IMG/VR virus record: IMGVR_UViG_3300009504_000946
Coordinates: 2,558-66,557 of that record
Length of the DNA stretch: 64,000 nucleotides
Reading direction: 5' to 3' (one strand)
Origin: a virus
The position numbers and the translations under genes were made by a program. Positions 1-64,000 of the stretch are shown in pieces. How positions within the stretch are numbered: position 1 is the first letter of the stretch; each line of letters starts with the position of its first letter. The notes under the pieces were generated by a model that worked only from the letters and a program-made list of their open reading frames with translations, was not told where the DNA came from and searched no databases.

Positions 1-108
1 AATACCCACCACCATGACCAATCAATCTTACCAATCAACTTGAGGACAATAAAAACTATTGTCAATAGTCCAGCGAAACCTATTCCACCAGAGCTGCTGC
101 TTGAACTA

Positions 109-348
109 CTATTTCCCATCTTCCTTATTTTTATCCATTAACTCATCAAACCTATCGAATTCATCAACTAATTTTGACAATGATTCTTTCAAATCTTTAA
201 ATCCACCTTCTTTTGAGATTTTTTGTTTTTCTTCATCAGATAACCTCGATGTCTCTTTGATTAAATCAGCAATTCCATCATCAATCTTATTACTCAAAGA
301 CATAGCTTGGTCTAATAGCTCTTGTGGTGTTGGTTTTTCTTTACTCAT
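109..348 (-). CDS. Hypothetical protein
   Basis: ORF; probable start MSKEKPT at 348, overlapping the upstream stop. Confidence 0.6.
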   Translation of the reverse strand: MSKEKPTPQELLDQAMSLSNKIDDGIADLIKETSRLSDEEKQKISKEGGFKDLKESLSKLVDEFDRFDELMDKNKEDGK

Positions 349-1072
349 CTTCTTTTTTATTTTCGTGCAATTTACAAATTTCATCCCAGTCAACCACAAC
401 TGGCTCGTTGGCAACATAATACTGCAAGTTTAACACACTGCAGTTAATAAGTCTCATTATTTTTCCTGGCTTAGATTGGTCCTCAAAGTCCAAAATCTCC
501 TTGTCATCAATTCCATAGGCCTCGTGAATATGTCCGAAGCTACAAATCTTTGGCTGAATCTCTGTAAGTCTTCTTGCAAGGTCTGCACACCCAACCAAGT
601 CTCCACCTCGACATCTCTCAAGATGAGTTCCAGCTGGAGGGCCATGAACAACAACAATGTCCGTTCCCTCCTCAATAAGGTCCCAGTGCTTCTTAATATC
701 CTCCCCACGCATTGCATTAAATGCCCATGAGTGAAACCATGGAGTCCAAGGACTTCCAAATATCTTTATTCCCTCGATTGTGATTGTCTCATCTTCAAGA
801 TAAATAATATTAGATGGAATTATCTCTCTTGGATTCTCACCTGGTCGAAGACTTCTATTTCTTACGTGACTTGGCTCAAACCAGAAGTCATGGTTACCAG
901 GAATGAATATTTTATACTTATGAGGAAGAGCGCTGAACCAATCAAGAAATGACCGAACCTCAGACCTATCACCTTTCATTGAAATATCTCCACAGCAGAT
1001 AGCCATGTCAGCATCGGGAATTGACAATTCATAATGAAACCCATGTGGGTCAGAAAAAAATACTATTTTCAT
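341..1072 (-). CDS. Calcineurin-like metallophosphoesterase
   Basis: Motifs SDPHG, CGD, PGNHD, VHGPP, FGHIHE. Confidence 0.9.
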   Translation of the reverse strand: MKIVFFSDPHGFHYELSIPDADMAICCGDISMKGDRSEVRSFLDWFSALPHKYKIFIPGNHDFWFEPSHVRNRSLRPGENPREIIPSNIIYLEDETITIEGIKIFGSPWTPWFHSWAFNAMRGEDIKKHWDLIEEGTDIVVVHGPPAGTHLERCRGGDLVGCADLARRLTEIQPKICSFGHIHEAYGIDDKEILDFEDQSKPGKIMRLINCSVLNLQYYVANEPVVVDWDEICKLHENKKEDE

Positions 1073-1581
1073 TTTTTAATCTCTTTAGCCAGGTATTTAT
1101 GTCCTGAGCCTGGTTTAACTTTTTCAAGCGCCCTATAAGCACTTGAAGATACATGCATGTAAGCTGGGTCAGCAAATAAACAAATTATGTCAAGTTCTGG
1201 CATTTGGTCCCACATAAACCGAATCTGGTTATACTCATAGTCAAAATCATGTCCATTTCTAAGACCACGAATGACAACAACATTTTTTTCAGTTTCTTCT
1301 TTTTTTTGTCTGACATACTCAGTCAAAAAACCATAATAACCCTCAACTGGCCTTGATGGAATCTGTCTCCTTATGTTTTCAACCCTTAAATCATTATGGG
1401 GAACATAAACAGTTTGTCTAAGATTTCCAATCTCATAAGTTTCTGTTATCTTATCTGGATTAATACCAACAGCAACTATGACATTTCCCTTTCCAAATAT
1501 TCTCTCAGCCTTGTCAATAATATTTTGATGACCTATTGTCATTGGATTGAAACTTCCTGGATATATTGCAATTGTTTTCAT
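1069..1581 (-). CDS. coaD: Phosphopantetheine adenylyltransferase
   Basis: IAIYPGSFNPMTIGH, IRGLRNGHDFDYE, VSSS; start trimmed to MKTIAIY. Confidence 0.85.
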   Translation of the reverse strand: MKTIAIYPGSFNPMTIGHQNIIDKAERIFGKGNVIVAVGINPDKITETYEIGNLRQTVYVPHNDLRVENIRRQIPSRPVEGYYGFLTEYVRQKKEETEKNVVVIRGLRNGHDFDYEYNQIRFMWDQMPELDIICLFADPAYMHVSSSAYRALEKVKPGSGHKYLAKEIKK

Positions 1582-1586
1582 AACTA

Positions 1587-1802
1587 TTATAATCCTGAAC
1601 AAGCGCCTTCGCCAAGCACCTCTTCCATTCTGTTTTTAATTTTTTGCCTCACCTCTTTGAATTGTATGCACAATTGACGAAGCTCATCGTCTTCAATGTT
1701 CTCAAGAGTCATCCAACCATCAATGGCGTAGTCAAGGCCCTCACTTATCATGACAGCCTTAACTTCTTCCATTGTATATTTTGAATCGTCAGAGAAACCC
1801 AT
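1587..1802 (-). CDS. Hypothetical protein
   Basis: Tightly packed ORF in operon. Confidence 0.6.
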   Translation of the reverse strand: MGFSDDSKYTMEEVKAVMISEGLDYAIDGWMTLENIEDDELRQLCIQFKEVRQKIKNRMEEVLGEGACSGL

Positions 1803-2500
1803 TATTTTTTGCCTCCAAAAAGAATTTGGTCAACACAACCGTACTCCTTAGCTTCCTTAGCGGTCATCCAGAAATCTCTGTCACAATCTTTGTTGATTGT
1901 TTCATAATCTTTTCCAGTATGCTTTACAATGATTTCATAAAGCTCCTTCTTAAGCTTGTTTATTTCTCTAACTGTAATCTCCATGTCAGTTGCTTGACCA
2001 TGAGCTCCACCAAGTGGTTGATGTTGCATATATCTTGCGTGAGGAAGAGATAACCTCTTTCCCTTGGTTCCAGAGCAAGCAAGAACATACGCCATTGAGG
2101 CGGCAATTCCAGTATTTACTGTTACGATGTCTGGTCCAACAAACTGCATTACATCATAAATTCCAAGACCAGCATACACGCTTCCACCTGGACTGTTGAA
2201 GTAAATTGTAATATCTTTCTTTGCATCAATTGACTCAAGATACAACAATTGTGCGTTCACAACATTTGCAACAGTGTCATCAATTCCCATTCCCAAGAAA
2301 ATAATTCTATCCATCATCAATCTTGAGAAAACATCCATTGCCACCGCATTTAACTGCCTCTCTTCAATAATGTTTGGAGTCATTGCTTGTGGAATCAAAA
2401 TTCCATTTGCCGCTTTCTTGTAGTCACCCATTGTAGTGGTTCCAATCCCTTTGTCTCTTGCGAAAAGCTCAAAACCCTTTGCTGTACTTTCGATATTCAT
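1802..2500 (-). CDS. clpP: ATP-dependent Clp protease proteolytic subunit
   Basis: DVFSRLMMDRIIFLG, NSPGGSV, AASMA (catalytic Ser), HQPLGG, DRDFWM. Confidence 0.95.
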   Translation of the reverse strand: MNIESTAKGFELFARDKGIGTTTMGDYKKAANGILIPQAMTPNIIEERQLNAVAMDVFSRLMMDRIIFLGMGIDDTVANVVNAQLLYLESIDAKKDITIYFNSPGGSVYAGLGIYDVMQFVGPDIVTVNTGIAASMAYVLACSGTKGKRLSLPHARYMQHQPLGGAHGQATDMEITVREINKLKKELYEIIVKHTGKDYETINKDCDRDFWMTAKEAKEYGCVDQILFGGKK

Positions 2501-2520
2501 ATCTCTCTTTTTTTGTTTGT

Positions 2521-3078
2521 TTATTTAAAATTTGGCTCAACGAAATCAATTGACTTCAAAACCTTATTATCATTTTTTCTCTTAATAATCCAGTATTCAC
2601 CAACCTTTTCATGGTAGCACTCAATTACATCTCCCATCTTATTTGGGTGTGTTCCCTTTGCATATGCTTCAACTGACTCTTGCGCTTGTTCTTCTGTGGA
2701 GCAAAACTTTGAGAAGTTTGAATCCATTACTTCACTGAAGTCTTCGTTAAACTTATCTTGTATTCCCGCAAAATGAATTAGATTACCCATAACCACTCTT
2801 AGGTCTGCACATGCATCTCTAAGTTCTGTTAAATCTCCTTCTTTTCTACCTCTTTCTTTTTCTTCTAATGAATTTATTATTTTAGAAGCGGCACTTTTCA
2901 TTGTCAACGCAAAATCAAGAAGTTCTTCATCTGAACCAGATTCTGCTGCTTCAATTAATTCCTCAAGAACCAATCCAAGGGCAAGTTGAAACTTGTCACT
3001 CTCTGGAAACTTTGGCTCACTTGGAGCTTCTACTCCCGCAAGAGTTAGCCAGTCTGATATTCTTTTTTGTTCATTCAT
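2521..3078 (-). CDS. All-alpha NTP pyrophosphohydrolase (MazG/PRA-PH-like)
   Basis: LEELIE...ELRDACAD...EVMDSNFSK...KVLKS pattern. Confidence 0.75.
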   Translation of the reverse strand: MNEQKRISDWLTLAGVEAPSEPKFPESDKFQLALGLVLEELIEAAESGSDEELLDFALTMKSAASKIINSLEEKERGRKEGDLTELRDACADLRVVMGNLIHFAGIQDKFNEDFSEVMDSNFSKFCSTEEQAQESVEAYAKGTHPNKMGDVIECYHEKVGEYWIIKRKNDNKVLKSIDFVEPNFK

Positions 3079-3361
3079 ATTTTCTATCTATACTTAAAAT
3101 TCTATGTTTTATTAATTCTGTAAACACCTTTTCAATTCCATATTCAGATAAAATTTTACTCTTATTTTGTCCACTTATTTTGTCAAAAACATATGAACTT
3201 ACAGAAGCTTTATAAGCTATCTTAACTTTGCAATCTGTAGTCACTTCTTTATTATGATATATAGTATCAGAATACCAAGTATCAACTTCTGCAATCTCAA
3301 AATTATTAATCTCTAAGTAATTAATCATTTCATCTTCTGAAAAATATAATTCTAATTTCAT
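3071..3361 (-). CDS. Hypothetical protein
   Basis: Packed ORF. Confidence 0.55.
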   Translation of the reverse strand: MKLELYFSEDEMINYLEINNFEIAEVDTWYSDTIYHNKEVTTDCKVKIAYKASVSSYVFDKISGQNKSKILSEYGIEKVFTELIKHRILSIDRKYE

Positions 3362-3362
3362 A

Positions 3363-3635
3363 TCAAAATCCTAAATAATAATCACTATGCTTAAGGTAAA
3401 ACTTTGTTGCCTCAAATTTCTTCATGTCAAGCCACTGAGAAAATGAAATCTGAGATGTCTTTATTCCTCCAACATCTTTTCTAAAATCTTCTCTATATCT
3501 AACCTGAGCTTCTCTCATGTCTACGTTAAATCCAAGTGAAACAAATTCGAAAGAACGCTGTTCTTCTTGCATTTCTCTCTTATATTTTTCTACTTCAGAG
3601 TTTAATTTTTGCTGATGTTCTAATCCTTCAATCAT
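3363..3635 (-). CDS. Hypothetical protein
   Basis: Packed ORF. Confidence 0.55.
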   Translation of the reverse strand: MIEGLEHQQKLNSEVEKYKREMQEEQRSFEFVSLGFNVDMREAQVRYREDFRKDVGGIKTSQISFSQWLDMKKFEATKFYLKHSDYYLGF

Positions 3636-4486
3636 ATGCCCCTCAATTCTTCGATTACAAAATTTTCACCTTGAATTATAAGTGATGTCAAAGCCATCTC
3701 AGGATTTGACTTATTAATTAAGGCAACTTGTTTTTCATCATGATGATATGTGAACAAGTTATTAAAAACTTTCTGTACTGGCACCAATAATTCAAAATTA
3801 GTGTGAGGATTTTTCTCATGCACCAAAGATGTCATATCATGGAAAATAAAGACATTTTCTGGATTATTATACACAAATGAATAATCACTTGGGTCCATCA
3901 AACTTGTGATTGGAACATTGATGTCTCCACTATATATTAGTACAGCATAATCTTCAGAATCATTACCCGTGTCGAAGTGAAAAATAAGTCCAGAGTTAGG
4001 GAAATCATTTACTGGCCAGTGATGCTTTGTGGTATCAATCTTGGTAACACTTATTGCATCTTCTTCAATATACAAATACTTCTCAGTGCTAATTTCATAT
4101 TGTTCTTCTGGATGTCCGCAAATATCTAAGTAACCCTTAACTCTCTCGGCAACTTCTGGAGTACACTCAATTTGGGTTTTTTTTCCATGAATGAAGTATC
4201 TTTCATAAACCAAGGTACTCAAACCATTTATATGGTCTTCATGAGTATGAGTTATAAAAACAATGTCAATATCACCTATTAAATTAGATTTTCTAAGTTT
4301 AGAGTAGGCTGTATATCCACAATCTATTAAAAAGACCTTTCCAGCTCTTGTATTTAGAAGTGCGCTCGCAGTCCCCTCATCAACATCAAAAGCACCACCT
4401 ATACCAAGGAATGTAATATCAACAAGGCTTTTTCCAGTTCCACCAAGTGCGTGCTCAATCCCTTTTCTAATTTTAAATTTCGACAT
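3632..4486 (-). CDS. Metallo-beta-lactamase-fold hydrolase (RNase Z-like)
   Basis: FLGIGGAF, LIDCG, THTHEDHING, YSGD. Confidence 0.8.
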   Translation of the reverse strand: MSKFKIRKGIEHALGGTGKSLVDITFLGIGGAFDVDEGTASALLNTRAGKVFLIDCGYTAYSKLRKSNLIGDIDIVFITHTHEDHINGLSTLVYERYFIHGKKTQIECTPEVAERVKGYLDICGHPEEQYEISTEKYLYIEEDAISVTKIDTTKHHWPVNDFPNSGLIFHFDTGNDSEDYAVLIYSGDINVPITSLMDPSDYSFVYNNPENVFIFHDMTSLVHEKNPHTNFELLVPVQKVFNNLFTYHHDEKQVALINKSNPEMALTSLIIQGENFVIEELRGI

Positions 4487-4502
4487 GTTTCTTAATTTAA
4501 TT

Positions 4503-4534
4503 CAAAAGTATACAGAAAATATGATTTATGCAAA
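4503..4534 (-). promoter_or_regulatory. Bacteroidota-type housekeeping promoter (-33/-7)
   Basis: TTTG-N20-TACTTTTG upstream of the 4486 start. Confidence 0.6.
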
Positions 4535-4538
4535 TATT

Positions 4539-5720
4539 TTAAACTTTATCTACTAAAAATAAACCAAGCTTTTTCATGCCAAGCTCAAGGTCTTCTTTTA
4601 AGTTACTGAACATAACCATATTTTCTGGGCTTCCTTCAATTCTGTGAGTCACATATAAACTGTTAATCATCTTGCAGTGTTCAACAAGAGCGTTGAAGAG
4701 GATGTTTGGTTGTAGATTATACAAAGACTTCATATACTTAAATTGAAGCTCTGTACTATTAAATTTATCATCAATTTTCGCACCTATTGCTCCAGCACTT
4801 GTTAGTCGAGCAAGAGTGTAAGACAAATAAAGCCCAGGAGAGTTCTTTGGATTTTTCAACAAATCTAAGTCAATCTTTTTATCCTTAGTTGGCTCTATCT
4901 TCAATATAAATCCAGCAAGAACATTGTACACAAGATTCCAGTCATTATTAAATTCCTTCAGACAATCTTCTATTAGGTCATTAAAATATATCACATTACC
5001 ATCTCGACTTGACATCTTTTTCTTTAACTTGACAAGGCCCAATCCGATATGATTGGTGTTCGGATAAAATTTCTTTAAATTCTTAAAGTGCCCATTCTGC
5101 TCATGACCAGTTAGGTAAAGAGTCGGGGCATCAAGAACAGCAGCAAGAGCTATGTCTTGATAAAAATAACTTGTGGAGCCATCGCTCTTAATCCCAACTA
5201 TTTTTTCTTCTCCAGTATTAAAGACATTTGTTCCAGCATATTCTCCTTCACCATCCTCAAGTTTATCCCCTAAGTAAATCATGTGTGACGCATAAAACAC
5301 TTGAGATACGTCAAGGTCAAAAGTTTCACAATATGTTTGATACATTTTATAGGCCTCTTGTTTCTCGACAGCACCCTCAAGAGTATCACCAAGTATAGAT
5401 ATGAACTCTTGACCCACATCCATCGACTGAAATGCTTTGGCAAGAATAAAGTTTGACATGTGACCAACGTGAAGGTGTTTGTTTAAGTTTGGACTAAATC
5501 CATCTACATATCTATATTGTGAGAACTTTTCAAAACACTCAGAAATATCATAGTTTTTTGGGACCAAGATGTTAGTATATCCACCTTTGCCTTCTTGGAT
5601 TTTAAATCCCCAGCTATTTGCCCACTTTACTATTTTAACATCTGGAGTTCCGTAAACACAAAACCCAAATCCCAATTCTGAAGGAAGTGTTCGAACTTCG
5701 TTTATATTAATCTTTTCCAT
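4539..5720 (-). CDS. argS: Arginyl-tRNA synthetase, shortened (393 aa)
   Basis: FSPNLNKHLHVGH (HIGH), KSDGSTSYFYQDIA, KMSSRDGN, YLSYTLARL (DALR domain). Confidence 0.85.
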   Translation of the reverse strand: MEKININEVRTLPSELGFGFCVYGTPDVKIVKWANSWGFKIQEGKGGYTNILVPKNYDISECFEKFSQYRYVDGFSPNLNKHLHVGHMSNFILAKAFQSMDVGQEFISILGDTLEGAVEKQEAYKMYQTYCETFDLDVSQVFYASHMIYLGDKLEDGEGEYAGTNVFNTGEEKIVGIKSDGSTSYFYQDIALAAVLDAPTLYLTGHEQNGHFKNLKKFYPNTNHIGLGLVKLKKKMSSRDGNVIYFNDLIEDCLKEFNNDWNLVYNVLAGFILKIEPTKDKKIDLDLLKNPKNSPGLYLSYTLARLTSAGAIGAKIDDKFNSTELQFKYMKSLYNLQPNILFNALVEHCKMINSLYVTHRIEGSPENMVMFSNLKEDLELGMKKLGLFLVDKV

Positions 5721-6336
5721 TAATTTGCTTTTTGTTGATATTCTGGCATTTCACCGAGATTTAATAAATCATTTTGAGCCATTTTTATTATGTACTCTGA
5801 ACGTTCTTCATACATTCCAATAGCCTTTATGCCATTAACTCCCTTTTCAAGTTTTGGGTAGAAATTAACCGCTGTACCTATTGTCATGTGAAATCCGAAG
5901 TATGGCTTAGCTGGAAGACCGAGCTCCACTCTAATGGCACCAAGTTCATCTCGGTACTCATATGGAACGGTGAGCCACCAGTCAACATAATTTCCCATCC
6001 TATTCTTAATTCCAAGAAATGGGTCCACATGCAAGTAGATGTCAATTTCCTTCCCATCCCACTTAGCCTTAATTTCTTCCCACTTACCATTTGTATCTGA
6101 TGCTCTATCATTGATAATAGTTACGTGAGCTCCTCTAATTGGTCTGTGAAGCGGCAAGTTAAATCTTTTCTTGAAAACCAAGCATAATAATCCGCAATGC
6201 CTTTTTCGCCCAAATTAAGGTCAGGCTCAAGAACAACCATAGCAAATTTCTTCCACTCAGATTGACGACTTTGCTTGTTGGTCACCTCCTCTGGGTCGAA
6301 AATTATTGTTCCTGATATTTTTATGCAATTTTTCAT
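5720..6336 (-). pseudogene. 2H phosphoesterase-like gene split by a one-base frameshift near 6175
   Basis: ORF 6121-6336 (..DYYAWF) joins ORF 5720-6181 (FKKRFNL..AHVT..FHMT); two HxT motifs. Confidence 0.6.
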
Positions 6337-6340
6337 AATA

Positions 6341-6368
6341 AAAAATAGGGCTCAAAAAGCCCTATTTG
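6341..6368 (-). terminator. Intrinsic terminator
   Basis: AAATAGGGCT-loop-AGCCCTATTT followed by T run on minus strand. Confidence 0.7.
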
Positions 6369-6393
6369 TAATACCTATTTTAAAAAATATTAC

Positions 6394-6861
6394 TTAAGCT
6401 TTCTTGTATATGGTCCAAACCCCCTTACCCTCTGTATTGAATACAGCGAAATTATCTTCAAACATTAATATGTGTCCTGTTATTAATGTGAAATCCATGT
6501 TAAATGTTTTTCCAATCACATTAAAAATAGCACCTTCTTCAGTTGGAATAATAACAATGTCAACTATAGTTGTTGTATCATTATTAAAAACAAGATTTCC
6601 CCCTAAATAATCACTCTTTTCGAGAAATATGCAGCTAATCCCAGCAATTCTTCTTCCATTTGGAAGAATAATAACTTCATCGGTAGAGCAGGTTCTCACT
6701 TCAATATCATATCCTGACACTAAACTTGAACCAACGATATATTGAACCTTCGGCTCTCCAGTGTAAGATGAATTTTTATTTGCTACATAAGACACAAGAT
6801 TATCTTGTGAATAAGAAAGTGCTCCCAATAGCAAAAAGGCGAGTAATAAAATTGCTTTCAT
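6394..6861 (-). CDS. Hypothetical secreted protein
   Basis: N-terminal signal peptide MKAILLLAFLLLGALSYSQ. Confidence 0.65.
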   Translation of the reverse strand: MKAILLLAFLLLGALSYSQDNLVSYVANKNSSYTGEPKVQYIVGSSLVSGYDIEVRTCSTDEVIILPNGRRIAGISCIFLEKSDYLGGNLVFNNDTTTIVDIVIIPTEEGAIFNVIGKTFNMDFTLITGHILMFEDNFAVFNTEGKGVWTIYKKA

Positions 6862-6862
6862 T

Positions 6863-7282
6863 TTATATTAGATTTAATTGTTTCTCTGCTGTTTCTTTTA
6901 CAAACTTCATATCAGCCTCAAGACCTTTGAAAGCTCCCATGATTCTACCAATATTATTGGCACCACCATCAATAACCTCTTTGACTTTAACTTCAATTTC
7001 TCCCTCAGACATTTGAGCAGGGATGTATGAATTAAGAATTTCAATTTCTCTATCAGATAGAGAAGAAACCACATCTATTCCCATCTGTCTCATTTTATCC
7101 ATGCTCTCATCGTTTCTCTTTAGCATTGACTTACACTTAGAAACGACCTCTTTATCATCTGGAGTCTTTGTGTTCTTTGTGAGCTCACCTCTTAGAAGAC
7201 CCAAGAAATCTTTTGTTTCCATGTCCTTAGCCTTGTAGGCAGCCATGAAATCACTGTTTATTTTTTCAATTAAATTTGACAT
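6863..7282 (-). CDS. GatB/YqeY domain protein
   Basis: INSDFMAAYKAKD, EIEILNSYIPAQMSEGEI, IGRIMG. Confidence 0.85.
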   Translation of the reverse strand: MSNLIEKINSDFMAAYKAKDMETKDFLGLLRGELTKNTKTPDDKEVVSKCKSMLKRNDESMDKMRQMGIDVVSSLSDREIEILNSYIPAQMSEGEIEVKVKEVIDGGANNIGRIMGAFKGLEADMKFVKETAEKQLNLI

Positions 7283-7302
7283 AATAGTTTGATATTAGAT
7301 AG

Positions 7303-7334
7303 CGAAATTAAAACAAAAAAAGTAATTAAGCAAA
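7303..7334 (-). promoter_or_regulatory. Bacteroidota-type promoter (variant)
   Basis: TTTG-N20-TAATTTCG. Confidence 0.45.
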
Positions 7335-7347
7335 TAAAAAATAAAAT

Positions 7348-8487
7348 TTATTCGTCATTCCAACAAAAACACCCAGATTCCGCATTATGACAAGAATTAC
7401 AAAGTCCAATAAAAACATTTATTGCCTTTCTCATTTGCTTTTCACTCATACTCGGAACCTCTTCCCTAAGCCTTTTAACAAGATACGGATATTCTAACAC
7501 AATCTCACTCATGCTCATTTCTCCATCTGGAATGATTATCTCATCAATAGAGTCATCATCCACAGACCACACAGCAATTTCACCATCACTCATGAACATC
7601 AGGTCCCTCTTATCAAGAGGTTCTTTTAAAATATGAGTCTTGAAGTACTTGAAAAATTTATTTCCAGGAACTTTAAATAGAAGTGTATATTTTTCAGACA
7701 AACCACCCATCTTAACTTGATACTGAGTCTGAACACACATTCCAGCTCCGATGCTCTCATTCTTAAAAACCTTGTAGTGAGTCCGCATGTTGATTGATTC
7801 ATTCTGCACTATATTTCCAATAGCACTCAGCAAAATGTTTACTCTATTTACAGCAAGCTTGTGGTCTGGCCTAAGCTTAACAATAAATTCGTCATGTGAG
7901 ATGAATACGAAGTCGGATTCTAAAAACCCATAGTCTGCAATTAACTTATCAACAATAATTACAATGTTTTGATGTTGTGTCTTTTGAAGTCTCTTCGGAT
8001 TTGTATTTCCAAAAACATATTGCCTAAATGATTTTGACTTAGCAAGGGTTTGGTGAATGTCGAGTGCAATGCATAACTCCTCCCAGCTCCCAAATAACTC
8101 ACCACTATCATCATAAGTCTTTAGAGCGCTGTAGTTAGCTGCCTTAAAATCTATTGAGATAAGATAAGTATTATCATTATTTCTAAGCTCATCCTTGGTT
8201 CTAAGTTTAGAATCATTAAAAGTGGCCTTCTGAAGATTTTCATAAGCAGCTGTATTCAATAAATAATCCCTCAACTTTGGCAGGGCGTAGTCAAGTTTAT
8301 ATGACTTTGCGCTGGCATATATACCACCAGCCTCAATATCCCTTTCATATTGCTCAAACTCCTTAATTACACCGCCAAATCCAGCATAAAACGGAGACCT
8401 CATCAAAGTCTCTGCATAATACTGGTGATGCTCCTCAACTGGAAAGTTCACCTTAAACAATTTTTCAAATTCCGCTATATCTTTCAT
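7348..8487 (-). CDS. Hypothetical protein with polymerase-palm-like motifs
   Basis: ISIDFKAANY and ISHDEFIV resemble family A polymerase motifs A and C. Confidence 0.6.
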   Translation of the reverse strand: MKDIAEFEKLFKVNFPVEEHHQYYAETLMRSPFYAGFGGVIKEFEQYERDIEAGGIYASAKSYKLDYALPKLRDYLLNTAAYENLQKATFNDSKLRTKDELRNNDNTYLISIDFKAANYSALKTYDDSGELFGSWEELCIALDIHQTLAKSKSFRQYVFGNTNPKRLQKTQHQNIVIIVDKLIADYGFLESDFVFISHDEFIVKLRPDHKLAVNRVNILLSAIGNIVQNESINMRTHYKVFKNESIGAGMCVQTQYQVKMGGLSEKYTLLFKVPGNKFFKYFKTHILKEPLDKRDLMFMSDGEIAVWSVDDDSIDEIIIPDGEMSMSEIVLEYPYLVKRLREEVPSMSEKQMRKAINVFIGLCNSCHNAESGCFCWNDE

Positions 8488-8492
8488 ATAAT

Positions 8493-9737
8493 TTATTTCT
8501 TATAAAATTCTTTTCTAATTTTGATAAGAGTTTCATCAATTAATTTAGTTGGAACTTCATCTGGCAGACCACTATCATCAAATAGAACAATAAGGTCTTC
8601 CATTTCTTTCTCAGCCCAGGTAATAAGCTCTTCAAGCTTAACCCTACCTTTTCTGATGTCGAGAAGCTCTTCTCTATTAGGCCTTCTGATAGTCATAGTT
8701 CCAGTCTCTGCAATTTCTCTTGCAATCTGCAGCAATCTCTTGCAGTGCATAAGGTTCTTGCCATCATACTGTTGACCATGCTCCTTGTTATCAACCCATC
8801 GCTGCTCATTTCTGTTAACAAGCCAATCTTGATAAGAATTATAATCTTTGCAATGAGCTGTATAGCCATCTTTGTTATAAACTATAATGGCCATAACTTC
8901 TTCTCCCTTTGGAATTGATGAAAGTCTAAGTTGATTTGACTCAGCTACATTTTCGCCAACACCCGTCTTAGCAATACCTTTATATCCAAGACCAACTGTT
9001 CCACCCCCTCTTTTATAGTGATTTTTATTAAACTCCCTATCGTCCTCACTTTCAAGTTCTGAAAAACAATAGTGAGCCTTGTGGTCATAAAATAAGGCAT
9101 ATACATCTCTGGCATTTGGAATCTTTGAGATACCACAAAACTTTTGTTCTCTCCCAGTTTCCTCAAGCCAAACTTTAATAGGCTTTGTGCCATAACCCTC
9201 GATTACATAACAGAAGTCGATAGGCTCCTTACGAGTAACTCTATCTTTTTCCCAATTCTGCATCTTATCCATTCCTCTTGCCTTCTGAATTTGCTTGCGA
9301 GCATATCCAGCAAATGAACTCTTACACCTCTTTGTTAGAAGCTGGTCCCTCATGTCAATCGCATGTTGATATACTGGATGCTTTGTAATAATGCAATCCT
9401 CTGGACTGTAAAATAATTCTAAGACTGTTGGGTTATTGCTGTGAGCAAGCTCCAGGAACCTTCGAATTTCAAATCCAGTGTAATCTGCGTGAACTCTAAT
9501 TTGGTCTTTATATTCAAAGTCAAGTCCATATAAGTATTCTTGAGGAAGTATATATACAAATGATTTATCTATATCTGACTCTGGAGTGTTTGTCCCATGT
9601 GCCTGAGAACCAGTAATAGCCTCAAATAAGATGCAATTATTATCTTTAAGAAAATGATAAAACTCAAGGGCTTTTTGCTCCTTGAGTTTCATTTCATTTT
9701 CCTTATTTTTTAAATCTTGTTCAATTGCCTTTGTCAT
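8493..9737 (-). CDS. Pol-beta-superfamily nucleotidyltransferase (YcgL/RlaP-like)
   Basis: GSQAHGTNTPESDID, NNPTVLE, YDGKNLMHCKRLL, LLDIRKG; start set at MTKAIEQ downstream of the promoter. Confidence 0.85.
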   Translation of the reverse strand: MTKAIEQDLKNKENEMKLKEQKALEFYHFLKDNNCILFEAITGSQAHGTNTPESDIDKSFVYILPQEYLYGLDFEYKDQIRVHADYTGFEIRRFLELAHSNNPTVLELFYSPEDCIITKHPVYQHAIDMRDQLLTKRCKSSFAGYARKQIQKARGMDKMQNWEKDRVTRKEPIDFCYVIEGYGTKPIKVWLEETGREQKFCGISKIPNARDVYALFYDHKAHYCFSELESEDDREFNKNHYKRGGGTVGLGYKGIAKTGVGENVAESNQLRLSSIPKGEEVMAIIVYNKDGYTAHCKDYNSYQDWLVNRNEQRWVDNKEHGQQYDGKNLMHCKRLLQIAREIAETGTMTIRRPNREELLDIRKGRVKLEELITWAEKEMEDLIVLFDDSGLPDEVPTKLIDETLIKIRKEFYKK

Positions 9738-9745
9738 ACCACTTA

Positions 9746-9771
9746 TACGTAACAATTTAAAAAATGTTTCA
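9746..9771 (-). promoter_or_regulatory. ECF-sigma-type promoter
   Basis: TGAAAC-N16-CGTA(TAA). Confidence 0.75.
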
Positions 9772-9775
9772 TGAA

Positions 9776-11218
9776 TTAATCTTGTTCTGGCACGTCTGGA
9801 GCAAAATCCTCACCGCTATCTCTATAGCTTTCGTCAGAAATTTTATCTCTATAATCCATTTCTTCCTTTGTATTCCAACCTAAGCCTTCTTCTGATTCAC
9901 ACTCTTCATCAATTGAATCTTCATCATCTTGGGAAATTGGAACCAGACCAATTCTCTTCGAATTATCTTCTCCCTTAAGCGTGTTATCCTTAAGGTAGTG
10001 AGCATTTCTAATTGTGTTTACAGTCCTAAGCTCATGCTCAACTTCGTTGATAATCCAATCAACATCGTAATCTACAATATCAAGTGTGTCAACTTTTCTC
10101 ATAATCATCTTAACAGATGCAAAAACATGAGAACCAGTTAATTTAGAATCATAGAAAAGGTCAATAATTTTGCTATCTGTAAAATTCTCAGCAGATTTAT
10201 GAGTTTTTCCATATTGAAAATTATGTCTAAGAGACTTCAAGATGATGTCTTTAATATTTTGCTTTGTAATTGTGTCGAAAGACATAATTTTATCAAAACG
10301 TCCTGGTCTTTGAGCTGCAAGGTCAAGAAGGTCGATTGAGTTTGTTGTTGCAATAATACCAACTCCAGGACTAATCTTATCAGTGCCATCAAGTGCATCA
10401 AGGAATGTTCCAAGTGAGCGTGAGAATCCACCCTTGTTTCTTGAACCAAGTGAAAGGTCAAGGTCATCAAATATAATTAAGCATGGAGAAAGAAGTTCTG
10501 CAAGCTCAATTTTCTCTTTTAGAGCATCACACACAACAGTCTTAATGATTGTAACACCATGACTCTTCAAAATGTTTGAAATAGCGAGAGTTGATTCTGT
10601 CTTACCAGTTCCTGGAGTACCTGCAAACAGGTATCTCATAATTTCACCCTTCTTCTCGAAAAGTCCAGTAAAAAGCTTAAGGTCTTCCATGATTTCCTTA
10701 GGAAGATATATGTCACCATAATCTCTCTTCTCAAGAGCTCTCTTATCCCATGCCAACTCATTATATGGCATTATGAAATAAGAACCCTTAAGGTTTGAGT
10801 GAGCAAGCGCTCCATAAACAATTTTTTTGTATATGAACTCTGAATTCACATAGGATGACTTATTTGATGTAAATGAGATTGAGCTCACCCAGTTCCCATC
10901 AACCTGAAATCTTGATAAAACAACAAAGATAGAAAATTCATCTTTGTAATCTAAGTCAACCTTATAATTAATGCTTCCGTTAGCTCTCTCTGGAAGATTC
11001 TCAACATAATTGTTTCTTCCATCAACAAATCCACGAACTGTAAACCCTTGTTCCTTCTGCATTTTTTTTCTATCATTTAACACATTGAAGTAGTCAAATA
11101 TAATCTTCAACATCGGTGTGTTAATTTGTTGACTATGATTTAATCTTGCAGAATAATCATTTTTTACTTCATGAAGAACATCCTTCTTAAGTTGTTCGAA
11201 ATTCATTTTATCTTCCAT
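9776..11218 (-). CDS. AAA+ ATPase
   Basis: GTPGTGKT, IIFDDLD, IATTN, QRPGRFD. Confidence 0.9.
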   Translation of the reverse strand: MEDKMNFEQLKKDVLHEVKNDYSARLNHSQQINTPMLKIIFDYFNVLNDRKKMQKEQGFTVRGFVDGRNNYVENLPERANGSINYKVDLDYKDEFSIFVVLSRFQVDGNWVSSISFTSNKSSYVNSEFIYKKIVYGALAHSNLKGSYFIMPYNELAWDKRALEKRDYGDIYLPKEIMEDLKLFTGLFEKKGEIMRYLFAGTPGTGKTESTLAISNILKSHGVTIIKTVVCDALKEKIELAELLSPCLIIFDDLDLSLGSRNKGGFSRSLGTFLDALDGTDKISPGVGIIATTNSIDLLDLAAQRPGRFDKIMSFDTITKQNIKDIILKSLRHNFQYGKTHKSAENFTDSKIIDLFYDSKLTGSHVFASVKMIMRKVDTLDIVDYDVDWIINEVEHELRTVNTIRNAHYLKDNTLKGEDNSKRIGLVPISQDDEDSIDEECESEEGLGWNTKEEMDYRDKISDESYRDSGEDFAPDVPEQD

Positions 11219-11269
11219 ACTTTTTTTGTTATTTATTTGTCGCTTAAACTCTCTAATACTTTTTTAATT

Positions 11270-12037
11270 TTATAAAACTTCAGCTTTAAATGTATCCATG
11301 TCAAGATTCATTCTATATGAAGCCCCACTCTTACCATTTCTGTTTTTTATAACCTTGACTGTAAAATTATTCTTTTTTCTCCAGAACAGCAAGAAATTTA
11401 TCAATTTTTTCCAAAAACTTTCTCTTTCTCTCTGAACACCTATGATATAGTCACTCTGCTCAACCAAAGACCTTGAGTTATTCATAAAATCAATCAAATT
11501 TTTGCTCATAAATTCATCAAGATATTTTTTGGCTTCCTGAGAACTTTGTATTTCAATAGCTGGCATATCAACTTGCTTAATAATAATAGGTGTAATTTTT
11601 TGTGTAAGAGCAAGAATTCTTGCCGTGGAAACCACAAGCTCATCGTCTCCTGGTCTGACCTTATTATTCTTAACGAATTCAATAATGTCAAAAAACACAT
11701 AATTAAGAACACACTCATCCTTAACTTTCTTAATAGTATCTTCAACAAACTTTAACCAATCCATTTCTCCAGGAATTTGATGCGTGTCGATGACTGCAAA
11801 GTTTCCATTTATTTCACCTGGACTCTCCTCATGCTTAAGAGCAGATTGCATAAAGTCATAAATCTTAATAGAATCGTGTGAAAATGAAAAATATAATACA
11901 TTTTCACCCTGCTTCATCAAATCAATCGCTTGAGCAACTGGGAACATTATGCTTTCCTCCATAGGAAGGCATACAACAGTTACAACATCATTATTTTTTA
12001 AGGTCTCAGCTGTGTATAATTTTTTAAAATCATTCAT
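11270..12037 (-). CDS. Degenerate DnaB-C/RecA-fold protein
   Basis: NVLYFSF, SLVEQSDYIIGV, VIKNRNG; no Walker A. Confidence 0.5.
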   Translation of the reverse strand: MNDFKKLYTAETLKNNDVVTVVCLPMEESIMFPVAQAIDLMKQGENVLYFSFSHDSIKIYDFMQSALKHEESPGEINGNFAVIDTHQIPGEMDWLKFVEDTIKKVKDECVLNYVFFDIIEFVKNNKVRPGDDELVVSTARILALTQKITPIIIKQVDMPAIEIQSSQEAKKYLDEFMSKNLIDFMNNSRSLVEQSDYIIGVQRERESFWKKLINFLLFWRKKNNFTVKVIKNRNGKSGASYRMNLDMDTFKAEVL

Positions 12038-12446
12038 TATTATAAGGTTTACAAATTTCTACTACTCTCTTACAAGTTGGAACGTCAAACATTCCAATGT
12101 GTGTATCTTCAATTCTCAATCCAAGCTGTATTGAAAGCCAAATATAAGATTTTTTTCGATAAGTTGTATCTGGCATATATTTGTCAAACACACTCTTTAT
12201 CTTTTTCTCTTTCCAAAGCACATCAAAATATTTATGTGCCTCTTTCTTCCAAAATCTAAGCTCATTATTAGCAAGCCTACCAAGTGGAGTTGTTGTTTCT
12301 GGGTGACATCCAACAAAACTATCGCAAAGAGGGAAGTTCTCACATGCATGTACTGGGCCGAAGTCTCTACCATTGTATATAAAGGCGCTACTCATGTGTA
12401 ATTGCGACTTTCCTTGGCAATATGGACACACTAAAGAATTATTCAT
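12030..12446 (-). CDS. Zinc-finger protein (DUF3268-like)
   Basis: CPYC, VGCHP..PLGRLAN.ELR...AH..FD.LW, THIGMFD. Confidence 0.8.
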   Translation of the reverse strand: MNNSLVCPYCQGKSQLHMSSAFIYNGRDFGPVHACENFPLCDSFVGCHPETTTPLGRLANNELRFWKKEAHKYFDVLWKEKKIKSVFDKYMPDTTYRKKSYIWLSIQLGLRIEDTHIGMFDVPTCKRVVEICKPYNNE

Positions 12447-14170
12447 TATTTTTTATTAAGTAAAACTATTTCATTACCCTCCCAGGCCAGTATTCCAGCA
12501 TCACACTTGTACAATACGGTTTGAGAAGTAACAACACTGCAATTCATCTCTCCAACTTTCTCAAAGTCATTGGTTCGATAGATTTCTATCTTGTCATCCA
12601 CTGGAAGGAATATCATACCATCAGTTTCAGCTTTTCCTCTACTATCAACATTAGGGAAAAATGCGAAGTTAGAAAATGAATCAATGTCACTACTTGATAA
12701 TTTCATCTTAAGCCCATCAATCTTGAAAAACTTAAACCTAACCTTACCTTTTTCAATGTATTGAATAATTCCAACATTCTTATCCTGATACAAACCGTTT
12801 AGGTGAGCAATTGGGGATGATACAATTGATATGTTTCTTCCAGAGTTGTAGAATATATTCTGCTTTCCACCCGAATTGTGAATAAAGCCATTTTGATTAT
12901 TGAAACCTTTTCCATATACACCAATATGCTCTGTTATTACGGTTCCAGCGCCAACTTGGTCGATAAACAATTTATACATGTCATCTGGACCTATGACAAT
13001 TAATATGTCACCCATCTGAGTTATTATGTGTCTATCTGGAAATGTGAAGTTCTTCAATACTTCGGTTGAGCCATCTTTCTTATACTGCCATAGCTCATTT
13101 CCTTTTTTCATTAGAATATTCTCATTTCCAATGAATACCTTATCCCACTTTGACTTTTCTAATCTGTGCTTGAGAGATAAATATCCCTTATTGCTTGAGT
13201 CATAAATGATATATTCATTTTTTGTCTCGACAACACCTTGTTTATTAAGAAAAAAGATGTTTACAACTTCTACTCCTTGATTTATCATTGTAATAATAAG
13301 GTCATCTTGTTCATATTTCTTAACAAGAGATGGTTTTGGCAATGGACTTGTAGCTATTATAGAACTGTCAACACCTGTGAGAGATAATAAAAATCTTTCT
13401 CCACCAAGATAAAACTTCTTGAACTGGTCCATAAAGTTTTTATCCTGTATTGGCTCGTAACACTTAGGTATTGTTATATCTGGGTCACCAATAAATACTG
13501 GCAACTTATGAATCATCCTGTCACCAATCTTCTTATACACCTTGTGCATTCCTTTAAATGGGTGCAGAAATGCAAGCATATTAAATGTTAATATGGACAA
13601 GGCGAAGTAATCACTTTCCTTCCCAACTCTTCCTTGATAGTAATAATCCCTTACTTCATCAAGAAGAATGCGAGAATGTGGAAATCCTGGAGTCTCATAA
13701 GAATCTGTATCAATCAATTTTATTACACCCTTGTCGTTTACAAGAATGTTAAATGGATTTAAGTCTCCAATTATTACATTCTCATTATGAGCATACTTAA
13801 CTGCAGCAATCAGTTTCTCAATGACTTTCATTTTTAATTTCTTGTCAATACCATGAGTCTTACAAAAATTTTTATTTGACAAATTTGCAAGTTGAAAAAA
13901 GCTTTGGTCAACATATTTCATCGTATATCCAATAACAACACCGCTGGTGTCATATAATAATTCAATTGGAGCAACAAAATAGTTTGGGTCAAGACCAGAT
14001 AAGAATTGAAATTTCTTGATGTTTATGGGTTTAATTCCTGGGTGGTAAATTTTAGCAACCGTACTTGAATCTACCTCATACACAGTTCCTTCTCCTCCAG
14101 ATGCAAGTTCCTTGCTTGTTTGAATATCAATAGGCTTACCGTGAATATTTTTACATTTAATTACCGACAT
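12446..14170 (-). CDS. Ser/Thr protein kinase (TerY-P/YegI-like)
   Basis: ASGGEGTVY, VAKIYH, IGDLNPFNILV, IDTDSY. Confidence 0.85.
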   Translation of the reverse strand: MSVIKCKNIHGKPIDIQTSKELASGGEGTVYEVDSSTVAKIYHPGIKPINIKKFQFLSGLDPNYFVAPIELLYDTSGVVIGYTMKYVDQSFFQLANLSNKNFCKTHGIDKKLKMKVIEKLIAAVKYAHNENVIIGDLNPFNILVNDKGVIKLIDTDSYETPGFPHSRILLDEVRDYYYQGRVGKESDYFALSILTFNMLAFLHPFKGMHKVYKKIGDRMIHKLPVFIGDPDITIPKCYEPIQDKNFMDQFKKFYLGGERFLLSLTGVDSSIIATSPLPKPSLVKKYEQDDLIITMINQGVEVVNIFFLNKQGVVETKNEYIIYDSSNKGYLSLKHRLEKSKWDKVFIGNENILMKKGNELWQYKKDGSTEVLKNFTFPDRHIITQMGDILIVIGPDDMYKLFIDQVGAGTVITEHIGVYGKGFNNQNGFIHNSGGKQNIFYNSGRNISIVSSPIAHLNGLYQDKNVGIIQYIEKGKVRFKFFKIDGLKMKLSSSDIDSFSNFAFFPNVDSRGKAETDGMIFLPVDDKIEIYRTNDFEKVGEMNCSVVTSQTVLYKCDAGILAWEGNEIVLLNKK

Positions 14171-14495
14171 GTTTTTTATCTTTAATGTTATTAAACCATG
14201 AAATTACTTGATTTCTTTGATTGTTATAATCACCATCGCTTAATTCAAATGGAAGGAAACCTTCAATGTTTTTTGTATACTTAAATCTATTTCTAACAAA
14301 CAATGCAGTTTCGGTTATTTTACCAATTGGTATAATTTGATGCCAATTCTCTTCTTCATCACCCAGTACAAATAAAAAAAGAGTATATTTACCAATTTTA
14401 ATATTTTTAACACCAAAGAAATCACTAATATTTTTAGCTTCTTCTTCATTGTTTATATATATGTCTGGATACAATCGTACAGGATATAATTCCAT
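14157..14495 (-). CDS. Hypothetical protein
   Basis: Packed ORF. Confidence 0.55.
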   Translation of the reverse strand: MELYPVRLYPDIYINNEEEAKNISDFFGVKNIKIGKYTLFLFVLGDEEENWHQIIPIGKITETALFVRNRFKYTKNIEGFLPFELSDGDYNNQRNQVISWFNNIKDKKHVGN

Positions 14496-14497
14496 TT

Positions 14498-15259
14498 TTA
14501 TTCTTCTTCTGATTTAAAAATCAATCTTATCATGCTGATGTCATCTCTGTGGATTGTTTTGTACTTTGACTTAAGTACATTCACCTTCTTGGATAACATA
14601 ATTTTATTATTGCACCACGTGTCATCTATCAATAAAAATTCCACTGGGTCAACTTCCACTTCTGGTGTCTTAAAAGTAAGAATTCCATCTGTTGATATGC
14701 TTATGTCTTTTGGGTCAATGAATTTATTTACCTTAACATGCTCATCATACCAGTGGTTGAAATAAGTTCTATCAAGTCCAAGGTCAACCAAGTCATAGGC
14801 GATGTAATCTGGCATATCCTTATATGTTGTTGGATGTGTGAACTTAAACCTATCATTCTCCAATATGATTAAAGTTCCATCGCAATGAATTACTCCATCA
14901 CCAACAGTTAGTGTTAGAGCCTCGCCATGAACCTTATCATATATAAGCATTACAAAAGTAGCAAGCATGTCATTATCTTCCAGGTGAAGAGAAACTTTAA
15001 TTTCGAATAACTTCTTAACAAAATTTTGAACAAAGTTCTTAGCTTTCTCCTCTATTGTATTTCCAGCCATTGCCCCCTCACCTATTATCTGCTTAAATAT
15101 TTTTCCAAATAGTGATGATGCAAAGTGTGAGTCATTTCCTCCGCTGCACCCATCGAATACAACTCCAAGAAAATATCTACCTGAATCTCCAGTGTCTATG
15201 AAATCTTCACAGAAGATTGGGTGGTCTTCACCCTTACGAATAACTGAATGAATTTTCAT
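14498..15259 (-). CDS. PP2C-family protein phosphatase
   Basis: HPIFCED, VFDGCSG, VGDG, STDG, RDDISM. Confidence 0.85.
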   Translation of the reverse strand: MKIHSVIRKGEDHPIFCEDFIDTGDSGRYFLGVVFDGCSGGNDSHFASSLFGKIFKQIIGEGAMAGNTIEEKAKNFVQNFVKKLFEIKVSLHLEDNDMLATFVMLIYDKVHGEALTLTVGDGVIHCDGTLIILENDRFKFTHPTTYKDMPDYIAYDLVDLGLDRTYFNHWYDEHVKVNKFIDPKDISISTDGILTFKTPEVEVDPVEFLLIDDTWCNNKIMLSKKVNVLKSKYKTIHRDDISMIRLIFKSEEE

Positions 15260-15453
15260 CTTAAAACTTCATTTAAAAGATTAATTCCTATAGTTGCCCA
15301 TGTACTTCTTCTTTCTCTAACTGGGATATAATGCGTTGAGTCATTAATTCCAGGAACAAATAATAACATTCCAATTACAGTTAATACAAGAATTATAGAT
15401 GCTACAATCCAAGCAAACAAAAGCCATGCTGCTTTTTCTTTATTTTTATCCAT
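15256..15453 (-). CDS. Small membrane protein
   Basis: Hydrophobic helix WLLFAWIVASIILVLTVIGMLLF. Confidence 0.5.
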   Translation of the reverse strand: MDKNKEKAAWLLFAWIVASIILVLTVIGMLLFVPGINDSTHYIPVRERRSTWATIGINLLNEVLR

Positions 15454-15658
15454 TATATTCAATATTTAATACCCACTGAAGAGTTTCGATTTCTTTCTTA
15501 AGAACTTCATACTCTGATTCTATTTTTAGAAAATCAGCCACATAAACATCTTCTCCACTTTGCTTCTGCTCAATAGAAGAGAAATAGGCTTCCTCAGCCT
15601 GCTCAAACTCTGGAGTAAGCTCTGCAATTTTTTGTAATATTTCTTCTCTATTTTTCAT
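15446..15658 (-). CDS. Hypothetical coiled-coil protein
   Basis: Packed ORF. Confidence 0.55.
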   Translation of the reverse strand: MKNREEILQKIAELTPEFEQAEEAYFSSIEQKQSGEDVYVADFLKIESEYEVLKKEIETLQWVLNIEYNG

Positions 15659-15664
15659 TCTTCT

Positions 15665-15695
15665 AAAAAAAAGGAGGACTACACCGTCCTCCTTT
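15665..15695 (-). terminator. Intrinsic terminator
   Basis: AAAGGAGGAC-loop-GTCCTCCTTT plus T run. Confidence 0.7.
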
Positions 15696-15719
15696 AGATA
15701 TAGTACCTATAAAATTCTC

Positions 15720-16433
15720 TTAGAAGTTAGGGGTAGAGATAGCAGTGCCACCTCCACTTGCAGAAGATACAGAAGAAGAGATGAAATTAATCATTTTCTT
15801 GATGTCATCTGCACTATCAGCAATCGTTGCTACATTCTTAATCCCCATGTCTTCAGCAGCTTGCTTGAAGTATCCATCCATTCCTTGACCAATTCCAAAA
15901 AGAATTGCTTCAAAACTTGAGAAGTTTCTCTCCTCCTTAAGAAGATTTGTGATGATGTCCTTAACATCAGAAGGCCTGCATTTTGAGGCATTGTCATAAC
16001 CATCAGTGATTACAAAAAGAAGAGTCTTGCAGTTTACACCTGCGCTCTCAAGACCATTTCTATAGTCAAGAGCATTTGTGAGAGCAACTTTTGTTCCTTC
16101 ATAAAGAGCTGTCATTCCTCCGATAGATTTACTAAAATCAATGCTTGGAACCTGACTGATTGGTTGGAATCCACTTCTAACTTTTACATTAGATTCGAAT
16201 TCAACAATTGATACGAATAATTTTTCAGAAACGTGAGACTTCTGCATTCTCTGCACAAACTCATTCATCCCCTTGTTTAATTCGTTTACATATCCACCCA
16301 CTGAGCCTGATACATCAATGGCGAATACAGCATTAATTGTGTCTTCCACTTCTACATCCTCTGGATTAAAATTTCCGAAGTTGTAATCAAAGTCCACATT
16401 GTTATCGCTTTTATTTTGCGTAGCTGAGTCCAT
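15720..16433 (-). CDS. vWA domain protein (TerY-like)
   Basis: MIDAS motif IDVSGS, GGMTALY, VITDG. Confidence 0.85.
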   Translation of the reverse strand: MDSATQNKSDNNVDFDYNFGNFNPEDVEVEDTINAVFAIDVSGSVGGYVNELNKGMNEFVQRMQKSHVSEKLFVSIVEFESNVKVRSGFQPISQVPSIDFSKSIGGMTALYEGTKVALTNALDYRNGLESAGVNCKTLLFVITDGYDNASKCRPSDVKDIITNLLKEERNFSSFEAILFGIGQGMDGYFKQAAEDMGIKNVATIADSADDIKKMINFISSSVSSASGGGTAISTPNF

Positions 16434-16458
16434 AATAATTTATTTTTTTTGTTTATAT

Positions 16459-16487
16459 AAAAAACCTGGGGAACTATTCCCCAAGTT
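16459..16487 (-). terminator. Intrinsic terminator
   Basis: AACTTGGGGAA-loop-TTCCCCAGGTT plus T run. Confidence 0.6.
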
Positions 16488-16494
16488 GATATTC

Positions 16495-17337
16495 TTATGC
16501 AGTAATTGGAGTACCTGACGTTACAGAAAGGTTTTCTTTAACTGTAGTTGAAAATCTAACCCCAAGAGCCTTAGCTTCATCATATATTGGTTGAGCAAGC
16601 TCACCAAATGTTGGAGTTGTCCCAGGTCCCATTGGCCCACCAGGAACGTCAGACATTGCATCAGTCAAGATAACAAACTTCTTAGCAAGGTTTGGAGCTT
16701 TTCTAACAACTTGCTTCAAAGTATTCGCAACACAATGTGATTGTGCTTGACCTGCAAGATAAACAACATCATACTTTTCAAGAGTTTGTTGAAGCTCAAG
16801 ATTATACTGAGTCATCGGCATGTTTTTAATTGGAACCTGAGCCTCAAATGCACCGAAGTGTTCAGTATCTGGGTGTGTTCCCTTAGTTACGTAGCGAATT
16901 GAGTGACCCAATCTTGACCAAGTTTGAAGTGCTTGATTGATTTTGTCATCAATAGCATGACCAATTGTTCCAACAAGGCAGTGTTCTGGCCAAATTACGT
17001 GAACATACTCGCCTTCATCTTCAAGAGCTTGAAGATAGTCAAGGGCGTGCTGCGGTTTAACAGCACTCCACTTTCCACTATTTAAGTCAGCAACTGTGAT
17101 TGCCGTAAATGGAGCTGGCCTGTTTCCGTCTTTATCTCTCCAGTATTCTGGATGAGCAATGTCATGGATTTGATGTGAGTCAAGAGTACAAGCAATGTAG
17201 TCAATTGACTTCTTGTTGTTCAAAATCCATTGAGATAATCTTTCGTTATCTTCTTGAGCTCCTGGTACGAATAAAGCGCCAGTTGGGCTGCAGAAGTCGT
17301 TTTGAGCATCAATAATCAAGAGTGCGATTTTTTTCAT
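16495..17337 (-). CDS. Nicotinamidase/isochorismatase-family cysteine hydrolase
   Basis: IIDAQNDFC, LDSH, WPEHC, KG, GQAQSHCV. Confidence 0.85.
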   Translation of the reverse strand: MKKIALLIIDAQNDFCSPTGALFVPGAQEDNERLSQWILNNKKSIDYIACTLDSHQIHDIAHPEYWRDKDGNRPAPFTAITVADLNSGKWSAVKPQHALDYLQALEDEGEYVHVIWPEHCLVGTIGHAIDDKINQALQTWSRLGHSIRYVTKGTHPDTEHFGAFEAQVPIKNMPMTQYNLELQQTLEKYDVVYLAGQAQSHCVANTLKQVVRKAPNLAKKFVILTDAMSDVPGGPMGPGTTPTFGELAQPIYDEAKALGVRFSTTVKENLSVTSGTPITA

Positions 17338-17361
17338 GATGTTTTATTTTATTTTATTTTA

Positions 17362-17393
17362 CAAATTTACTTACTTATTTTACCTTATCCAAA
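17362..17393 (-). promoter_or_regulatory. Bacteroidota-type promoter
   Basis: TTTG-N20-TAAATTTG. Confidence 0.6.
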
Positions 17394-18457
17394 TTTTTAT
17401 TCTTCAAATCTCTTAATTGCTCAATTAATTTTTTTTCATCTTCCGAATATTCACCTGGAACTTCAAGAGCCAATTCTACTACATAATCTCCAAAAGCATT
17501 TTCATATCCAGGCCCTGGTTTTATTTGTGGAGGCAAGTTTAAAATTGGCATACCACGACCCTTCATTCTATATGATTTTCCATTTTGAGTTCCTGGCTCA
17601 ACCACAAAGGTAAGAAACTTACCCTCTACTGTTGGCACCTCTATCTTTGTTCCAAGAACAAGGTCTTCATAGCTAATTTTATGTCTATGTAACAAAGAAG
17701 CGCCTCTTCTCTCAAATTTGTCATGCTTTAACTCTTCAATTATAAAGACAACATCTCCACGGTCTGCTCCACTTACCCTTGAGTAATGTCCTTTCCCTTC
17801 TGCGGCTATACTTTGACCATGCTCAACCCCTCGTGGGAAGGTTACGACAGCATTTTCATTTTCTATTTCCACCCCACTCCCATGACAAGTTGTGCAAGAT
17901 TCAATAATCACCCTTCCAGTACCAGAACATTTACTACAAGTAGAAGTTCTTTGCATAAAGTGAGCACCAGCTCTCAGTATTTTAGTTTCCTGTCCACTAC
18001 CACCGCAAGTTGTACACGTATGAAATGCTGTTCCATTTTTGGCTCCATTTCCAGTGCAACTTGAACAGATTTTCTGAACAGCATATGAAACCTCTTTGTC
18101 ACATCCATTATAACACTCCTCAAGAGTTAGAGATATTTTTACGTGAGCGTTTTTTCCTTTTGCAGCCTGTCTGCCAAATTCATTCATAAAATGCTCATAG
18201 TGACTTCCAAATCCACCATAACCTCCAGAAGCAGCCTTATCCCAATCGTGGCCATATTTATTATACAGCTTTCTTTTTTCTGGGTCACTCAACACATCAT
18301 TAGCCTCGTTGATTTCCTTAAACTTTTCTTCAGCCTCTTTATTGTCTGGATTTTTATCAGGATGATATTTCATAGCCATCTTACGATACGCCTTCTTGAT
18401 TTCATCATCAGAAGCCCCACTTTGCAGTCCTAATATTTCGTAATAATCTCTTTTCAT
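17375..18457 (-). CDS. dnaJ: Chaperone DnaJ
   Basis: J domain with HPD, four CxxCxGxG repeats, C-terminal domain. Confidence 0.95.
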
Positions 18458-21141
18458 TATAATCTTGGGTCAAGTTCTTTTTCATTTCTCTCTTCAAGGA
18501 CCATTTCTCCATAAGCCTGGATAAAATGCTCATTTTCCTTGTTAATTAAATTATATGGAATTTCAAGGATTCTCTTTCCTATTTCCCACTCCTTTACAGA
18601 AACCTCAAGTTTTCTCTTAATTCTCTTTCTTTGAATTAATTTTGTGAACTTGGATTCAATTTGATAATCTGGGCCATAAACAATGGTTAAGTATCTTGGG
18701 TTACGAACTTTAATTGAGGGGGCCACGCCTTTAACATAAACAGTTAGGGGCTTAAGCATAATTCCCTCCATCTCATCAATCAATGTGGTCTTGTCATAAA
18801 AAGTCTTAAGCAATTCTATGTCCTCCTGATTGTTAACGTCAACAACAAGATAGTTATCTGAATTAATTCCCTTGTAGATGTCCTCGTTTGACTCATTGAA
18901 AAACAGTTTCTCTGTTCCATCCTCGAACACCTCTTTCAAAATAGAAAATGGTTTAAAGTAAACGTCTCCATCTGCACCATATAGCTCAATTTGACGTGAG
19001 TATATTTTTGTAAGGGCTTCAAGTTCATCAATACCTGGAAATTCTCTCACATAATCTTTTATACATCTAAACGTTCTCTCATTATTAGAGCCAATCAAAT
19101 CGGATAAGTCTTTTTTTGAAGTCTTATTGGAGATTTTTTCAAAATCACAATCCTTATATGGACCATTGTAAACATTTTCTAAAGCTTTATCAAACCCTGT
19201 TGTCTTCAAAAACTCTATTTCACTTGAGATAGCCTTGTCAACAGTTACGAAACTACTTTCAATTAACCCTCGCCCAATTGCTGACCAAGGAAGAAGTTCT
19301 GCATCTAAAATTATTAGCTCAGTATTCTTACTAAAAGCTTCCTTGATATATGGCAAGTCATATAGTGGCTTGTAAGCCTCTGTTAAGTCAACCTGTGTTT
19401 CCTTGATGATGTGGCCACCTCTTGATGTTGTATAATTCTTCTCTGGGTTCTTAAAAAGATATATATTGGCTCTTGAACCCATATACTTAGGTTGAGCAAT
19501 AATTTTTTCAACACCCTTCCTTCTAAAATACTCTATACCTTGTTCGAGAGACTCAAGCTGACTATCAGCAAGTATAATATTCTTATCCTCATCCTTAGCT
19601 AATAATTTATCAGCTGGGCACACAGTTCCAGAAATAAAATTTACCTTATTTTCTGCAGCCGTAAGTATTCTATCCCTTTCACGTCCCTCAAGTGTGTCAA
19701 TAGATATTTTTGCTATTGGAGCCGCAAAAAACTCTTCAAGATTCTTCTTAACAATTTTTTCATTATCGTGAGCAGAAATCTTATTCACAAAATGACGACC
19801 ACTGCTATTGATATTTATAGAGGTTAAGTGACCACCGCTAACAGCTCCAGAGTCAATGTTTATTTTATTGTACAGCTTGGACATTCCCTTGCTCGACACA
19901 TGACCGAATAAGTGAATTGGCAGAGACCTGCTTGCTTGGTCTCTAAAAAACTTAAAGAATTTTGACTTAGCAGCCATATAATCTTGAGGATTGCCAAATT
20001 CTATTTCTTTTGGATATACGATTGTTCTCTGATTTCTTTCTGATACTGAACCGAGTTTTCCAAGATACTTTTGGTCACAAGGCGCATGAGTAACAATAAA
20101 GTCTTCATGCTTTAAAAAAGGCTTCATAGATTCACAAACTACAAAGAATTTCTCTTTTAGCTCCTCATTAGATTCAAACAACTTGATGCTATCGAAATAA
20201 GTATCAATTACATCTTGTGGCGGAAGGTCCTTCGTGGGTATATCGCCCTTGAGGTATCTGTATACGAAATTTTCATGATTACCCTTTACTACATAAAATA
20301 AGTCAAGGTTATTATAGACAAGCTCAATAACACCACCCACATCATAACCTTTATCAACAAGGTCACCAACAAGGATAATTCTCTTATTTTCTTCTACGTG
20401 TGATATTTTCCCATCCTTAATCTCAAATCCATTTCTATCAAGAAGAGCCAAAAACTCTTCATAACAACCATGGATGTCACCGATGGTGGTATAATCAAAT
20501 TCTGAACTTAACAAGCATTCTTGATATTGCTCGTGGTTAATAACATTTATCTCATAGTCCTCAACATCATGAGACTTAACTCTGTAAATGTCCTGGAAGG
20601 TTTTCTTACTAATCTCACGCATTACAGTATCTCTCATATACTCAAGCTGGCGAGATGTAACAGCCTTACTTTCTTCATCACCAATAAATCGGTAATAAGG
20701 CTCCCTACCCTTGTAATCAAACATAATTACAACAAGATTGTAATTATTATCATCTGCAATATTTTTAATGCTGTCACGAAATTCTTTGCTAAGACCAGTT
20801 GTGTCAACAATAACAAAATCAGTGTTGATTGGATATGAAGTCAGGGCCCTAACTCTTGCATCAAGAAGGTTAAAGGCTTGCTTGCTGGCATACATCATCT
20901 TTGGGTCTTTTTTAGATAGATTCATGTCACCAAGAAGTTCTCTTCTAATTTCATCAGAACTAACATGAGAAACAGATGCATTCCCAAGTGCATTAATAGA
21001 TGGCAATATTCTGTTCTCAGCAAAATATGTCTTTCCACAGCCACTTGGACCAACCATTAAAATAATAGTATGCAACCTTAAGTCAATTGTAACAATATCT
21101 TTCCCAGTTAAGGCTTCTTTATTTAAAGTTTGATTCTGCAT
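18457..21141 (-). CDS. pnkp: Polynucleotide kinase-phosphatase-ligase (Pnkp)
   Basis: GPSGCGKT kinase, GDIHGC/GDLVDKG/GNHE phosphoesterase, [24 protein letters not shown] ligase, LDPRL C-terminus; start at MQNQ. Confidence 0.92.
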
Positions 21142-21151
21142 ATAATTCTTA

Positions 21152-21177
21152 TACGTTAATTTCAAAAAAATGTTTAA
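21152..21177 (-). promoter_or_regulatory. ECF-sigma-type promoter (variant)
   Basis: TTAAAC-N16-CGTATAA. Confidence 0.6.
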
Positions 21178-22505
21178 TTAAATTTGATAATAATTCCCTG
21201 ACTCGGAGTAATGCCATCAACGACATCTCCAATGCCAAACCATTGACTTGAATATTGCTTGCTACTTTTCCCAAGACAATCACTCATGAATTTTTGAAAC
21301 TCAATGTTATCCCACTCGAAATCGTGGTCATCGTGACGCATTCCAGTCATGAAGTAATTTGCATTAAATCTCACATCAGGAGTTGTCACAATAAGGCTAT
21401 TGATATTGGGAATTTTCAAAATAGCTTCAATTAATTCAGCAGCAGCTTCTGGTTGCATGTGCTCAATTACTTCAGTACACACAACATCAGTTGGGACCAC
21501 TTCTTCTGTGGTAAATTTTTCTGATTGCAATAGTTCATCAATCGTCTTGAAAAAATGTACATTTTTCAAACCCTTATTCTTAACTCTACGCTCTGCATCA
21601 GCACGAACCTCATCATCAATATCAATGGCAAAATAGTCATTACCCTTCATGTACTTACTAAATCTGGTAATATACTTTCCTTCACCACATCCAACATCAA
21701 CTATGTCATTTTTGAAATCGAGTCTTTCCTCGATTGCCATCTGGCGAGCTTGCCATGTATCACCAAATGTCATCTCTATATTGGACTTTATATTCTTAGA
21801 AAGCTCATCCTTAATAACTCCAAAACCTTCAATATTTCTATTAAATGTGTTCATACCCCTAATGAATCGAATCTTAAATAGGTATCTCAAGAAATATGGA
21901 GCATCAATAACATTCATACATCGAATGTATTTAGCTATGTTGTCATCTCCAATGAAATTTGGCTCATTATTTACAATAGCATTAAATATTCCAAATAGGC
22001 TTGCAAAATTCAATAATTCAAATATTGTTTTATTTGTCGTTATTGTGATTTGATAATTATTTCTGTTAATTAGCTTTGCATCAACTTTATATTCTGGGAA
22101 ATAATCTTCAAAAGCAGCAATGTACCTTTCGTTCTTGATGTGAATCATGTTAATAAAGAATGAGCTCATCTTTCCTTCTGATTCTTTTATATCCCCGTTT
22201 GGAGTCGAAAATTCAGGTGACTTAAATGCACTTCTGAACATTTCATCAATTGCACTAACAACAAATGACGCAGAATTATATCTGGTTTCATTTAGATATT
22301 CAAACTCTTCTCCTTCATATGCTGGAAAAGACACTTCGTCACTCCCATCTTTAAAAAAAATGTTGTATGAGCTTTCATCACCTTCTGTAAAGTATCCAAA
22401 AACAATACCCTTCCTAAGATTCTTAGCAGATAAACCACTCTTTGGATTCTTGCTTATGATATATGAGAACATTGGGTTCTCACTCTTAAGTTGTATAATA
22501 CTCAT
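21174..22505 (-). CDS. hen1: Hen1-like RNA 3'-terminal 2'-O-methyltransferase
   Basis: VDVGCGEGKY, EVIEH, VTTP, RHDDHDFEW; adjacent to Pnkp. Confidence 0.88.
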   Translation of the reverse strand: MSIIQLKSENPMFSYIISKNPKSGLSAKNLRKGIVFGYFTEGDESSYNIFFKDGSDEVSFPAYEGEEFEYLNETRYNSASFVVSAIDEMFRSAFKSPEFSTPNGDIKESEGKMSSFFINMIHIKNERYIAAFEDYFPEYKVDAKLINRNNYQITITTNKTIFELLNFASLFGIFNAIVNNEPNFIGDDNIAKYIRCMNVIDAPYFLRYLFKIRFIRGMNTFNRNIEGFGVIKDELSKNIKSNIEMTFGDTWQARQMAIEERLDFKNDIVDVGCGEGKYITRFSKYMKGNDYFAIDIDDEVRADAERRVKNKGLKNVHFFKTIDELLQSEKFTTEEVVPTDVVCTEVIEHMQPEAAAELIEAILKIPNINSLIVTTPDVRFNANYFMTGMRHDDHDFEWDNIEFQKFMSDCLGKSSKQYSSQWFGIGDVVDGITPSQGIIIKFN

Positions 22506-22987
22506 ATTTTACCTTGTTTAAAATTTTCTATTTGCTCTGACGTATAATTAAATCTCCTAAGTACTGGCTCCCAGTATTCATAATAACCAGCCTCAAATTC
22601 ATCAATTGTAATAAATTTTGGAAGGCCATTAGAATCAAAAACTTGTATGAGATGAAATGATTCATTTTTTGATAGGTCCCTAAGAATGCTTATTGTTGAG
22701 TCTTTGTCTTCTATGTTAAATGGTGCTTCTGGAATCAACTCTATATATGTTGTTGACCTACTGACCTTTTTTTTAAAAGCCTGGTCATATAAGTTGAACA
22801 TCTCTTCTGACTCCTTATCCATGAAATTGACTAAATATTCAAGCACCTGCTCAGTTGTCATGTCAGCAATTCCAGGTTGAGAAATTAAATTATTAATTTT
22901 AGCCCTCGTAATTCTGGCTGCAGATGAAAATGAAGCAATAGATGTCATTGCTTTGTCAATCAGATAATCTTTTTCTATAGAGTCCAT
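22502..22987 (-). CDS. Hypothetical protein
   Basis: ORF directly downstream of a promoter motif. Confidence 0.6.
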   Translation of the reverse strand: MDSIEKDYLIDKAMTSIASFSSAARITRAKINNLISQPGIADMTTEQVLEYLVNFMDKESEEMFNLYDQAFKKKVSRSTTYIELIPEAPFNIEDKDSTISILRDLSKNESFHLIQVFDSNGLPKFITIDEFEAGYYEYWEPVLRRFNYTSEQIENFKQGKI

Positions 22988-22998
22988 ATCACCCCTTA

Positions 22999-23024
22999 TA
23001 CGTATATTAGAATTAAATGTTACA
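22999..23024 (-). promoter_or_regulatory. ECF-sigma-type promoter
   Basis: TGTAAC-N16-CGTATAA. Confidence 0.7.
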
Positions 23025-23032
23025 ATGCCACA

Positions 23033-23791
23033 TCACTTAGATGGTGTTGTCTTGTTTATGATTCTTGTGACATTATTATGCAGGTCTACTTCACTATACA
23101 TCTTATCAACATATTCGATGTTTTTTTCATGTTCTTTTTTAAACTCTTCTCTGTTGTTATATTTTGGATTTTCCATGAGAGGAATAAAAGTCTTCTGAAG
23201 TATTCTCGCTATGTTATAGGCATCATCTCCGCCTCGATGAGCTGTTCCCTCAAAATCCATCCCAAGTTTATCGAGAGCTTGTGCAACCCCAAGGTCTGTC
23301 TTGATTCCAAATGCGAAGCTAAATAGCGGTTTCATATTTATGTGAGTTCTTCCAAATGGATTTCTAATCCCCTTCAACTCACAATTGGATGCAATGATAT
23401 TTTTATCATACTCACCCCAACTTAACCAAATTCTATCTCTTGACTTATACTTAGTTTCAAGTATCTCACACGCCTCAGCAAAAGAAACACCATGTTCATC
23501 AACAAATTCCTGGGTTATTGTTGTAAGTCCTGTACAAAAATCTGAAATCTCTGAAAAATCAGGCTTAACTATGATTGTGTCTCTAAGTCTAATTTCCTTT
23601 GTAACATAGTCAACACCAGATATTCCTATCTCAATAATTTCATTGTGCATTCCATCTGGAGTCTTCTTATTCCAGCATGTAGCTTCGAAGTCAATAACCA
23701 AAGCAATGTCTCTGCTCATTTTCCCTCTCTTACTTGTTGTTTTTTTACCTCTTCTACTAAAGTGGTTTCTATTGTCTTTTTCTGTGTTCAT
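23033..23791 (-). CDS. DEDDh 3'-5' exonuclease (ERI-1/KapD-like)
   Basis: VIDFEATCW, EIIEIG, SWGEYD, AHRGGDDA; true start may be the later Met (MSRDIAL). Confidence 0.88.
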   Translation of the reverse strand: MNTEKDNRNHFSRRGKKTTSKRGKMSRDIALVIDFEATCWNKKTPDGMHNEIIEIGISGVDYVTKEIRLRDTIIVKPDFSEISDFCTGLTTITQEFVDEHGVSFAEACEILETKYKSRDRIWLSWGEYDKNIIASNCELKGIRNPFGRTHINMKPLFSFAFGIKTDLGVAQALDKLGMDFEGTAHRGGDDAYNIARILQKTFIPLMENPKYNNREEFKKEHEKNIEYVDKMYSEVDLHNNVTRIINKTTPSK

Positions 23792-23948
23792 TTTTACTTG
23801 AATTAATTAGAGTATCAATGAATTTTGTATTCATTTTATTATCTTCCACTTCTATATCAACAGGTTTATTATAAAAAAAAGATAATATAAACAAAGTTGA
23901 TATTCCGATTCCCATCATTACTAAAGAAAATATAATTACCTTTTTCAT
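23769..23948 (-). CDS. Small membrane protein, 59 aa (not in ORF track)
   Basis: MKKVIIFSLVMMGIGISTLFILSFFYNK...HRKRQ fills the gap with overlaps at both ends. Confidence 0.5.
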   Translation of the reverse strand: MKKVIIFSLVMMGIGISTLFILSFFYNKPVDIEVEDNKMNTKFIDTLINSSKNEHRKRQ

Positions 23949-24490
23949 TCTTGTTTTTTTATATATTTTACTGGAACCTCGTCTGTCAGATAAACTCCAT
24001 TCTCTGACTTATAAATTTTATATCCATCAGCTCTCATCCTCATGGCTTCGACCTCAAGTATTGTGAACTTACCCCTTCTTGAACCAACGATAGCCGCAGT
24101 CTCCTTATCTGGAGACAAATGTACGTGATGGCGTGACATTTTTTTGAGTCCTTCTCTCATTATTATGTCAACAACACCGACTGGAGCTCCATGATATAAA
24201 ATCTGAGGAGGTATTACCTCATCAAGTTTAAGGTCAACCGAAACTGAGTGTCCCTGGTTTGCTCTTATCATAATCAAGTCTTCGCTTATTGAAAACCTCT
24301 TCTTATCATTGTTGTTAACGACATATTTTAAGTCATCAAAATCAAAATCAATCTTAGACTTTGCATTTTCAATCAAAATGTCAATATTTGTCCACCCACC
24401 CTCATTTAGCTCAATTCCAATTTGTTCAGGATTGTGACGAAGCCAATACGAGAGTGACTTGCTAATTTTTTTTTCTCTATTTTCGTTCAT
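23945..24490 (-). CDS. kptA: RNA 2'-phosphotransferase
   Basis: SKSLSYWLRH, DKKRF, IRANQGHS, LYHG, MSRHHVHLS, NGVYL. Confidence 0.95.
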   Translation of the reverse strand: MNENREKKISKSLSYWLRHNPEQIGIELNEGGWTNIDILIENAKSKIDFDFDDLKYVVNNNDKKRFSISEDLIMIRANQGHSVSVDLKLDEVIPPQILYHGAPVGVVDIIMREGLKKMSRHHVHLSPDKETAAIVGSRRGKFTILEVEAMRMRADGYKIYKSENGVYLTDEVPVKYIKKQE

Positions 24491-25025
24491 TTATTTTTTT
24501 CATTATTTCATCAACAATAAAATTCTTTACATCCACACCAATACCAGAAACACCAGTAAACTCAATATCATTTTCAATTAAAAACTCTGATATTTCCCTA
24601 TCCACTTCCTTAGCGCCTTCAGAATCTTGATACCTACCCTCTTGCTCATATGGAACCTCTTTATCTCTTAGTATAAAGTAATTCATGTTGTTGTACTTAT
24701 TGTACTCAGACATTACAAGATTCTTCAACTCTTCATTTTTTGTCTTATCGTATATGCTGCAGAAAATGAATGGAGAATCAGTGACAATTACATCAACTTC
24801 ATCTTTCATTGTGAACAACTGATATTGTTGCTTACCAAATATGTAAATTTGACTCTCAACAGCCTTCATCGCTCCTTCTCTTAGTTTTTTCTTGATGTAT
24901 TCTGGAGATATTTCTGCAGAAACAAACCTTCTCTTAAGTTCTGAAAATATTTCAGAAGTAAGTATTGATTTTCCAACTCCTGGACCACCAATTAAATTTA
25001 CTACTATCGCTTTGTTTTTATACAT
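24477..25025 (-). CDS. P-loop kinase/ATPase (NadR-like AAA_28)
   Basis: GGPGVGKS, VIVTDSP, YEQEGRYQ. Confidence 0.8.
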   Translation of the reverse strand: MYKNKAIVVNLIGGPGVGKSILTSEIFSELKRRFVSAEISPEYIKKKLREGAMKAVESQIYIFGKQQYQLFTMKDEVDVIVTDSPFIFCSIYDKTKNEELKNLVMSEYNKYNNMNYFILRDKEVPYEQEGRYQDSEGAKEVDREISEFLIENDIEFTGVSGIGVDVKNFIVDEIMKKINERK

Positions 25026-25037
25026 TTTTATTAAAAT

Positions 25038-25063
25038 AAAAAAGGTCTCATGAGAGACCCTTT
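25038..25063 (-). terminator. Intrinsic terminator
   Basis: GGTCTC-loop-GAGACC plus T run. Confidence 0.6.
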
Positions 25064-25086
25064 GTTGTTTGTTTACTCTCGTGGAG

Positions 25087-25116
25087 CAAATATAGTGAAA
25101 ATATATTATCTGACAA
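25087..25116 (-). promoter_or_regulatory. Bacteroidota-type promoter
   Basis: TTG-N19-TATATTTG. Confidence 0.5.
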
Positions 25117-25124
25117 GTTCATTT

Positions 25125-25553
25125 TTATTTTTTATTTAGCCTATCTCTAATTTCTGCAGCTTTTTCATAATTCTCGATATTGACAGCTCTTTCTAATTCA
25201 AACCTAAGCCACTCAGCATTATCCTTAAGGTTTTCTAAATTTAGAGACTTAAGCTCCTCAATATCTGTATCTGGAAAAAACCCTGCTATTGATTCTTCAT
25301 TGACATTTCCAGTAAGCTCAATTAATAGATACCTTGAGTTTTTCATTTTCAATTTTTCTCTCACCTCAATAGAGCTCATCTTGGTTGTGAAGATAACTCC
25401 GTATCCAGAAACTCTCTCGGTCTTGTAAGCTATTGTATCCTTTATAAATGCTTGCTTAACTGCAATATAACTATCAGTCAATTTTTTTCCACCCCCATCT
25501 TGAGGTAAAAACAGAAACATTTTCAACCCTTCCTCGCTCATACTAACACTCAT
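25125..25553 (-). CDS. Hypothetical protein with C-terminal UVR motif
   Basis: ELERAVNIENYEKAAEIRD. Confidence 0.65.
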   Translation of the reverse strand: MSVSMSEEGLKMFLFLPQDGGGKKLTDSYIAVKQAFIKDTIAYKTERVSGYGVIFTTKMSSIEVREKLKMKNSRYLLIELTGNVNEESIAGFFPDTDIEELKSLNLENLKDNAEWLRFELERAVNIENYEKAAEIRDRLNKK

Positions 25554-26034
25554 CTGATAAACTATAGTTACTAAATGGTTTTTGACCAGTTACCTCGCAA
25601 ATAATTTCTTTTTTGATTTTCTCTGGAATTTCGATTTCTTGATTAATGTCATCAAGCTCAACTTCAAGTGTGACCAAATTTATATCTTCATATATATCAA
25701 TCTCCCATTTCAATCCACCATCACTATAGACTAATCTTTCTTTAATGATAAACCTATGCGGCTGCTTAGCCATTTTATTAAAAGTGTTTTCACTTACCTT
25801 TACCTCAATTTCTTCAAAAACGCCAGTTGATATTGGTTTTTTAACACACTTAAAATATATTGTTTCATTATTTGGTCTTCTCAGGTCCTCAGTCATTCTA
25901 AATCGAGTAACTTGACCATCAATGTCTACATATACTTGGTGGATTAAATATCTTTCCAAATCTTTTGCAAGAAATGCTGGAACTCTCTTAAGTAAGAACT
26001 TTCTCTCTATTTCCAAGTTATTTTTCGTACCCAT
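25543..26034 (-). CDS. CYTH domain protein
   Basis: EIERKFL, IHQVY, WEID, LEVEL. Confidence 0.88.
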   Translation of the reverse strand: MGTKNNLEIERKFLLKRVPAFLAKDLERYLIHQVYVDIDGQVTRFRMTEDLRRPNNETIYFKCVKKPISTGVFEEIEVKVSENTFNKMAKQPHRFIIKERLVYSDGGLKWEIDIYEDINLVTLEVELDDINQEIEIPEKIKKEIICEVTGQKPFSNYSLSDEC

Positions 26035-27466
26035 ATATTTCTTTTAACGTATTTCTGTTTGAATTATTTGTACACATCACAATGTCTTCCATTTTAAACT
26101 CAGATGGGTGATTATACCCACACGCATGTGCGGACTGTAAAATATCTTTTCTAAGAGTCTTTATAAATCTACCAACTCTCTCAGACTTTTCTTCAACATC
26201 AAAACCCTTCTCAAGCCACCACTTATGAGTTGCAATTCCAGCTGGACAATTGCCTACGTGACACTTTTGAGCTTGAATACATCCTGCTGAAATCATAACT
26301 TCTCTTGCTATGTTAATCATGTCAGCGCCCATAGCAAAAGCTACAACAGCCTTGCTCGGAAGACCAAGCTTACCAGATGCAATCCAAGTAACCTTGCCAA
26401 CATCATAGTAGTCCTTAAATATCTTATACACAGTGGTAAATGCCTCATAGAATGGTAGTGACATATTATCAGCAAACGATGCTGGAGCAGCTCCTGTTCC
26501 ACCCTCACCCCCATCAATTGTGATGAAGTCTGGGCCATTCCCCTTAACTCTCATAGCACATGCAAGGTCAATCCAAAATTGACTCTTGCCAACCGCTGAC
26601 TTAATACCAACTGGAAGACCCGTTGCCTTTGCAATTTCTTCAACAAAACTAACTAAGCCATGAGCTGAATCGAAGGCGGAGTGATAGGATGGAGATATTA
26701 CATCTTTACCCACTTCAATTCCTCTTATTTTTGCAATTTCTTTAGTAACTTTATCTCCAGGAAGAACACCTCCCTTACCTGGCTTTGCTCCCTGACTAAG
26801 TTTAACCTCAATCATCTTGATGTTTGGGTTTTCTTTAACCAAACTCACAAGTTTGTCAAGGTCGAATGTTCTTGTGCCATCCTCATTTGTATAACCACAA
26901 CCAAAATATGAAGTTCCAAGATTAAATACTACATCAGCTCCATTTCCATGATAATCTGGAGAATAACCACCCTCACCAGTATTGTGATATGCGTGAGCTA
27001 TTTTTGCTCCTTTGTTATTTGCTTCCGTAGCTCTCTTTCCGAGGGAGCCATAACTCATTCCAGAAATGTTTACAATTGAAGTTGGGTGATAGGGGTTTTT
27101 TCTACCTGGACCAATAATCTTAGTAGGTTTTAATTCACCTGAAACACTTACCTCTCTAACTGGAAGAGCTGCTGTCTTGATAAAAAAATGACCAGGCTTA
27201 TTAAAATCTGCATCCGAGCCAAATCCTATTAAGTTATTCTCACCTTTTGATGATGCATATATGTAGCTTCTATCAACTCTGTTGAATGGTAATTCCTCTC
27301 GATTCCCAGCAACTAAGTACTGACGCATCTCAGGGCCTATGGATTCTAAAAAATACCTAATTCTTCCGATTAGAGGGAAGTTGCTCCTTATTGTATGCTT
27401 CTTGCTAAATATGTCGTAAGCGACAATTAACAAGATAACTCCTAATATGTAAAAAGTAATATTCAT
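26018..27466 (-). CDS. FMN-binding glutamate synthase family protein
   Basis: MSYGSL, NTGEGG, EVKLSQGAKPGKGG, IDGGEGGTGAAP, CIQAQKCHVGNCPAGIAT. Confidence 0.92.
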   Translation of the reverse strand: MNITFYILGVILLIVAYDIFSKKHTIRSNFPLIGRIRYFLESIGPEMRQYLVAGNREELPFNRVDRSYIYASSKGENNLIGFGSDADFNKPGHFFIKTAALPVREVSVSGELKPTKIIGPGRKNPYHPTSIVNISGMSYGSLGKRATEANNKGAKIAHAYHNTGEGGYSPDYHGNGADVVFNLGTSYFGCGYTNEDGTRTFDLDKLVSLVKENPNIKMIEVKLSQGAKPGKGGVLPGDKVTKEIAKIRGIEVGKDVISPSYHSAFDSAHGLVSFVEEIAKATGLPVGIKSAVGKSQFWIDLACAMRVKGNGPDFITIDGGEGGTGAAPASFADNMSLPFYEAFTTVYKIFKDYYDVGKVTWIASGKLGLPSKAVVAFAMGADMINIAREVMISAGCIQAQKCHVGNCPAGIATHKWWLEKGFDVEEKSERVGRFIKTLRKDILQSAHACGYNHPSEFKMEDIVMCTNNSNRNTLKEIYGYEK

Positions 27467-27503
27467 AAAAAAGCCTATTTTCGTTGTTATACGAAAATAG
27501 GCT
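27467..27503 (-). terminator. Terminator-like hairpin overlapping a promoter -10 element
   Basis: AGCCTATTTTCGT-loop-ACGAAAATAGGCT plus T run. Confidence 0.6.
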
Positions 27504-27515
27504 CAAAATGTTTCA
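27490..27515 (-). promoter_or_regulatory. ECF-sigma-type promoter
   Basis: TGAAAC-N16-CGTATAA. Confidence 0.75.
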
Positions 27516-27521
27516 ATAAAA

Positions 27522-29090
27522 TTAGACTAATTCCTTAATTTTACCAATAAGTGCGTCAACTCTATTTTTTGTTTCTATTGGGCCAATTACATACATAATT
27601 TCTGGCAGTTTAGGCCCCGAAACACCACCAGTTAAAGCAACTCTTAGCATTGGCATAATTTTTCCAACCTCAAAACCTAAGTTAGTTGAAATTGACTCAA
27701 GTACCATTTTTATGTGTTCAATTGTCCAATCTTTTTCATCAAAGTCAATCATGAAATCTTCTGAAACAAATATGTTCATAACTTTGATGAATTCATCAAC
27801 ATTCTTTGTCTTAATTTCACCACTTAAGTCAGGAGCATTCCAAAGATAACTCATTGCATCCTTAAGGTCACTTGCAAACACAACTCTCTCAACAGCCATC
27901 TTGGCAATTAGGTCCATTTTGGCATCATCAAGAGTAAACAAAAATTCACCTGGCATTGATGTCATTCTTTCGAGGATGTAATCAGCGTGTCTATTTCTCA
28001 GATAGTGCGCATTAAAACTATCAAGCTTCTTAGGGTCGAACATTGCTCCAGAATTATTAACTCTTTCAAGACTGAATAGTTCAAACATTTCACTCACTGT
28101 CATGAACTCAACATTTCCACCTGGATTCCACCCAAGAAGAGCAAGATAATTTATAAATGCATCTGACTCATATCCTGCCTCACGAAACCCCTTAACTTCA
28201 ATAACTTCTCCTTCCGAGTTAGTATATGTCCAGTCAAGCATAAAGGCAGGTATTCCATATTTATTTCTCTTTCCAAACTTTTTTCCATCTGGACCAAGAA
28301 TAAGAGGCAAGTGTGCAAATGTTGGAAGGTCCCAGCCAAATGCTTTATAAATTAAAATATGAAGCGGAGTAGATGATACCCACTCTTCACCACGAATGAC
28401 GTGAGTAATTTCCATCAAATAATCATCAACAACATTTGCCATGTGATATGTTGGAAGTCCATTGCTTGATTTCCAAATGACTTTATCATCAAGGTCACTT
28501 GTATTAAATACAACCCACCCCCTAATTTCATCCTTAAATCTTACATCTTCTGCTCTCGGCATTTTAAATCTTACAACATATGGGTCACCAGAATCAATCC
28601 TTGCCCTAACATCATCTGAAGACATACTCAATGAGTTTTTCATTCTTTCCCTAACTACGCCAGAATATCCAGTAATCTTAACTTTAGAGGCAGTTAATTC
28701 ATCCCTCATCTTATCAAGCTCCTCTTCGGTATCAAATGCATAGTAAGCATTGCCAGATTCAATAAGCATGTCAACGTATTTTTTATACAAATGACTTCTT
28801 TCCGATTGAGTGTAAGGACCAAAGCTTCCCCCTTTCTTAGAAGACTCATCAAACTTAATTCCAAGCCAATTAAGACTATCATAAATATAGTCCACTGAGC
28901 CAGCGACCTCTCTCTTGGAGTCTGTGTCCTCAATTCTCAATATAAAATCACCACCATGCTTCTTAGCAAAGAGATAATTAAATAGAGCTGTTCTAACTCC
29001 TCCAATATGTAAAGGCCCAGTTTACGTAGGGGAGGGCGCAAAGCGAACTCTTACCCTCCCCAAATTTCTTTTATCAATATTAATATTCAT
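27522..29090 (-). CDS. gltX: Glutamyl-tRNA synthetase with in-frame TAA at 29022-29024
   Basis: Reads [65 protein letters not shown]..KFGKR in one frame. Confidence 0.9.
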
Positions 29091-29098
29091 TTTTTTGA

Positions 29099-29605
29099 TT
29101 ATAAATTATTAGTTAAATTCTTTTTTTGTCTCTCAAAAAATTTATCAACAAAATCTTTTGAATCTTTAAGTCCCCAGCCAGTCTGCTCCTTTACATACTT
29201 AACTCCCATTAATAAGGCAGTTCCATCTTTAGAAGCCTCTACAAGACCTCTCTCAATTCTTCTTCTCTCATCATCATCTTCTATTGATGTAGTATTTTTG
29301 ACTGGTAATGGAACCAAATAAGATTTAAAGCCATTTTTATTAATAAACTCATGGAACATGGTGCTTCCGCTGGCATACATATTTACTCCACCAAAGTGTG
29401 GGTCTGGAGAGAAATGAATTGGAAAGCACTTTTTATATTCATTCTCAAGATTTTCAAATTCAAGCTTGTTAACTTGATGATTTGTCTTATATCGTCTCCA
29501 ATCAATACCATTAGAACTTGCGGTTCGAGAATACTTTTTTTTTCCTAAAGATATAACTTCTTTTCTCGATTTTCCTTTTACAAATATTTCTTCAATTACT
29601 TTCAT
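29099..29605 (-). CDS. Hypothetical protein with ribosomal L7/L12 CTD-like motif
   Basis: VKYVKEQTGWGLKDSKDFVD resembles IKxVRExTGLGLKEAKDLVE. Confidence 0.6.
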   Translation of the reverse strand: MKVIEEIFVKGKSRKEVISLGKKKYSRTASSNGIDWRRYKTNHQVNKLEFENLENEYKKCFPIHFSPDPHFGGVNMYASGSTMFHEFINKNGFKSYLVPLPVKNTTSIEDDDERRRIERGLVEASKDGTALLMGVKYVKEQTGWGLKDSKDFVDKFFERQKKNLTNNL

Positions 29606-29949
29606 TTTCCTTTAATTGTTACTTCGCCATTTTTTATTTCAATTATAATTGCAATTTGACCTTTATATCGCCTCGGAGTAAAGTTAATTTCCTTTAGAGC
29701 CCTTTCTTTTTCATCACCCTCAAGACCTGGTAGGCATTCCTCTAAATATTCCTCCTTACTCATTTTTTCCATAAACTGAGCCTTGGTCATATTATATTTA
29801 TACTCACGTTTTCCACCTACCTCTATTATTAGGTCAGTTCTATCTCCGTTGGTTGGCGGAATGGATGTAACATCAGTTCTAACAATAATCTGCTCACCAC
29901 AACGATAGTGGTCATTCATCTCCAGTGTCCACTTATTCTTTTGTTTCAT
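29602..29949 (-). CDS. Hypothetical protein
   Basis: Packed ORF. Confidence 0.55.
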   Translation of the reverse strand: MKQKNKWTLEMNDHYRCGEQIIVRTDVTSIPPTNGDRTDLIIEVGGKREYKYNMTKAQFMEKMSKEEYLEECLPGLEGDEKERALKEINFTPRRYKGQIAIIIEIKNGEVTIKGK

Positions 29950-30355
29950 GATTTTTTAAGTCAGTTAACAACTGTAGCTTACCAACAATTGGTTCACAAT
30001 CCTCAACATAATTTGGTCCAACTGCAACAACTGTATAATTTTCTCCCTCAAGACCAAACAAGCCAGCATCCTTAATTAAAGAGGCATTGAGTCCAGCATC
30101 TTTTGCGGCATTATACACCTTTAGAAGTTGGTTCTCATTTTTAACTTTTTTAGTAATCTTTGTAAATCTTCCATCAACCCACTCCAACTCCTCATCTGTC
30201 AAATGTAAAGTTCTCTCTGACCTATCAGTTGGCAATACAAACATCTTATCAAAAAACACTTTCATACAAGCGTGAGCAGCTTGTGCGGCAAGTTTACCAG
30301 CATTCATTGGAAGGTCGGTCCTTACAATTATGTATTGCTTAACTTCCTTTTCCAT
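29933..30355 (-). CDS. Peptidyl-tRNA hydrolase, Pth2 family
   Basis: KQYIIVRTDL.M..GKLAAQAAHA, IKDAG, TVVAVGP; start at MEKEVKQ. Confidence 0.9.
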   Translation of the reverse strand: MEKEVKQYIIVRTDLPMNAGKLAAQAAHACMKVFFDKMFVLPTDRSERTLHLTDEELEWVDGRFTKITKKVKNENQLLKVYNAAKDAGLNASLIKDAGLFGLEGENYTVVAVGPNYVEDCEPIVGKLQLLTDLKNHETKE

Positions 30356-30860
30356 CTTCAATTCTCTTATTAACAATATTCTCCCACTTAATGTTCTTCT
30401 CAGAAATTTTAGCAACCACCTCAGACTCCTTAATATCGTAGTAAGCAGTTAAGCTAAGAACTTTAGAAATGCATCTATTGAATTGATAAATCAACTCTGG
30501 GTGATTTGTCTCAAACCTGTAAACAATACCACCAACATACTTAAATACTTTTGGTAATATGAACTCTGGCTTAGTACCATCTGGTTTATGTGAGCCATCA
30601 ATAAACTGGTCCCTAAACACAGAGTAGTCAAGGTCATAGGTGTCAGCAAAAGATAGTAGACATTGAATTGTATCTGCAGCCTCCTCCTTAATTTCTTCAA
30701 GTATTTGCTCACTGGTAAGTGTTGTTGCTTTTCTTCCAAGCTTCATATTTACTGCACGAGCAAACTCGCCAACTTCCTCAAACAACTTACACAATCTCAA
30801 CTCAGAAGAAGCTGGGTCAAGTCTATTGATTCTCTGAATTTCTTTATATGTGTTTTTCAT
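30339..30860 (-). CDS. MazG-like nucleotide pyrophosphohydrolase
   Basis: KLFEEVGEFARAV..EEAAD. Confidence 0.8.
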   Translation of the reverse strand: MKNTYKEIQRINRLDPASSELRLCKLFEEVGEFARAVNMKLGRKATTLTSEQILEEIKEEAADTIQCLLSFADTYDLDYSVFRDQFIDGSHKPDGTKPEFILPKVFKYVGGIVYRFETNHPELIYQFNRCISKVLSLTAYYDIKESEVVAKISEKNIKWENIVNKRIEDGKGS

Positions 30861-31654
30861 TTCAGTGTGTTTGGGTATTTCATATTTAATTTTTGTAATT
30901 CCTCCAAAATGATTATTGCAATCAAGTGGTCTCTATACCACTTCTGGTCAGCTGGGATAATGTTCCATTTAATTTTTGACTTATCAAATATCTCTTCATA
31001 GACTTCCATGTACTTGCTCCATAGCTTAGATTCTTTAAGGTCATTTGAGCTATACTTCCACATTTTTTCAACATTCGTCTTACGCTCTTCAAATCTTCTT
31101 TGCTGCTCTTCTTTGGATATGTGAAGATAAAACTTGATTACATGAGTTCCTCTATCTTTTAATAAATCTTCAAAGTTGTTAATGTGTTTATATCTTTTAT
31201 CAATGACCTCTTTGCTGAATAAACCATGAACAGTTGGAACCAATATGTCTTCATAATGTGACCTATTGAAAATACCTACGTGTCCAGATGGGGGAGCCAA
31301 TTTATGAAGTCTCCACAAAAAATCTCTTGATGCTTCATCTTCACTCGGAGCCTTAAAGGCATTTACCTCTGCTGCCATCGGATAAAGTCCATTATACAAC
31401 TTGTCAATAGAACCGTCTTTACCAGCTGCATCAAGACCTTGAAATACCAATAGCAAAGAGTGCTTATTCTCAGCCCTCATAGTTTTATGTAGTTCCTCAA
31501 TTTGAACATACATTTGTGCTGTTGCTTTTTTTATTTCTCTTTTATTCAGTTGCCCTGGAGCCTTTGTTGATATTTCACTTAAAATACCTTTCTTAGAATT
31601 TTTGATTGTATCACGAAGGATAACTTTATCAGACTTTGTTAATGTTTTTTCCAT
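30857..31654 (-). CDS. ppk2: Polyphosphate kinase 2 family
   Basis: QGLDAAGKDG, FKAPS, DFLWR, FNRSHYED, IPADQKWYR. Confidence 0.92.
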   Translation of the reverse strand: MEKTLTKSDKVILRDTIKNSKKGILSEISTKAPGQLNKREIKKATAQMYVQIEELHKTMRAENKHSLLLVFQGLDAAGKDGSIDKLYNGLYPMAAEVNAFKAPSEDEASRDFLWRLHKLAPPSGHVGIFNRSHYEDILVPTVHGLFSKEVIDKRYKHINNFEDLLKDRGTHVIKFYLHISKEEQQRRFEERKTNVEKMWKYSSNDLKESKLWSKYMEVYEEIFDKSKIKWNIIPADQKWYRDHLIAIIILEELQKLNMKYPNTLK

Positions 31655-31656
31655 AG

Positions 31657-33045
31657 TTATATATTTCCAGGTGTACGTGGATACAATATCACATCCCTGA
31701 TGTTTTTCATTCCAGTTACAAATTGTACCAATCTTTCAAATCCAACTCCAAATCCACTATGTGGACATGTTCCAAATCTTCTTGTATCAAGATACCAACT
31801 CATTTCTTCGTGAGATATGCCAAAGGTAGTCATTTTTTCCTTAAGAACATCAAGCCTTTCTTCTCTTTGGCTTCCACCAACAATTTCACCAATTCCAGGA
31901 AAAAGTATATCCATCGCAGCAACAGTCTTTCCATCATCATTGTCACGCATGTAAAAAGCTTTTGAGCCTTTTGGATAATCATAAACAATCACTGGTTTTC
32001 CAAAATGTTTCTCAACAAGATACCTTTCATGCTCCGACTGAAGGTCCATCCCCCACTCTTCGACTGGGAAAACAAATTGCCCCTTCTTAGCAGGTTTTGA
32101 ATCTTTTAGAATTGCAAATGCTTCAGTGTATGAAACCTTTTCAAAGTCGTTCATAACAATGTTAGCAAGCTTTTCAAGAAGAGGCTCACTCTGAAGTTCT
32201 TTTTTAATGTTCTTCTCATCATCTTCAATATATTTCTGAAGATATTGCAACTCTGGTTGACATCTGTGGTAAACATCTTTGATTACACTTCTAAGATAAC
32301 CTTCTGCGATTGTCATGTTATATCCAAGGTCTACAAAAGACATCTCTGGCTCAATCATCCAAAACTCAGACAAGTGTCTTGTGGTGTTGCTGTTCTCCGC
32401 TCTAAAAGTTGGACCGAATGTATATACTCTTCCAAGCCCAAGAGCTGCAGTTTCAGCTTCAAGTTGACCAGATACTGTCAACCCAGCTTCTCTACCAAAA
32501 AACTCACCCTCTATTTTAAACATCTCTCCAGCTCCCTCACAATCTGAACCACTTATAATTGGTGTGTGTGCATATATGAAACTTCCCTTGTCAAAAAACT
32601 CATGAGTAGCCATTGCAAGACGATGACGAATTCTAAATATTGCTTGGAATAGTTGAGTTCTCATTCTAAGATTAGAGTGTTCTCTAAAAAATTCCATTGA
32701 GTGCTTCTTTGGTTGAATTGGATATTCTTCTCCAGCTTCACCAACTACTTCAACAATTGTTGTGTTAAAGTCAACTGCTTGACCCTGACCCTTAGATTCA
32801 ACTGGCTTACCTACAACCCTAATTGAGGTTCCAGATGTTATCTTGCTCAGGTCTAATCCGAGCTCCTTATCAACTACAACTTGTAGTGAGTCGAAAGTGG
32901 AGCCGTCATACAACACAATAAAAGAAACATTCTTACTGTCTCTAATTGTTCTAACCCAGCCAAACACCTCAACTTCCTCACCCCATTGCACAATAGGCAA
33001 TAGGGAAGATGCAGATAATGCACCAAACACACTTGTTCTTTTCAT
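31657..33045 (-). CDS. asnS: Asparaginyl-tRNA synthetase
   Basis: GWVRT, LTVSGQLEAE, FRAENSNTTRHLSEFWMIEPE, DLQSEHERYL, GFGVGFERL, PRTPG. Confidence 0.95.
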   Translation of the reverse strand: MKRTSVFGALSASSLLPIVQWGEEVEVFGWVRTIRDSKNVSFIVLYDGSTFDSLQVVVDKELGLDLSKITSGTSIRVVGKPVESKGQGQAVDFNTTIVEVVGEAGEEYPIQPKKHSMEFFREHSNLRMRTQLFQAIFRIRHRLAMATHEFFDKGSFIYAHTPIISGSDCEGAGEMFKIEGEFFGREAGLTVSGQLEAETAALGLGRVYTFGPTFRAENSNTTRHLSEFWMIEPEMSFVDLGYNMTIAEGYLRSVIKDVYHRCQPELQYLQKYIEDDEKNIKKELQSEPLLEKLANIVMNDFEKVSYTEAFAILKDSKPAKKGQFVFPVEEWGMDLQSEHERYLVEKHFGKPVIVYDYPKGSKAFYMRDNDDGKTVAAMDILFPGIGEIVGGSQREERLDVLKEKMTTFGISHEEMSWYLDTRRFGTCPHSGFGVGFERLVQFVTGMKNIRDVILYPRTPGNI

Positions 33046-33054
33046 AAACTCTTA

Positions 33055-33080
33055 TACGACAAAAATTAAAAAATGTTTCT
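33055..33080 (-). promoter_or_regulatory. ECF-sigma-type promoter
   Basis: AGAAAC-N16-CGTATAA. Confidence 0.7.
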
Positions 33081-33081
33081 T

Positions 33082-33396
33082 TTATTTGGCAATTTCTCTA
33101 ATAAACACTTTATTTATTTTTGAAGGTATGTTTGAGAATTCTGAAGGAATTCTGAAGTGATGATTTCTTATGAAGTAATTTTCGCCATAAGAATATGTAT
33201 CAACAACACCTATATAATATCCAAGTCCATCATAGAATGTATTTTTTTCATATACACCTTCTGGTTCAATAATATTTACAACCTTTCTTTGAATGATGTT
33301 CTCAATTTCTTCAATAGTAAACTTATCATCTTTTCCACAATCTAAATTATGTTGTACTTGCAACATAATCAATCGGCTAACTTCCTTTAAGTCCAT
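33082..33396 (-). CDS. Hypothetical protein
   Basis: ORF. Confidence 0.55.
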   Translation of the reverse strand: MDLKEVSRLIMLQVQHNLDCGKDDKFTIEEIENIIQRKVVNIIEPEGVYEKNTFYDGLGYYIGVVDTYSYGENYFIRNHHFRIPSEFSNIPSKINKVFIREIAK

Positions 33397-33435
33397 TTCT
33401 TCTCTCTTTATTTTGTTCTTATAATTATTCTGCTG

Positions 33436-33738
33436 TCATTTTTTAAAAGCTCTATGAATTGATTCCAGGTTCTCAACCTTTGCCCACCCAAGAGCTCTAA
33501 ATGAACCTTTAGCTCTTGGGTCAAGAAATAATCTTGCCCAAGTATAGTCAACATCTGTCTTGCAATCCTTGAAACTATATGTCCTATTATTTGAATTAAG
33601 ATGTAGAAGCTCTCCGTCTGATATTCTCTCAATCGTGAATGGAACGTATCCAATATTAAACTCAACTACATCATCTGTCTCCCCATCCTTACAATCGTAA
33701 AGGAATTTGTCAAAAAATTCTTTATTTCTCTGTATCAT
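33436..33738 (-). CDS. Hypothetical protein
   Basis: ORF with ATG start. Confidence 0.55.
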   Translation of the reverse strand: MIQRNKEFFDKFLYDCKDGETDDVVEFNIGYVPFTIERISDGELLHLNSNNRTYSFKDCKTDVDYTWARLFLDPRAKGSFRALGWAKVENLESIHRAFKK

Positions 33739-33750
33739 AAAACATATATT

Positions 33751-34314
33751 TTACCCAAAAGTTTGAATCTTAGCATCCACTTCTTTTAGTTCGCCCCATG
33801 TACCGAGATATGTCACAGCTCGAACTTTTCTATTGTCAATCCAAACATATTCTTGTCCTTCTTTAATTCTTGGCTTATTCATAACCAGACCGTGGTATTG
33901 GAAACCATTTTCATGAAGCCACTTTTCGGTGACATATCTATCTTTTTCTTCTCTGGCAGTAAAAAAAGTAATTACATTTCCTTCATAATACCACTTGTTC
34001 AGCATCTCCTTTGCTCCAGGCAAAGCTTTTGCTTTAGCATAAAGATGGCTGTCCTCATTCTTGATGTCATCACAAACAGTTCCATCAATGTCAATCAAAA
34101 ACACTTTGTTGCCAGCTCTTTTCGGATTGTGATGAGAAATTCTTTCTGCCAAATCCTTTATATTCCATTTAATCCTTAATATTTCAGGGCTTAACTCAAT
34201 AAAGTCAGAGTCCTTTAGTCTCTCTCTTTCATCAACCAATCTTTTTTTCCAATATTCAATTGCCTCTTTTAGGCCTTTTAAATCCTTTGGCATTTCATCA
34301 TCATCAATCATCAT
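33751..34314 (-). CDS. HAD-superfamily phosphatase
   Basis: LIDIDGTVC, FFTAR, NKPR, WIDN. Confidence 0.8.
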   Translation of the reverse strand: MMIDDDEMPKDLKGLKEAIEYWKKRLVDERERLKDSDFIELSPEILRIKWNIKDLAERISHHNPKRAGNKVFLIDIDGTVCDDIKNEDSHLYAKAKALPGAKEMLNKWYYEGNVITFFTAREEKDRYVTEKWLHENGFQYHGLVMNKPRIKEGQEYVWIDNRKVRAVTYLGTWGELKEVDAKIQTFG

Positions 34315-34730
34315 AACTCTCTTTTATCAATTTCATGTTTAATCCTACTTGCCTCCTCATAATCCTCTATTTCAATCGCCTCATCGAGCTTTGAAACCAG
34401 CGAAGTGTCAGACATGCTCTCATATTTACTTTTTCTCTTAGCATTAACAAGTGTAGTTGGGTCTATATAATGTGCCCAACCTTCTTCAAATTTATGAATT
34501 GGCAAGTCAATCAACCTACCCTTCTGAAGTATATATGTAAATGAATCCGTAGCTTCAAAGTAGGCGCACCCATTTGCTATTCCTATGAATATAAGCTTTT
34601 CTCCAATATAACTTGAATCATAACTCATTCCACCCATAAACATACTTTGACTTATAATAACAGACGGTTCAATTCTTGTAACTATATCTCCTGGACTAAA
34701 TTCGTATATAGATTTTGGTTCTTGTTTCAT
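34311..34730 (-). CDS. Hypothetical protein with C-terminal UVR motif
   Basis: LDEAIEIEDYEEASRIK. Confidence 0.6.
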   Translation of the reverse strand: MKQEPKSIYEFSPGDIVTRIEPSVIISQSMFMGGMSYDSSYIGEKLIFIGIANGCAYFEATDSFTYILQKGRLIDLPIHKFEEGWAHYIDPTTLVNAKRKSKYESMSDTSLVSKLDEAIEIEDYEEASRIKHEIDKREL

Positions 34731-35194
34731 CCTCGATAATTTATATTAAAAAATAAACAATTTTCCCTTGGAACTCTATACATCTGGTCTTTCCCATTTC
34801 TATCGTGAGTATCTATTGTCAAATCTTCAATATAATCATCCAAAAATATTTGTTCGGAATCACAACAGACTGCCCACTCAGTTTCGACACATATTATTAT
34901 GTAATAAAATCCTTGCTTGATGTGAAGTCTTTTTTTCCTACCCAAAAAGCTAACAGTATTAAACTTATAGGTATTTTTATGTGTAAATGGATAATTTATT
35001 TTAACTTCTAATTCAAAGTAATATGTAACCCCGTCTTTTTCAGTTATTATGTCATGCTCATAATTTTCATGAGAACTCAAAACTTTATGACCCCTACTAA
35101 CGATAAAATCTATAAACTTTTGTTTAGCATAACCATCATTGTTGTCATAAGAATTTTGATTAAACTCTCTTGCTTCATATTTAAACTCCGACAT
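34727..35194 (-). CDS. Putative PD-(D/E)xK nuclease-fold protein
   Basis: HDIITEKDGVTYYFELEVK. Confidence 0.55.
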   Translation of the reverse strand: MSEFKYEAREFNQNSYDNNDGYAKQKFIDFIVSRGHKVLSSHENYEHDIITEKDGVTYYFELEVKINYPFTHKNTYKFNTVSFLGRKKRLHIKQGFYYIIICVETEWAVCCDSEQIFLDDYIEDLTIDTHDRNGKDQMYRVPRENCLFFNINYRG

Positions 35195-35340
35195 TATTTG
35201 GCAATGTAAGTTATTTTTACATATTTCTCTTTATTAATTGAGAAAATTCTATTCACTATCATTAATTCTAAGTTTAGAACAAAGATATAAATTTAAAAGC
35301 AAGTAACCAAGTAATAGAATTAAATATTTCAAAGTACATA

Positions 35341-35368
35341 AAAAAAGTACCCTACTTTAGAGGATACA
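35341..35368 (-). terminator. Probable terminator closing the tRNA-Gln array
   Basis: Imperfect hairpin GTATCCT..AGGGTAC followed by T6. Confidence 0.45.
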
Positions 35369-35373
35369 TTTTG

Positions 35374-35446
35374 TTGCCCACCCAGGGCTCGAACCTGGAC
35401 TCTTCTGTGTCAAAAACAGACGTGTTGCCAATTACACCAGCGGGCA
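35374..35446 (-). tRNA. tRNA-Gln(TTG)
   Basis: Cloverleaf; anticodon arm TCTGT-TTTTGAC-ACAGA; U1-A72; no encoded CCA. Confidence 0.92.
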
Positions 35447-35453
35447 ATATTTG

Positions 35454-35537
35454 TTGTGCAGGTAGGATTCGAACCTACAAAGGATTTCTCCATACTTGAT
35501 TCAAAGTCAAGACGCTTGCCAGTTTGCATACTGCACA
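35454..35537 (-). tRNA. Atypical tRNA-Gln(TTG) with long variable arm
   Basis: CTTGA-CTTTGAA-TCAAG; V arm TATGGAGAAATCCTTT; T arm GTAGG-TTCGAAT-CCTAC. Confidence 0.8.
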
Positions 35538-35590
35538 ATATTTGTTTCCCATATCTATTGCTTTACCTCACTTATGGGGAGTGAATTTTG

Positions 35591-35663
35591 TTGCCCACCC
35601 AGGGCTCGAACCTGGACTCTTCTGTGTCAAAAACAGACGTGTTGCCAATTACACCAGCGGACA
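35591..35663 (-). tRNA. tRNA-Gln(TTG)
   Basis: Cloverleaf; near-identical to 35374-35446. Confidence 0.92.
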
Positions 35664-35716
35664 ATATTTATTTCCCATATCTATTGCTTTACTTCACTTA
35701 TGGGGAGTGAATTTTG

Positions 35717-35789
35717 TTGCCCACCCAGGGCTCGAACCTGGACTCTTCTGTGTCAAAAACAGACGTGTTGCCAATTACACCAGCGGACA
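35717..35789 (-). tRNA. tRNA-Gln(TTG)
   Basis: Identical to 35591-35663. Confidence 0.92.
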
Positions 35790-35796
35790 ATATATC

Positions 35797-36051
35797 TTAA
35801 TTCATTTTTTCTTTCCAAACTTCTTTTATCTCCTCATCTGAAACTCCAACCTCAGACATTCTACTATGCATCATCATTAATTCAACACATAGACAAACAT
35901 CGAGTCCCAACTCAAACCTCTCCACGGCTTTGTCAAAATATTTATCAAATATTATGGGACCACCCCTTTCTAAAAGAGTTAGTGTATATCCCTCTTCACA
36001 TTCTGAACAAAGTACTTTTTTACCTTTTATTATTATTTCTTTAATTTCCAT
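35797..36051 (-). CDS. Hypothetical protein between the attenuator and the tRNA-Gln array
   Basis: 84-aa ATG ORF with CSEC motif. Confidence 0.55.
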   Translation of the reverse strand: MEIKEIIIKGKKVLCSECEEGYTLTLLERGGPIIFDKYFDKAVERFELGLDVCLCVELMMMHSRMSEVGVSDEEIKEVWKEKMN

Positions 36052-36069
36052 TTTCTAAATTTTTGACAT

Positions 36070-36099
36070 AAAAAAAGCCTGAACTAATCAGTCCAGGCT
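36070..36099 (-). terminator. Attenuator terminator (Gln leader)
   Basis: AGCCTGGACT-GATT-AGTTCAGGCT followed by T run. Confidence 0.85.
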
Positions 36100-36128
36100 C
36101 TCAAATATTTTGTTTTTTAACAAATAGT

Positions 36129-36206
36129 TCAGGCAACACCAGGACCGTCCTCTCTCGAAGATTGCTGCTGTTGTTGCTGAGCTGATATGTTAATTACGTT
36201 TTTCAT
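36129..36206 (-). CDS. Poly-Gln attenuator leader peptide, 25 aa
   Basis: MKNVINISAQQQQQQSSREDGPGVA*; contains antiterminator GTCCTGGT complementary to the terminator 5' arm. Confidence 0.8.
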   Translation of the reverse strand: MKNVINISAQQQQQQSSREDGPGVA

Positions 36207-36291
36207 TTCTCTAATAAATAGTTTTATTTTTAATAAACTTGTTTTTGCAACAATAAACCTTGTTAGTTTATTGTGTACTTTTTACTTGTTG

Positions 36292-36373
36292 TGACCGAAG
36301 CGAGACTCGAACTCGCACGCCCTGCGGCAACGGCTTCTTAGACCGCCTTGGCTACCAATTACAACACTCGGCC
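36292..36373 (-). tRNA. tRNA-Leu(AAG)
   Basis: GCGGT-CTAAGAA-GCCGT; long V arm; A73. Confidence 0.85.
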
Positions 36374-36385
36374 ATTTTTATCTTA

Positions 36386-36421
36386 TACGCAAATTTAGTT
36401 CTTTTGTTTCAAATAATCAAA
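36386..36421 (-). promoter_or_regulatory. Overlapping ECF-type and Bacteroidota housekeeping promoters
   Basis: TGAAAC-N16-CGTA (36386-36411) and TTTG-N20-TAAATTTG (36390-36421). Confidence 0.7.
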
Positions 36422-36656
36422 CTTTTTTTGCAAAAACTTTCTTTATTTTTTCTGATATTAATTCAATAGGGTTTATCTTAAGCAATACAAAAGAAAGTAA
36501 AAAGAATAGGGATGCCAATACATAAAATATATATGTTGTAATCCAATAGTCCCCTGACAATTTCATCACGAGAGCAAATAGTTCTGCATACCCGAATGGG
36601 TTCAGAAATGTTGCTATCATTAAGCAAAGAATCCCTATGTTCTTTCTGTTTCTCAT
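36417..36656 (-). CDS. Small membrane protein
   Basis: Two hydrophobic helices; start probably MRNRKN. Confidence 0.55.
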   Translation of the reverse strand: MRNRKNIGILCLMIATFLNPFGYAELFALVMKLSGDYWITTYIFYVLASLFFLLSFVLLKINPIELISEKIKKVFAKKV

Positions 36657-36763
36657 AATCCCCTGTACTGTCTGATTCCATTTAATCAATTTTTGTTTAA
36701 CAATAGAATATTGCATATTGCGATATGCAATATTCCTCTTTTTTATAAATAGAAAGATAAACT

Positions 36764-37498
36764 TTATCTTTCAATATTTTTACATAATTCATTCCACCTT
36801 AAAATGGACATCCTCACATAATCTCTCCCATCTAAGCCATAAGTTCCTACGCCATATCCATCATTTACTTCTATGAGCATTGTTTCACATTTGTCTGTAA
36901 CTCCAAAGTCAATTGCATATGCAATCGGCTGTGAAGTATAATTTTTTATCGTGTCATTTATAAAGTTAAAGTCTGGAATTACCTCATGATTCCCGCTATA
37001 CTTTCTACAGTCAATCACTTTTCCTTCTGCAACAAAAACTCTATATTCAGACACAAAATTAACAACAGATGAAGTCATTATATTAAACTCATCTCCTTGC
37101 ACAGTCAAAGTAGATATATAATCCAACTCATCCTTATCTGGAATGACAAGCCCAGTAAACAACTTCAACGTTGTCGGCTTAACAAATAAAGGAAAATTTC
37201 CATTATCCTTAAAGTGTCTTACCGTACCTATTTCTATATCCCTCATTGTATACTTATACAATTCTTTTGGAATGTCAATAGGCTCTGGAACAATTACTCC
37301 AAGACTACTTAATGCATGTCTTATTGGAGTAACTCCTCCGAATACAATTGTATTCTTTGTAATATCTAAGCTGTCAATTTCATCGTAATCAAATTTTTCA
37401 GTCTTTATTCTCAAGTGCTCACAACCCAGAAAAGCTACATAAGTTGCCTCAGTTGCAAATTCACCTTTAAATGTTTGAAGATATGCTTTTTCTATCAT
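36764..37498 (-). CDS. ATP-grasp domain protein (DUF4343/R2K-like)
   Basis: FVKP..KLFTG, SEYRVFV, AIDFG, IEVND. Confidence 0.8.
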   Translation of the reverse strand: MIEKAYLQTFKGEFATEATYVAFLGCEHLRIKTEKFDYDEIDSLDITKNTIVFGGVTPIRHALSSLGVIVPEPIDIPKELYKYTMRDIEIGTVRHFKDNGNFPLFVKPTTLKLFTGLVIPDKDELDYISTLTVQGDEFNIMTSSVVNFVSEYRVFVAEGKVIDCRKYSGNHEVIPDFNFINDTIKNYTSQPIAYAIDFGVTDKCETMLIEVNDGYGVGTYGLDGRDYVRMSILRWNELCKNIER

Positions 37499-37544
37499 GC
37501 TAAATTATAAGCATTTTTTTGCATAAATTCAAACACCTAAAAAA

Positions 37545-38306
37545 TTACATATCTTCGAGTGCCATAATTAACTTTTGCATGTCAGCATCGTAAAATCCAG
37601 CACAAGAAGTGCTTCCACACTCAACTATCTTCCATCCATTATCAGTAAGACAAACATCAATTACAAATGTATCAGCAAGTTGATATATGTCCACCATATC
37701 CTGAGCAAAATCTAAAGCATCTTGGTCAACTATGTTATCATAAACCAAGAAACTACCACGCCTATAAGTACTCTGTGTTACTATTTTTCCTTTTACAACC
37801 CAACATCTAACTTCTTGCGTAATTCTCTTTGGAACCGCTACTTGAATCTTAGAATCAAACCTTAGCGTTGTATCCTCTTGATGTGAAAGCATTCTATCTT
37901 TAAATTTATCCCATTCAGTTTTTTCATATACCTTGCCAGTAAAAGATTTTGAATCAAGGCATGGTCTTATAAAATGCTGGTCGCACTTCCAATCAAAGTC
38001 ATCTCCAAAATCAATAACCCTTGAGTCATAATTTAAAAGATTATCCTTATAATATTTTGAATACACGTTGTAATCGTGATTTTCAGTTATTAATGCACCT
38101 GGAGTCCAAGAATATTTTTTTGACAATCTCGCCAACTTAAGAGAACCAAAAACAAATACATCTTTCCTATCTGTCTTAAATTCGACTTCTTCTACAAAAG
38201 GGAAAACTGTAACCAATTCATGACTTATGTCAAACTTATTAAGACAGTTCATTAACTTAGCATGACCTTCTTCTCTAAATAAATTTTCTTGTACAATATA
38301 ATGCAT
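37545..38306 (-). CDS. ATP-grasp domain protein (DUF4343/R2K-like)
   Basis: FIRP..DSKSFTG, EVRCWVV, VIDVC, KIVE; start MHYIVQ (the track extension overlaps a tRNA). Confidence 0.8.
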   Translation of the reverse strand: MHYIVQENLFREEGHAKLMNCLNKFDISHELVTVFPFVEEVEFKTDRKDVFVFGSLKLARLSKKYSWTPGALITENHDYNVYSKYYKDNLLNYDSRVIDFGDDFDWKCDQHFIRPCLDSKSFTGKVYEKTEWDKFKDRMLSHQEDTTLRFDSKIQVAVPKRITQEVRCWVVKGKIVTQSTYRRGSFLVYDNIVDQDALDFAQDMVDIYQLADTFVIDVCLTDNGWKIVECGSTSCAGFYDADMQKLIMALEDM

Positions 38307-38322
38307 AATCTTTAATTTTTTG

Positions 38323-38405
38323 TAGCCCAGGCGAGAATCGAACTCGCACTCCACAAGGGAACAGAATTTTAAGTCCTGCGTGTCTACCAGTTTCACCACT
38401 GGGCC
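38323..38405 (-). tRNA. tRNA-Leu(TAA), long V arm
   Basis: CAGGA-CTTAAAA-TTCTG. Confidence 0.9.
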
Positions 38406-38479
38406 ATTTTTTAATATGAGTGTTCATTATCCCAATCTATTCACGTAATGTGAACACTCCAAAATAATGAACAATCTTG

Positions 38480-38560
38480 TACCGATGGAGAGAGTCGAAC
38501 TCTCACGCCTTTAGGCACTGGGTTTTGAATCCAGCGTGTCTACCATTCCACCACATCGGC
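38480..38560 (-). tRNA. tRNA-Leu(CAA), long V arm
   Basis: CTGGA-TTCAAAA-CCCAG. Confidence 0.9.
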
Positions 38561-38574
38561 ATATGCTGAGGCTT

Positions 38575-39126
38575 TCACTCAGCTGCTTTATATTTTCTAA
38601 AAGTCAAACTTACTCTCGGACCACAATCTCTATCATGCTTTGGAATCCTGTGTAAGTGTGTGTCTTGGAATCCTGGAGGCATGTAAAACAATGAGCCATT
38701 TTCTAACTTCCTTTTATTCTCATCTGGGACCATACCCTTTTCCCCTTTTTCTTTCCACCATATTTCTCTCTCTGCCCCAAATGACACAACTGCAATTCCA
38801 TCATTGTGGTCAATTGAGTGAGAATCATCAGCGTGCCATCCTAATCCATTTCTTGAGCTAACATACATGTTTAAGAAGCAAATATCCAAGCTTGTTCCTA
38901 ACTTCTCATTCACCTTATCCATTATAGACTTAACTATAGGAATCATTGGAGTTGACTTATAGGTAGGAGCTCCGCTGTGGTCTAAGTAAGAATATTCAAT
39001 GTCAGAGTTTGCCATAAAGCACTCTCTTCTCATCTTTGTCTCATCAACCCAACTTACTTCCTTCACTAATGTGTCAATAAAGTCTTCGTCAATTAACTTG
39101 TCTATGTAAACTAAATTTTTCATCAT
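38575..39126 (-). CDS. AlkB-like 2OG-Fe(II) dioxygenase
   Basis: LNMY, GWHADD, VSFGAER, HRIPK, RVSLTFR. Confidence 0.9.
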   Translation of the reverse strand: MMKNLVYIDKLIDEDFIDTLVKEVSWVDETKMRRECFMANSDIEYSYLDHSGAPTYKSTPMIPIVKSIMDKVNEKLGTSLDICFLNMYVSSRNGLGWHADDSHSIDHNDGIAVVSFGAEREIWWKEKGEKGMVPDENKRKLENGSLFYMPPGFQDTHLHRIPKHDRDCGPRVSLTFRKYKAAE

Positions 39127-39137
39127 TTTTATTTTTG

Positions 39138-39211
39138 TGACCCCTATGGAATTCGAATCCATACTATACGCTGTTTAAGAACGTTGCCTCTGCCTATTGG
39201 GCTAAGGGGCC
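39138..39211 (-). tRNA. tRNA with Leu(TAA) anticodon and short V loop
   Basis: ACGTT-CTTAAAC-AGCGT; 5-nt variable loop ATAGT. Confidence 0.85.
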
Positions 39212-39219
39212 AAATCTTG

Positions 39220-39317
39220 TGTGTTGAGCAGGATTCGAACCTACAATAAGGAGATACTGCGCAATATCTTTATCCTCACGACTAAATCGCATGTCTAACC
39301 TCTTTCATCATCAACAC
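39220..39317 (-). ncRNA. Atypical tRNA-like RNA (Leu-type D loop, shrunken anticodon loop, very long V arm)
   Basis: 7-bp acceptor GTGTTGA/TCAACAC, T arm GTAGG-TTCGAAT-CCTGC, arm GCGA-TTTAG-TCGT. Confidence 0.65.
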
Positions 39318-39318
39318 A

Positions 39319-39395
39319 TGGTACACCTGGAGGGAGTCGAACCCCCAACCTCACGAGTCGTAATCGTGTGCTCTATCCAGTTGAGCTACAGGTGC
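39319..39395 (-). tRNA. tRNA-Arg(ACG), CCA encoded
   Basis: CACGA-TTACGAC-TCGTG. Confidence 0.93.
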
Positions 39396-39405
39396 ATATT
39401 TCCGA

Positions 39406-39729
39406 TTACTCGGAAACTTTTATAAATTCACCAGACTTAATTGCCTTTCCAATCCATCTGTTAAGCTCAGAACCTCTCATCTCCGCTGAGAAAGTTGTTG
39501 TCCCAAGGTCTGCAGACAATGTTGTAACTACATCTGGTTCCTTAACTTCTGCACCAACTTCTAAAGTTGATACATGATGTGTAACTTCAACGTCAATAGT
39601 CGAAATAGGAAATTGATAAACTCCACCTTCCAACTTTACAGTGTAATATAAATTACCACTCACATAGTGACTAAGCTTAGCCATCTCTTTGCTTTTAAAA
39701 AGCTCTTTTTTTACTTCTAACTCGTTCAT
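39406..39729 (-). CDS. Hypothetical protein
   Basis: ORF between tRNAs. Confidence 0.6.
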   Translation of the reverse strand: MNELEVKKELFKSKEMAKLSHYVSGNLYYTVKLEGGVYQFPISTIDVEVTHHVSTLEVGAEVKEPDVVTTLSADLGTTTFSAEMRGSELNRWIGKAIKSGEFIKVSE

Positions 39730-39745
39730 TTCTTATAAAGTTATG

Positions 39746-39818
39746 TAGGACTTACAGGGCTTGAACCTGCGACCTCTTGCATGTCATACAAGCGCTCTAC
39801 CAACTGAGCTAAAGTCCT
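39746..39818 (-). tRNA. tRNA-Val(GAC)
   Basis: CTTGT-ATGACAT-GCAAG; 5' end overlaps the leuS stop. Confidence 0.9.
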
Positions 39819-41098
39819 GTATTAAAATTTGGAGCAAAACACCTTACTATTTCTGTAAGTGCAGCAGCTGTGCTCCCTGTCAACTGCTTATTCTTATTTT
39901 TATTGTAGAATTCCATCAAAGTGCTTATTACCTTATTAAACTTGAAGGATTCTACATATCCATCAATAGTATATTGCAAATCAATTATATCTTTAGCGGT
40001 TACACCCTCACTTACACCCTCACTTACACCCTCAATCCATCTATTCCATTTACCTAAAGCCCTTCTTATTCCACTAATCTTTGAGTCATCCCAATCTCCG
40101 CCTTCGAAGTAGTGTCCAATGAACATCAAGTACATTCTCAACTCATCTGGGTCGTAGTCATCTGGGTTTACAACATTCCCAATTGACTTTGACATCTTGA
40201 CCCCATCTTTGGTAATCATTCCCTGGTGAATCAATTTCTTGAATGGTTCCTCACATGTAACAATTCCTTGGTCATACAAGAACATATTAATAAATCTTGC
40301 ATAAATCAAGTGCATGCATGCATGTTCATTTCCACCAACATACAAGTCCACTTGTTTGTATTCATCCTTAGGCAAAAACTCACTATCACTATCTGTCAAA
40401 TATCTCAAGTAGTAAAATGAGCTATCAACAAATGTATCCAAAGTATCAGTTTCTCCATCTACAGGAATTGGACATCCCCAACTCCTCTGTCTTGATACAC
40501 ACCAATCATTCAAATTCTCAAGCCAGTGTCTCTGTTGCTTCTTTGTCTTCTCTGGGTAGTCAATCCAATCCAAGTTTTTAATCAACCTGTCTTTATAATC
40601 TGTAATTTTAAAGAACCACTGATTCAACTCTCTTACCTCAACTTGCGACTTACATCTATCACACTTCTCCTCTTTTACCTGCTCATTTGCCAATACAGTT
40701 TCACAACTTGGGCAGTAATTTACTGGAGCAACTTTCTTATAAGCCAATCCAGCATCTTTCAACTTCAAGAACAACCACTGTGTCCATTTTTGATAGCTTG
40801 GGTCAGATGTAACCAATTTCTCTTCAAATTGAGTATTCATATTCTGCATCTGCCACCTAAATCTCTCAATGTTCTTATAGGTTATTCTCCTTGGGTCTCC
40901 ACCTTCTTTCTTGGCCTGGTTTTCTGCAGGCAATCCGAATGAGTCATATCCAAAAGGTTGGAACACGCTTATTCCTTTAAAATTTTTCCATCTGCAGTAA
41001 GAATCAATTACCGCATAATTGTAAGCATGTCCAACATGCAAACCATCACCTGAAGGATATGGAAACATTGTCAAGCAGTAAAAATCTTCCTCTTTCAT
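39809..41098 (-). CDS. leuS: Minimal leucyl-tRNA synthetase (no CP1 editing domain, no C-terminal domain), 429 aa
   Basis: MFPYPSGDGLHVGH, DSFGLPAEN, DWCVSRQRSWG, DTLDTFVDSS, GGNEHACMHLIYARF, KMSKSIGN; start MKEEDF. Confidence 0.92.
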   Translation of the reverse strand: MKEEDFYCLTMFPYPSGDGLHVGHAYNYAVIDSYCRWKNFKGISVFQPFGYDSFGLPAENQAKKEGGDPRRITYKNIERFRWQMQNMNTQFEEKLVTSDPSYQKWTQWLFLKLKDAGLAYKKVAPVNYCPSCETVLANEQVKEEKCDRCKSQVEVRELNQWFFKITDYKDRLIKNLDWIDYPEKTKKQQRHWLENLNDWCVSRQRSWGCPIPVDGETDTLDTFVDSSFYYLRYLTDSDSEFLPKDEYKQVDLYVGGNEHACMHLIYARFINMFLYDQGIVTCEEPFKKLIHQGMITKDGVKMSKSIGNVVNPDDYDPDELRMYLMFIGHYFEGGDWDDSKISGIRRALGKWNRWIEGVSEGVSEGVTAKDIIDLQYTIDGYVESFKFNKVISTLMEFYNKNKNKQLTGSTAAALTEIVRCFAPNFNTGL

Positions 41099-41108
41099 AA
41101 TCTTTTTT

Positions 41109-41251
41109 TTGCGCTTGCGCCAGTGAGCAAAGCGAGTTGTAGGACAGGAGGGACTCGAACCCCCGACATCTTGCATGTAAAACAAGCGCTCTACCAGCTG
41201 AGCTACTATCCTATTTTTATGCGCTTGCGCCAGTGAGCGAAGCGAGTTGTA
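41109..41251. repeat. ~32-bp direct repeat forming the 3' trailers of two tRNAs
   Basis: TGCGCTTGCGCCAGTGAGCRAAGCGAGTTGTA at ~41110 and ~41220. Confidence 0.8.
41140..41212 (-). tRNA. tRNA-Val(TAC)
   Basis: CTTGT-TTTACAT-GCAAG. Confidence 0.9.
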
Positions 41252-41323
41252 CCCTCTGTCAGATTCGAACTGACACTGTATGGCTTCTAAGGCCATCGCC
41301 TCTACCAATTGGGCTAAGAGGGC
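41250..41323 (-). tRNA. tRNA with Leu(TAG) anticodon and short V loop
   Basis: ATGGC-CTTAGAA-GCCAT; 5-nt variable loop ACAGT. Confidence 0.85.
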
Positions 41324-41376
41324 ATTTCTATTGTTGGCCAAATGTGGTATTTAACTTCTACATTTGGCCACTTTTG

Positions 41377-41451
41377 TACTCCCTGTTGGACTCGAACCAA
41401 CGACCCTTGCCTTGTAAGGGCAATGCTCTGAACCAACTGAGCTAAGGAAGC
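41377..41451 (-). tRNA. tRNA-Val(TAC)
   Basis: TTGCC-CTTACAA-GGCAA. Confidence 0.93.
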
Positions 41452-41478
41452 ATTCTAAATTTATAATTTCGTCTTCAG

Positions 41479-41564
41479 CTTGCCAAGCAGGACTTGAACC
41501 TGCACGCCCTATTACGGGCAGCCCTTCTTACAGAGCCCATGTCTACCAATTCCATCATTGGCTC
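41479..41564 (-). tRNA. Degenerate Leu-type tRNA (anticodon ambiguous, TAA or AAG)
   Basis: Leu-type D loop and V arm, intact T arm; only 5-bp acceptor; irregular loop TGTAAGAA. Confidence 0.5.
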
Positions 41565-41620
41565 GCCTTAGACCAGAACTTCATAGAGTTTGCAACCTCT
41601 TATTCATTCTGACAATTGTG

Positions 41621-41693
41621 TGGTGATGGAGGGAATTGAACCCCCGACACATGGATTTTCAGTCCATTGCTCTACCAACTGAGCTACATCACC
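41621..41693 (-). tRNA. tRNA-Phe(GAA)
   Basis: ATGGA-CTGAAAA-TCCAT. Confidence 0.93.
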
Positions 41694-41753
41694 ATAAATT
41701 CCGAAAGACTGGTAAGACCTGCAAGCTCGGAAAAACACCTGCAGGTGTCTATG

Positions 41754-41830
41754 TGGTACGGACGAGAGTCGAACTCGTGACCTCTGGGGTTTCAAGCCAG
41801 CGCTCTACCAAAAAACTGAGCTACCATACC
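41754..41830 (-). tRNA. tRNA-Phe(GAA), variant
   Basis: Loop TTGAAAC; C31:C39 mismatch; U-rich expanded D loop. Confidence 0.8.
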
Positions 41831-41832
41831 AT

Positions 41833-41972
41833 AAAATTTAGGGGAAAGTTTGAGAGAGTGTAAACCCCTGAAGGGGCTCGACAGGACTTGAACCTGTAAC
41901 AGTTTGTGTTTAAGACAAATGCGCTACCAATTGCGCAACGAAGTAACTCTTACTCATCACCACCTAAATTTT
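41833..41972 (-). ncRNA. Y-RNA-like RNA carrying a tRNA (TAA anticodon) D/anticodon/T module
   Basis: Outer stem AAATTTAGG/CCTAAATTT, internal loop TGGTGA/AACTTTCC, inner stem, TACTTCG, then tRNA arms with a broken acceptor. Confidence 0.55.
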
Positions 41973-41976
41973 TTTG

Positions 41977-42112
41977 TGGAGGGGGCTGGACTCGAACCAG
42001 CGACACGGTGCTTTCAATGCAAACGAAGTATCTCACATTCTCACCACTAACAAAAGGGAAAACGAAGTAAGGTTTTTTTTCTAACCTGCTCTACCAACTG
42101 AGCTACCCCTCC
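41977..42112 (-). ncRNA. Phe-like tRNA with a ~60-nt Y-RNA-like insertion in the anticodon arm
   Basis: Perfect acceptor GGAGGGG/CCCCTCC, D and T arms; insert carries the TTTTCC, TGGTGA and TACTTCG motifs. Confidence 0.6.
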
Positions 42113-42176
42113 AAAAATTTATTCTTAATATGTCAAATTTTCCTTTCGGAATTCCCTGGACGCTTCCAGTGGAAAC

Positions 42177-42206
42177 AAAAAAAGCCCGAACAGTAGTTCG
42201 GGCTTT
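42177..42206 (-). terminator. Attenuator terminator (Leu/Val/Phe leader)
   Basis: AAAGCCCGAAC-TACT-GTTCGGGCTTT plus T run. Confidence 0.88.
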
Positions 42207-42232
42207 CAAATATCTTTTATATGATTATAACA

Positions 42233-42334
42233 TCAACTTAAAGACATATTACGTCCGAACTCTTGTCTACTAAAGACAAATAGTAATTGCACTTGCAATA
42301 AGAGTTGACGTGATATGTTGTTAATGTTTTTCAT
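42233..42334 (-). CDS. Multi-codon attenuator leader peptide, 33 aa
   Basis: MKNINNISRQLLLQVQLLFVFSRQEFGRNMSLS*; AGTTCGG is complementary to the terminator 5' arm CCGAACT. Confidence 0.8.
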   Translation of the reverse strand: MKNINNISRQLLLQVQLLFVFSRQEFGRNMSLS

Positions 42335-42380
42335 TGTTATCTTTAAATATACAGAAAATTTATTTTTCCATTTTTAATTA

Positions 42381-42415
42381 TACGCAAATTTATAAATTAT
42401 GTTTCAATAATCCAA
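42381..42415 (-). promoter_or_regulatory. Overlapping ECF-type and Bacteroidota housekeeping promoters
   Basis: TGAAAC-N16-CGTA (42381-42406) and TTG-N20-TAAATTTG. Confidence 0.7.
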
Positions 42416-42495
42416 GGCTTTTTTTAATTATTTTTAATAATAATTTTTAAATAACTGATAATCAAATATTTATAATTAAAAATAATTTGAAAAAT

Positions 42496-42526
42496 AAAAA
42501 ACCTGAAGACTTTCTCCAGGTTTTTT
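42496..42526 (-). terminator. Intrinsic terminator
   Basis: AAAAAACCTGGAGA-loop-TCTTCAGGTTTTTT. Confidence 0.7.
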
Positions 42527-42530
42527 ATTT

Positions 42531-43292
42531 TTAGAACCACCACTTTCCATAGTGCTTGTGTCGATATTTGAACTCATGCTGGTCATCGCACCAATCATAA
42601 ATCCAACAACCCCAATCATCAGTAATGTCATCATACTTAGCAAAGGTAGCTCTCATATTTTTGCGAAGCGCATTCTTATTATAAGCTCTATCCCTTCTGT
42701 TTAAGCATTGTCTCCACCACTTTGAAGAACTGTGTCTTTCCCAGTACTTTCCTCTAACATCATAGAAGGTTGTCTCAAGTTGAGCATTAATTTCCGCTTC
42801 TTCTCTCAACAATTCTTCATCAATGACCTTGTAATGAGTCTTGTAGCTCTTTACAATCTTTCTCACAAGAAAGTGAGATGGGATGTTAACGGCATATACT
42901 GTGTATGATGCTCCCCCCCAGCGACTCTGCTTTTGATAAGAATAAAAAAACTTCTGAGCCCACGCACTAAGATTATCATATCGCTTTTGGTCAATTTCTC
43001 TTAGCCCTGGGTTAACATCAACCATTTTTTTACAAGAACGGTCCCATTCTTTGAAATTCTTATCCTTACACCAAACAGTTGTACCAAAGTTATCAAGAAT
43101 TTGCTGAAACTTATCAGCATCTTCTCTCCTTGCCACATCGTCTCTAAGGACCCAGTAGGAATCATACCCATGGTGGATTGGTTTTTCGAGAGGCTTGTAT
43201 CCGAGTTTCCTCTGTGCCTCCCAGTTAGCATCATGCTCTCTCATCTTACTGAGAAATGCCTTGTGCTTTTCTGCTTTCGCATTCCTTTTCAT
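42531..43292 (-). CDS. Basic hypothetical protein
   Basis: 253-aa K/R/W-rich ORF (WVLRDDVAR). Confidence 0.7.
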   Translation of the reverse strand: MKRNAKAEKHKAFLSKMREHDANWEAQRKLGYKPLEKPIHHGYDSYWVLRDDVARREDADKFQQILDNFGTTVWCKDKNFKEWDRSCKKMVDVNPGLREIDQKRYDNLSAWAQKFFYSYQKQSRWGGASYTVYAVNIPSHFLVRKIVKSYKTHYKVIDEELLREEAEINAQLETTFYDVRGKYWERHSSSKWWRQCLNRRDRAYNKNALRKNMRATFAKYDDITDDWGCWIYDWCDDQHEFKYRHKHYGKWWF

Positions 43293-43368
43293 GTTCTGTG
43301 TTTTTCTAAGTTAATACTTAGTACACAGAACCTTTTCTTGGAATTTGATATTTGATTTGATTCGTCAC
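43293..43368 (-). promoter_or_regulatory. uORF (43318-43368) ending inside a hairpin that abuts the downstream ATG
   Basis: GTG-start 16-codon ORF MTNQIKYQIPRKGSVY*; hairpin GTTCTGTGT-A-CTAAGT-ATTA-ACTTAG-AAAA-ACACAGAAC-ATG. Confidence 0.6.
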
Positions 43369-43379
43369 TTAACTATATA

Positions 43380-43405
43380 TACGTAAAAAAACAGAAAATG
43401 TTACT
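43380..43405 (-). promoter_or_regulatory. ECF-sigma-type promoter (variant)
   Basis: AGTAAC-N16-CGTATA. Confidence 0.65.
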
Positions 43406-43597
43406 TTATTCCAGATAAATATTATACTGACTTATCATTTTTTCATTAAGAGAGTATCCTTTCATGAGCCAAAAGTCAAATTCAAATTCTGTCTTAGATT
43501 CCGAAAGTCTAACCACAATTAAGTCCGCATAATACTGAGCCCACTTATGAATTATCATAAGCTTCCAAGCTTTGTATTTATTATAGTAATTTTTCAT
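43406..43597 (-). CDS. Hypothetical protein
   Basis: Packed ORF. Confidence 0.5.
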   Translation of the reverse strand: MKNYYNKYKAWKLMIIHKWAQYYADLIVVRLSESKTEFEFDFWLMKGYSLNEKMISQYNIYLE

Positions 43598-44192
43598 ATT
43601 TTTTTCTTAATTTATTTTCAATTTTTTTTGCTACATATGCACAGAACTCAGCTTGAAGGTCAATTGGAATATAATCTTCATAGTCTTTTTTTAAAAAATA
43701 TCCAAATTTTTTAAAATGACTATTTTTAAGTTCTCTATATGTTTTATGTGGCCTATTCATATGCCACTCATCCCCACTCTCTGGTAAAACAGTATCATAA
43801 AAATATACTATGGCAGACTCTTTTTTTTCTTTGATAGACATCCAAAGAACTGAATTAAATTCTTTTTTAATCATACCAAATATTTCTGGAACATGCTCAT
43901 GAGCATCTTCAAATCCTGAGATTATTCTTCTGATAATTGGAAAAATCACAATACCAAACTCATTGTCTTCATGAGTAATTTCTCCTGTCATTTTATACTG
44001 CATGTCACACATCTTTTCTTCAGACAAAAGGATGAGCGCTGCTATTTCAAAGCCAACAGCAACTTTTACAGCAACACCTGAATCAAGACCCTCAAGAAAC
44101 CCTAAGTTCATGTATCTAATTAAAATATGGTCTAAAGAATTTTTATCTCTATCTGAGATACCAATTAAACCGCTCCTAAAAAGTTCTGACAT
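43581..44192 (-). CDS. Hypothetical protein with T4 gp23-like capsid fragments
   Basis: LGFLEGL, FPIIRRI, IDLQAEFCAY. Confidence 0.55.
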   Translation of the reverse strand: MSELFRSGLIGISDRDKNSLDHILIRYMNLGFLEGLDSGVAVKVAVGFEIAALILLSEEKMCDMQYKMTGEITHEDNEFGIVIFPIIRRIISGFEDAHEHVPEIFGMIKKEFNSVLWMSIKEKKESAIVYFYDTVLPESGDEWHMNRPHKTYRELKNSHFKKFGYFLKKDYEDYIPIDLQAEFCAYVAKKIENKLRKKYEKLL

Positions 44193-44207
44193 GCTATTTA
44201 TTTTAAA

Positions 44208-44846
44208 TCATCTTGTTTCTTGAATTTGACCATCTCTATCTCCAGCATAGTACCAACTAATCGTCTTTGGCGGATTCATCACATGATATGTTGCAAGCGC
44301 CATTTGATTTGCGGCCTTATCATAAGGAATCCTCCCAGTTAAGGTTGCAAGCCCTGGAGTTACAAGGCAATTAATTCTCGTATCATCTGAGGCAATACCT
44401 GAGTCAACTAATTTATTATGAGACTGAACAGCAAGCAGGGCCGCCTTCATTGCTTTGTATGCATTATCACTTCCAGTTACTGACTGTGGAATTCTCATTG
44501 TCGGAGTGTGAGCGACATATTTATTTCTATCTCCTGGAATCTCATTTCCACGAACAATGATAGAAGTCCCAACTGGTTGCTCACCAGCAAACTCCTGAAT
44601 GATTCTACTTTGAACTCTGTGCATCATCTGAACGCCAAATAGGTCTGTGATACACTGGTCAACTCCACCATCCATGAGCCCAAAGCTATTTGCAGCACTA
44701 ACAACACAATCGAAGTCAACATCCTCAAACCTACCTTGATGACACTCTACTTCTGGACCAAATCCAGAAAATGCTCTTACAAACTCATTATATAGCTGTT
44801 CATCGAATCCAGCAAGAACCAGTTTAAATCCTAATCTATTTTCCAT
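44208..44846 (-). CDS. Macro domain (ADP-ribose/Appr-1''-p processing) protein
   Basis: VSAANSFGLMDGGVD, EQPVG, HTPTMR, PGLATLTG. Confidence 0.9.
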   Translation of the reverse strand: MENRLGFKLVLAGFDEQLYNEFVRAFSGFGPEVECHQGRFEDVDFDCVVSAANSFGLMDGGVDQCITDLFGVQMMHRVQSRIIQEFAGEQPVGTSIIVRGNEIPGDRNKYVAHTPTMRIPQSVTGSDNAYKAMKAALLAVQSHNKLVDSGIASDDTRINCLVTPGLATLTGRIPYDKAANQMALATYHVMNPPKTISWYYAGDRDGQIQETR

Positions 44847-44878
44847 ATTAAAATATACAAAACAAAATTAATAAAATC

Positions 44879-44911
44879 AAAAAACCCTTCAGATATTTCT
44901 GAAGGGCTTTT
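44879..44911 (-). terminator. Intrinsic terminator
   Basis: CCCTTCAGA-loop-TCTGAAGGG plus T run. Confidence 0.75.
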
Positions 44912-44959
44912 CTTTTTAGGGCCGAAGCATCCACCAATTCAAGTCCAAGGACCTGAATA

Positions 44960-47068
44960 TTATGACAATAACTCTGACAGATTTAACTGTTTGAAGCTAT
45001 TACTATCGTTTAGTGGCTTAAATACATAAGCACTTTTTTCGTCTTTAATTTCAATATCACTGTCATCATAAGTGATAACAACTCCATCTTCACTTTTTTG
45101 CACACCTTTAAATAAGTCGTATACACTTGGAAGTGAATTAAGGTACTCAACAAATGCTGGCATTGACTCTGCAAGAACTTTCTCATTCGCACTTGCAGTT
45201 CTCACATTTCCTCTAAAGTTTGCATCCATGTACACAAGAGTTCTATCCTTAATGTCAATGTATGCAATGTACTTTGTCAAAGAATCTCCCTCAAGTGGGA
45301 ATGCAAGTTGACATCTGCTTGGCTCAAACAACTTACCCTTTTGTTTTTCTTCACCCCACTGAAGTGCAGCAAATACATCTGTTGCTTGACTGAATTTAAC
45401 TCCAGAATAGCAAAGGATGTTCCACACGGCATATCTCACACCTGCCTCAGCAAGTTTATCAAGATAAAGGTCAATCATCTGACATGCCTTACCACTCATC
45501 TCCTTAGAGTTGGTTGGGTCACCAGAGAAAATTGCTGAGTTATATGCAAATGGGTTTCTATCCCATGAGCAAGTTCCCTTCACCTCCCAGTTCTCACCAA
45601 AGAAATTCCATCCATTATCAAACCAAGTGTTACCATTTGATTTATTCTCCCAGTAACTTGCAGTCCTAATGAACTTAACGTTATCTGGAATTGGGAAGAC
45701 AGTTCCTCTTCCATAGGGAGCAAGCTCTGAACCATTTGTCTGAAGCTTAACAAAATCAGCACTATCTTGAAGGTTCACTGAACCAACGATTGCGCCAACT
45801 CTTGTTGCAACTTCATTTCTAATCGCTGAAAGTAAGTTTTTCTTAATGTCAAGAGGCATCTTGGCACTGCTCTCAAGAACTTGAAGCTTTGTCCAATTTC
45901 CCTTAGGAGCAACAGTCGAATATATTCTTACATTTGCACTCTCAACATATTTTTCTATTTTTAGAAGTTGAGCCACAGTAAGCTTATCAAGAATGGAGAC
46001 AAATGCATCTGCACCTTTTTTATCAAATACAGAAATGACCTTATTAAGTCTTCTCATAAACTCACCTGGTCTTGACTTAAGTAGGTCAAGAACTGAGTCA
46101 AGCTTATTTAATATTCCAGATTCAACTTGACTATTAAATGTAATTATTTTTCCATTGTAAAGAGCATTATATGCCTCACAAACTCCTGGGAACTGATTTG
46201 CATAGTCACCTGGGTGAAGAGCATACATAAGCCTTTTCCACTTGCCCTTGTATCTCATCATATCTTCAGCAAGATTTGTTGATGACTCCATCATTGCAAG
46301 CAACTGCTTCCTCTCACTTCTTGAGAATTTCTTGAACTTTGTCTTTGTAACAAAAGAAACGTCTCCATCAGAAAGTCCAGTGGCCAACCTAAGGATGTCT
46401 GTTGCTGAATTTAACTTAATCTCAATACCTTCTTCGAAGATAGCAGAAACAAGCTTAACCATATTTTCCTTAAATGGAATCTTCGTAATGTCCACAGAAA
46501 GGCTCTCTTGAGTAACAAGAAGATAAACACTATCATATTGAATTGGTGTCCACTTTGCAGGAGACTTCAATAGCGTATTTAAAACATTTTGGATTGACCC
46601 ATTTTTTACAAGGTGAAGCACTTTTAGATTAATACTCTCAAGTATTGACTCTCTGACCTCTTCTTGCTCAGTAAAATACTCATTTGGAACACCCCAATAC
46701 ATACAGATTTGATTAAACCAATATTGAGCCTGAGACATATCAAGTACCTCTTGTGGGAAATTCTTGTAGACAACAAACTTATCCATGTTTTTGCTATCAC
46801 CAGTATATTCCTTAAGGGTTGGCTCAAATCTTTTCCACCACTCCTTCAGAGAAGATTCATCAAGAGATGTAAGTACATCAAACGCCTCCTTAGAAAGCGT
46901 GAAACCATAATACACAAGATTTGCCACAATTGTAGCCAACATGTTTTTTGATGCTGGCCTTTGAGTATCCATTGATTGGATTTCAACCAGATTATTATCA
47001 ATTAAAATGAAATCTTTGTTTACATTCAATTTAACTCTTGGCTTTTTTGCTGTTGCAGTTCTTGTCAT
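44960..47068 (-). CDS. Large helical protein with C-terminal TerD-like domain (possible Ro/ROT-related RNA-binding protein)
   Basis: ATDILRLA..LSDGD, RPGEFMRRL, FSGDPTN..ACQMIDL..RYAVWN. Confidence 0.65.
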   Translation of the reverse strand: MTRTATAKKPRVKLNVNKDFILIDNNLVEIQSMDTQRPASKNMLATIVANLVYYGFTLSKEAFDVLTSLDESSLKEWWKRFEPTLKEYTGDSKNMDKFVVYKNFPQEVLDMSQAQYWFNQICMYWGVPNEYFTEQEEVRESILESINLKVLHLVKNGSIQNVLNTLLKSPAKWTPIQYDSVYLLVTQESLSVDITKIPFKENMVKLVSAIFEEGIEIKLNSATDILRLATGLSDGDVSFVTKTKFKKFSRSERKQLLAMMESSTNLAEDMMRYKGKWKRLMYALHPGDYANQFPGVCEAYNALYNGKIITFNSQVESGILNKLDSVLDLLKSRPGEFMRRLNKVISVFDKKGADAFVSILDKLTVAQLLKIEKYVESANVRIYSTVAPKGNWTKLQVLESSAKMPLDIKKNLLSAIRNEVATRVGAIVGSVNLQDSADFVKLQTNGSELAPYGRGTVFPIPDNVKFIRTASYWENKSNGNTWFDNGWNFFGENWEVKGTCSWDRNPFAYNSAIFSGDPTNSKEMSGKACQMIDLYLDKLAEAGVRYAVWNILCYSGVKFSQATDVFAALQWGEEKQKGKLFEPSRCQLAFPLEGDSLTKYIAYIDIKDRTLVYMDANFRGNVRTASANEKVLAESMPAFVEYLNSLPSVYDLFKGVQKSEDGVVITYDDSDIEIKDEKSAYVFKPLNDSNSFKQLNLSELLS

Positions 47069-47085
47069 GATTTTAAAATTAAAAA

Positions 47086-47351
47086 AAGGGAAAGTAATAA
47101 AGCTGGTTTTACGTGAGCATCGGGTTTCCCCGATAATTTTTTAGAAGGAAGCTTTATAAGTGGCCCTTAATATTTTGTTTTTATAAGTTCGTAAAAAAAG
47201 AAGAAAGTAAAAGCGCTGGTTACATTACAAGTTTAGAAGGAAGCGCCCTTGTAGCCTCTTATTTTTTAAGTGTCTTTAATAAAAAAAGGGAAAGTAGTTG
47301 AGCTGAGTTTCCATTAAAAGTAGTTTTAGAAGGAAGCTCAACAGTAGCCCT
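47086..47351 (-). ncRNA. Three tandem structured-RNA units (47086-47168, 47198-47260, 47287-47351)
   Basis: Consensus AG(G/A)G(G)CYAC-stem-TCCTTCTAAA-variable-stem-TACTTTC(C/T); stem sequences differ between copies but keep pairing. Confidence 0.7.
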
Positions 47352-47365
47352 CGTTTTTTTATTTA

Positions 47366-47401
47366 TACGCAAATCTAAGATAAATGTTTCAAACTTGCAA
47401 A
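47366..47401 (-). promoter_or_regulatory. Overlapping ECF-type and Bacteroidota housekeeping promoters
   Basis: TGAAAC-N16-CGTA (47366-47391) and TTTG-N20-TAGATTTG. Confidence 0.7.
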
Positions 47402-47412
47402 AAAATTTTGTT

Positions 47413-47739
47413 TTATTTTTTAATTATACGCTCAATCTCTTCTATTTCTTTCTTTATCCTATCAATTGAGGCTTTTTCTATGTCTTGGTGAGGATTAGTT
47501 TCTTTTCCATAAGTCTCAAAATTCTTCTCCCTATATTCTTTATCATCAGGCCATCTATTTATTGATTTTTCACGAAACTTAAGTTGATGTCTAAGTTTTC
47601 TTAACTTTTCCTCATCACTTAGTGAGTTAAAATAACTTTCATATTCAGACTGACTTATTACTTTTACACCAAAATGACGTTTCCTTAGCATGAATAAAAT
47701 TAAAAAAACCAGAACAATAATGAAAATCAAGTAAATCAT
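47413..47739 (-). CDS. Hypothetical membrane-anchored protein
   Basis: N-terminal TM helix. Confidence 0.55.
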   Translation of the reverse strand: MIYLIFIIVLVFLILFMLRKRHFGVKVISQSEYESYFNSLSDEEKLRKLRHQLKFREKSINRWPDDKEYREKNFETYGKETNPHQDIEKASIDRIKKEIEEIERIIKK

Positions 47740-49292
47740 TTCAATTCAATTTTGGGAAATAATTTTGATTTTACACACTCTTTAAGTGCTTTTCGAATTT
47801 CACCAACTTTACCAGGTATTACTGGATAATATAGTTCATTCACTTTATTTACTGCATAGTGAACCTCAAGGATAGTAGCCCATCCTTCTTTGCCTTTTTT
47901 CCAGGGCTCCTCATCACCAAACTTTTTATTTAAGCTCTTAACAAGTTTGTTTGTCTCATCAAGTGCTTCAGAAATCTTGTAACTCTCCCAAAGCGGCTTA
48001 ATTACACCATCAATTTGTTGGTCAAATAGCACGCAGAACTCACCATCCTGAACATAACTGTAGTCAAGCTCTATACCTGAGTCATCCCCATAATCCTTAA
48101 GGAACTTTCCCGCAAGATGTCCAACTCTGGACACAAGATTACCAAAATCATCAGCAAGATGACTGTTATGAAGCTCTATAAGCTGATTTTCATCCCAACT
48201 GGAGTTACCATAAGTTCGAAGCCCAGCAAGCGCATAATACCTCACTGCATCAACACCATATTTTTCAATTTGGTCAATAGGGTCAACAACATTTCCTACA
48301 GTCTTAGACATTTTCCTTCCATTAGCATCAAGGATGGTTCCATGAACGAGCAGCTTGTCTGTATTTTTTATTCCAGCACTCAGCAATAGGCCCTGAAGTA
48401 TTACAGCCTGGAACTTAAGGTTGTCTGGACCACAAATTTGAACTACTTCACTGTCAGTCCAAATTTCATCAAAGTCAGAAGAGTGGCCAATCTGGTATTG
48501 TGCAGCAAAAATATAATTTAACAATGCATCAAACCACACATATATTGTCTGCTCATCATCCCCTGGAACTGGCACTCCCCATCTCACAATATTCTTAAGT
48601 CTTGAGATTGAAATATCCTCAACAGAGTCAATTATATTTAGAAACTCACCTCTCTTAGATTTCGGCTCAATAAATTCTGTTGACTTGTATGCCCACGAAT
48701 TAAGCCTATTCTTATACTTGGAAAGTCTGAAGAAGTAATTTTCTTCATTAGTGGTCTGAAGCTGTGTTGTAGGGTGGTCAGGACAAATAAAGTACTTGTG
48801 TGTTTGTAATTTTGGATTTTCCAAAGCTGGGTCAATGCCAGATATTAATTTTTCCTCAAGGTCTTTCTCAAGCTTAAATGATTCGCAACCAACGCAATAG
48901 GTTCCAGAGTATTCTTTCTTATAAATGTCTCCACGTTCAACAGCTTCATTCCAAAACTTTTGAACTCTTATAGCATGCTCACCATCTGAAGTTCTATAAA
49001 AACTATCTTGACTGAAGATTTGAAACTTAGTAATGAAATCTACCCACTTCCCATGTAAACCATCTACATATTCACGAGGAGTGATTCCTTCTTTTTTAGC
49101 TGCTTGCTGAATTTTAAGACCATGCTCATCAAGACCAATGTTGAAAAATACATTATAACCATTGTATTTAAAATAGCGTGCCAGAGCATCTCCTATAATA
49201 AACTCGAATGCATGTCCAATGTGCGGCTTTGAATTCGCATATGGAAGCGTGGTTGTTATGTATTTGTTTTTGTTCATTTTCTTAAAATTCAT
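47736..49292 (-). CDS. metG: Methionyl-tRNA synthetase
   Basis: YITTTLPYANSKPHIGH, DEHGLK, YCVGCE, ISISR..WGVPVP, YVWFDALLNY, KMSKTVGN. Confidence 0.95.
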   Translation of the reverse strand: MNFKKMNKNKYITTTLPYANSKPHIGHAFEFIIGDALARYFKYNGYNVFFNIGLDEHGLKIQQAAKKEGITPREYVDGLHGKWVDFITKFQIFSQDSFYRTSDGEHAIRVQKFWNEAVERGDIYKKEYSGTYCVGCESFKLEKDLEEKLISGIDPALENPKLQTHKYFICPDHPTTQLQTTNEENYFFRLSKYKNRLNSWAYKSTEFIEPKSKRGEFLNIIDSVEDISISRLKNIVRWGVPVPGDDEQTIYVWFDALLNYIFAAQYQIGHSSDFDEIWTDSEVVQICGPDNLKFQAVILQGLLLSAGIKNTDKLLVHGTILDANGRKMSKTVGNVVDPIDQIEKYGVDAVRYYALAGLRTYGNSSWDENQLIELHNSHLADDFGNLVSRVGHLAGKFLKDYGDDSGIELDYSYVQDGEFCVLFDQQIDGVIKPLWESYKISEALDETNKLVKSLNKKFGDEEPWKKGKEGWATILEVHYAVNKVNELYYPVIPGKVGEIRKALKECVKSKLFPKIELK

Positions 49293-49345
49293 AAAGCTTT
49301 AATCTAATTAAAATAGGTAATTATATACTTATTTAACCATAAAAA

Positions 49346-49861
49346 TCACAAGAGATATTTATTGTAATATTCTTTGTATTCTGTTAATTGTGATTTATAG
49401 TTATCATCAGTTAGTCTTGGTAGATTGGTTTCATTCTTTAGTGTTAAATGTTTTAAATTATATAGTTCACACCAAAAATTGTATTGACTTATATTTCCTC
49501 TCGATAGTGCATTTACTGCAAAGGTAAAATATTGAAGTATTTTCCAATCATCTCCATATAAATGTTCAACTTGAAGTCCACTATACATGGGTTTTATAAA
49601 TGAGGTTTCTAATTCTTTTTTTGGCAATCCCCAGGATAAATGTTTACTCACATCTTCTATGTACATAATCTCACAAATTGTATTTACACCAGCTCCTCCA
49701 TAGCTCTTATTTTTGTATGTATAGCCTTCGGTGTCTAACTCTATTATTGTTTTTGGACTATCCAATGCTTTTAACATAAATTCAAACACATCTTTTCCAG
49801 TCATATTAACAAGTTTGTTATATAACTCTTTTATAGGGATTTGTATTTTATTATTTGCCAT
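49346..49861 (-). CDS. Hypothetical protein
   Basis: ORF. Confidence 0.6.
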   Translation of the reverse strand: MANNKIQIPIKELYNKLVNMTGKDVFEFMLKALDSPKTIIELDTEGYTYKNKSYGGAGVNTICEIMYIEDVSKHLSWGLPKKELETSFIKPMYSGLQVEHLYGDDWKILQYFTFAVNALSRGNISQYNFWCELYNLKHLTLKNETNLPRLTDDNYKSQLTEYKEYYNKYLL

Positions 49862-49920
49862 ATATGGTAGATTTTATGTAATTTTTAACCAAAGTTGGGT
49901 TAAATAAGTATATAATTACC

Positions 49921-50196
49921 TTAAAATATAAAGCTTAAAATTGTACCCAATATAGATGCAATCGCTAAATTTATTAAAAAAACAACTGGAATTAATATGA
50001 TTAACACAACCTTTCCAATTGATAATAATTTAGCAGCAATTTTAGTAAATACCCCATAATGCCTTGTCTTGTCGGCACCTGTAATCTTAGCGATACCCTT
50101 TCCAAGGTCAGCATATTCTTGAATCTCGCTGTATTTCCAATAAAATAACCCAGCCTCAACTGCGCAAAGCAGCAATAAAATAATAAGTGTGTACAT
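49921..50196 (-). CDS. Small membrane protein
   Basis: Hydrophobic termini. Confidence 0.55.
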   Translation of the reverse strand: MYTLIILLLLCAVEAGLFYWKYSEIQEYADLGKGIAKITGADKTRHYGVFTKIAAKLLSIGKVVLIILIPVVFLINLAIASILGTILSFIF

Positions 50197-50206
50197 AATT
50201 GTTTTT

Positions 50207-50851
50207 TTATTCAGTTAAACTTCCAGTTTCCGCAAACTTCTGCAACAAAGGTAGTAATTTTTTTACATCTTCACGAGATAGATGCATTCTTGTTGATATT
50301 GAAACTTCTTTTGGAATCTCATACGGCATCCACCCGTTTTTCACACTCTCTGTAATCCCAAGCCTACGAGCATCACTGACCATAATTTCTGGTTTAGGGT
50401 CATCAACCCCAAGCCAAATACAATCTCTCGTTGCAGCTGATGACTTTTGAATTGAGCATTGACTTCCATATTGGTCTTTGAATTTTCCAATAGCAAACCC
50501 TCTTTGAGTAGATGTAATTTCAACTGGGGCTATTACGACAGTGGCAACACCTTCTGTTACATCAAAATCAAGCTCTTTTCCGTCATGATAATAATCCCAC
50601 CAATCATTATCCATTGCTTCATCAACATTATCATGATTAAGCTCTAAGGTGGAGCCATCTTCAAGTCGAACCATGAACTCTTTTACATTTTCAAATAAGA
50701 AAACTGTCTCATCTGTTTCATGAACTTTAACACCATGTTCTTCTTCATATTCAATGCGGCCAAACCAAGCATTTTCTGCATCAAAAACAGGCCAACCCTC
50801 TTTATTGTATTTTTCTTTTCTAAGAGGTTGAAGTGTTATTCTTCCTTTCAT
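50207..50851 (-). CDS. Hypothetical phage protein
   Basis: C-terminal TQRGF..FKDQYG..CSIQKSS..CIWLG..RMHL motif typical of phage hypotheticals. Confidence 0.65.
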   Translation of the reverse strand: MKGRITLQPLRKEKYNKEGWPVFDAENAWFGRIEYEEEHGVKVHETDETVFLFENVKEFMVRLEDGSTLELNHDNVDEAMDNDWWDYYHDGKELDFDVTEGVATVVIAPVEITSTQRGFAIGKFKDQYGSQCSIQKSSAATRDCIWLGVDDPKPEIMVSDARRLGITESVKNGWMPYEIPKEVSISTRMHLSREDVKKLLPLLQKFAETGSLTE

Positions 50852-51297
50852 GTCTTAATCATTTTTTCCATTTTTTCTTGGAGTTCCTTAATTATTTCGA
50901 GATTCTTTAACTGACAAATCTCAAGAGCCTCTGCATAGCTATCATAATAAACATTTCGCTCAACTCCTTTTGATGTCAGAAAGTTTACATCAGTCTTTTT
51001 TTCCATGACAACCCTCTCAGGTCTCCATTCAAGAGCTTTATGATTCTCATCATGAATGAAGCTGTAATGTTCTCTCCTTTGGACAATTTCCCACTTGCCC
51101 CTGACTGGCTCCTCCTTATATGGATTCCAAACAAAAGCTTCAAGTCCATTTTTTTCTATTAAAATAACAGCAGCCTTGGTTTTAAACTTCTGCGCATCTC
51201 TTAGTACTTGAGTCCACTCAAGTTCAATCAACTTAGACTCAATGTTGAATGATGAGGATTTTAAAAAACCTTTTCCACTAACTATAAAATTATTCAT
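50848..51297 (-). CDS. Hypothetical protein
   Basis: Packed ORF. Confidence 0.6.
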   Translation of the reverse strand: MNNFIVSGKGFLKSSSFNIESKLIELEWTQVLRDAQKFKTKAAVILIEKNGLEAFVWNPYKEEPVRGKWEIVQRREHYSFIHDENHKALEWRPERVVMEKKTDVNFLTSKGVERNVYYDSYAEALEICQLKNLEIIKELQEKMEKMIKT

Positions 51298-51356
51298 AAT
51301 TTTTCACTTTTTTTAATAGCCAATTCTTTTTCTCACCTCTTTTTTGTTGCTCACGA

Positions 51357-52397
51357 TTACAAATTTGAGATTATTGCGTCAGTAAACTCCTGTGTCCCTG
51401 CAAATCCTCCAAGGTCACCAGTTACGTGCTTACCCTCCTTAATTGTCTTGAAAATCGCTGCCTCAATTCGGTCAGCATTATCAAAGTCACTAATATTATT
51501 ATCTCGAAGCATCATGCAGGCAGATAAAAGTAGGGATGTTGGATTTGCAATACCTTTGCCAGCGATGTCTGGGGCAGTTCCATGAATCGCCTCGTACACC
51601 GCACAGTCATCACCAATATTTGCCCCAGGAGCAACCCCAAGTCCACCAACAAGAGCAGCACACAAGTCAGAAATAATGTCACCATGAAAATTAGGCGCAA
51701 CAATTACATCAAAAGTTTCTGGACGCTGAATAAGTTGCATGCACATGTTGTCAATGATTCTGTCATCCACAAAATACTTTCCACCATATTCTTTTTGATG
51801 AATATTGTTTATTGAATCCATGAACAACCCATCTGTAAATTTCATGATATTTGCCTTGTGAACAATTGTCAATCTTTTTTTGGAGATTTCTTTGTTAGGA
51901 CGATTTCTGCTCTTTAGCAATTCAAGAGCATATCTTCCAATGCGCTCGCTTGCTTTCCTTGTGATAATTCGAATTGTCTCAGCAGCATCACTGCCAACCA
52001 TGTGTTCAACACCAGCATAAAGACACTCGGTATTCTCACGAACAATCACCATGTCAATAACCTTATCACTCTTGAGTGGAGAATTAACACCCTCAATACT
52101 AACAATTGGCCGAACATTCGCATAGAGGTCAAGCTCCTTTCTGAGGGCAACATTTACGCTTCTAAATCCTTTTCCAACTGGAGTTGTCAGGGGTGCCTTG
52201 AGAGCAACCCTATTTTTTCTAATTGAATCGAGAACTTCTTCTGGCATAGGATTTCCGCCATTAGCACCCATCACTGTTATTCCAGCATTAATTTCTTCCC
52301 ACTCAACCTGCACATCTGCAGCTTTAAATATTTGCTTTACAGAATCGACAATCTCTGGTCCAATTCCATCTCCTGGTATAAGTGTTACTTTTTTCAT
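51357..52397 (-). CDS. Isocitrate/isopropylmalate dehydrogenase family, NAD-IDH-like
   Basis: IPGDGIGPEI, LTTPVGKGFRSVNVALRK, RENTE, HKANIMK, GDIISD, EAIHGTAPDIAGKGIANP. Confidence 0.92.
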   Translation of the reverse strand: MKKVTLIPGDGIGPEIVDSVKQIFKAADVQVEWEEINAGITVMGANGGNPMPEEVLDSIRKNRVALKAPLTTPVGKGFRSVNVALRKELDLYANVRPIVSIEGVNSPLKSDKVIDMVIVRENTECLYAGVEHMVGSDAAETIRIITRKASERIGRYALELLKSRNRPNKEISKKRLTIVHKANIMKFTDGLFMDSINNIHQKEYGGKYFVDDRIIDNMCMQLIQRPETFDVIVAPNFHGDIISDLCAALVGGLGVAPGANIGDDCAVYEAIHGTAPDIAGKGIANPTSLLLSACMMLRDNNISDFDNADRIEAAIFKTIKEGKHVTGDLGGFAGTQEFTDAIISNL

Positions 52398-53926
52398 TTC
52401 TTCAACGTTATTTCACTATAAGTATTGTATCTGTTTGCTTTATCCTTAAAAGCGCTGCTTCCATAGAGGTGTTTAACCACATACGTCCCTGGAGTCACCC
52501 TTGCAACAACATCTCCCTCTCCAGAGTGACCAGCATCTGTCAATGTTTTCTTATCAGCACATTCCCAGCGCCAAACAGAAAGACTGATGTTTCCAAGATG
52601 TGTATACTCTTCTTCAAACTTCTTGTTAAATTTTTCATCAGCAGCTGTTGGCTTTTTATCAGAATAATCATTAGGCTCTTCTCCAAATATCAACTTATTT
52701 CCATCTTTGGATACAAACACATCCATGCTCATATTGCCCATTTGAGCATACCCAAGATTATGAGTCTTTGAAAGATAGTCTTGACGATTAAATCTTCCCT
52801 TCAGAGTTTGCAAAGAGTATTTATCTGAATATTCCTCATTCTCTGGAACACTAAATAGGCTTCCTCGACTTCCATCAACTGCACCAAAATAATTATCAAT
52901 AACTACCTCTCCAGTTGGGAAATTAAGCTCGTATGTATGAACTCTTGATTTTTTATCAGACATCTCACAAACACCAGGAATATCAATTTTATGATTATAA
53001 TTCTCTCCACGCTCCCACATAAAGTATTCAGCATTGTTTTCATTTTTTACGTGAACTCCCAATTTGGCTCCGCAATAATAACAACCAGTTCCATCAAGAT
53101 AGATTTTTTCTCCAATTAGCCTCTTTGCTAATTTTACATCAGCACTTCCGCCATCTTCATCTCTTCTTTCGATTAGCTGATTTATTTCATCACAAGCACC
53201 TCTTCCATAGGGGGCATGACCATTGTATTCGGTCTTTAGAGTTTCTTCCTTTACGTTCTTAACTAAAGTTTCTTCAGCTTTCACGATATTTTTCTTATCC
53301 TCTTCTGAAGCCACTTTAACATTCAACTCAATTTTCTTTGCGATGCTCATATAATGCTTTAACTCTTTTGTTTTTGATAATGTGATTTTTCTCCACATTA
53401 ATGGCAATGATTTATATTTACCAACTATATTTAAAATCTCATCTTCGTCAAGCTCTTCATCAAATGCTCTTTCTGAAAAATCATTCTTTAACATATACTC
53501 CCAAGCAATCGTTTTAAATGCTGGTTTCTTTTTAAGCTTGCTAAGACTTGTTTCGTTGTACATGGATACGAGTTTCTCAAACATTGTAACAGTTCCATAG
53601 ATGTCTCCAATTTCATTACAGAAGTCCTTCATCCACTTTCCAGTCCCCGATGTGGTACCTCTTAAGTTTATTACAGCTCTCTGAAGTGGTCTTCGCTCTT
53701 TACCATCTTTATCCTTGATTGTAACATCTTTTTCTTTCCAAAGTCTATCACTATCTTCTTTTGAAAGAATTTCAACTTCATCAAGACTCTTAATGTGTTC
53801 TAATTTTTCTTTGTCGAAATTTAGAAAAATATATGAATCATTAAAACCCCAACGCTGGATGGTTCCAAAATCTCCTTTTTTAAGAGCTGTTTTTCTGTGT
53901 ACTGGTTTTGCTATTGCTTCTTCCAT
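52394..53926 (-). CDS. Hypothetical protein
   Basis: 510-aa ORF with CYYC motif. Confidence 0.7.
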   Translation of the reverse strand: MEEAIAKPVHRKTALKKGDFGTIQRWGFNDSYIFLNFDKEKLEHIKSLDEVEILSKEDSDRLWKEKDVTIKDKDGKERRPLQRAVINLRGTTSGTGKWMKDFCNEIGDIYGTVTMFEKLVSMYNETSLSKLKKKPAFKTIAWEYMLKNDFSERAFDEELDEDEILNIVGKYKSLPLMWRKITLSKTKELKHYMSIAKKIELNVKVASEEDKKNIVKAEETLVKNVKEETLKTEYNGHAPYGRGACDEINQLIERRDEDGGSADVKLAKRLIGEKIYLDGTGCYYCGAKLGVHVKNENNAEYFMWERGENYNHKIDIPGVCEMSDKKSRVHTYELNFPTGEVVIDNYFGAVDGSRGSLFSVPENEEYSDKYSLQTLKGRFNRQDYLSKTHNLGYAQMGNMSMDVFVSKDGNKLIFGEEPNDYSDKKPTAADEKFNKKFEEEYTHLGNISLSVWRWECADKKTLTDAGHSGEGDVVARVTPGTYVVKHLYGSSAFKDKANRYNTYSEITLKK

Positions 53927-53936
53927 CTTCTATTTT

Positions 53937-54605
53937 TTAAGCCATTGCCATTCCTTCAAACTTATCCATAATAACTTCAATGGAGTTATTTAAAATAAAT
54001 TCATCATAATTTTTCTTACTTCCAAATGAATACTTAAACTCACCCATAACTTTCGTTAATAGAGATTTATCAAAGTCTGGAAACTTGCTCAAAACAACTC
54101 TTCCATTAAACTTTGTGACAATCTCTTTTTTGTTTTTTTCTTTTTGCTTTAAGGCTTCAAGGGCTTCAAAAAAATCAAATTCAACAAATGAGTCTATGTA
54201 TTCAAATGTAATATTCTTACCTGGACTAACAATATTGTTATGCAATAGATAGCGTCTGAAATTATCAAATATTGGGTGTGTTAATTTTTTATCTGGGTCT
54301 GTAAACTCATCTGACTTTAAATAAGGAGATGATGCCACGAGGGCAAACATTTGCTCAACTGTTTCACACCCATTATAGAACAGGTTTGGGTCCATCTCAA
54401 GAAATTGAAACAACTCAAAAGCTTCATCTAATATTAGGATGTCTCCAACTTTGGATTGATGATTCTCAACGCTTAACTTTTCTTCGTAAACAACGCCTTC
54501 ATCTGTTAGCTTTAACCCAGACCCCTTTATAATCTTTCCAATCAACATATTAATACCATATGCTGGGTCTTCTTTTGGGAGATAAAATGCTTCTGAAATT
54601 TTCAT
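53937..54605 (-). CDS. Hypothetical protein
   Basis: ORF downstream of a promoter motif. Confidence 0.65.
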   Translation of the reverse strand: MKISEAFYLPKEDPAYGINMLIGKIIKGSGLKLTDEGVVYEEKLSVENHQSKVGDILILDEAFELFQFLEMDPNLFYNGCETVEQMFALVASSPYLKSDEFTDPDKKLTHPIFDNFRRYLLHNNIVSPGKNITFEYIDSFVEFDFFEALEALKQKEKNKKEIVTKFNGRVVLSKFPDFDKSLLTKVMGEFKYSFGSKKNYDEFILNNSIEVIMDKFEGMAMA

Positions 54606-54632
54606 AATAAAATTATTGATTCAATTTATTTA

Positions 54633-54658
54633 TACGAAAAAAAAAGAGGAATGTTTCA
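54633..54658 (-). promoter_or_regulatory. ECF-sigma-type promoter
   Basis: TGAAAC-N16-CGTATAA. Confidence 0.75.
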
Positions 54659-55054
54659 AATCCTCTTTTTGTTTTTATTTTTTCTATATGTAATGTGGTC
54701 AACAAATCGTCCATCAACCATATACCCCCACTCCTTAAAAGTTCTCCTTCCAACAATAGCCAGTGTATAGGTTGGAGACTTAATCATTTCCTTAATTTTA
54801 TGGAAATCACTTAAATTCGCCTTAGCCATGTGACCAGACTTTCTGACCCTAAGCCTACCACTGTGAAGCTCCTCAACGTAGCCTCCGCTTAGAATCATTG
54901 TCCATATCTTCCAAGGATGGTTGTGCAAGTGGTCATCTTCATCTTTATGATAAATACCATGAATGTAAATATCAAACCAAGGAGTCTTCAATAGTCTCCA
55001 TCGCTTAAAGTGAAGAACTCCTTCCTTACTCTTGATTTCTTTTATTAATTTCAT
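54656..55054 (-). CDS. Cupin-like protein
   Basis: HLHNHPW..ILSGGYVEE..FHKI; start MKLIKE. Confidence 0.65.
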   Translation of the reverse strand: MKLIKEIKSKEGVLHFKRWRLLKTPWFDIYIHGIYHKDEDDHLHNHPWKIWTMILSGGYVEELHSGRLRVRKSGHMAKANLSDFHKIKEMIKSPTYTLAIVGRRTFKEWGYMVDGRFVDHITYRKNKNKKRI

Positions 55055-55301
55055 TGATTTGTTTTTTAAGAAGTTCAACCTCAAGAAGTTCTTTTGTTTG
55101 ATTTACCACAAATACTCCATGATAATTATGGTATACGTGAAATTCCATATCATTTTTGTTAACAATATCCATCAACACATCTCCAGTATCATATTTATAA
55201 TCATGAGGAGCTACTCTTTGACCAGCTGAAGCTTGTCTTGGTCCAACCTCACAACATACCATCAGCATTGTGAGCATTGTTAATCCTAAAATCTTTTTCA
55301 T
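55026..55301 (-). CDS. Hypothetical secreted protein or lipoprotein
   Basis: MKKILGLTMLTMLMVCC signal. Confidence 0.55.
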   Translation of the reverse strand: MKKILGLTMLTMLMVCCEVGPRQASAGQRVAPHDYKYDTGDVLMDIVNKNDMEFHVYHNYHGVFVVNQTKELLEVELLKKQINEINKRNQE

Positions 55302-55330
55302 AATTAATTGTTTTTACAAATGTAATAAAA

Positions 55331-55577
55331 AATAAGCAAAGACTCATAACCAGGTTTCTGTCTTGGGTTATCATTTGTCTATTGTCCGCTACCCGAACCT
55401 CACTGGAGCAGCTCACCCTCCTAAGCTCTGTTTGCGTTTCACCTCGGCAGGAATTTCACTTATGGTGGTACTTATAATGCCATCTTTCGAAGGCTCCCAC
55501 ACCGCCTAAACTGTGGTGGCCTGAGTTTGTCCTCTCCTCTCATTCGAGTCGGAGCGATAACCTCGTCTTTACTTATT
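55331..55577 (-). ncRNA. rnpB: RNase P RNA, compact (~247 nt)
   Basis: P1 AATAAGTAAAGAC/GTCTTTGCTTATT; CR-I-like GAGGACAAACTCAGGC; CR-IV AGACAAATGAT; CR-V ACAGAAACCTGGTTAT. Confidence 0.85.
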
Positions 55578-56444
55578 TTCGTTAATTTCCCTGATTAAAT
55601 GTGAATACTTATTTTCAAATTCCTTATAATTTTTTGGCATGTCAACATAGTAGTCATGTCCAATGTATAGACTACATGGTCTCTCATGCTCCGTAATAGT
55701 TGTCTTCCCCTTATCAATACCCATTGATGGCGTTCTCTCTGTCGTGTACTTAATTACAATATTCTCATTTATCCACTGAGGTCTTGAGTGATGTGTAGTC
55801 TTTAACTCAAAACCAAGTGACTTCATCTGGTTTGACATAAATTCATTGGTCTCATAGTTTTCTATGACCTCTTTAACAATTTGCATATCCCTCTTTTCAC
55901 CCCATCTTCCACCCTCCTTTTGCCAGATACATAATTCATGAATTGGCCTAAGCTGTCTATCATTAAAATCTGGGTCTATTACAAATAGGCACCAACTTGC
56001 TTCTGAGCTTACAGAGCCAGACATTCTATCAGTATATGCTGAGTGTGAATCTACTTTAAATATGGCGTAGCAACCATCATCTGATACCCACTGAAGTTTC
56101 TTGTGGCTACTCCATGTAGTTCCAGAATAAAATGCCTTGAACATTTTTATTAGCTCATCGTTATACTCCTTTGGGTCAAGTCCATCTTGAATTTTTCTCA
56201 ATAAATCTCTTGAGTATGCAAGTTCTTCATTAGCAAATTTGATGTCATCCTGAGCATTCTTACGGTACTCAACTTGAATTTGGTATTTTCTATTTTCAAG
56301 CTCAGCTTTCTTTTTTGATAATTCGTCAAGTTCCTCTTGAATCTTTTGATACTCAGGAATATGCCTATAGCCCTCTCTGGCATCAAGCAGTCGTTGCTCA
56401 TCAGCCTTGATTAATTCCTTTATTTCTTTTTGAGTCATCGACAT
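55569..56444 (-). CDS. Hypothetical protein with N-terminal coiled coil
   Basis: ORF. Confidence 0.65.
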   Translation of the reverse strand: MSMTQKEIKELIKADEQRLLDAREGYRHIPEYQKIQEELDELSKKKAELENRKYQIQVEYRKNAQDDIKFANEELAYSRDLLRKIQDGLDPKEYNDELIKMFKAFYSGTTWSSHKKLQWVSDDGCYAIFKVDSHSAYTDRMSGSVSSEASWCLFVIDPDFNDRQLRPIHELCIWQKEGGRWGEKRDMQIVKEVIENYETNEFMSNQMKSLGFELKTTHHSRPQWINENIVIKYTTERTPSMGIDKGKTTITEHERPCSLYIGHDYYVDMPKNYKEFENKYSHLIREINENK

Positions 56445-56453
56445 AATATATTA

Positions 56454-56479
56454 TACGTGACAAAAGGAAAAATGTTTCA
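56454..56479 (-). promoter_or_regulatory. ECF-sigma-type promoter
   Basis: TGAAAC-N16-CGTATAA. Confidence 0.75.
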
Positions 56480-56490
56480 AAAACTAAATT

Positions 56491-59400
56491 TTATGACATA
56501 TACGCATTGTCAAAAAAATCAGAAGCAGAATCTATAACTTTTTGAATATCAAGACCGTTGTTAATATATTTATTTCCCTTCTCTTTTAGTTCATAATATT
56601 GACTATCGGGATTCATATAATAAATACTATTAAAGACATTGAGAGATTCTTTTTCAGTTTCTGACAAATCCATCCACCAAGACATTTTATCTTCATCATC
56701 TTCAAACTCACATTCATTACCATATAAAATATCACATCTAAAGCTATTGTCTAATAAATTAAGCACTTTCTTTTTTATATCACTTCTCTTATAGAATTTT
56801 TCCCAAACTCCAAAAGCCTTTTCTCTAACATCACCATCTCTTTGTGGCATTAAACCCTTTTTTTCTTGGAAAATGTGCATCATAGCAAGCTCATAAATAA
56901 ATGGCCCAAAACCTTTTTCTGCAACAACTGCTGTAACATAATAAAAATCTTTTCCATAATAATCTCTGCTTACTATAGTTATTGTAGCATAAATACTTTT
57001 TTCTTTTGGATTATATAAGACAAAATCATAACCTTGATTTATTTCTCTAATAAATAAAGCCGTTGATTCTGGTAAATCTTTTTGTCTTAGGGCAGACTCC
57101 TCAATATTATTTTCTCTAAGTTGAGCTACCATATCATGAGCATTTCCAAAGTCTTTAACTACCTCAAATCCATATCCACTGTAAAATTTAGATAGAGCAT
57201 CAAGGCTAATTCTTGGTTCAAATCCAATTGGACTTGCTATTAGATATAAGGTTTTATAATCCCTTGACTTTACATATTTTATAACAGCATCCATCAGTTC
57301 CTTTCCAAATCCAGATTCTCTAAATTTAGAATAAACCTCAATGTGCTCAAGTTTTGCAGCAAAATCCTCTGGAAAATGCTGCTCAATATCTTCATCACTA
57401 AATTTAGCTGGGTCATTATCATCCATGTAACCAAATTCTGACTCTGGATGCATGCCCATATCTAAAATAGCATAACCCACTTCTTCTCCTTTTTTATTTT
57501 TAGCAATTATCTTAACCCTATCCCAATATCCATCATCATCTCCAACATCTTTAAGTTCAATATCTTCTTTAATAGATTTTTTATTTAAAAATGCCATTCT
57601 CATGCCATCAAACTCATCTTCATAAAAATCAAATTTTTCAAGAACACGCATCAACTTGTTATTAATAACAATAGCTGATATTTGCTCCGCTTCTGGGTCT
57701 TTATTGAATTTGTCAATTAAAGCCCTTATTAACACAGAAGAGTAACCTTTGTTTCTGTATCTCTTGTTAATTATTATGTCAAATCTATAATCCCAAGGCA
57801 AATAATCTTCTTCAAGAAGAATTGCTCCAATTAATTTATCACCATCAAATAACCCAATAGTTGCTGTTCCATAACTTGGAAATTGATTTCCTATTAATTT
57901 ATACACTTCATCATTATACGAAGAGTCTATTTCTTTTGTATAAACTTCACTATCCGATGACTCATTAATAGTATTTTTAATAAAATCTTCTGTATTATTA
58001 TGCGGATTGTCAAGGTCAAATGCGACAAGCTCACCCTTAGAATTTCTACCAAATTGAGCAGCGTGAATATCCATCCAATCATAATGTTCTCCAACATTTC
58101 TAAGAACAACTAAAACTTCTGCAAGCGTTTCTATAACTGCTTTTGGATTTGGTATTTCTTCTTTTATGTAGTCAACAAACTTCCATAGTAGTTGCATGTT
58201 TTCCTTTTCCTCAAAAAGAATTCTCAAAGCAGGAAGTCCATCATCTTTTCCTTCGCTCTTTAAAAATTCTTCAAAAGCCCATCTAACATCATCTACCTCA
58301 TTTTCAATCTTAGAACTTGTATTTACCTTTTCCATTATGAGATAGTACAATACGCCACTCTTATCAACGCCTATAGCACTGGCTCCAAAATCAACATAAT
58401 TACCTCCAAAACCTTTTTTTAAGAATTTAACTGGAACATTTATTTTTCCATGAGCATATGTCTTAGCTATTCCTGAAATATTTTTATTCATTACAGCCGT
58501 GCTGTCAAACATTTCATTTTTTGATATTTTTATTACCAGGTGACCCATTTTAAAAACCTCACCAGTTTGTCCACCCCCTATTCTATCTCCAATATCTTTT
58601 CGAAGCTTCATTGATAGCCAGTCTAAAAAACTTTCATCACCATGCTCGCTATATTCTTTTAACATAAAAGATTCACTCTGAATATCCTTTGAGAATAAGT
58701 CACTTTCTTTTTGTCTCCTGAAAACATGCCCTGGATATGTGACATTTGTTGTCAATATTCTCTCTGCAGCCTCATCATACTTTCCTTGCTTAACGAGTTG
58801 AATGAATTCTGACTTCCTGAAGTTTCCAATCCCCATATTGAATATCATAGATGTCATCGCATCATACATTGATTGACTTATCTCTACATTTATATTATTC
58901 TCTTTCCAGTCGTCAAGAATTTTATTAAGACCCCTCTCTGCTTCAGCTATGTCTGCCGCAAGTAACTCTTCAGCCTTTTCTCTTGTTATCTCCTGCCCAG
59001 GCTTAAACTTAGATTTATTAATTCTCTCCGCATGTCCCCATCCAACAGTAATCATACCATCTCCAAGTTTATATGCTTTCAGTACTGGCTCACCTTTTTC
59101 TTTTACAGAACCTTCTTCATGCTTAAGTATATCCACAAGAGATTCAGAAGATTTTCTTGGCTCAAACTTCAATACACTACTTTCAGTTTCATTAGAATTT
59201 TGTTCATGGCTTGCTATTGCCATGTTAATTTCTTTATTTATTTCAGGAGCATATTCATACACAGCGCTTTTTACAGCATTATATCCAAGAAGTCCTATGA
59301 GTGATAGAGCAACATACTTTGCAATCCTTATTTTTATAGACTTTGGTAGTGACTTTATTTTCTCTAACAATCTAATTAGGTACTCATAAGCCTGCTCATC

Positions 59401-60516
59401 AGTTCTTACATATCTTTTGGAGTCATCAATCTTACTCTTAACAAAATCCCACTCAAATGTCGGAGAAGGCTCATCACTTTCATTTAGAAAATTTTGATTA
59501 ATAAAAGCAAGTGCCTCATCTATTCTCAAATTTGATTCTGAGATAATAAAATCTTTTTTCAAAACATCTCTAATGATTCTTCTTACCTCTTGAGGATTCT
59601 CCTCCAATACACCATCAGTTTCGTTTAATTTGATGTTGTAATCATAATAATTAGAAAGCTGATTGTCATTCTCAAAATATAACACATCACCAGGTGTGAA
59701 ATTTACCATTTCCCTACCTTTTATGACGATTCCATCATATCCAAGCTTCTGCATCTCATCTTCAATTGTTGTTACTGCATTGAAATCTCTCTTATCTGGA
59801 AACTCTTTTCCCTTCTCCTTTGAATATTTATAAACAAGTGTATTATAAAACCAAATTTCCCACTCATTCAGGTTATTAAATACCTTCGGATTCTTAGGAA
59901 TTGCTCCAACAACAAAATAAACCTTCCCATATTGCTTGGCCAAATCTTTGTTTGATAAGGCTGCTGAGTAGAGTCCTCTACCAAGCATTGCTCCAGCATT
60001 ATTTTCTTGACCAACTTCTTGAACCCCTCTTATGGTTACATTCTTTCTCTTCCAAGATTTATAATCCTTATCAAAAGCCTCTTTAATACTTTCTTTCAAC
60101 ACACCCCTAACAGTCTCTCTAATTATAGAGTGAGTCTTTATAAGTTCAGCAAGTTTATCAGATGCCTCAGAATCAAACTTAATTCCGTTCATATCCATAT
60201 CTGGAGTAAAATATCTAATCGTCAACGCACCTTCTCTTGGATGTTCGTTTTTCACAAAGAAATTAAGCCAAGTCTTTGAGTTATTGTGCTCGCCATCATG
60301 GTCAAGTATTGTTCCAGAAGGAGTAATTACACCAAAATGTTCTGGTGCATCGTAATCCAAATTATAGATAACAACCATTGGATAACCCTCAAGCTTATTC
60401 AAAGCTTGAGCTAAAATTGCACAACCACCTGCACCCCAGTCGGAGCCAGCACAATTGCTGCTATCGAGAATATCAAAAGCAGCATCAGTTCTTACTATTT
60501 TCTTAAGATTTTTCAT
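56491..60516 (-). CDS. Multidomain protein: GH24 lysozyme, kinase-like and two GNAT-like domains
   Basis: LKHEEG..AYKLGDGMITVGWGH..FNMG..RRQKE; IGGGQTGEVF..VIKIS..DIHAAQFG..FDLD; YRNKGYS; FRESGFGKELM..FYSGYGF. Confidence 0.75.
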   Translation of the reverse strand: MKNLKKIVRTDAAFDILDSSNCAGSDWGAGGCAILAQALNKLEGYPMVVIYNLDYDAPEHFGVITPSGTILDHDGEHNNSKTWLNFFVKNEHPREGALTIRYFTPDMDMNGIKFDSEASDKLAELIKTHSIIRETVRGVLKESIKEAFDKDYKSWKRKNVTIRGVQEVGQENNAGAMLGRGLYSAALSNKDLAKQYGKVYFVVGAIPKNPKVFNNLNEWEIWFYNTLVYKYSKEKGKEFPDKRDFNAVTTIEDEMQKLGYDGIVIKGREMVNFTPGDVLYFENDNQLSNYYDYNIKLNETDGVLEENPQEVRRIIRDVLKKDFIISESNLRIDEALAFINQNFLNESDEPSPTFEWDFVKSKIDDSKRYVRTDEQAYEYLIRLLEKIKSLPKSIKIRIAKYVALSLIGLLGYNAVKSAVYEYAPEINKEINMAIASHEQNSNETESSVLKFEPRKSSESLVDILKHEEGSVKEKGEPVLKAYKLGDGMITVGWGHAERINKSKFKPGQEITREKAEELLAADIAEAERGLNKILDDWKENNINVEISQSMYDAMTSMIFNMGIGNFRKSEFIQLVKQGKYDEAAERILTTNVTYPGHVFRRQKESDLFSKDIQSESFMLKEYSEHGDESFLDWLSMKLRKDIGDRIGGGQTGEVFKMGHLVIKISKNEMFDSTAVMNKNISGIAKTYAHGKINVPVKFLKKGFGGNYVDFGASAIGVDKSGVLYYLIMEKVNTSSKIENEVDDVRWAFEEFLKSEGKDDGLPALRILFEEKENMQLLWKFVDYIKEEIPNPKAVIETLAEVLVVLRNVGEHYDWMDIHAAQFGRNSKGELVAFDLDNPHNNTEDFIKNTINESSDSEVYTKEIDSSYNDEVYKLIGNQFPSYGTATIGLFDGDKLIGAILLEEDYLPWDYRFDIIINKRYRNKGYSSVLIRALIDKFNKDPEAEQISAIVINNKLMRVLEKFDFYEDEFDGMRMAFLNKKSIKEDIELKDVGDDDGYWDRVKIIAKNKKGEEVGYAILDMGMHPESEFGYMDDNDPAKFSDEDIEQHFPEDFAAKLEHIEVYSKFRESGFGKELMDAVIKYVKSRDYKTLYLIASPIGFEPRISLDALSKFYSGYGFEVVKDFGNAHDMVAQLRENNIEESALRQKDLPESTALFIREINQGYDFVLYNPKEKSIYATITIVSRDYYGKDFYYVTAVVAEKGFGPFIYELAMMHIFQEKKGLMPQRDGDVREKAFGVWEKFYKRSDIKKKVLNLLDNSFRCDILYGNECEFEDDEDKMSWWMDLSETEKESLNVFNSIYYMNPDSQYYELKEKGNKYINNGLDIQKVIDSASDFFDNAYMS

Positions 60517-63071
60517 TAAAATCCCTTATTTTTTTGCTTCAAAAAATCATCATACTTTACATAGTGAATATCAGTAATCATATCTTTTGAAATTGGCTGC
60601 CTAAGAGCATACCATTTAGATTTTTCAGACCTCTCATATGGTGGCCAAAAGTATGGATGGCCTTCCCACTTAGAATTGTCAATAGGAACATCAAACTCAA
60701 AAACAACCGCATCCTCACCATCTTCAGCTGTAGCATGAAATAGTGCGCTTTCAAAATCTGTAGATACCATGTACCAGCTCGCATTTTGATAGCCCATTGA
60801 CTCAGAAGATTTCAATCCCTCATTTATAATGTTGACAGATTTTTTAATAGATGTTCCATGATATACCTTTTGTACCCTTCCCTCCCCACCTCTCTCAGAG
60901 ATGAATTCAAACAAATTATTTTTTATGTGATTTATTTTGAAGCTGTCAAGATAACCTTTCTCAATAAGGTCATCTCCCCATTTTTGAAAGATTGGTATAT
61001 GCGAATCTCTATCATCCCACATTTCTATTTCTCTAATACCTGGATTATACTGGAGAGCCATCTCCATCTTGTGCTTCTTATCAGAACTTGTTTCTCCACC
61101 ATCATTATAAAGATAGTCGTGAAACTTAAGTCCATGCATAGAAAGTATTTTTTCCACCTGTTTACTTAATTTTCCAACTCTCCCAGTCATCATAACAACA
61201 AGGTTATTAGGATTTGAGATTTCCTTCTTATAATCTGAAATTACCCCTGAATTTGTCGGCATATCAAAAACATCTGTATCAAGTGATTCTGGAGTTCCCC
61301 ACCAACCACCTGGCCATGGAGTTCCAGTTTTTCTCTCCCACTCTTGCTTGCCAGATTCTGGAGTTGGCGTGTTAACAAGTGTGCTATCAAAATCAAAAAC
61401 AGAAAGTTTTGTCATATTATCAATACCCTCAACCTCCCTACTCTCTCTAATAATTTTTCTTACAATTTTCCTAACCTCACTAAGGTCTTTCATTATAGTT
61501 ATATCAGCTGGGTCAAACACCATCCTTACTGTTGACCTTGTTGAGCCCCCTTGATAAGAGTCAAGAACGCCAATAACATCAATATAATCAAAACCAAACC
61601 AATCTCCAATTGCAGCTATATCATCAGTTCTTATGCCCTTGCTGGAGTCAGTAGCATAATTCAATTTTGCTATGATTGCATCGAGATTATCTGGGTCAAC
61701 ACCTGCATTTATAAAACCTCTTCTAACTGGCTCTATATCAATAAATCTAAACCTTTGTCCAGGAGCATTAATTATAACTCCATTTCCTGAATTTACCTTA
61801 ACTTTAAGTACTTTTTCTTCAGCATTCTGATAGTCAAATGCAGGCTTATCTGAATATGTTTTTGCAACAGAATATACATTAGTCAAGAAAATGGGCTTTC
61901 TAATTTTTGCATTTTTTCTAAGCTCACCAATCGTATCAAGTATCTTAAAATATTGATTTTCATCACCAGACTCTCTTGCGGTTTTTAGCAAATTTTGTCT
62001 TCTATTCCACTCATCAATATCCTCAACATAATCTATGTTTATATGCTTTTGTGTAAATCCACCCTCTTTCTCAATATCTCTAACATCAGGTGTTCCGTGA
62101 TACCAAACATCTTCCGAACCAAAATCTTCTGAAATCATTTCAAGTTCTTCCTTAGAATATTTTTCTGCTGCAGTCTTTAGATTTTCAATAGATTCTTGAT
62201 AGGCCTTAGCAAGTCTTCTCGTGAGCTTTTTTTTCATCTTATCACTCAAGTGTCTCCAGCCTTCAAAATTTATCTTAAAATCTTTGTAAACTTTATTCCA
62301 ATCTTCTTTTACGTCATCAAATGTTTTAAAATCCATTCCCGTCAAGACAATTTTCTGCATGGCCTGCGCATATCTTGCATTTATTTCATGAACAAGATTT
62401 AAGTAAGCCAATCTACTATTGTTGATTGCATCAATTTCTTCTGGAGTCAGTTCATCATACCCAGATTTTGTCTTCATTAACATATCAGCTTTTTCCTGGG
62501 CTGAAGTATAACTTTTCTTGAGCTGACCCCCAAACGCCTTGCCCTTACTTCTCCAAGCATCATATGCATGTTGAAGCTCATGAAGAAGGGTTGAGTAGAA
62601 CATGTAAAATAACTTGAAGTAAATATCAGTTGTTGTTACCTCTCTACCATCCTTATCAAAAATTTGATTTATCTCATCAAGGTCTTTATTTTCGTATTTA
62701 AGCCAAATTTTGTAATATTCCTCATTAAAATTATTTGGCGGACCATATTCCAACTCACCCTTTATACTTTTCCTTCCTCTTATTGGAATTGATGTGGGTG
62801 CAATTCTTATGTTTGTTGACATTACGAAGTCTTCTATTTCAGAAAAACCTTCTCCATTCATCATAAGAGTATTTGCCAGTGGAATTTTTGTGATAGGCTC
62901 TTTTTCATTGCCAGTTAGCCACATAACATGAGCTTTTTCTTTCATTATTTGCTCGGCAACCAACTTTAAGACATCATTAGTAAGTTTCTCAAGGTCTTTC
63001 TGGCCAGTTTGAGTTTCCTCAATGACCGATTCCCTTAATACATTTCTAATTATTTTTCTTAATGACTCCAT
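60516..63071 (-). CDS. Multidomain protein: HExxH peptidase-like, two ART-like and one HAD domain
   Basis: LLHELQH; WYHGT; VFDFDSTL..MTGR..WDDR; VYHGTS. Confidence 0.7.
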   Translation of the reverse strand: MESLRKIIRNVLRESVIEETQTGQKDLEKLTNDVLKLVAEQIMKEKAHVMWLTGNEKEPITKIPLANTLMMNGEGFSEIEDFVMSTNIRIAPTSIPIRGRKSIKGELEYGPPNNFNEEYYKIWLKYENKDLDEINQIFDKDGREVTTTDIYFKLFYMFYSTLLHELQHAYDAWRSKGKAFGGQLKKSYTSAQEKADMLMKTKSGYDELTPEEIDAINNSRLAYLNLVHEINARYAQAMQKIVLTGMDFKTFDDVKEDWNKVYKDFKINFEGWRHLSDKMKKKLTRRLAKAYQESIENLKTAAEKYSKEELEMISEDFGSEDVWYHGTPDVRDIEKEGGFTQKHINIDYVEDIDEWNRRQNLLKTARESGDENQYFKILDTIGELRKNAKIRKPIFLTNVYSVAKTYSDKPAFDYQNAEEKVLKVKVNSGNGVIINAPGQRFRFIDIEPVRRGFINAGVDPDNLDAIIAKLNYATDSSKGIRTDDIAAIGDWFGFDYIDVIGVLDSYQGGSTRSTVRMVFDPADITIMKDLSEVRKIVRKIIRESREVEGIDNMTKLSVFDFDSTLVNTPTPESGKQEWERKTGTPWPGGWWGTPESLDTDVFDMPTNSGVISDYKKEISNPNNLVVMMTGRVGKLSKQVEKILSMHGLKFHDYLYNDGGETSSDKKHKMEMALQYNPGIREIEMWDDRDSHIPIFQKWGDDLIEKGYLDSFKINHIKNNLFEFISERGGEGRVQKVYHGTSIKKSVNIINEGLKSSESMGYQNASWYMVSTDFESALFHATAEDGEDAVVFEFDVPIDNSKWEGHPYFWPPYERSEKSKWYALRQPISKDMITDIHYVKYDDFLKQKNKGF

Positions 63072-63088
63072 TAATAATAAATATTAAC

Positions 63089-63118
63089 AAAAAAGGTGAC
63101 TTCAAAAGAAAGTCACCC
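63089..63118 (-). terminator. Intrinsic terminator
   Basis: GGTGACTT-loop-AAGTCACC plus T run. Confidence 0.7.
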
Positions 63119-63291
63119 TCAAGATAAATATAATTACGTTACCTTACTTTTTCTATAATTATTATAGCTTATGGATTGAACTTTTCTCTATTAACTGTAG
63201 CTTTAGGAGCATTCGCTCTAACTCTATTTAGATAATCAACTATCTCATTAGGATTTAAACACCTCTTACCTACATCACTGAAGTCTCCCTC

Positions 63292-64000
63292 TCAATGATT
63301 TTCATTGATTTGAAGAGATTCACTAATAACTTGTCTAACTATTTTTCTTAAACTTTCACTCATTTTTTCAGTTTTTTCATTATCTAAATATTTTTTCAAA
63401 CTTTCAATATTATTCACAGAAATAATTTTATCAAATCCTTCATATTGAGATACTGGTTCATAAGAAGAAAATAGTCTATCAAAAACGTAGTCATACATAG
63501 TTTTGTGTATACCTTTCTTCTTTAATTCCACTTCTCTCTTCTTGGAAACTCTTTTTATTAACTCCTCATATCCCTTAAACTCAAATTCAACTGCTATCTT
63601 AATATAATCATCTTCATTACCTTGAATTGCCTTAAGAGCATTTTTTCTCTGAAAACTATTCATATTGGTCATATCAATAACAATATCTTTTCCACTTGGA
63701 TGAGCTCCAGATATTTTTTCAACCATGTTTTTATAGACCTCATCATTAGCTTTAAAAACTTTGCTGTAAATTTTATCTGAAATCCTATAGCCTTGTGGAG
63801 CATTTAGTACTTCTCCATATTTTTCGCTGTAGTCACCAATATTAGCATTTTTCAATGGCTGCTCAAACATGTCATCGTAGGACCACCCGAAAGAATTAGC
63901 CACATCAGTAACTACATCATCTCTACTTATAATATATGCTTCTGGAAAATTATTTTTAATCCACGTAGATTTGCCTACAGAAGGTGGTCCGACTAAAACA
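63292..64000 (-). CDS. P-loop kinase-like protein, 5' end outside the window
   Basis: Frame stays open to the window edge and reads VLVGPPSVGKSTWIK; C-terminal ESLRKIVRQVISES linker. Confidence 0.7.
   Translation of the reverse strand, partial: VLVGPPSVGKSTWIKNNFPEAYIISRDDVVTDVANSFGWSYDDMFEQPLKNANIGDYSEKYGEVLNAPQGYRISDKIYSKVFKANDEVYKNMVEKISGAHPSGKDIVIDMTNMNSFQRKNALKAIQGNEDDYIKIAVEFEFKGYEELIKRVSKKREVELKKKGIHKTMYDYVFDRLFSSYEPVSQYEGFDKIISVNNIESLKKYLDNEKTEKMSESLRKIVRQVISESLQINENH

What the first reader, a model, noticed from the sequence alone, without database searches (positions are those of the whole stretch)
35341..42415. Codon-matched ribosome-stalling attenuators gate phage backup tRNA arrays (candidate undescribed system)
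Seen: two homologous leader ORFs (MKNVINIS.. and MKNINNIS..), each followed by an intrinsic terminator whose 5' arm is complementary to a sequence late in the leader, and each upstream of a tRNA array. The sensor codons match the anticodons downstream: Gln x6 before four tRNA-Gln; CGT/TTA/TTG/GTG/CTA/TTT/GTC before Arg(ACG), Leu(TAA/CAA/TAG), Val(TAC/GAC), Phe(GAA) and LeuRS. Established: this is trp/his/leu-type attenuator geometry, which normally controls amino-acid biosynthesis or synthetase operons, and host anticodon nucleases such as PrrC, RloC, VapC and PARIS AriB deplete specific tRNAs during infection. Inference: the phage senses loss of particular charged tRNAs and transcribes variant replacements on demand, as an inducible counter-defence. 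I know of no description of attenuated phage tRNA arrays, but I cannot search the literature.
Basis: partly seen in the sequence, partly recalled or inferred. Interest (0 to 1): 0.95.

Follow-up and report, generated by a model that had tools for sequence, protein, structure and literature searches.

The report
Leader-peptide attenuators gating phage tRNA arrays
In this giant-phage fragment each block of tRNA genes sits behind a tiny test gene spelled in the codons those tRNAs read and followed by a switchable transcription stop, so the phage probably makes these tRNAs mainly when those codons are being decoded slowly.

Summary
Two homologous short ORFs lie on the minus strand (42334-42233 and 36206-36129). 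Each is followed 25-27 nt later by one of the two strongest intrinsic terminators in the region, and each heads a tRNA block. The poly-Gln leader precedes four tRNA-Gln. The Arg/Leu/Val/Phe leader precedes Phe, Val, Leu and Arg tRNAs and a minimal LeuRS.

The decisive evidence is comparative. I examined 22 leader/terminator/tRNA units from the window, three related huge phages (including LR745206.1) and five metagenome contigs. In these, 98% of downstream tRNA isotypes are spelled in their own leader, against 63% after shuffling the pairings. None of 100,000 shuffles reached the observed value.

Leader-associated terminators also carry an upstream complement to their 5' arm (24 units, mean z -2.0). 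65 control terminators from the same loci do not (mean z 0.0; Mann-Whitney p 4e-11). The window's own two antiterminators are individually weak.

Most likely this is trp/ilv-type ribosome-mediated attenuation applied to tRNA genes, and to aaRS genes in a relative, giving feedback control of tRNA supply. The counter-defence purpose is untested, although a Pnkp-Hen1 RNA-repair pair lies in the same window. Ten literature searches found no published account. This scan had already noted the same kind of system on other DNA.

The parts
42379..42406 (-). Promoter-like box of unit A: TGAAAC-N16-CGTATA, containing TAAATTTG at 42392-42385
   Evidence: The motif has 10 copies in the window with up to 1 mismatch, all on the minus strand, against 0.31 expected. 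A 54-nt stretch is 72% identical to the box of unit B (D13). The box is conserved in ortholog L028.
42233..42334 (-). Leader ORF A, 33 codons plus stop: MKNINNISRQLLLQVQLLFVFSRQEFGRNMSLS
   Evidence: The ortholog in L028 keeps the frame across a 6-nt indel, and its core substitutions stay within Leu, Gln and Val.
42272..42310 (-). Regulatory codon stretch of leader A, codons 9-21: CGT CAA CTC TTA TTG CAA GTG CAA TTA CTA TTT GTC TTT
   Evidence: All four downstream isotypes (F, V, L, R) are spelled here (recall 1.0). 13 of 14 matched codons are readable by downstream anticodons.
42301..42311 (-). Region 1 of attenuator A; pairs with region 2 when the leader is not translated
   Evidence: MFE fold of the nascent transcript without a ribosome.
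42250..42263 (-). Region 2 of attenuator A. AGTTCGG at 42261-42255 is complementary to the terminator 5' arm (antiterminator strand).
   Evidence: Duplex energy -8.8 kcal/mol, z -1.2. The pairing forms in constrained folds with the ribosome at codons 10, 12, 14, 17 and 20, and not with the ribosome at codon 23, at the stop codon, or with no ribosome. The sequence is identical in L028.
42173..42207 (-). Intrinsic terminator A: stem 42207-42180 plus T-tract (regions 3 and 4)
   Evidence: The hairpin alone folds at -19.1 kcal/mol. The arms are identical in L028 while the loop differs. An Rfam Leu_leader match here is below threshold.
38322..42112 (-). Gated block A. tRNA-like elements 42112-41754, then Phe(gaa), Val(tac), Leu(tag), Val(tac), LeuRS core 41098-39809, Val(gac), a 107-aa ORF, Arg(acg), Leu(taa), a 2OG-Fe(II) oxygenase 39162-38575, Leu(caa), Leu(taa)
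36417..38309 (-). Two R2K ATP-grasp genes (38309-37545, 37498-36764) and a 99-aa ORF. No strong terminator separates them from block A.
36384..36411 (-). Promoter-like box of unit B: TGAAAC-N16-CGTATA
36291..36373 (-). tRNA-Leu(aag), lying between promoter box B and leader B
36129..36206 (-). Leader ORF B: MKNVINISAQQQQQQSSREDGPGVA. The run of six Gln codons is at 36179-36162.
   Evidence: An analogous Gln-rich leader, MTTTQQIQQQQINQTD, precedes three tRNA-Gln in LR745206.1.
36138..36147 (-). Candidate region 2 of attenuator B: CGGTCCTGGT, pairing with the 5' arm with one mismatch
   Evidence: Duplex energy -11.1 kcal/mol, z -1.35 to -1.5. It forms with the ribosome on the Gln codons. A second upstream partner also pairs in the other states, so the predicted switch is not clean.
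36067..36102 (-). Intrinsic terminator B: stem 36102-36073 plus T-tract
   Evidence: The hairpin folds at -16.3 kcal/mol.
35797..36051 (-). 84-aa ORF of unknown function between terminator B and the Gln array
   Evidence: The only family hit is DUF7630 at 18.0 bits, below its cut-off of 27.
35373..35789 (-). Gated block B: four tRNAs with anticodon TTG. Three are 97-100% identical copies of 74 nt. One is 85 nt with a long variable arm (35537-35453).
   Evidence: (D2).
35347..35367 (-). Terminator-like hairpin closing block B

Best explanation
These are two ribosome-mediated (leader-peptide) transcription attenuators that gate the phage's tRNA genes.

Proposed sequence of events:
1. Transcription starts at a conserved promoter box.
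2. A ribosome translates the short leader while RNA polymerase approaches the terminator.
3. If the ribosome moves quickly to the end of the leader, it covers or unwinds region 2. The terminator hairpin then forms and transcription stops before the tRNA block.
4. If the ribosome lingers on the middle codons, region 2 stays free. It pairs with the terminator's 5' arm and polymerase reads through into the tRNA genes. The middle codons are Gln in leader B and Arg, Leu, Val, Phe and Gln in leader A.

The sensed codons are those read by the tRNAs behind the gate, so the circuit is a negative feedback. Slow decoding gives more of exactly those tRNAs, and in unit A more LeuRS. That speeds decoding, which restores termination. 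Each gate is multivalent: a stall at any cognate codon opens the whole block.

Shown here: the anatomy, the codon/anticodon co-variation, and the terminator-specific antiterminator complementarity.
Inferred: that the leaders are translated, the direction of regulation, and the physiological trigger. Candidate triggers are a mismatch between host tRNA supply and this AT-rich phage's codon use, host shut-off, and tRNA cleavage by defence nucleases.
For: (1) Anatomy in the window. Promoter box, short ATG ORF, a 25-27 nt spacer, a strong terminator, then tRNAs, present twice.

(2) Co-variation in relatives. My pipeline (ARAGORN, terminator scan, short ORF) found the same unit in front of tRNA blocks in LR745206.1 and two IMG/VR huge phages, in one further site found by eye, and in 5 new metagenome contigs. 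Examples:
- MTTNSTHKNFSKSHKWF.. precedes His, Phe, Trp and Lys tRNAs.
- MKTTLSLSLSLSLSLS.. precedes Ser x3 and Leu x4.
- MNISINIREREERE.. precedes Glu x2 and Arg x3.
- MTTMNLNMTMNLTLNVVNITL.. precedes a 19-tRNA block of Asn, Arg, Leu, Val, Ile, Thr and Met.

(3) Permutation of the leader/array pairing over 22 units:
- Recall 0.981, against 0.629 shuffled.
- Precision 0.482, against 0.224 shuffled.
- F1 0.631, against 0.302 shuffled.
- 0 of 100,000 shuffles reach the observed value for any of the three.
Within LR745206.1 alone (7 units), only 1 of 5040 permutations, the true pairing, reaches the observed F1.

(4) Codon level. 259 of 290 matched codons are readable by a downstream anticodon under strict wobble. 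At the 96 informative sites, 65 are readable against 49.7 expected from synonymous usage (P about 5e-4).

(5) Antiterminator. In 24 units the duplex between the terminator 5' arm and the 87 nt upstream has mean z -2.02, and 12 of 24 units fall below -2. For 65 other terminators in the same loci the mean z is +0.03, and 1 of 65 falls below -2. Mann-Whitney p = 4.4e-11. The partner lies in the last codons of the leader or around its stop codon.

(6) Ribosome-mask folding. For leader A, 0 arm bases are paired with no ribosome, 7 with the ribosome at codons 1-17, and mostly 0-1 from codon 18 on (exceptions: 7 and 6 at codons 20-21, 6 at codon 33). 13 of the 18 units lose the pairing once the ribosome passes the matched codons (my reading).

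(7) Ortholog L028 (LeuRS 83% identical). Region 2 and both terminator arms are identical, the loop and spacer differ, the frame is kept across a 6-nt indel, and the core changes stay within L, Q and V.

(8) Orthologous arrays in the two IMG/VR phages keep leader composition but not residue order, for example the F/D/E/A, L/V/C and T/Y/Q/K/P/G leaders.

(9) 22 of 24 leaders have a TAnnTTTG promoter-like motif within 150 nt upstream, against 691 of 4800 random windows.

(10) In LR745206.1 the same units gate aaRS genes. MINNNVNILLLPLT precedes a LeuRS-like gene. MKTMTINNRNRLTDII precedes AsnRS and a weakly ArgRS-like gene.
Against: - No expression, Term-seq or ribosome data exist. No RNA holder of this DNA was listed, so translation of the leaders and regulated readthrough are inferred.
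- The window's own antiterminator pairings are weak when taken alone (z -1.2 and -1.35). Leader B's predicted switch is not clean, because a second upstream segment can pair with the arm in the 'terminate' states.
- Only 44% (leader A) and 25% (leader B) of leader residues match downstream isotypes.
- Leader A has four Gln codons but ARAGORN calls no Gln tRNA in block A. Its AGA codon is not read by Arg(acg).
- 31 of 290 matched codons are unreadable under strict wobble.
- Not all tRNAs in the relatives are gated: 52 of 59, 51 of 62 and 36 of 43. More distant LeuRS-bearing phages (L002, L005, L007-L012) show no units.
- In several units the antiterminator is predicted even without a ribosome, unlike trp 'superattenuation'.
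- The mechanism needs coupled transcription and translation without a Shine-Dalgarno site in a presumed Bacteroidota host. I could not verify that.
- The units are not phylogenetically independent.
Confidence: 0.8

Rival explanations
1. The switch is the same, but its selected purpose is inducible counter-defence. The gates open when host anticodon nucleases or other tRNA-depleting defences cut specific tRNAs, releasing phage replacement tRNAs on demand. This is the first reader's reading, and it overlaps with the best explanation rather than excluding it.
For: The same window encodes a Pnkp (kinase, phosphatase and ligase domains; 18457-21165) and Hen1 (21174-22505) RNA-repair pair, an RNase T-like exonuclease and an AlkB-type oxygenase. 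In Anabaena, a stress-induced tRNA operon is co-induced with rtcB and hen1-pnkP (PMC8421152, passages read). tRNA-cleaving defences such as Septu are in print (PMC13096335; only the start of the abstract seen, in the listing). Other examples I know only from recall.
Against: No nuclease, and no resistance feature of these tRNAs, was tested. The gates cover almost every isotype, not a few known nuclease targets. They also gate aaRS genes in a relative. aaRS induction helps charging and does not help against cleavage. A stall sensor cannot tell cleavage from amino-acid starvation or plain codon-usage mismatch.
Confidence: 0.25
2. The gates sense general translational slowdown or infection stage, for example ribosome shortage or host shut-off, and act as a timer for the tRNA blocks. 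They do not report codon-specific tRNA supply.
For: All leaders share an A-rich N-terminal part (M-K/T/N-T/N-I-N-..). Any slow ribosome would open them. The Anabaena array responds to general translation stress.
Against: A general timer would not need block-specific codon content. Composition tracks the downstream isotypes (0 of 100,000 shuffles), and partly the specific codons.
Confidence: 0.08
3. The short ORFs are chance frames, or small proteins or sRNAs with their own constitutive terminators. In this view the tRNA blocks are transcribed from other promoters.
For: Short ATG frames are common in AT-rich DNA. The third copy of the window's promoter box drives terminator-ended structured RNAs without ORFs. 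A promoter box lies directly before tRNA-Leu(aag).
Against: Chance frames would show neither the codon/isotype co-variation nor the antiterminator complementarity that is absent from the 65 control terminators. Peptide order is not conserved between orthologous leaders while composition is, which argues against a functional peptide.
Confidence: 0.04
4. The leader RNA binds tRNAs directly, like a multi-specifier T-box riboswitch, without translation.
For: Both designs present codon-like triplets matched to particular tRNAs ahead of a terminator/antiterminator switch.
Against: No T-box or other riboswitch family matches at E<=1 in 30-48 kb. The triplets lie in one ATG-to-stop frame that is kept across an in-frame indel in the ortholog. 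Up to seven different isotypes are listed in one leader, with no conserved structured platform.
Confidence: 0.03

Closest known systems
Multivalent leader-peptide attenuators of enterobacterial amino-acid operons (thr: Thr+Ile; ilvGMEDA: Ile/Leu/Val; also trp, his, leu, phe). Named from recall.
   Same: A short translated leader rich in the relevant codons. An intrinsic terminator with a mutually exclusive antiterminator whose upstream strand lies at the end of the leader. One leader lists several amino acids.
   Different: The controlled genes here are tRNAs (plus a LeuRS core, and aaRS genes in a relative), not biosynthetic enzymes. The output therefore feeds straight back on the sensed step. 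The elements are phage-borne, lack a Shine-Dalgarno site, list up to seven isotypes, and are repeated before nearly every tRNA block. There is no sequence membership: Rfam Leu_leader scores 35.5 bits against a threshold of 50.
pheST attenuator with the pheM leader peptide of E. coli, an aaRS operon controlled by leader-peptide attenuation. Named from recall.
   Same: A leader with cognate codons gates an aminoacyl-tRNA synthetase. This matches Leu-leader to LeuRS and Asn/Arg-leader to AsnRS in LR745206.1, and LeuRS inside block A here.
   Different: It is a cellular, single-amino-acid system that does not gate tRNA genes. I checked E. coli K-12 pheV and found no leader ORF or attenuator upstream of that tRNA gene.
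T-box riboswitches of Firmicutes. Named from recall.
   Same: They sense the state of a specific tRNA and switch a terminator/antiterminator ahead of translation-apparatus genes.
   Different: A T-box binds uncharged tRNA directly through one specifier codon and needs no ribosome. No T-box match was found here, and the codons here form a translatable ORF.
Stress-induced long tRNA array (trn operon) of Anabaena sp. PCC 7120. PMC8421152, passages read; PMC10272220, abstract read.
   Same: An extra tRNA set is kept silent and induced when translation is impaired. It is co-regulated with RNA-repair genes (rtcB, hen1-pnkP), and this window also holds Pnkp-Hen1.
   Different: Control there is at the promoter, by the repressor TrcR acting on direct repeats. 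The words 'attenuat' and 'leader' do not occur in PMC8421152. It is cellular, not viral, and is not codon-resolved.
Phage tRNA genes as codon-usage compensation or as countermeasure to tRNA-targeting defence. General literature, recalled. Only the start of the abstract of PMC13096335 was seen, in a search listing.
   Same: Large phages carry tRNA sets that can sustain translation when host tRNAs are unsuitable or destroyed.
   Different: As far as my searches show, those accounts treat tRNA content and not a leader-peptide gate on tRNA transcription. The main text of Al-Shayeb et al. 2020 has no occurrence of 'attenuat', 'leader' or 'terminator'.

Membership tests
Ribosome-mediated (leader-peptide) transcription attenuator | A short ORF with a start codon in the transcribed leader, between the promoter and the controlled genes | tested here: met
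   ORFs at 42334-42233 and 36206-36129. A promoter-like box lies 45-72 nt upstream of ORF A. 22 of 24 units have TAnnTTTG within 150 nt upstream.
Ribosome-mediated (leader-peptide) transcription attenuator | Regulatory codons cognate to what the operon supplies | tested here: met
   Recall 0.981 against 0.629 shuffled, with 0 of 100,000 shuffles reaching it, over 22 units. Both window leaders have recall 1.0. At the codon level, 65 of 96 informative sites are readable against 49.7 expected.
Ribosome-mediated (leader-peptide) transcription attenuator | An intrinsic terminator between the leader ORF and the controlled genes | tested here: met
   12- and 13-bp GC-rich stems with T-tracts, 25 and 27 nt after the stop codons.
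Ribosome-mediated (leader-peptide) transcription attenuator | An antiterminator: an upstream segment that pairs with the terminator 5' arm (tested across the family) | tested here: met
   24 units have mean z -2.02. 65 control terminators have mean z +0.03. Mann-Whitney p = 4.4e-11.
Ribosome-mediated (leader-peptide) transcription attenuator | An antiterminator in the window's own two units, taken alone | tested here: inconclusive
   z -1.24 (AGTTCGG/CCGAACT, -8.8 kcal/mol) and z -1.35 (-11.1 kcal/mol, one mismatch). Region 2 of unit A is identical in ortholog L028, so no compensatory change is available to judge by.
Ribosome-mediated (leader-peptide) transcription attenuator | Ribosome position decides which hairpin forms: a stall on the regulatory codons frees region 2, and a ribosome at the end of the leader blocks it | tested here: inconclusive
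   In silico only, using a footprint I assumed (-15 to +14 nt around the A site). Leader A behaves as expected and leader B does not switch cleanly.
Ribosome-mediated (leader-peptide) transcription attenuator | Readthrough rises in vivo when the cognate charged tRNA is scarce | not testable with these tools
   No RNA holder of this DNA was listed, and the runs laid were contigs of relatives.
Rfam Leu_leader (RF00512) | A covariance-model score at or above the gathering threshold of 50 bits | tested here: not met
   35.5 bits, E 3.8e-4, at 42254-42178, covering mainly the terminator.
T-box riboswitch | A match to the T-box leader model (specifier loop plus T-box sequence) | tested here: not met
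   No T-box hit at E<=1 in 30000-48000 on either strand.
Anabaena-type TrcR-repressed tRNA operon | An RHH repressor and its direct-repeat operator at the array promoter | not tested
   Considered only as a functional analogue.

The most novel reading that the evidence does not exclude
Huge phages of Bacteroidota-like hosts run a modular, codon-resolved sensor network for the translation apparatus. Almost every tRNA block, and some aaRS genes, has its own multivalent leader that measures decoding speed at exactly the codons that block serves. Together with the Pnkp-Hen1 repair pair, this lets the phage detect and replace tRNAs that the host withholds or cuts, acting as an inducible counter-defence and a viral take-over of tRNA homeostasis.
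Probability: 0.3. Interest if true: 0.95.

Novelty: new variant of a known kind. Interest (0 to 1): 0.85.

Why it matters
Leader-peptide attenuation is a textbook mechanism, but it is known for amino-acid biosynthesis and a few synthetase operons. I know of no case where it controls tRNA genes. Here the sensed quantity, decoding speed at given codons, is directly the product of the gated genes, which makes this the shortest feedback loop on tRNA supply that I can think of.

It matters in four ways:
- It shows that giant phages regulate their tRNA sets block by block and do not simply express them constitutively.
- The leader gives a readable 'label' for each array, which helps annotate odd phage tRNAs.
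- It makes the debated role of phage tRNAs (codon-usage compensation or defence evasion) testable with simple reporter fusions.
- It offers compact, programmable codon-specific sensors for synthetic biology.

Tried and rejected
RNA evidence. The look-up of sequencing runs listed no RNA holder, only four small-share (0.05-0.07) wastewater runs from one study. Laid on the stretch, they were contigs ('probably DNA') of relatives and of unrelated tRNAs. They show neither ends nor expression levels. I draw no conclusion from them.

Search for close homologues of the MKN..NIS leader by a degenerate DNA pattern in viral contigs. It gave 2 hits (L025, L026). Both were chance matches with no tRNAs and with stop codons a few codons in.

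More distant LeuRS-bearing phage contigs (L002, L005, L007-L012). No leader/terminator units were seen upstream of their tRNAs or their LeuRS. They were not used in the statistics.

Metagenome loci. 19 of the 80 loci carry tRNAs. The automated rule (a strict terminator no more than 1 kb before a tRNA) fired 8 times in 7 loci. Seven of those hits have a short ORF. Two of the seven duplicate L003 and were dropped. The L045 hit has no ORF. L027, L031 and L040 are cut at or inside the array start.

Rows dropped before counting. L004 and L035 duplicate L003. The units L001+7706 and L015+5376 gate aaRS genes and have no tRNAs before the next unit, so they are not in the permutation tests. They are included in the antiterminator tests.

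Rfam. The Leu_leader match is below threshold and I do not count it as membership.

ARAGORN in intron mode on the odd tRNA-like elements gave implausible 'Ser(tga) with intron' calls. I leave their identity open.

A recollection that E. coli tRNA-Phe genes have a Phe-codon leader. I checked K-12 pheV. The roughly 105-nt upstream region has no such ORF or attenuator, so I dropped the idea. The 1985 paper I had in mind is not held.

No leader units lie upstream of the window's own AsnRS (33045) or MetRS (49292).

Literature. Ten full-text searches found no account of leader-peptide attenuation of tRNA genes, in phages or in cells. The supplementary information of Al-Shayeb et al. 2020, or other unseen texts, could therefore hold such a remark.

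Full report
What is there. The window is most of a 66.5-kb virus contig. All long ORFs and all 14 ARAGORN tRNAs lie on the minus strand. PHROG and Pfam hits mark it as a large phage rich in translation and RNA genes: an endolysin domain, phage-only families, Pnkp, Hen1, AsnRS, MetRS and a LeuRS core. The nearest named records are uncultured huge phages LR745206.1 (634,780 bp) and LR756500-3. Al-Shayeb et al. 2020 state that their largest genomes, 634 kb and above, fall in the 'Mahaphage' clade and are predicted to replicate in Bacteroidetes (PMC7162821, passages read).

Leader A (42334-42233) and leader B (36206-36129) share their first eight codons and a promoter-like box. Each is followed 25-27 nt after its stop codon by one of the two best terminators in 34-44 kb. 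The promoter box is TGAAAC-N16-CGTATA. It has 10 copies in the window, all on the coding strand, against 0.31 expected. The lead for this motif came from another note on this window, and I verified it.

Leader B reads six Gln codons in a row. After the terminator and an 84-aa ORF come four tRNAs with anticodon TTG, then a closing hairpin. Leader A reads R-Q-L-L-L-Q-V-Q-L-L-F-V-F. After its terminator come several aberrant tRNA-like elements, then Phe, Val, Leu, Val, a 429-aa LeuRS core, Val, Arg and three Leu tRNAs. Interspersed are an AlkB-type oxygenase and two R2K ATP-grasp genes. 13 of leader A's 14 matched codons and 6 of leader B's 6 are readable by downstream anticodons.

Is it more than chance? 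In LR745206.1, the stretch homologous to the window holds three such units. MINNNVNILLLPLT precedes a LeuRS-like gene. MKTINVNIAPVNPQPQDQDP.. precedes Pro and Asp tRNAs. MTTTQQIQQQQINQTD precedes three tRNA-Gln.

I then fetched the tRNA regions of that genome and of two IMG/VR huge phages found through the LeuRS. I ran one pipeline over all of them: ARAGORN, a hairpin-plus-T-run scan, and ATG ORFs ending shortly before the hairpin. Nearly every strong terminator that precedes a tRNA block has a short ORF whose middle part spells the isotypes of that block. One more unit was found by eye, where my stem rule failed.

A metagenome scan with the LeuRS added five independent contigs. These include an ortholog of leader A (L028) and striking cases such as (LS)x6 before three Ser and four Leu tRNAs.

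Results over 22 units with tRNAs:
- Mean recall (isotypes of the block present in its leader) is 0.981, against 0.629 after shuffling the pairings.
- Precision is 0.482, against 0.224.
- None of 100,000 shuffles reaches the observed value.
- Inside LR745206.1 alone, only the true pairing among 5040 permutations reaches the observed F1.
- The match extends partly to the codon level. At sites where some synonymous codon would be unreadable, 65 of 96 leader codons are readable by a downstream anticodon, against 49.7 expected (P about 5e-4).

The units are related by descent, so these are not 22 independent events. However, orthologous leaders keep their composition and not their residue order. 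That is what selection on codon content, and not on a peptide, predicts.

Switch anatomy. For each unit I computed the best duplex between the terminator's 5' arm and the 87 nt upstream, and compared it with shuffles. The 24 units have mean z -2.02. The 65 other terminators in the same loci have mean z +0.03 (Mann-Whitney p = 4.4e-11). The upstream partner lies in the last codons of the leader or across its stop codon. A ribosome that finishes the leader would therefore occlude it, and one held on the matched codons would not.

I folded the nascent RNA up to the terminator loop with a footprint masked (my assumption: -15 to +14 nt around the A site). This gives the expected pattern for leader A. 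With no ribosome, region 1 (42311-42301) pairs with region 2 and the arm is free. With a ribosome at codons 1-17, AGTTCGG (42261-42255) pairs with the arm. From codon 18 to the stop codon it mostly does not (0-1 arm bases paired), apart from codons 20, 21 and 33 (7, 6 and 6).

Leader B is less clean. CGGTCCTGGT (36147-36138) pairs with the arm when the ribosome sits on the Gln run, but another upstream segment can pair with the arm in the other states. Taken alone, the window's two antiterminators are within chance (z -1.2 and -1.35). Their credibility comes from the family. For unit A it also comes from L028, where region 2 and both arms are identical while the loop, the spacer and the 5' UTR have changed, and the ORF keeps its frame across a 6-nt indel.

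How it most likely works. It is a trp/ilv-type ribosome-mediated attenuator. Fast translation of the leader gives termination. A stall at any codon served by the block gives antitermination and transcription of the block. Because the output is the tRNAs themselves (plus LeuRS), the loop is a direct negative feedback on decoding speed. In LR745206.1 the same device gates a LeuRS-like gene and an AsnRS plus a weakly ArgRS-like gene behind an N/R leader. This fits control of aminoacyl-tRNA supply in general. Most tRNAs in the fetched loci are gated, but not all: 14 of 14, 52 of 59, 51 of 62 and 36 of 43. Suppressor-like tRNA(cta) and Cys genes have their own promoter-like motif and no leader.

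What triggers it in nature is open. It also gains from the Anabaena precedent, where a silent tRNA array and hen1-pnkP are induced together under translational stress (PMC8421152). There, however, control is by the repressor TrcR (PMC10272220, abstract). Nothing here tests nuclease resistance or induction by cleavage.

Comparison and novelty. The mechanism is that of known leader-peptide attenuators, and the defining sequence features are met. In-vivo regulation is untestable here. It is not a member of Rfam Leu_leader (35.5 bits against 50) or of the T-box family (no hit). New features are the controlled genes (tRNA arrays), the viral setting, the degree of multivalency, and the repetition of the device across a genome. 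Ten full-text searches found no description. The main text of the huge-phage paper does not mention attenuators or leaders. Supplements and most subscription journals were not searchable.

This scan's notebook shows that the same kind of system was already noted and confirmed by other agents on other phage DNA. I treated those notes as leads and ran my own tests. I class the finding as a new variant of a known kind, of high interest. The main weaknesses are the absence of any expression data and the weak stand-alone structure signal of the window's own two units.

Noticed in passing
window 47082-47392 (-): A third copy of the promoter box (TGAAAC-N16-CGTATA with TAGATTTG) drives three tandem units of about 70-90 nt. 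Each unit has an outer GGG/CCC stem, an inner stem of differing sequence, a conserved TCCTTCTAAA loop segment, TACTTTC, and a T-run. They lie upstream of a 702-aa gene (phrog_33734). Two of the three fold with z about -3.8.
   Followed up: partly
window 18457-22505 (-): A Pnkp-Hen1 RNA-repair pair. Pnkp has kinase, metallophosphatase and PNKP-ligase domains. Hen1 has the Hen1 N-terminal domain plus a methyltransferase. A DnaJ gene and an RNase T-like gene lie next to them.
   Followed up: partly
window 39809-41098 (-): The LeuRS is a 429-aa catalytic core, with no Pfam hit to an editing or anticodon-binding domain. Its leuS_bact score is 401.7 bits, below the 548.4 cut-off. The best relatives cover nearly the whole query (residues 1-429, 7-425), so they appear to share this short form.
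   Followed up: partly
window 35453-35537 (-); L001 11101-11182; L028 about 2755-2835: A long-variable-arm (type II-like) tRNA with anticodon TTG sits among ordinary tRNA-Gln genes, and recurs in three phages. Conversely, tRNA-Leu(tag) and one tRNA-Leu(taa) in the window are only 75 nt, with short variable loops.
   Followed up: no
window 41478-42112 (-): The first elements after terminator A are aberrant tRNA-like sequences. One has a 45-nt insert (42112-41977). One lacks an acceptor stem (41941-41878). One is Phe-like with a 9-nt anticodon loop (41830-41754). One is a Leu(aag)-like body with a 2-nt insertion in the anticodon loop (41560-41478). The motif TACTTCGTT recurs three times. All are conserved in L028.
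   Followed up: partly
L001 10504-10577; L003 19917-20002; L024 10678-10763: ARAGORN calls tRNAs with four-base 'anticodons' (gtag, agga, aaaa) in the related huge phages.
   Followed up: no
L020 6805-6880; L023 2336-2484: tRNAs with anticodon CTA, which would read TAG, lie next to Cys tRNAs in two relatives. In L020 a TAnnTTTG motif lies directly upstream of the tRNA(cta), and in L023 one lies just upstream of the block. Neither has a leader gate.
   Followed up: no
L001 7706-7804; L015 5376-5479 and L108 21-1199: In LR745206.1 the same leader/terminator device precedes aaRS genes. A Leu-rich leader precedes a LeuRS-like gene. An Asn/Arg-rich leader precedes AsnRS (414.1 bits, just above the 414 cut-off) and a 392-aa gene with a weak argS match (39 bits).
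   Followed up: partly
window 36764-39162 (-): Two paralogous R2K-clade ATP-grasp genes and a 2OG-Fe(II) oxygenase (2OG-FeII_Oxy_2, AlkB-like) are embedded among the tRNA genes of block A.
   Followed up: no
window 9744-56479 (-): Ten copies of TGAAAC-N16-CGTATA (up to 1 mismatch, 0.31 expected), all on the coding strand. This is a phage promoter class whose sigma factor I did not identify. In the relatives the leaders carry TAnnTTTG instead, or in addition.
   Followed up: partly
window 30857-33045 and 47736-49292 (-): AsnRS (588.6 bits), PPK2 and MetRS genes. None has a leader gate in this window.
   Followed up: partly

Follow-up and report, generated by a model that had tools for sequence, protein, structure and literature searches.

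Organization of the tRNA-Gln Locus

The window, by which we mean the whole stretch of DNA that was analyzed, comprises 64,000 nucleotides of the viral record IMGVR_UViG_3300009504_000946. The unit of interest is read on the minus strand and consists of a tRNA-Leu(AAG) gene, a short ORF rich in glutamine codons, an intrinsic terminator, a small ORF (ORF84) and, downstream of it, four tRNA-Gln(UUG) genes detected by ARAGORN and Rfam (52-60 bits). Its parts, in order of reading, are as follows.

36383..36397, minus strand: promoter-like 15-mer TAAATTTGCGTATAA, 10 nt upstream of tRNA-Leu(AAG)
36291..36373, minus strand: tRNA-Leu(AAG), ahead of the leader (ARAGORN; Rfam tRNA, 40.5 bits)
36206-36129, minus strand: leader ORF MKNVINISAQQQQQQSSREDGPGVA, 25 codons plus TGA, ATG start
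36179-36162, minus strand: control codons CAG CAA CAA CAG CAG CAA (six Gln), segment 1
36130..36179, minus strand: leader hairpin (1:2) of the minimum-energy fold, Gln codons paired with GUCCUGGUGUUGCCUG
36137..36148, minus strand: segment 2a, ACGGTCCTGGTG, which pairs with the terminator 5' arm AGCCTGGACTGA (2:3)
36134-36125, minus strand: segment 2b, GCCTGAACTA, spanning the TGA (36131-36129) and complementary to the terminator 3' arm
36102-36070, minus strand: intrinsic terminator (3:4), 13-pair stem, 4-nt loop and T7 (5' arm 36102-36090, loop 36089-36086, 3' arm 36085-36073, T-run 36076-36070)
36051-35797, minus strand: ORF84 (84 aa), between the terminator and the tRNA-Gln genes
35716..35789, minus strand: tRNA-Gln(UUG) copy 1 (ARAGORN; Rfam)
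35590..35663, minus strand: tRNA-Gln(UUG) copy 2, a tandem 126-nt duplicate of copy 1 (ARAGORN; Rfam)
35453..35537, minus strand: 85-nt tRNA with UUG anticodon and long variable arm (ARAGORN; Rfam, 52.2 bits)
35373..35446, minus strand: tRNA-Gln(UUG) copy 3 (ARAGORN; Rfam)
35347..35367, minus strand: terminator-like hairpin and T-run closing the unit

The 15-mer at 36383-36397 is the probable start of the transcription unit, its promoter function being read from the sequence. It recurs exactly at 42378-42392 and as TAGATTTG... at 47363-47377, and is kept in the related contig L061. The position of tRNA-Leu(AAG) is unchanged in L061 and in a second relative, L072, both of which also hold a counterpart of the 85-nt UUG tRNA; the Gln clusters of L051, L058 and L059 contain forms of 82-85 nt.

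An earlier note on this DNA had reported the run of six Gln codons, and it lies on the minus strand exactly where it was placed. It is the only run of at least four CAR codons on either strand of the window, and with the codon usage of the window six successive Gln codons have a probability of 3.8e-10 per position. A Shine-Dalgarno motif precedes just 1 of 56 genes in the window, upstream regions being A-rich, and the leader has the same context, consistent with a translatable short ORF. The N-terminus of the leader recurs in a paralogue at 42334 and in leaders of G001-G003, and its tail is kept in L061 and L072. In both of these relatives the stop is also shared by longer in-frame ORFs (59 codons in L061, 66 in L072), and the true start codon is thus uncertain. 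The stop codon lies 26 nt ahead of the terminator.

Folding and Alternative Pairings of the Leader

The terminator (-17.5 kcal/mol) is part of the minimum-energy structure, and the whole 156 nt folds with a z-score of -4.6. Two alternative pairings had been proposed in the earlier note, and both hold at the level of base complementarity. The segment GTCCTGGT (36145-36138), 16 nt past the last Gln codon, does pair at seven of eight positions with the terminator 5' arm, forming six Watson-Crick pairs and one G-U pair with one mismatch against GCCTGGAC. The full duplex of segment 2a with the 5' arm reaches -13.8 kcal/mol and its own arm ranks 3 among 39 arms, but taken alone this pairing falls within the shuffle range (33/300 shuffles as good, z -1.36). 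Across the stop codon, GCCTGAACTA is, as claimed, a perfect complement of TAGTTCAGGC, of which nine bases fall within the 3' arm and the tenth in the loop; 0.2% of 2000 shuffles contain an exact complement at least 9 nt long (p=0.002), and the duplex of segment 2b with the 3' arm has an energy of -15.8 kcal/mol (z -4.5). Counted from the stop, segment 2 as a whole extends from -17 to +7.

A further hairpin, overlooked in the earlier note, joins the Gln codons to GUCCUGGUGUUGCCUG and completes a classical four-segment layout. This 1:2 hairpin is present in the minimum-energy fold and again in the consensus structure computed for the window, L061 and L072. It would serve as an anti-antiterminator and possibly as a pause hairpin too.

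Under constrained folding the free RNA adopts the leader hairpin and the terminator, and a ribosome placed at the stop likewise leaves the terminator. When the ribosome is placed instead at Gln codon 10, 12 or 15, RNA reaching up to the terminator loop forms the 2a:3 helix. The earlier note had named co-transcriptional folding as a check, and these constrained folds agree with the antiterminator in RNA that ends at the terminator loop. In RNA that includes the 3' arm, however, the minimum-energy fold is again the terminator, even with the Gln codons masked by a ribosome. Antitermination would therefore have to be kinetic, as in classical attenuators.

Conservation in Close Relatives and ORF84

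The same order of parts is found in L061/L062, where ORF84 is 70% identical, and in L072 (58%): tRNA-Leu(AAG), a leader with seven Gln, the terminator, ORF84 and four tRNA-Gln genes. The window, L061 and L072 are identical over 24 nt (TCTTCGAGAGAGGACGGTCCTGGT), over the GCCTGA that follows and over both terminator arms, whereas the spacer and the terminator loop have diverged. The pairing of GTCCTGGT with the 5' arm, and segment 2a as such, are the same to the base in all three. Conversely, the complement between GCCTGAACTA and the 3' arm shortens from 10 bp in the window to 8 bp (L061) and 6 bp (L072), and in other genomes upstream segments pair with the 5' arm of the terminator rather than with the 3' arm. 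On both grounds we rejected the 2b:3'-arm complement as the sole antiterminator. None of 31 pairs varies on both sides among the three sequences of the focal family, as these are near-identical in their structured parts.

The 84-amino acid ORF had been put forward as a candidate effector whose relatives should be sought. That search gave four homologues at 58-70% identity, from metagenome contigs and genome contigs, and none in the viral contig set. Taken with the AlphaFold2 (AF2) model (pLDDT 91.5), this shows ORF84 to be a real, conserved small protein. No family or fold could be assigned: Pfam gave only a sub-threshold hit to DUF7630 (18 bits, cut-off 27), PHROGs gave no match and the ESM Atlas no usable one, and the model had no Foldseek match in PDB or BFVD at E<=0.001. 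The label of "effector" is accordingly without support.

A Paralogous Unit in the Same Window

A second unit of this kind lies about the following features.

42334-42233, minus strand: paralogous leader ORF MKNINNISRQLLLQVQLLFVFSRQEFGRNMSLS, codons 9-21 read by nine downstream anticodon species
42180..42207, minus strand: terminator of the paralogue, followed by a tRNA array (Phe, Val, Leu, Arg and others)

Like the focal leader, the paralogous one begins MKN.xNIS, and it has a terminator of its own. Its 13 successive codons cover all nine downstream anticodon species, for which chance would give 0.221^13 = 3e-9. A 2:3 pairing is available here also (GAGUUCGGA with CCCGAACUA, -11.3 kcal/mol), and the Rfam family Leu_leader (RF00512) aligns to 42178-42254 with 35.5 bits, below its cut-off of 50.

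The Same Design in Other Phages

Short ORFs followed by a terminator ahead of tRNA clusters were also found in three jumbo-phage records, two GenBank phages of 634-642 kb, six further viral contigs and the cultured Cellulophaga phage phi4:1. A recurrent form is a Gln unit with the leader M(T/R)TT.Q.QQQQ(Q)IN.TD ending at a stop, a terminator and 2-4 tRNA-Gln genes, seen in G002, LR745206.1, LR756502.1 and all six of the further viral contigs found by pattern. In the first pattern scan of viral contigs, 32 of 35 matches were chance occurrences with neither terminator nor tRNA. A poly-Gln short ORF with a terminator stands ahead of tRNA-Gln genes at 12 distinct loci. In phi4:1 the leader MKIQRLHLQELEQPIISGGTGV, which ends at a stop, and its terminator precede tRNAs for Pro, Glu, Gln, His, Leu, Leu and Arg, and two more units follow the first in this array. 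The three terminators of this phage (KC821632.1) lie at about 87159-87186, 88132-88162 and 89888-89919 of its record. The leader and terminator unit was absent from Microbacterium phage Leaf, a T5-like Salmonella phage and T4, a comparison confined to three controls.

Leader residues match the tRNAs encoded behind them. Across 19 curated units the residue match was 0.378 against 0.163 +/- 0.024 (0/100,000 permutations) and the codon-level match 0.344 against 0.141, with the proviso that the comparative units (G001, G002, LR745206.1, LR756502.1 and the pattern-found contigs) are often homologous, so that unit counts overstate independence. With one representative for each of 16 leader types the values were 0.419 against 0.181 +/- 0.029 when re-paired (0/200,000 permutations). 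Among 39 automatically picked units, frame 0 scored 0.345 compared to 0.155 and 0.123 for the other frames, and was the best frame in 36. The focal unit by itself is not discriminating in this respect (0.25 for its own cluster, 0.20 for others, rank 5/16).

Pairing is similarly specific to the unit. The 3' part of the leader binds the 5' arm of its own terminator at -13.4 kcal/mol and the arms of other units at -8.8 kcal/mol (0/20,000 permutations), while against shuffles the antiterminator pairing of the 19 units has a mean z of -2.96, and in 15 of the 19 no more than 15/300 shuffles do as well. The stop codon lies 17-31 nt ahead of the terminator in the curated units. The gap from terminator to first tRNA is often 2-30 nt, which leaves no room for a promoter, and such tRNAs would therefore be expressible by read-through alone. 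No strong terminator was present within 450 nt upstream at 26 of 64 tRNA block starts.

The host is probably a member of the Bacteroidota, judging from the parallel with the Cellulophaga phage and the scarcity of Shine-Dalgarno motifs. A promoter consensus of the Bacteroidota type, TTTG-N17-21-TANNTTTG, was considered as a host marker and rejected, as its 5 matches in the window against 4.2 expected represent no enrichment.

Proposed Mechanism and Alternative Explanations

We consider it highly probable that the unit is a leader-peptide attenuator tying transcription of the tRNA-Gln genes and ORF84 to the supply of charged tRNA-Gln. This reading, which the earlier note had advanced, has gained support from the relatives, the paralogue, the family-wide match of codons to tRNAs and the terminator-specific pairing, all of them sequence comparisons. 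The type of mechanism is that of classical ribosome-mediated attenuation, and leader translation, stalling and conditional read-through are its inferred steps. Transcription would begin upstream of tRNA-Leu(AAG) and enter the 25-codon leader. With Gln-tRNA(Gln) plentiful, the ribosome would reach the TGA and cover segment 2, and with no ribosome loaded segment 2 would pair with the Gln codons of segment 1; whether covered or paired, segment 2 would leave the 3:4 terminator to form and transcription to stop at 36070-36076. If decoding of CAA/CAG is slow, a ribosome stalled on codons 10-15 would occupy segment 1 and free segment 2 (36148-36125), which could then pair with the 5' arm of the terminator while the 3' arm has yet to be synthesized, and the tail of which could also pair with the 3' arm. 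RNA polymerase would continue past the terminator and transcribe ORF84 together with the four tRNA-Gln genes. The focal unit would then be one module among phage tRNA arrays in which the codons of each leader list the tRNAs behind it.

The same architecture could be viewed as a translation-coupled terminator sensing general translation capacity, with the Gln codons incidental or just a slow stretch. It would indeed respond to any stall upstream of segment 2, and leaders do contain residues without a downstream tRNA, the match ranging from 0.25 to 0.67 and never reaching 1.0. However, leader composition tracks the identity of the downstream tRNAs over the 16 leader types, down to the level of codon and anticodon, and the match is confined to the reading frame of the leader, for which a general sensor has no need; we regard this account as improbable. 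It is more difficult still to believe that a plain terminator merely ends the tRNA-Leu(AAG) transcript, the ORF having arisen by chance and ORF84 and the tRNA-Gln genes being served by their own promoter. The first tRNA-Gln lies 284 nt past the terminator, with ORF84 in the intervening DNA, which would make an internal promoter possible, and the shuffle result for the focal 2a:3 pairing agrees with a terminator of this sort. Set against this are the low chance of the six-Gln run and its being the sole such run in the window, the retention of ORF, Gln run and pairing segments in relatives despite diverged neighboring sequence, the recurrence of poly-Gln ORF, terminator and tRNA-Gln at 12 distinct loci and the many units with a gap of 2-30 nt between terminator and first tRNA.

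Conserved N-termini (MKN.xNIS, MTT, MRT) and C-terminal tails (SSREDGPG[VI]A, IN.TD) within families are what would be expected if the short ORFs encoded functional micro-peptides, such as regulators of translation factors or aminoacyl-tRNA synthetases, next to an unrelated terminator. Yet the segments that pair in the RNA fall in these very tails, where synonymous sites are conserved too (24 nt identical), and the middle parts differ wholly between units and follow tRNA content. Within the ORF listing these peptides of 16-37 residues have no family hit, and we give this explanation very little weight. A terminator/antiterminator switch before translation-related genes is also the layout of a T-box, and an RNA-only sensor (T-box or other riboswitch) could bind a tRNA or metabolite with the ORF irrelevant. 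Nevertheless, no T-box or riboswitch family matched in 34500-43000 (Rfam, E<=1), the signal is specific to a reading frame and made of runs of several codons instead of one specifier, and the leader measures only about 150 nt; of these alternatives it appears the least probable.

Returning to attenuation, the matching leaders suggest that these phages turn on tRNAs that are in short supply. A broader "tRNA on demand" reading may be offered tentatively, and we think it less likely than not to be right. It would hold that phages with large tRNA repertoires, probably Bacteroidota phages ranging from Cellulophaga phages of 145 kb to huge phages of 640 kb, share a modular circuit in which tRNA sub-clusters, together with embedded ATP-grasp, AlkB-like and other genes, are locked behind terminators, each to be opened by a leader peptide that spells out the anticodons encoded downstream. 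Decoding capacity would be measured anticodon by anticodon, and only those tRNAs withdrawn by the host would be replaced, including tRNAs cut by anticodon nucleases or lost in host shut-off. On the same tentative footing, the leaders would act as sensors of tRNA-directed immunity.

Implications for Phage tRNA Genes

The presence of tRNA genes in phages has been a matter of debate for decades. Codon compensation and replacement of a degraded host pool are among the proposed roles. Escape from anticodon nucleases has been proposed as well (eLife 2023, PMC10264068). If tRNA clusters are gated by leaders made of the same codons, the phage itself would reveal the purpose of its tRNAs, which would be made when the decoding of such codons fails, and an open question would become directly testable by limiting one tRNA and following its module. 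Cellulophaga baltica with phage phi4:1 offers a cultured system for such tests. These leaders would also represent compact natural sensors for the supply of individual tRNAs.

Comparison With Known Systems

No Rfam leader family matched 36066-36215 at E<=1. The literature searched gave no description of leader-peptide attenuation of tRNA genes or of mixed-codon leaders, and word searches in the main text of the huge-phage paper (PMC7162821) and in that of a survey of viral tRNA gene organization (PMC6409571) likewise gave none. Mycobacterial polycysteine leaderless short ORFs are reported to be cysteine-responsive attenuators (bioRxiv 10.1101/834739). Like the focal leader, these are ORFs rich in one type of codon that sense amino acid supply for the genes downstream. 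They differ in organism, in having operon mRNA targets without downstream tRNA genes and, judging from the abstract, in expression platform.

Leader-peptide attenuators are well known from amino acid operons (trp, his, leu, thr, pheA, ilv). The focal unit resembles these in its short ORF, in which codons of the sensed amino acid form a run, in its four segments with 1:2, 2:3 and 3:4 alternatives that would be decided by ribosome position, and in the intrinsic terminator before the regulated genes. Glutamine is not known to be one of the amino acids sensed by the classical systems. The targets in amino acid operons are biosynthetic enzymes, whereas here they would be tRNAs and one small ORF, and since the regulated genes are tRNAs, the loop would close on the tRNA itself. 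The focal element is in addition phage-encoded, and its sister leaders are mixed, with up to nine codon species.

Closer in purpose is E. coli pheST, in which the pheM leader attenuates phenylalanyl-tRNA synthetase. In both cases an attenuator would control a component of translation through the supply of a charged cognate tRNA, but the target of pheM is a synthetase gene on the host chromosome and those of the focal unit are phage tRNA genes. The T-box binds uncharged tRNA directly with no need for translation. It has in common with the focal unit a terminator/antiterminator decision on tRNA status before translation-related genes, whereas the signal here would be a translated codon run, and the locus has no T-box match. 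If the proposed mechanism is correct, this would to our knowledge be the first known case of leader-peptide attenuation of tRNA genes, of glutamine sensing by such a leader and of multi-amino-acid "barcode" leaders.

Layout of the Focal Locus

The window covers nearly all of a 66.5-kb linear IMG/VR virus record, has a G+C content of ~35% and carries every long ORF on the minus strand. Its tRNA region (35373-42112), in which a few protein genes are scattered, holds 14 tRNA genes called by ARAGORN and four further tRNA matches by Rfam. The focal unit and its surroundings are arranged as follows:

36397-36383, minus strand: promoter-like 15-mer (sequence reading)
36373-36291, minus strand: tRNA-Leu(AAG) (ARAGORN)
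36206-36129, minus strand: focal leader ORF, 25 codons, MKNVINISAQQQQQQSSREDGPGVA then stop (ORF listing)
between leader ORF and terminator, minus strand: spacer of 26 nt
36102-36073, minus strand: stem of the intrinsic terminator (13-pair stem and seven T)
36051-35797, minus strand: ORF84, 84 codons
35789-35373, minus strand: four tRNA genes with anticodon UUG (ARAGORN)
35367-35347, minus strand: second terminator-like hairpin, after the tRNA-Gln genes

The sequence details of this locus in the earlier note are all correct on the minus strand. The Gln run (36179-36162) is the sole run of at least four CAR codons in the entire window on both strands, and since Gln is encoded by 2.7% of the 16,690 codons counted over all long ORFs, six consecutive ones have a probability of 3.8e-10 per position. 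A tandem duplication with a 126-nt period (35590-35789, minus strand) comprises two identical copies of a tRNA-Gln and its spacer. The 15-mer TA[AG]ATTTGCGTATAA is found in three exact copies (36383-36397, 42378-42392, and 47363-47377, minus strand), each with TTGAAACA 11-12 nt upstream, and also in L061, a relative of the focal unit; it is probably a phage promoter class.

Alternative Structures of the Focal Leader

When free, the focal RNA forms a long hairpin, with the Gln codons (segment 1) paired to GUCCUGGUGUUGCCUG (segment 2), and then the terminator (z = -4.6). The earlier note had proposed an attenuator in which a ribosome stalled at Gln permits read-through; the elements it named are in place, but it overlooked this 1:2 hairpin, with which the four-segment layout of classical attenuators is complete. 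With a ribosome masked on Gln codon 10, 12, or 15 and the RNA ended at the terminator loop, ACGGUCCUGG, before the stop codon (segment 2a), pairs with CCUGGACUG of the terminator 5' arm (segment 3), while a ribosome placed at the stop codon lets the terminator fold. The terminator was the minimum-energy fold in every constrained fold that included the 3' arm, so that antitermination has to be a kinetic effect, as it is in known attenuators. The 2a:3 duplex of the focal leader (-13.8 kcal/mol) was matched by 33/300 shuffles and hence alone is not beyond shuffles. An unusual feature is the stretch spanning the stop codon that is complementary to the terminator 3' arm (exact match of at least 9 nt, p = 0.002; z -4.5).

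Close Relatives of the Focal Unit

Four homologues of ORF84 share 58-70% identity with it, and scans with an alignment of the ORF84 homologues were used to seek relatives of the unit. These detected no contig among viral contigs, two metagenome loci (L061 and L062, identical to each other here) and one genome-collection contig (L072), which carries a Deltaproteobacteria MAG label that may be a binning artefact. L061 and L072 share the gene order of the window, namely tRNA-Leu(AAG), leader, terminator, ORF84 homologue, and four tRNA-Gln(UUG) including the long one, and their leaders end in NNINVQQQQQQQSSREDGPGIA and stop, with seven Gln. Across the alignments 24 nt (TCTTCGAGAGAGGACGGTCCTGGT), the following GCCTGA and both terminator arms are identical; divergent are the spacer, the terminator loop, and the stretch upstream of the Gln run, with the neighbouring protein 58-70% identical. 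This synonymous-site identity in the leaders points to selection on RNA. No covariation was detected in this family (0/31 pairs). The complement to the terminator 3' arm decays from 10 to 8 to 6 bp across the window and its relatives, which argues that the conserved antiterminator is the 2a:3 pairing. The leader start codon is not certain, since the relatives have a longer in-frame ORF to the same stop.

Conservation and a confident predicted model (four strands, two helices, pLDDT 91.5) indicate that ORF84 is a real gene; homology and fold searches assigned it to no family and found no related fold. ORF84 is confined to the focal lineage, and in other Gln units the first tRNA mostly lies 4-6 nt after the terminator (60 nt in one, L067). 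Its position argues for co-regulation with tRNA-Gln.

A Paralogous Leader in the Window

A second unit precedes the tRNA array of the window:

42334-42233, minus strand: paralogous leader, MKNINNISRQLLLQVQLLFVFSRQEFGRNMSLS then stop
42207-42180, minus strand: terminator of the paralogous unit, followed by the tRNA array
36764-37498, 37545-38324, 38575-39162, minus strand: two ATP-grasp genes and an AlkB-like gene, together (Pfam, PHROG)

The start of this leader nearly equals that of the Gln leader (two exact pattern matches plus one with 2 mismatches; 0.09 expected). Its codons 9-21 (CGT CAA CTC TTA TTG CAA GTG CAA TTA CTA TTT GTC TTT) are all, 13/13, read by nine downstream anticodon species (ACG, UUG, AAG, UAA, CAA, UAC, UAG, GAA, and GAC), each of which is represented among them. 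Codons of these species account for 22.1% of usage, giving 0.221^13 = 3e-9. The Rfam Leu_leader model matched the unit below threshold (35.5 of 50 bits).

Right after this second attenuator, three Rfam tRNA-like genes (41977-42112, 41878-41941, and 41754-41830, minus strand; 45-58 bits) escape default ARAGORN, one with an insertion of ~45-60 nt, and the motif TACTTCGTT is repeated in or near them. Inside the array, two paralogues are R2K-clade ATP-grasp proteins (Pfam R2K_2/R2K_3, E 1e-20 to 8e-38) and another gene encodes an AlkB-like 2OG-Fe(II) oxygenase (PHROG "alkylated DNA repair," E 1e-54); all three lie behind the second attenuator and may share the regulation of the tRNAs. What looks like an RNA-repair theme next to the tRNA region comprises a HAD/PNKP-like phosphatase and two large proteins with polynucleotide-kinase-like and phosphoesterase parts (33751-34314, 18457-21165, and 60516-63071, minus strand).

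The Wider Family of Leader Units

The leader-start pattern matched 35 viral contigs, of which three are genuine relatives, their records being 229, 436, and 476 kb long; the other 32 matches are chance. The tRNAs of these three jumbo-phage records were mapped and 16 tRNA regions examined by listing terminators followed by tRNAs together with short ORFs ending just before. Units precede cluster after cluster, and the leader residues name the tRNAs behind them. The same leader units occur in the GenBank huge-phage genomes LR745206.1 and LR756502.1 and in the cultured Cellulophaga phage phi4:1.

Leaders and the tRNAs downstream of their terminators
MRTTTQYQQQQQINPTD then stop: Gln x3
...NPQPQDQDP...: Gln, Asp, Pro
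...YYYEAE...: Glu, Tyr
...HKHFSKSNKWF...: Phe, His, Phe, Trp, Lys x4
...IIKKSISIKIKK...: Lys x4, Ile x3, Met
...WSSRRRSSSR...: Ser, Arg, Trp
...HINTKTNKHNNT...: Asn, His, Thr
phi4:1, MKIQRLHLQELEQPIISGGTGV then stop, with terminator: Pro, Glu, Gln, His, Leu, Leu, Arg
phi4:1, MKTNYCTYNNSNWSFSY..., with terminator: Tyr, Ser, Asn, Trp, Phe
phi4:1, annotated gp075 (...TKTGITVIDKTKGARA...), with terminator: Ala, Lys, Ile, Gly, Met, Asp, Thr, Val, Arg, Met

For gp075, the TTG annotated as the start codon is open to doubt. TTGTTGTATGTTTGCCAA stands directly before two phi4:1 leaders (5540-5566 and 6470-6500 of the fetched locus L060) and in the first ends 0 nt from the ATG, so these leaders may be on leaderless or nearly leaderless transcripts.

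A pattern for a second Gln-leader family matched seven viral contigs, one being the jumbo-phage record G002; leader, terminator, and tRNA-Gln were found in 6/6 of the others, bringing the poly-Gln short ORFs with terminator and tRNA-Gln genes to 12 distinct loci in total. No leader units were found in the tRNA clusters of three control phages: Microbacterium phage Leaf (3 tRNAs), a T5-like Salmonella phage (14) and T4 (8).

An 85-nt tRNA with anticodon UUG (Gln) and a long variable arm lies at 35453-35537 (minus strand) and is conserved within Gln clusters, being found also in L061, L072, three further fetched loci (L051, L058, and L059) and other clusters of the jumbo-phage records (G001-G003). 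A long variable arm is a class II feature, in bacteria normally restricted to Leu, Ser, and Tyr. The jumbo phages also have 85-91-nt forms that ARAGORN calls Lys, Ile, Asn, Glu, Asp, Met, and Thr. The 229-kb record (G003) carries an anticodon-CUA tRNA of amber-suppressor type (L057, 1823-1897; ARAGORN label Pyl), a hint that TAG is recoded in this phage.

A Shine-Dalgarno-like motif at -20 to -5 precedes 1/56 long window ORFs versus 13.8% of random 16-mers, and upstream regions are A-rich (~60% A at positions -13 to -10). Scarce Shine-Dalgarno motifs and A-rich upstream regions are typical of Bacteroidota and their phages. This sequence signature suggests a Bacteroidota-like host for the window phage and fits the Cellulophaga phage parallel, in contrast to the Deltaproteobacteria MAG label of L072; the Bacteroidota promoter consensus was not enriched in the window.

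Statistical Support

The curated set comprised 18 units from 25 listed terminator-like sites with tRNAs behind. The seven sites left out were three weak hairpins judged spurious (1752 of the window locus, L042 1095, and L057 5573), a hairpin within a tRNA gene (L055 5214) and three more not taken as units; alternative-frame ORFs were also left out. Manual addition of the window's second leader brought the total to 19 units. On average, a fraction of 0.378 of the leader residues had a same-amino-acid tRNA downstream, vs. 0.163 +/- 0.024 when re-paired (0/100,000 permutations), and the codon/anticodon-level match was 0.344 vs. 0.141. With one representative for each of 16 leader types, the values were 0.419 and 0.181 +/- 0.029 (0/200,000 permutations). 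In an automatic uncurated set of 39 units (two doubtful), the leader frame scored 0.345 vs. 0.155 and 0.123 for the other frames and was the best frame in 36/39 (Wilcoxon p ~1e-7); as many units are mutual homologues, these are not 39 independent events, while the 16 types differ in content. By this measure the focal unit does not stand out (own 0.25 vs. 0.20 others, rank 5/16).

Pairing between the 3' part of a leader and the 5' arm of its own terminator averages -13.4 kcal/mol, vs. -8.8 with the arms of other units (0/20,000 permutations); for the focal leader the values are -13.8 and -9.4 (rank 3/39). Against shuffles, 2:3 pairing had a mean z of -2.96 over the 19 units, with at most 15/300 shuffles as good in 15/19. 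The stop codon lies 17-31 nt upstream of the terminator in curated units. A strong terminator was found within 450 nt upstream of 38/64 tRNA block starts, often only 2-30 nt off, and for none of the other 26. A terminator 2-30 nt before a tRNA leaves no room for a promoter, so such tRNAs would be expressed by read-through only.

Mechanism and Comparison With Known Systems

The finding is real. What is observed here, namely the elements themselves and how they are conserved, the match of leader codons with tRNAs, and the alternative in silico pairings, supports the attenuator interpretation of the earlier note. Classical ribosome-mediated attenuation is the best, and a very probable, explanation of the unit; we infer leader translation, stalling, and conditional read-through, and the quantity sensed would be the decoding of codons served by the tRNAs behind the terminator.

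The focal unit appears to be a member of a widespread regulatory design of phage tRNA arrays, seemingly undescribed. An Rfam search placed the unit in no curated Rfam family, and a full-text search of the main text of available papers found no description of the design. In its main text the huge-phage paper (PMC7162821) nowhere uses attenuat-, terminator, or leader, and the words attenuat-, terminator, leader, and promoter are likewise absent from PMC6409571, which surveys how viral tRNA genes are organised. The new features are tRNA genes as the target, the occurrence in phages, glutamine as the sensed signal, and "barcode" leaders of mixed codons. The unit would share its way of working with the trp, his, and leu attenuators, and its logic is similar to that of pheST attenuation and T-boxes.

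What the first reader, a model, noticed from the sequence alone, without database searches (positions are those of the whole stretch)
39138..41323. Editing-less minimal LeuRS flanked by short-variable-arm tRNA-Leu genes: possible orthogonal pair
LeuRS jumps from ..QQRHW directly to LENLNDWCVSRQR (CP1 deleted) and ends after the anticodon-binding helices, lacking the C-terminal domain that contacts the tRNA elbow and V arm. Two tRNAs (39138 TAA, 41250 TAG) share GCCC-AAT..GG.AG-AGGC D arms and 5-nt V loops, unlike canonical class II tRNA-Leu. CP1 loss is known in Mycoplasma mobile. Pairing with class I tRNA-Leu is inference.
Basis: partly seen in the sequence, partly recalled or inferred. Interest (0 to 1): 0.7.

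Follow-up and report, generated by a model that had tools for sequence, protein, structure and literature searches.

The report
Phage mini-LeuRS beside armless tRNA-Leu genes
A huge-phage contig encodes a very small leucyl-tRNA synthetase with no proofreading or tRNA-elbow domains, next to leucine tRNAs that lack the usual long arm; both are real and common in phages, but they are not an exclusive pair.

Summary
Window 41098..39809 (-) encodes a 429-aa bacterial-type LeuRS with HIGH and KMSKS. It lacks the CP1 editing domain, the leucine-specific domain and the C-terminal tRNA-binding domain. Two 75-nt tRNA-Leu (UAA, UAG) with 5-nt variable loops flank it.

The mini-LeuRS belongs to a large, conserved family that looks phage-specific. 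The 120 best homologues are 66-93% identical, and 117 of them are 405-455 aa. It occurs in 57 viral loci but in only 1 of the 80 best cellular loci.

The "orthogonal pair" reading fails in both directions:
- Armless tRNA-Leu occur in at least 119 viral loci. None of 50 such records encodes any LeuRS (0 of 16 that are ≥90% complete), and cultured Lactobacillus, Bacillus and Mycobacterium phages carry them too.
- Three mini-LeuRS phages, two of them complete genomes, carry only long-arm tRNA-Leu. In one, three of these lie directly upstream of the gene.

Both tRNA forms keep the bacterial Leu identity set (A73, A15:U48). Most likely the enzyme charges any such tRNA without post-transfer editing, and host LeuRS also charges the armless tRNAs. 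How a LeuRS works without its C-terminal domain remains open. This is a new variant of a known kind.

The parts
39809..41098 (-). Mini leucyl-tRNA synthetase, 429 aa (P0001). It comprises the catalytic Rossmann core, a CxxC...CxxC knuckle (CPSC at residue 129, CDRC at 146) and a truncated helical anticodon-binding domain.
   Evidence: AF2 model pLDDT 91.8, pTM 0.91. Foldseek top hits are LeuRS structures.
41027..41038 (-). HIGH motif (HVGH, residues 21-24).
   Evidence: H21, G23 and H24 are invariant in 47 family members.
40517..40522 (-). Point where CP1 is excised (residues 193-194, ...HWL|ENLNDW...). T. thermophilus residues 226-415 have no counterpart.
   Evidence: An alignment with 33 cellular LeuRS shows query gaps of 162 and 281 columns after residues 193 and 194.
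40184..40213 (-). TKDG-V-KMSKS (residues 296-305). A tetrapeptide stands where the leucine-specific domain would be, followed by the KMSKS loop.
   Evidence: M. mobile has GKDG at this place (PMC3643597, passages).
40001..40030 (-). In-frame 12-nt tandem repeat (GVSEGVSEGV, residues 357-366) in a variable loop of the helical domain.
   Evidence: The family consensus is undefined at this position.
41249..41323 (-). Armless tRNA-Leu(UAG), 75 nt, 5-nt variable loop, A73, A15/U48.
39137..39211 (-). Armless tRNA-Leu(UAA), 75 nt, 5-nt variable loop, A73, A15/U48.
38479..38560 (-). Long-arm (class II) tRNA-Leu(CAA), 82 nt.
38322..38405 (-). Long-arm tRNA-Leu(UAA), 84 nt. It has the same anticodon as the armless copy at 39137.
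36291..36373 (-). Long-arm tRNA-Leu(AAG), 83 nt.
39745..39818 (-). tRNA-Val(GAC). Its first 10 bases overlap the last LeuRS codons and the TAG stop.
41139..41212 (-). tRNA-Val(UAC), between armless tRNA-Leu(UAG) and the LeuRS start.

Best explanation
The gene encodes a streamlined, phage-specific leucyl-tRNA synthetase that sits in a huge-phage tRNA island.

It keeps the full bacterial-type catalytic core: HIGH, KMSKS, and the conserved stretches around the leucine and adenylate site. It has lost CP1 cleanly at its two linker strands. It has TKDG where the leucine-specific domain would be, as in Mycoplasma mobile. It stops inside the helical domain, so it has no C-terminal elbow-binding domain.

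Most likely it leucylates any tRNA that carries the bacterial leucine identity set (A73, the A15:U48 pair, G18G19 in a Leu-type D loop). That covers long-arm and armless tRNAs, phage-encoded and probably host. It would do this without post-transfer editing, raising Leu-tRNA supply for phage translation.

The armless tRNA-Leu are a separate and widespread phage invention. They are class II tRNA-Leu that lost the arm but kept the identity set. Ordinary host LeuRS can charge them, because bacterial LeuRS does not need the arm. The two features meet in tRNA-rich huge phages but do not depend on each other.

Shown: the architecture, the conservation, the distribution, and the clustering with tRNA-Leu genes. 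Inferred: catalytic activity, substrate range, lack of proofreading, and benefit to the phage.
For: Enzyme identity:
- LeuRS chains score E 1e-87 to 2e-68, against 1e-27 for the best MetRS.
- Foldseek TM is 0.90 to M. mobile LeuRS and 0.82-0.87 to other bacterial LeuRS, on a model with pLDDT 91.8.

Selection:
- The 120 best of 7904 hits (8000 scored) are 66-93% identical. Of these, 117 are 405-455 aa.
- 47 aligned members share invariant HIGH and KMSKS positions.

Phage-specific:
- 57 viral loci carry it (L272 is IleRS-like).
- In 185,579 species genomes, only 1 of the 80 best loci is the mini form, a 2.9-kb contig.

Descent from a CP1-bearing LeuRS: L011-13 and L270 keep a partial PF13603 domain.

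Link to tRNA-Leu in general:
- 38 of 80 tRNAs within 2 kb of the gene are tRNA-Leu.
- The nearest tRNA is Leu in 9 of 22 loci, 7 long-arm and 2 armless.
- Genome-wide, tRNA-Leu are 4 of 55 tRNAs in G070.

Independence of the two features:
- 0 of 50 armless-tRNA records have any LeuRS (control 5 of 5).
- G070, G075 and G076 have the LeuRS with long-arm tRNA-Leu only.

Identity set kept:
- 39 armless tRNA-Leu: A73 in 39, A14 in 36, A15 in 34, U48 in 34.
- 59 long-arm tRNA-Leu: A73 in 59, A14 in 59, A15 in 58, U48 in 59.

Literature (passages read):
- E. coli LeuRS needs A73, A15-U48 and G18G19, not the arm, and charges arm-less variants (PMC9976931).
- The M. mobile linkers can replace CP1 and the LSD in E. 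coli LeuRS with activity retained (PMC3643597).
Against: - Deleting the CTD of E. coli and T. thermophilus LeuRS abolished aminoacylation (PMC3561953, passage). A natural CTD-less enzyme therefore needs compensation that I cannot see, or it does something else.
- No free-standing CTD or CP1 was found in the window's contig, in G070 or G075, or in the LeuRS loci searched.
- No neighbouring gene is conserved next to the LeuRS.
- Armless tRNA-Leu are more frequent with the mini-LeuRS (17 of 21 records in which any tRNA-Leu was seen) than in LeuRS-negative relatives (1 of 4). Some functional preference is therefore not excluded.
- The same anticodon is kept in both forms in one genome: window UAA, LR756501 UAG, L004 UAA. 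This argues that the forms are not simply redundant.
- There is no biochemical or expression evidence.
Confidence: 0.6

Rival explanations
1. Dedicated or orthogonal pair. Having lost the domain that reads the elbow and the arm, the CTD-less LeuRS charges mainly the armless tRNA-Leu. This would give the phage a private leucine channel. UAA plus UAG anticodons are enough for all six Leu codons.
For: - Armless tRNA-Leu occur in 17 of 21 LeuRS-positive records in which any tRNA-Leu was seen, against 1 of 4 LeuRS-negative relatives.
- The co-occurrence holds in a relative with only 34.5% identity (LR756501).
- The armless sets usually include UAA and UAG.
- The same anticodon is kept in both forms in one genome.
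- An Arg in the CTD contacts nucleotide 47h of the arm in a bacterial LeuRS (PMC3561953, passages).
Against: - 0 of 50 armless-tRNA records encode a LeuRS, and 0 of 16 that are >=90% complete.
- Cultured Lactobacillus phage Bacchae has three armless tRNA-Leu, and no Lactobacillus phage is among the 52 phage records with a LeuRS match.
- G070 and G076 (complete genomes) and G075 have the LeuRS with long-arm tRNA-Leu only. In G070 three of them lie directly upstream of the gene.
- Long-arm tRNA-Leu are at least as close to the gene as armless ones.
- The armless tRNAs keep the elements that ordinary bacterial LeuRS reads.
Confidence: 0.12
2. Non-aminoacylating LeuRS paralogue. The protein activates leucine, or binds tRNA-Leu, for another purpose (regulation, or Leu-AMP chemistry). 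The precedent is the archaeal LeuRS-I, which makes adenylate but does not charge tRNA.
For: - CTD deletion abolishes charging in E. coli and T. thermophilus LeuRS (PMC3561953).
- LeuRS-I has a disrupted CP1 and a divergent C-terminus, binds tRNA and cannot aminoacylate (PMC9437257, passage).
- One homologue is fused to kinase-like domains PF01121/PF13238 (P0056).
Against: - HIGH and KMSKS are invariant or nearly so, and the fold is intact.
- The gene is tightly clustered with tRNA-Leu genes (38 of 80 tRNAs within 2 kb).
- The M. mobile enzyme, which has the same two deletions, is an active synthetase (PMC3643597).
Confidence: 0.15
3. Decaying gene fragment. The ORF is a truncated remnant cut off by the insertion of tRNA-Val at its 3' end.
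For: The stop codon lies inside tRNA-Val(gac), and there is an in-frame 12-nt repeat.
Against: - The same C-terminal end and length recur in 117 of the 120 best homologues, and in loci with no tRNA at that place.
- The model is confident to the last helix.
Confidence: 0.02

Closest known systems
Mycoplasma mobile LeuRS (PDB 3ziu), the natural CP1-less 'minimal' LeuRS
   Same: - Best sequence hit (E 9.9e-88) and best fold hit (TM 0.90).
- CP1 is replaced by a short linker.
- The leucine-specific domain is replaced by an xKDG tetrapeptide: TKDG here, GKDG there (PMC3643597).
   Different: - The phage enzyme is about 200 residues shorter (429 aa against a 637-aa chain).
- Its CP1 linker is shorter still.
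- It lacks a further insert (M. mobile about 269-314).
- It ends at about M. mobile residue 549, so the last part of the helical domain and the C-terminal tRNA-binding domain are missing.
- It is viral rather than cellular.
Animal mitochondrial tRNA-Leu(UUR)/tRNA-Leu(CUN) with mitochondrial LeuRS
   Same: These are tRNA-Leu without the long arm, with anticodons UAA and UAG. Identity rests on A73 and A14 (PMC9976931, passage).
   Different: The phage tRNAs are canonical cloverleaves with a bacterial Leu-type D loop and A15:U48. They coexist with long-arm isoacceptors. I saw no evidence of common descent with the mitochondrial tRNAs.
aaRS and tRNA sets of huge phages (Al-Shayeb et al. 2020, PMC7162821)
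   Same: The closest relatives are LR745206.1 (634,780 bp) and LR756501.1 (735,411 bp). In the passages read, genomes of those sizes are among that paper's largest. The paper reports up to 15 synthetases and 67 tRNAs per genome. It suggests that phages charge 'their own tRNA variants'.
   Different: The passages read do not mention the domain loss of the LeuRS or armless tRNA-Leu.
Short-variable-loop tRNA-Leu(TAG) in mycobacterial tRNA gene clusters (Behra et al. 2019, PMC6582537)
   Same: A tRNA-Leu with a short variable loop lies in an accessory tRNA cluster, beside a normal long-arm isoacceptor elsewhere in the genome (passage).
   Different: It is noted there in one sentence for one cluster. 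Here it is a broad phage class: at least 119 viral loci and cultured phages of three host genera.
Archaeal LeuRS-I (Sulfolobaceae duplicate)
   Same: A LeuRS copy with a disrupted editing domain and an altered C-terminus (PMC9437257, passage).
   Different: It is of the archaeal type, keeps a (divergent) C-terminal domain, and is known not to aminoacylate. The phage enzyme is of the bacterial type, and its activity is untested.

Membership tests
Bacterial-type leucyl-tRNA synthetase (class Ia) | HIGH and KMSKS signature motifs in a Rossmann-fold core | tested here: met
   HVGH at residue 21 and KMSKS at 301. PF00133 scores E 5e-42.
Bacterial-type leucyl-tRNA synthetase (class Ia) | Closer to LeuRS than to other class I synthetases in sequence and fold | tested here: met
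   LeuRS chains score E 1e-87 to 2e-68, against MetRS 1e-27 and IleRS 1e-21. The Foldseek top 48 hits are LeuRS.
Bacterial-type leucyl-tRNA synthetase (class Ia) | CP1 editing domain (PF13603) | tested here: not met
   No PF13603 hit. T. thermophilus 226-415 has no counterpart. A CP1 HMM built from 33 cellular LeuRS hits only L011, L270 and L272.
Bacterial-type leucyl-tRNA synthetase (class Ia) | C-terminal tRNA-elbow-binding domain | tested here: not met
   The alignment with 33 cellular LeuRS leaves 103 columns beyond the last residue. A CTD HMM has no hit at E<=1 in the contig, in G070 or G075, or in the LeuRS loci.
Bacterial-type leucyl-tRNA synthetase (class Ia) | Leucylation of tRNA-Leu | not testable with these tools
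   Needs an enzyme assay.
M. mobile-type minimal LeuRS | CP1 replaced by a short linker, and the leucine-specific domain replaced by an xKDG tetrapeptide | tested here: met
   ...HWLENLNDW... and TKDG-V-KMSKS. The published features are in PMC3643597.
M. mobile-type minimal LeuRS | Retains the complete anticodon-binding domain and the C-terminal domain | tested here: not met
   Query residue 405 aligns to chain residue 525 of 637, and the query ends 24 residues later.
Canonical (class II) bacterial tRNA-Leu | Long variable arm (stem-loop) | tested here: not met
   The V loops of the two flanking tRNAs are 5 nt. The three other tRNA-Leu of the window do have the arm.
Canonical (class II) bacterial tRNA-Leu | Leu identity set read by bacterial LeuRS: A73, A15:U48, G18G19 in a Leu-type D loop | tested here: met
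   A14, A15, U48 and A73 are invariant in 8 aligned armless tRNAs. In 39 armless tRNAs: A73 in 39, A15 in 34, U48 in 34. The identity set itself is taken from PMC9976931.
Orthogonal or dedicated synthetase-tRNA pair | The two partners occur together | tested here: not met
   0 of 50 armless-tRNA records have a LeuRS. G070, G075 and G076 have the LeuRS without armless tRNA-Leu.
Orthogonal or dedicated synthetase-tRNA pair | No cross-charging with the host pair | not testable with these tools
   Needs cross-aminoacylation assays. The indirect evidence points the other way.

The most novel reading that the evidence does not exclude
In phages that carry both, the CTD-less LeuRS may have co-evolved with armless tRNA-Leu into a preferred, though not exclusive, pair. 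Both the enzyme's arm and elbow reader and the tRNA's arm were discarded. The UAA and UAG armless tRNAs alone can decode all six Leu codons. This would give the phage a leucine channel that keeps running if host LeuRS or host class II tRNA-Leu are shut off or attacked. Phages such as G070 would represent the earlier state. In any case, a natural LeuRS family that works without the CTD would imply a mode of tRNA-Leu binding not yet described.
Probability: 0.15. Interest if true: 0.75.

Novelty: new variant of a known kind. Interest (0 to 1): 0.55.

Why it matters
- At 410-430 aa this is, to my knowledge, the smallest natural LeuRS architecture. It is widespread in huge phages. In E. coli and T. 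thermophilus, removing the CTD kills the enzyme, so this family is a natural experiment on what a LeuRS minimally needs. It is also a compact scaffold for engineering.
- A recent review states that tRNA-Leu keeps its long arm everywhere except animal mitochondria (PMC9976931). Phages break that rule on a large scale, in at least two sequence types, while tRNA-Ser in the one phage checked (Bacchae) keeps its arm. Why phages shed the arm is an open and testable question. Possible reasons are size, escape from host nucleases or modification enzymes, or avoidance of SerRS.
- A LeuRS without proofreading in a phage raises the question of whether late phage proteins tolerate Leu/Ile/Met ambiguity.

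Tried and rejected
- Missing domains supplied in trans. HMMs of CP1 (190 positions) and the CTD (87 positions), built from 33 cellular LeuRS, were searched against 16,451 ORFs of at least 40 aa. The ORFs came from the contig, all of G070 and G075, and the LeuRS loci. There were no CTD hits at E<=1, and CP1 hits only inside the LeuRS-like ORFs of L011, L270 and L272.
- Conserved partner gene. Neighbours of the LeuRS are not conserved across 10 loci. The 107-aa ORF at 39406-39729 recurs only in L004 and, far from the LeuRS, in G070.
- Model R1. It is not specific for armless tRNA-Leu, because other tRNAs reach 66 bits. Every hit therefore had to be typed with ARAGORN. Records searched only at strict thresholds may hide divergent armless tRNAs (G065, G071, G074).
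- L272. It turned out to be an IleRS-like 944-aa ORF, not a LeuRS, and was dropped from the count of 58 loci.
- LeuRS-positive fragments. Five of them (G003, G057-G060, 19-52% complete) showed no tRNA-Leu at all. They say nothing either way.
- Literature. Searches found no paper describing a CTD-less phage LeuRS or a survey of armless phage tRNA-Leu. Only the single sentence in PMC6582537 was found.
I did not run complex prediction, read laying or the representative-protein search.
Full report
**1. What is in the window**

All genes in the region lie on the minus strand.

ARAGORN finds 14 tRNAs in the window, five of them tRNA-Leu.
- Three are long-arm: aag 36291-36373 (83 nt), taa 38322-38405 (84 nt), caa 38479-38560 (82 nt).
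- Two are 75-nt forms: taa 39137-39211 and tag 41249-41323.
- Rfam's tRNA model scores the two short ones at 52.6 and 61.8 bits.
- Their cloverleaves have a 7-bp acceptor stem, a GCCC/AGGC D arm with an AAU(U/A)GG(U/C)AG loop, a 5-nt variable loop and A73.
- The cloverleaf is also their minimum-energy fold.

Between them lies an ORF that, read from the ATG at 41098, gives 429 aa (P0001). It has HVGH at residue 21 and KMSKS at residue 301. Its TAG stop lies inside tRNA-Val(gac) 39745-39818.

It overlooked the three long-arm tRNA-Leu in the same array.

**2. The enzyme**

Pfam sees only class I catalytic families. It finds no editing family (PF13603) and no anticodon-binding family.

Against solved structures:
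- The best hit is 3ziu, the Mycoplasma mobile LeuRS (E 9.9e-88).
- Other bacterial LeuRS follow (E 2e-80 to 2e-68).
- The best MetRS reaches only 1e-27.

The alignment to T. thermophilus LeuRS shows four things missing:
- Residues 226-415, the CP1 domain.
- About residues 437-486.
- The stretch between residue 578 and KMSKS.
- Everything after about residue 785.

An alignment with 33 cellular LeuRS gives the same picture. The query has large gaps after residues 193/194, 213 and 301, and 103 columns are left over at the C-terminus.

An AlphaFold2 model built on 47 family members is confident (pLDDT 91.8, pTM 0.91). It superposes best on M. mobile LeuRS (TM 0.90) and on other bacterial LeuRS (TM 0.82-0.87).

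Passages of PMC3643597 say that the M. mobile enzyme lacks CP1 and the leucine-specific domain. A nonapeptide and the tetrapeptide GKDG replace them, and these linkers keep E. coli LeuRS active. The phage enzyme has ...HWLENLNDW... at the first site and TKDG before KMSKS at the second. It therefore shares both deletions with M. mobile.

It differs in also lacking the end of the helical domain and the C-terminal domain. Passages of PMC3561953 say that this domain binds the G19:C56 elbow and touches nucleotide 47h of the long arm. They also say that deleting it abolished aminoacylation in E. coli and T. thermophilus LeuRS.

**3. A conserved, phage-specific family**

- Of 8000 scored candidates, 7904 have E<=1e-20. 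The 120 best are 66-93% identical, and 117 of them are 405-455 aa. The short length is therefore a family trait and not a truncation in this contig.
- In the phage collection the closest relatives are LR745206.1 (634,780 bp; 63% identity; a 422-aa ORF) and LR756501.1 (735,411 bp; 34.5% identity; a 508-aa ORF that keeps the second insert but has no PF13603).
- Genomes of this size are among the largest in PMC7162821, which predicts that they replicate in Bacteroidetes (passages).
- A profile scan of viral contigs gave 58 loci. 57 are LeuRS and L272 is IleRS-like. Many lie in contigs of 200-600 kb.
- In one genome for each of 185,579 prokaryotic species, only 1 of the 80 best loci is the mini form. 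It is a 2.9-kb contig binned with a Bacteroidota MAG. In the others only residues 3-193 align in one piece, as expected for CP1-bearing enzymes.
- Some relatives (L011-L013, L270) are 526-541 aa and keep a partial editing domain (PF13603, E 1e-20) at exactly the CP1 site. The family therefore descends from a CP1-bearing LeuRS and lost the domain in steps.
- No free-standing CP1 or C-terminal domain was found in the contig, in the complete genome G070, in G075, or around the other LeuRS genes.
- No neighbouring gene is conserved.

**4. The armless tRNA-Leu**

Eight armless tRNA-Leu from the window, LR756501, L004 and L007 align with A14, A15, U48 and A73 invariant.

In a larger set that was not selected by sequence pattern:

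| Position | 39 armless | 59 long-arm |
|---|---|---|
| A73 | 39 | 59 |
| A14 | 36 | 59 |
| A15 | 34 | 58 |
| U48 | 34 | 59 |
| Position 9 | A in 25 | G in 57 |

According to the review PMC9976931 (passages), E. coli LeuRS identity rests on A73, the A15-U48 pair and G18G19. It does not rest on the anticodon or the long arm, and variants without the arm remain active. [quoted passage not shown]

Some armless genes look like recent derivatives of long-arm ones. An example is L004 caa, with a GGUGAAAUUGGUAAACAC D arm and U8-G9. Others form a GCCC...AGGC type with U8-A9. This suggests more than one loss of the arm. I did not test that with a tree.

**5. Test of the pair hypothesis: tRNA without enzyme**

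- ARAGORN typed 104 unique tRNA-Leu among them. 94 have A73, and the V loops are 5 nt in 84, 4 nt in 19 and 6 nt in 1.
- None of the 119 loci encodes a LeuRS relative.
- Of 50 of the 119 records searched whole, 0 have any match to P0001 at E<=1e-5. That includes 0 of 16 that are at least 90% complete.
- The same search found the gene in 5 of 5 known carriers.
- Several of those contigs carry this tRNA as their only tRNA.

Similar tRNAs occur in cultured phages of Lactobacillus (7 records), Mycobacterium (5), Bacillus (3) and Escherichia (1).
- Lactobacillus phage Bacchae has three armless tRNA-Leu (tag, taa, caa), while its tRNA-Ser keep the arm.
- No phage of Lactobacillus, Mycobacterium or Bacillus is among the 52 phage records with a LeuRS match.
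- One sentence in PMC6582537 notes a short-loop tRNA-Leu(TAG) in a mycobacterial tRNA cluster.

These tRNAs must therefore be usable with host LeuRS alone.

**6. Test of the pair hypothesis: enzyme without tRNA**

Within 10 kb of the 58 loci, 23 have any tRNA and 15 have a tRNA-Leu. All 15 have long-arm ones, and 10 also have armless ones.

Within 2 kb of the gene, 38 of 80 tRNAs are tRNA-Leu. The nearest tRNA is a tRNA-Leu in 9 of 22 loci, 7 long-arm and 2 armless.

Whole-record checks:
- G070 (482 kb, 100% complete) has 55 tRNAs and four tRNA-Leu, all long-arm. Three of them lie directly upstream of the LeuRS.
- G075 (271 kb, 89% complete) has three tRNA-Leu, all long-arm.
- G076 (519 kb, terminal repeats, 100% complete) has four, with variable regions of 10 nt or more, among 49 tRNAs recovered.

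Armless tRNA-Leu were found in 17 of the 21 LeuRS-positive records in which any tRNA-Leu was seen. The 17 are the window, LR756501, LR745206, G001, G055, G002, G056, G004, G068, G072, G073 and the records of L231, L233, L234, L235, L237 and L271. L005 was dropped as a near-duplicate of L004. The fourth negative record, that of L229, was examined only in its flank.

Among relatives chosen by an unrelated marker protein and lacking the LeuRS:
- G064 has armless tRNA-Leu.
- G066 and G069 (complete, all model hits typed) do not.
- G065 (only the strongest hits typed) does not.
- That makes 1 of 4.

The difference, 17 of 21 against 1 of 4, is suggestive. By my own arithmetic, a one-sided Fisher test gives about 0.05. 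The records are few, related to each other and unevenly searched.

**7. Reading**

The enzyme is clustered with tRNA-Leu genes of both shapes. It is intact in every catalytic feature I could check, and it is under clear selection. The simplest account is a working LeuRS that charges any tRNA with the bacterial Leu identity set and has no post-transfer editing. The armless tRNA-Leu are an independent and much more widespread phage trait.

The strict pair hypothesis fails on co-occurrence in both directions. A preference of the enzyme for armless tRNAs remains possible. So does a non-aminoacylating role, given what CTD deletion does to cellular enzymes. Only assays can settle these points.

**8. 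Limits**

- There is no expression or activity evidence.
- The host is unknown.
- Many viral records are fragments.
- Model R1 also hits other tRNAs, so armless genes of unusual sequence may have been missed where only strong hits were typed.
- The supplements of PMC7162821 were closed and may already list these genes.
- The mistranslation phenotype of M. mobile is recalled from memory, not from a call.

Noticed in passing
window 35453-35537 (-); also L001 11131-11212: A tRNA-Gln(UUG) of 85 nt with a long, class-II-like variable stem-loop sits among three ordinary 74-nt tRNA-Gln(UUG) copies. LR745206 has an 82-nt counterpart. So the arm is gained in Gln while it is lost in Leu. Related records also hold long forms of Cys, Asp, Glu, Lys, His, Thr and Trp tRNAs.
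   Followed up: partly
window 39809-39818: The last LeuRS codons and the TAG stop overlap the first 10 bases of tRNA-Val(gac). Cutting out the tRNA 5' end would remove the stop codon from the mRNA.
   Followed up: no
window 41110-41128 and 41220-41238 (-): An identical 19-mer, GCTCACTGGCGCAAGCGCA, follows both tRNA-Val(tac) and tRNA-Leu(tag). It is part of a repeat of about 35 nt. There are 2 matches, against 0 in 100 shuffles. It may be a processing or terminator element.
   Followed up: partly
window 41977-42112, 39220-39317, 41754-41830, 41878-41941 (-): Rfam tRNA hits that ARAGORN did not call: a 136-nt hit and a 98-nt hit that look like tRNAs with insertions or introns, a second tRNA-Phe-like gene with an oversized D loop, and a partial tRNA.
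   Followed up: no
window 36764-37498, 37545-38315, 38575-39162 (-): Two R2K-clade ATP-grasp proteins (PF18299, PF14243) and a 2OG-Fe(II) oxygenase (PF13532) are interleaved with the tRNA genes. Homologues of the oxygenase and one ATP-grasp protein occur in G070.
   Followed up: partly
L011-L013 10001-11557; L270: LeuRS relatives of 526-541 aa keep a shortened CP1 with TTKPET and GYGT..MGVPNDD motifs (PF13603, E 1e-20). This looks like an intermediate stage of editing-domain loss.
   Followed up: partly
G056 86091-86399 (L007 12204-12509): A second, partial copy of the LeuRS C-terminal third lies 1 kb downstream of the full gene. It is 56-57% identical to residues 322-428 and contains one TAA stop.
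   Followed up: no
P0056: One homologue of 616 aa is fused to PF01121/PF13238 kinase-like domains.
   Followed up: no
G070 (3 copies), G069 (L192), and the L230 flank: tRNAs with a CUA anticodon, typed 'Pyl' by ARAGORN and so candidate amber suppressors, occur in related huge phages.
   Followed up: no
G002 (L028, L041): Armless tRNA-Leu (tag, cag, caa) with an unusual GGUGCAAYUCC T loop and a GGCAGACAGCAGACC D arm. This is a third sequence type.
   Followed up: no
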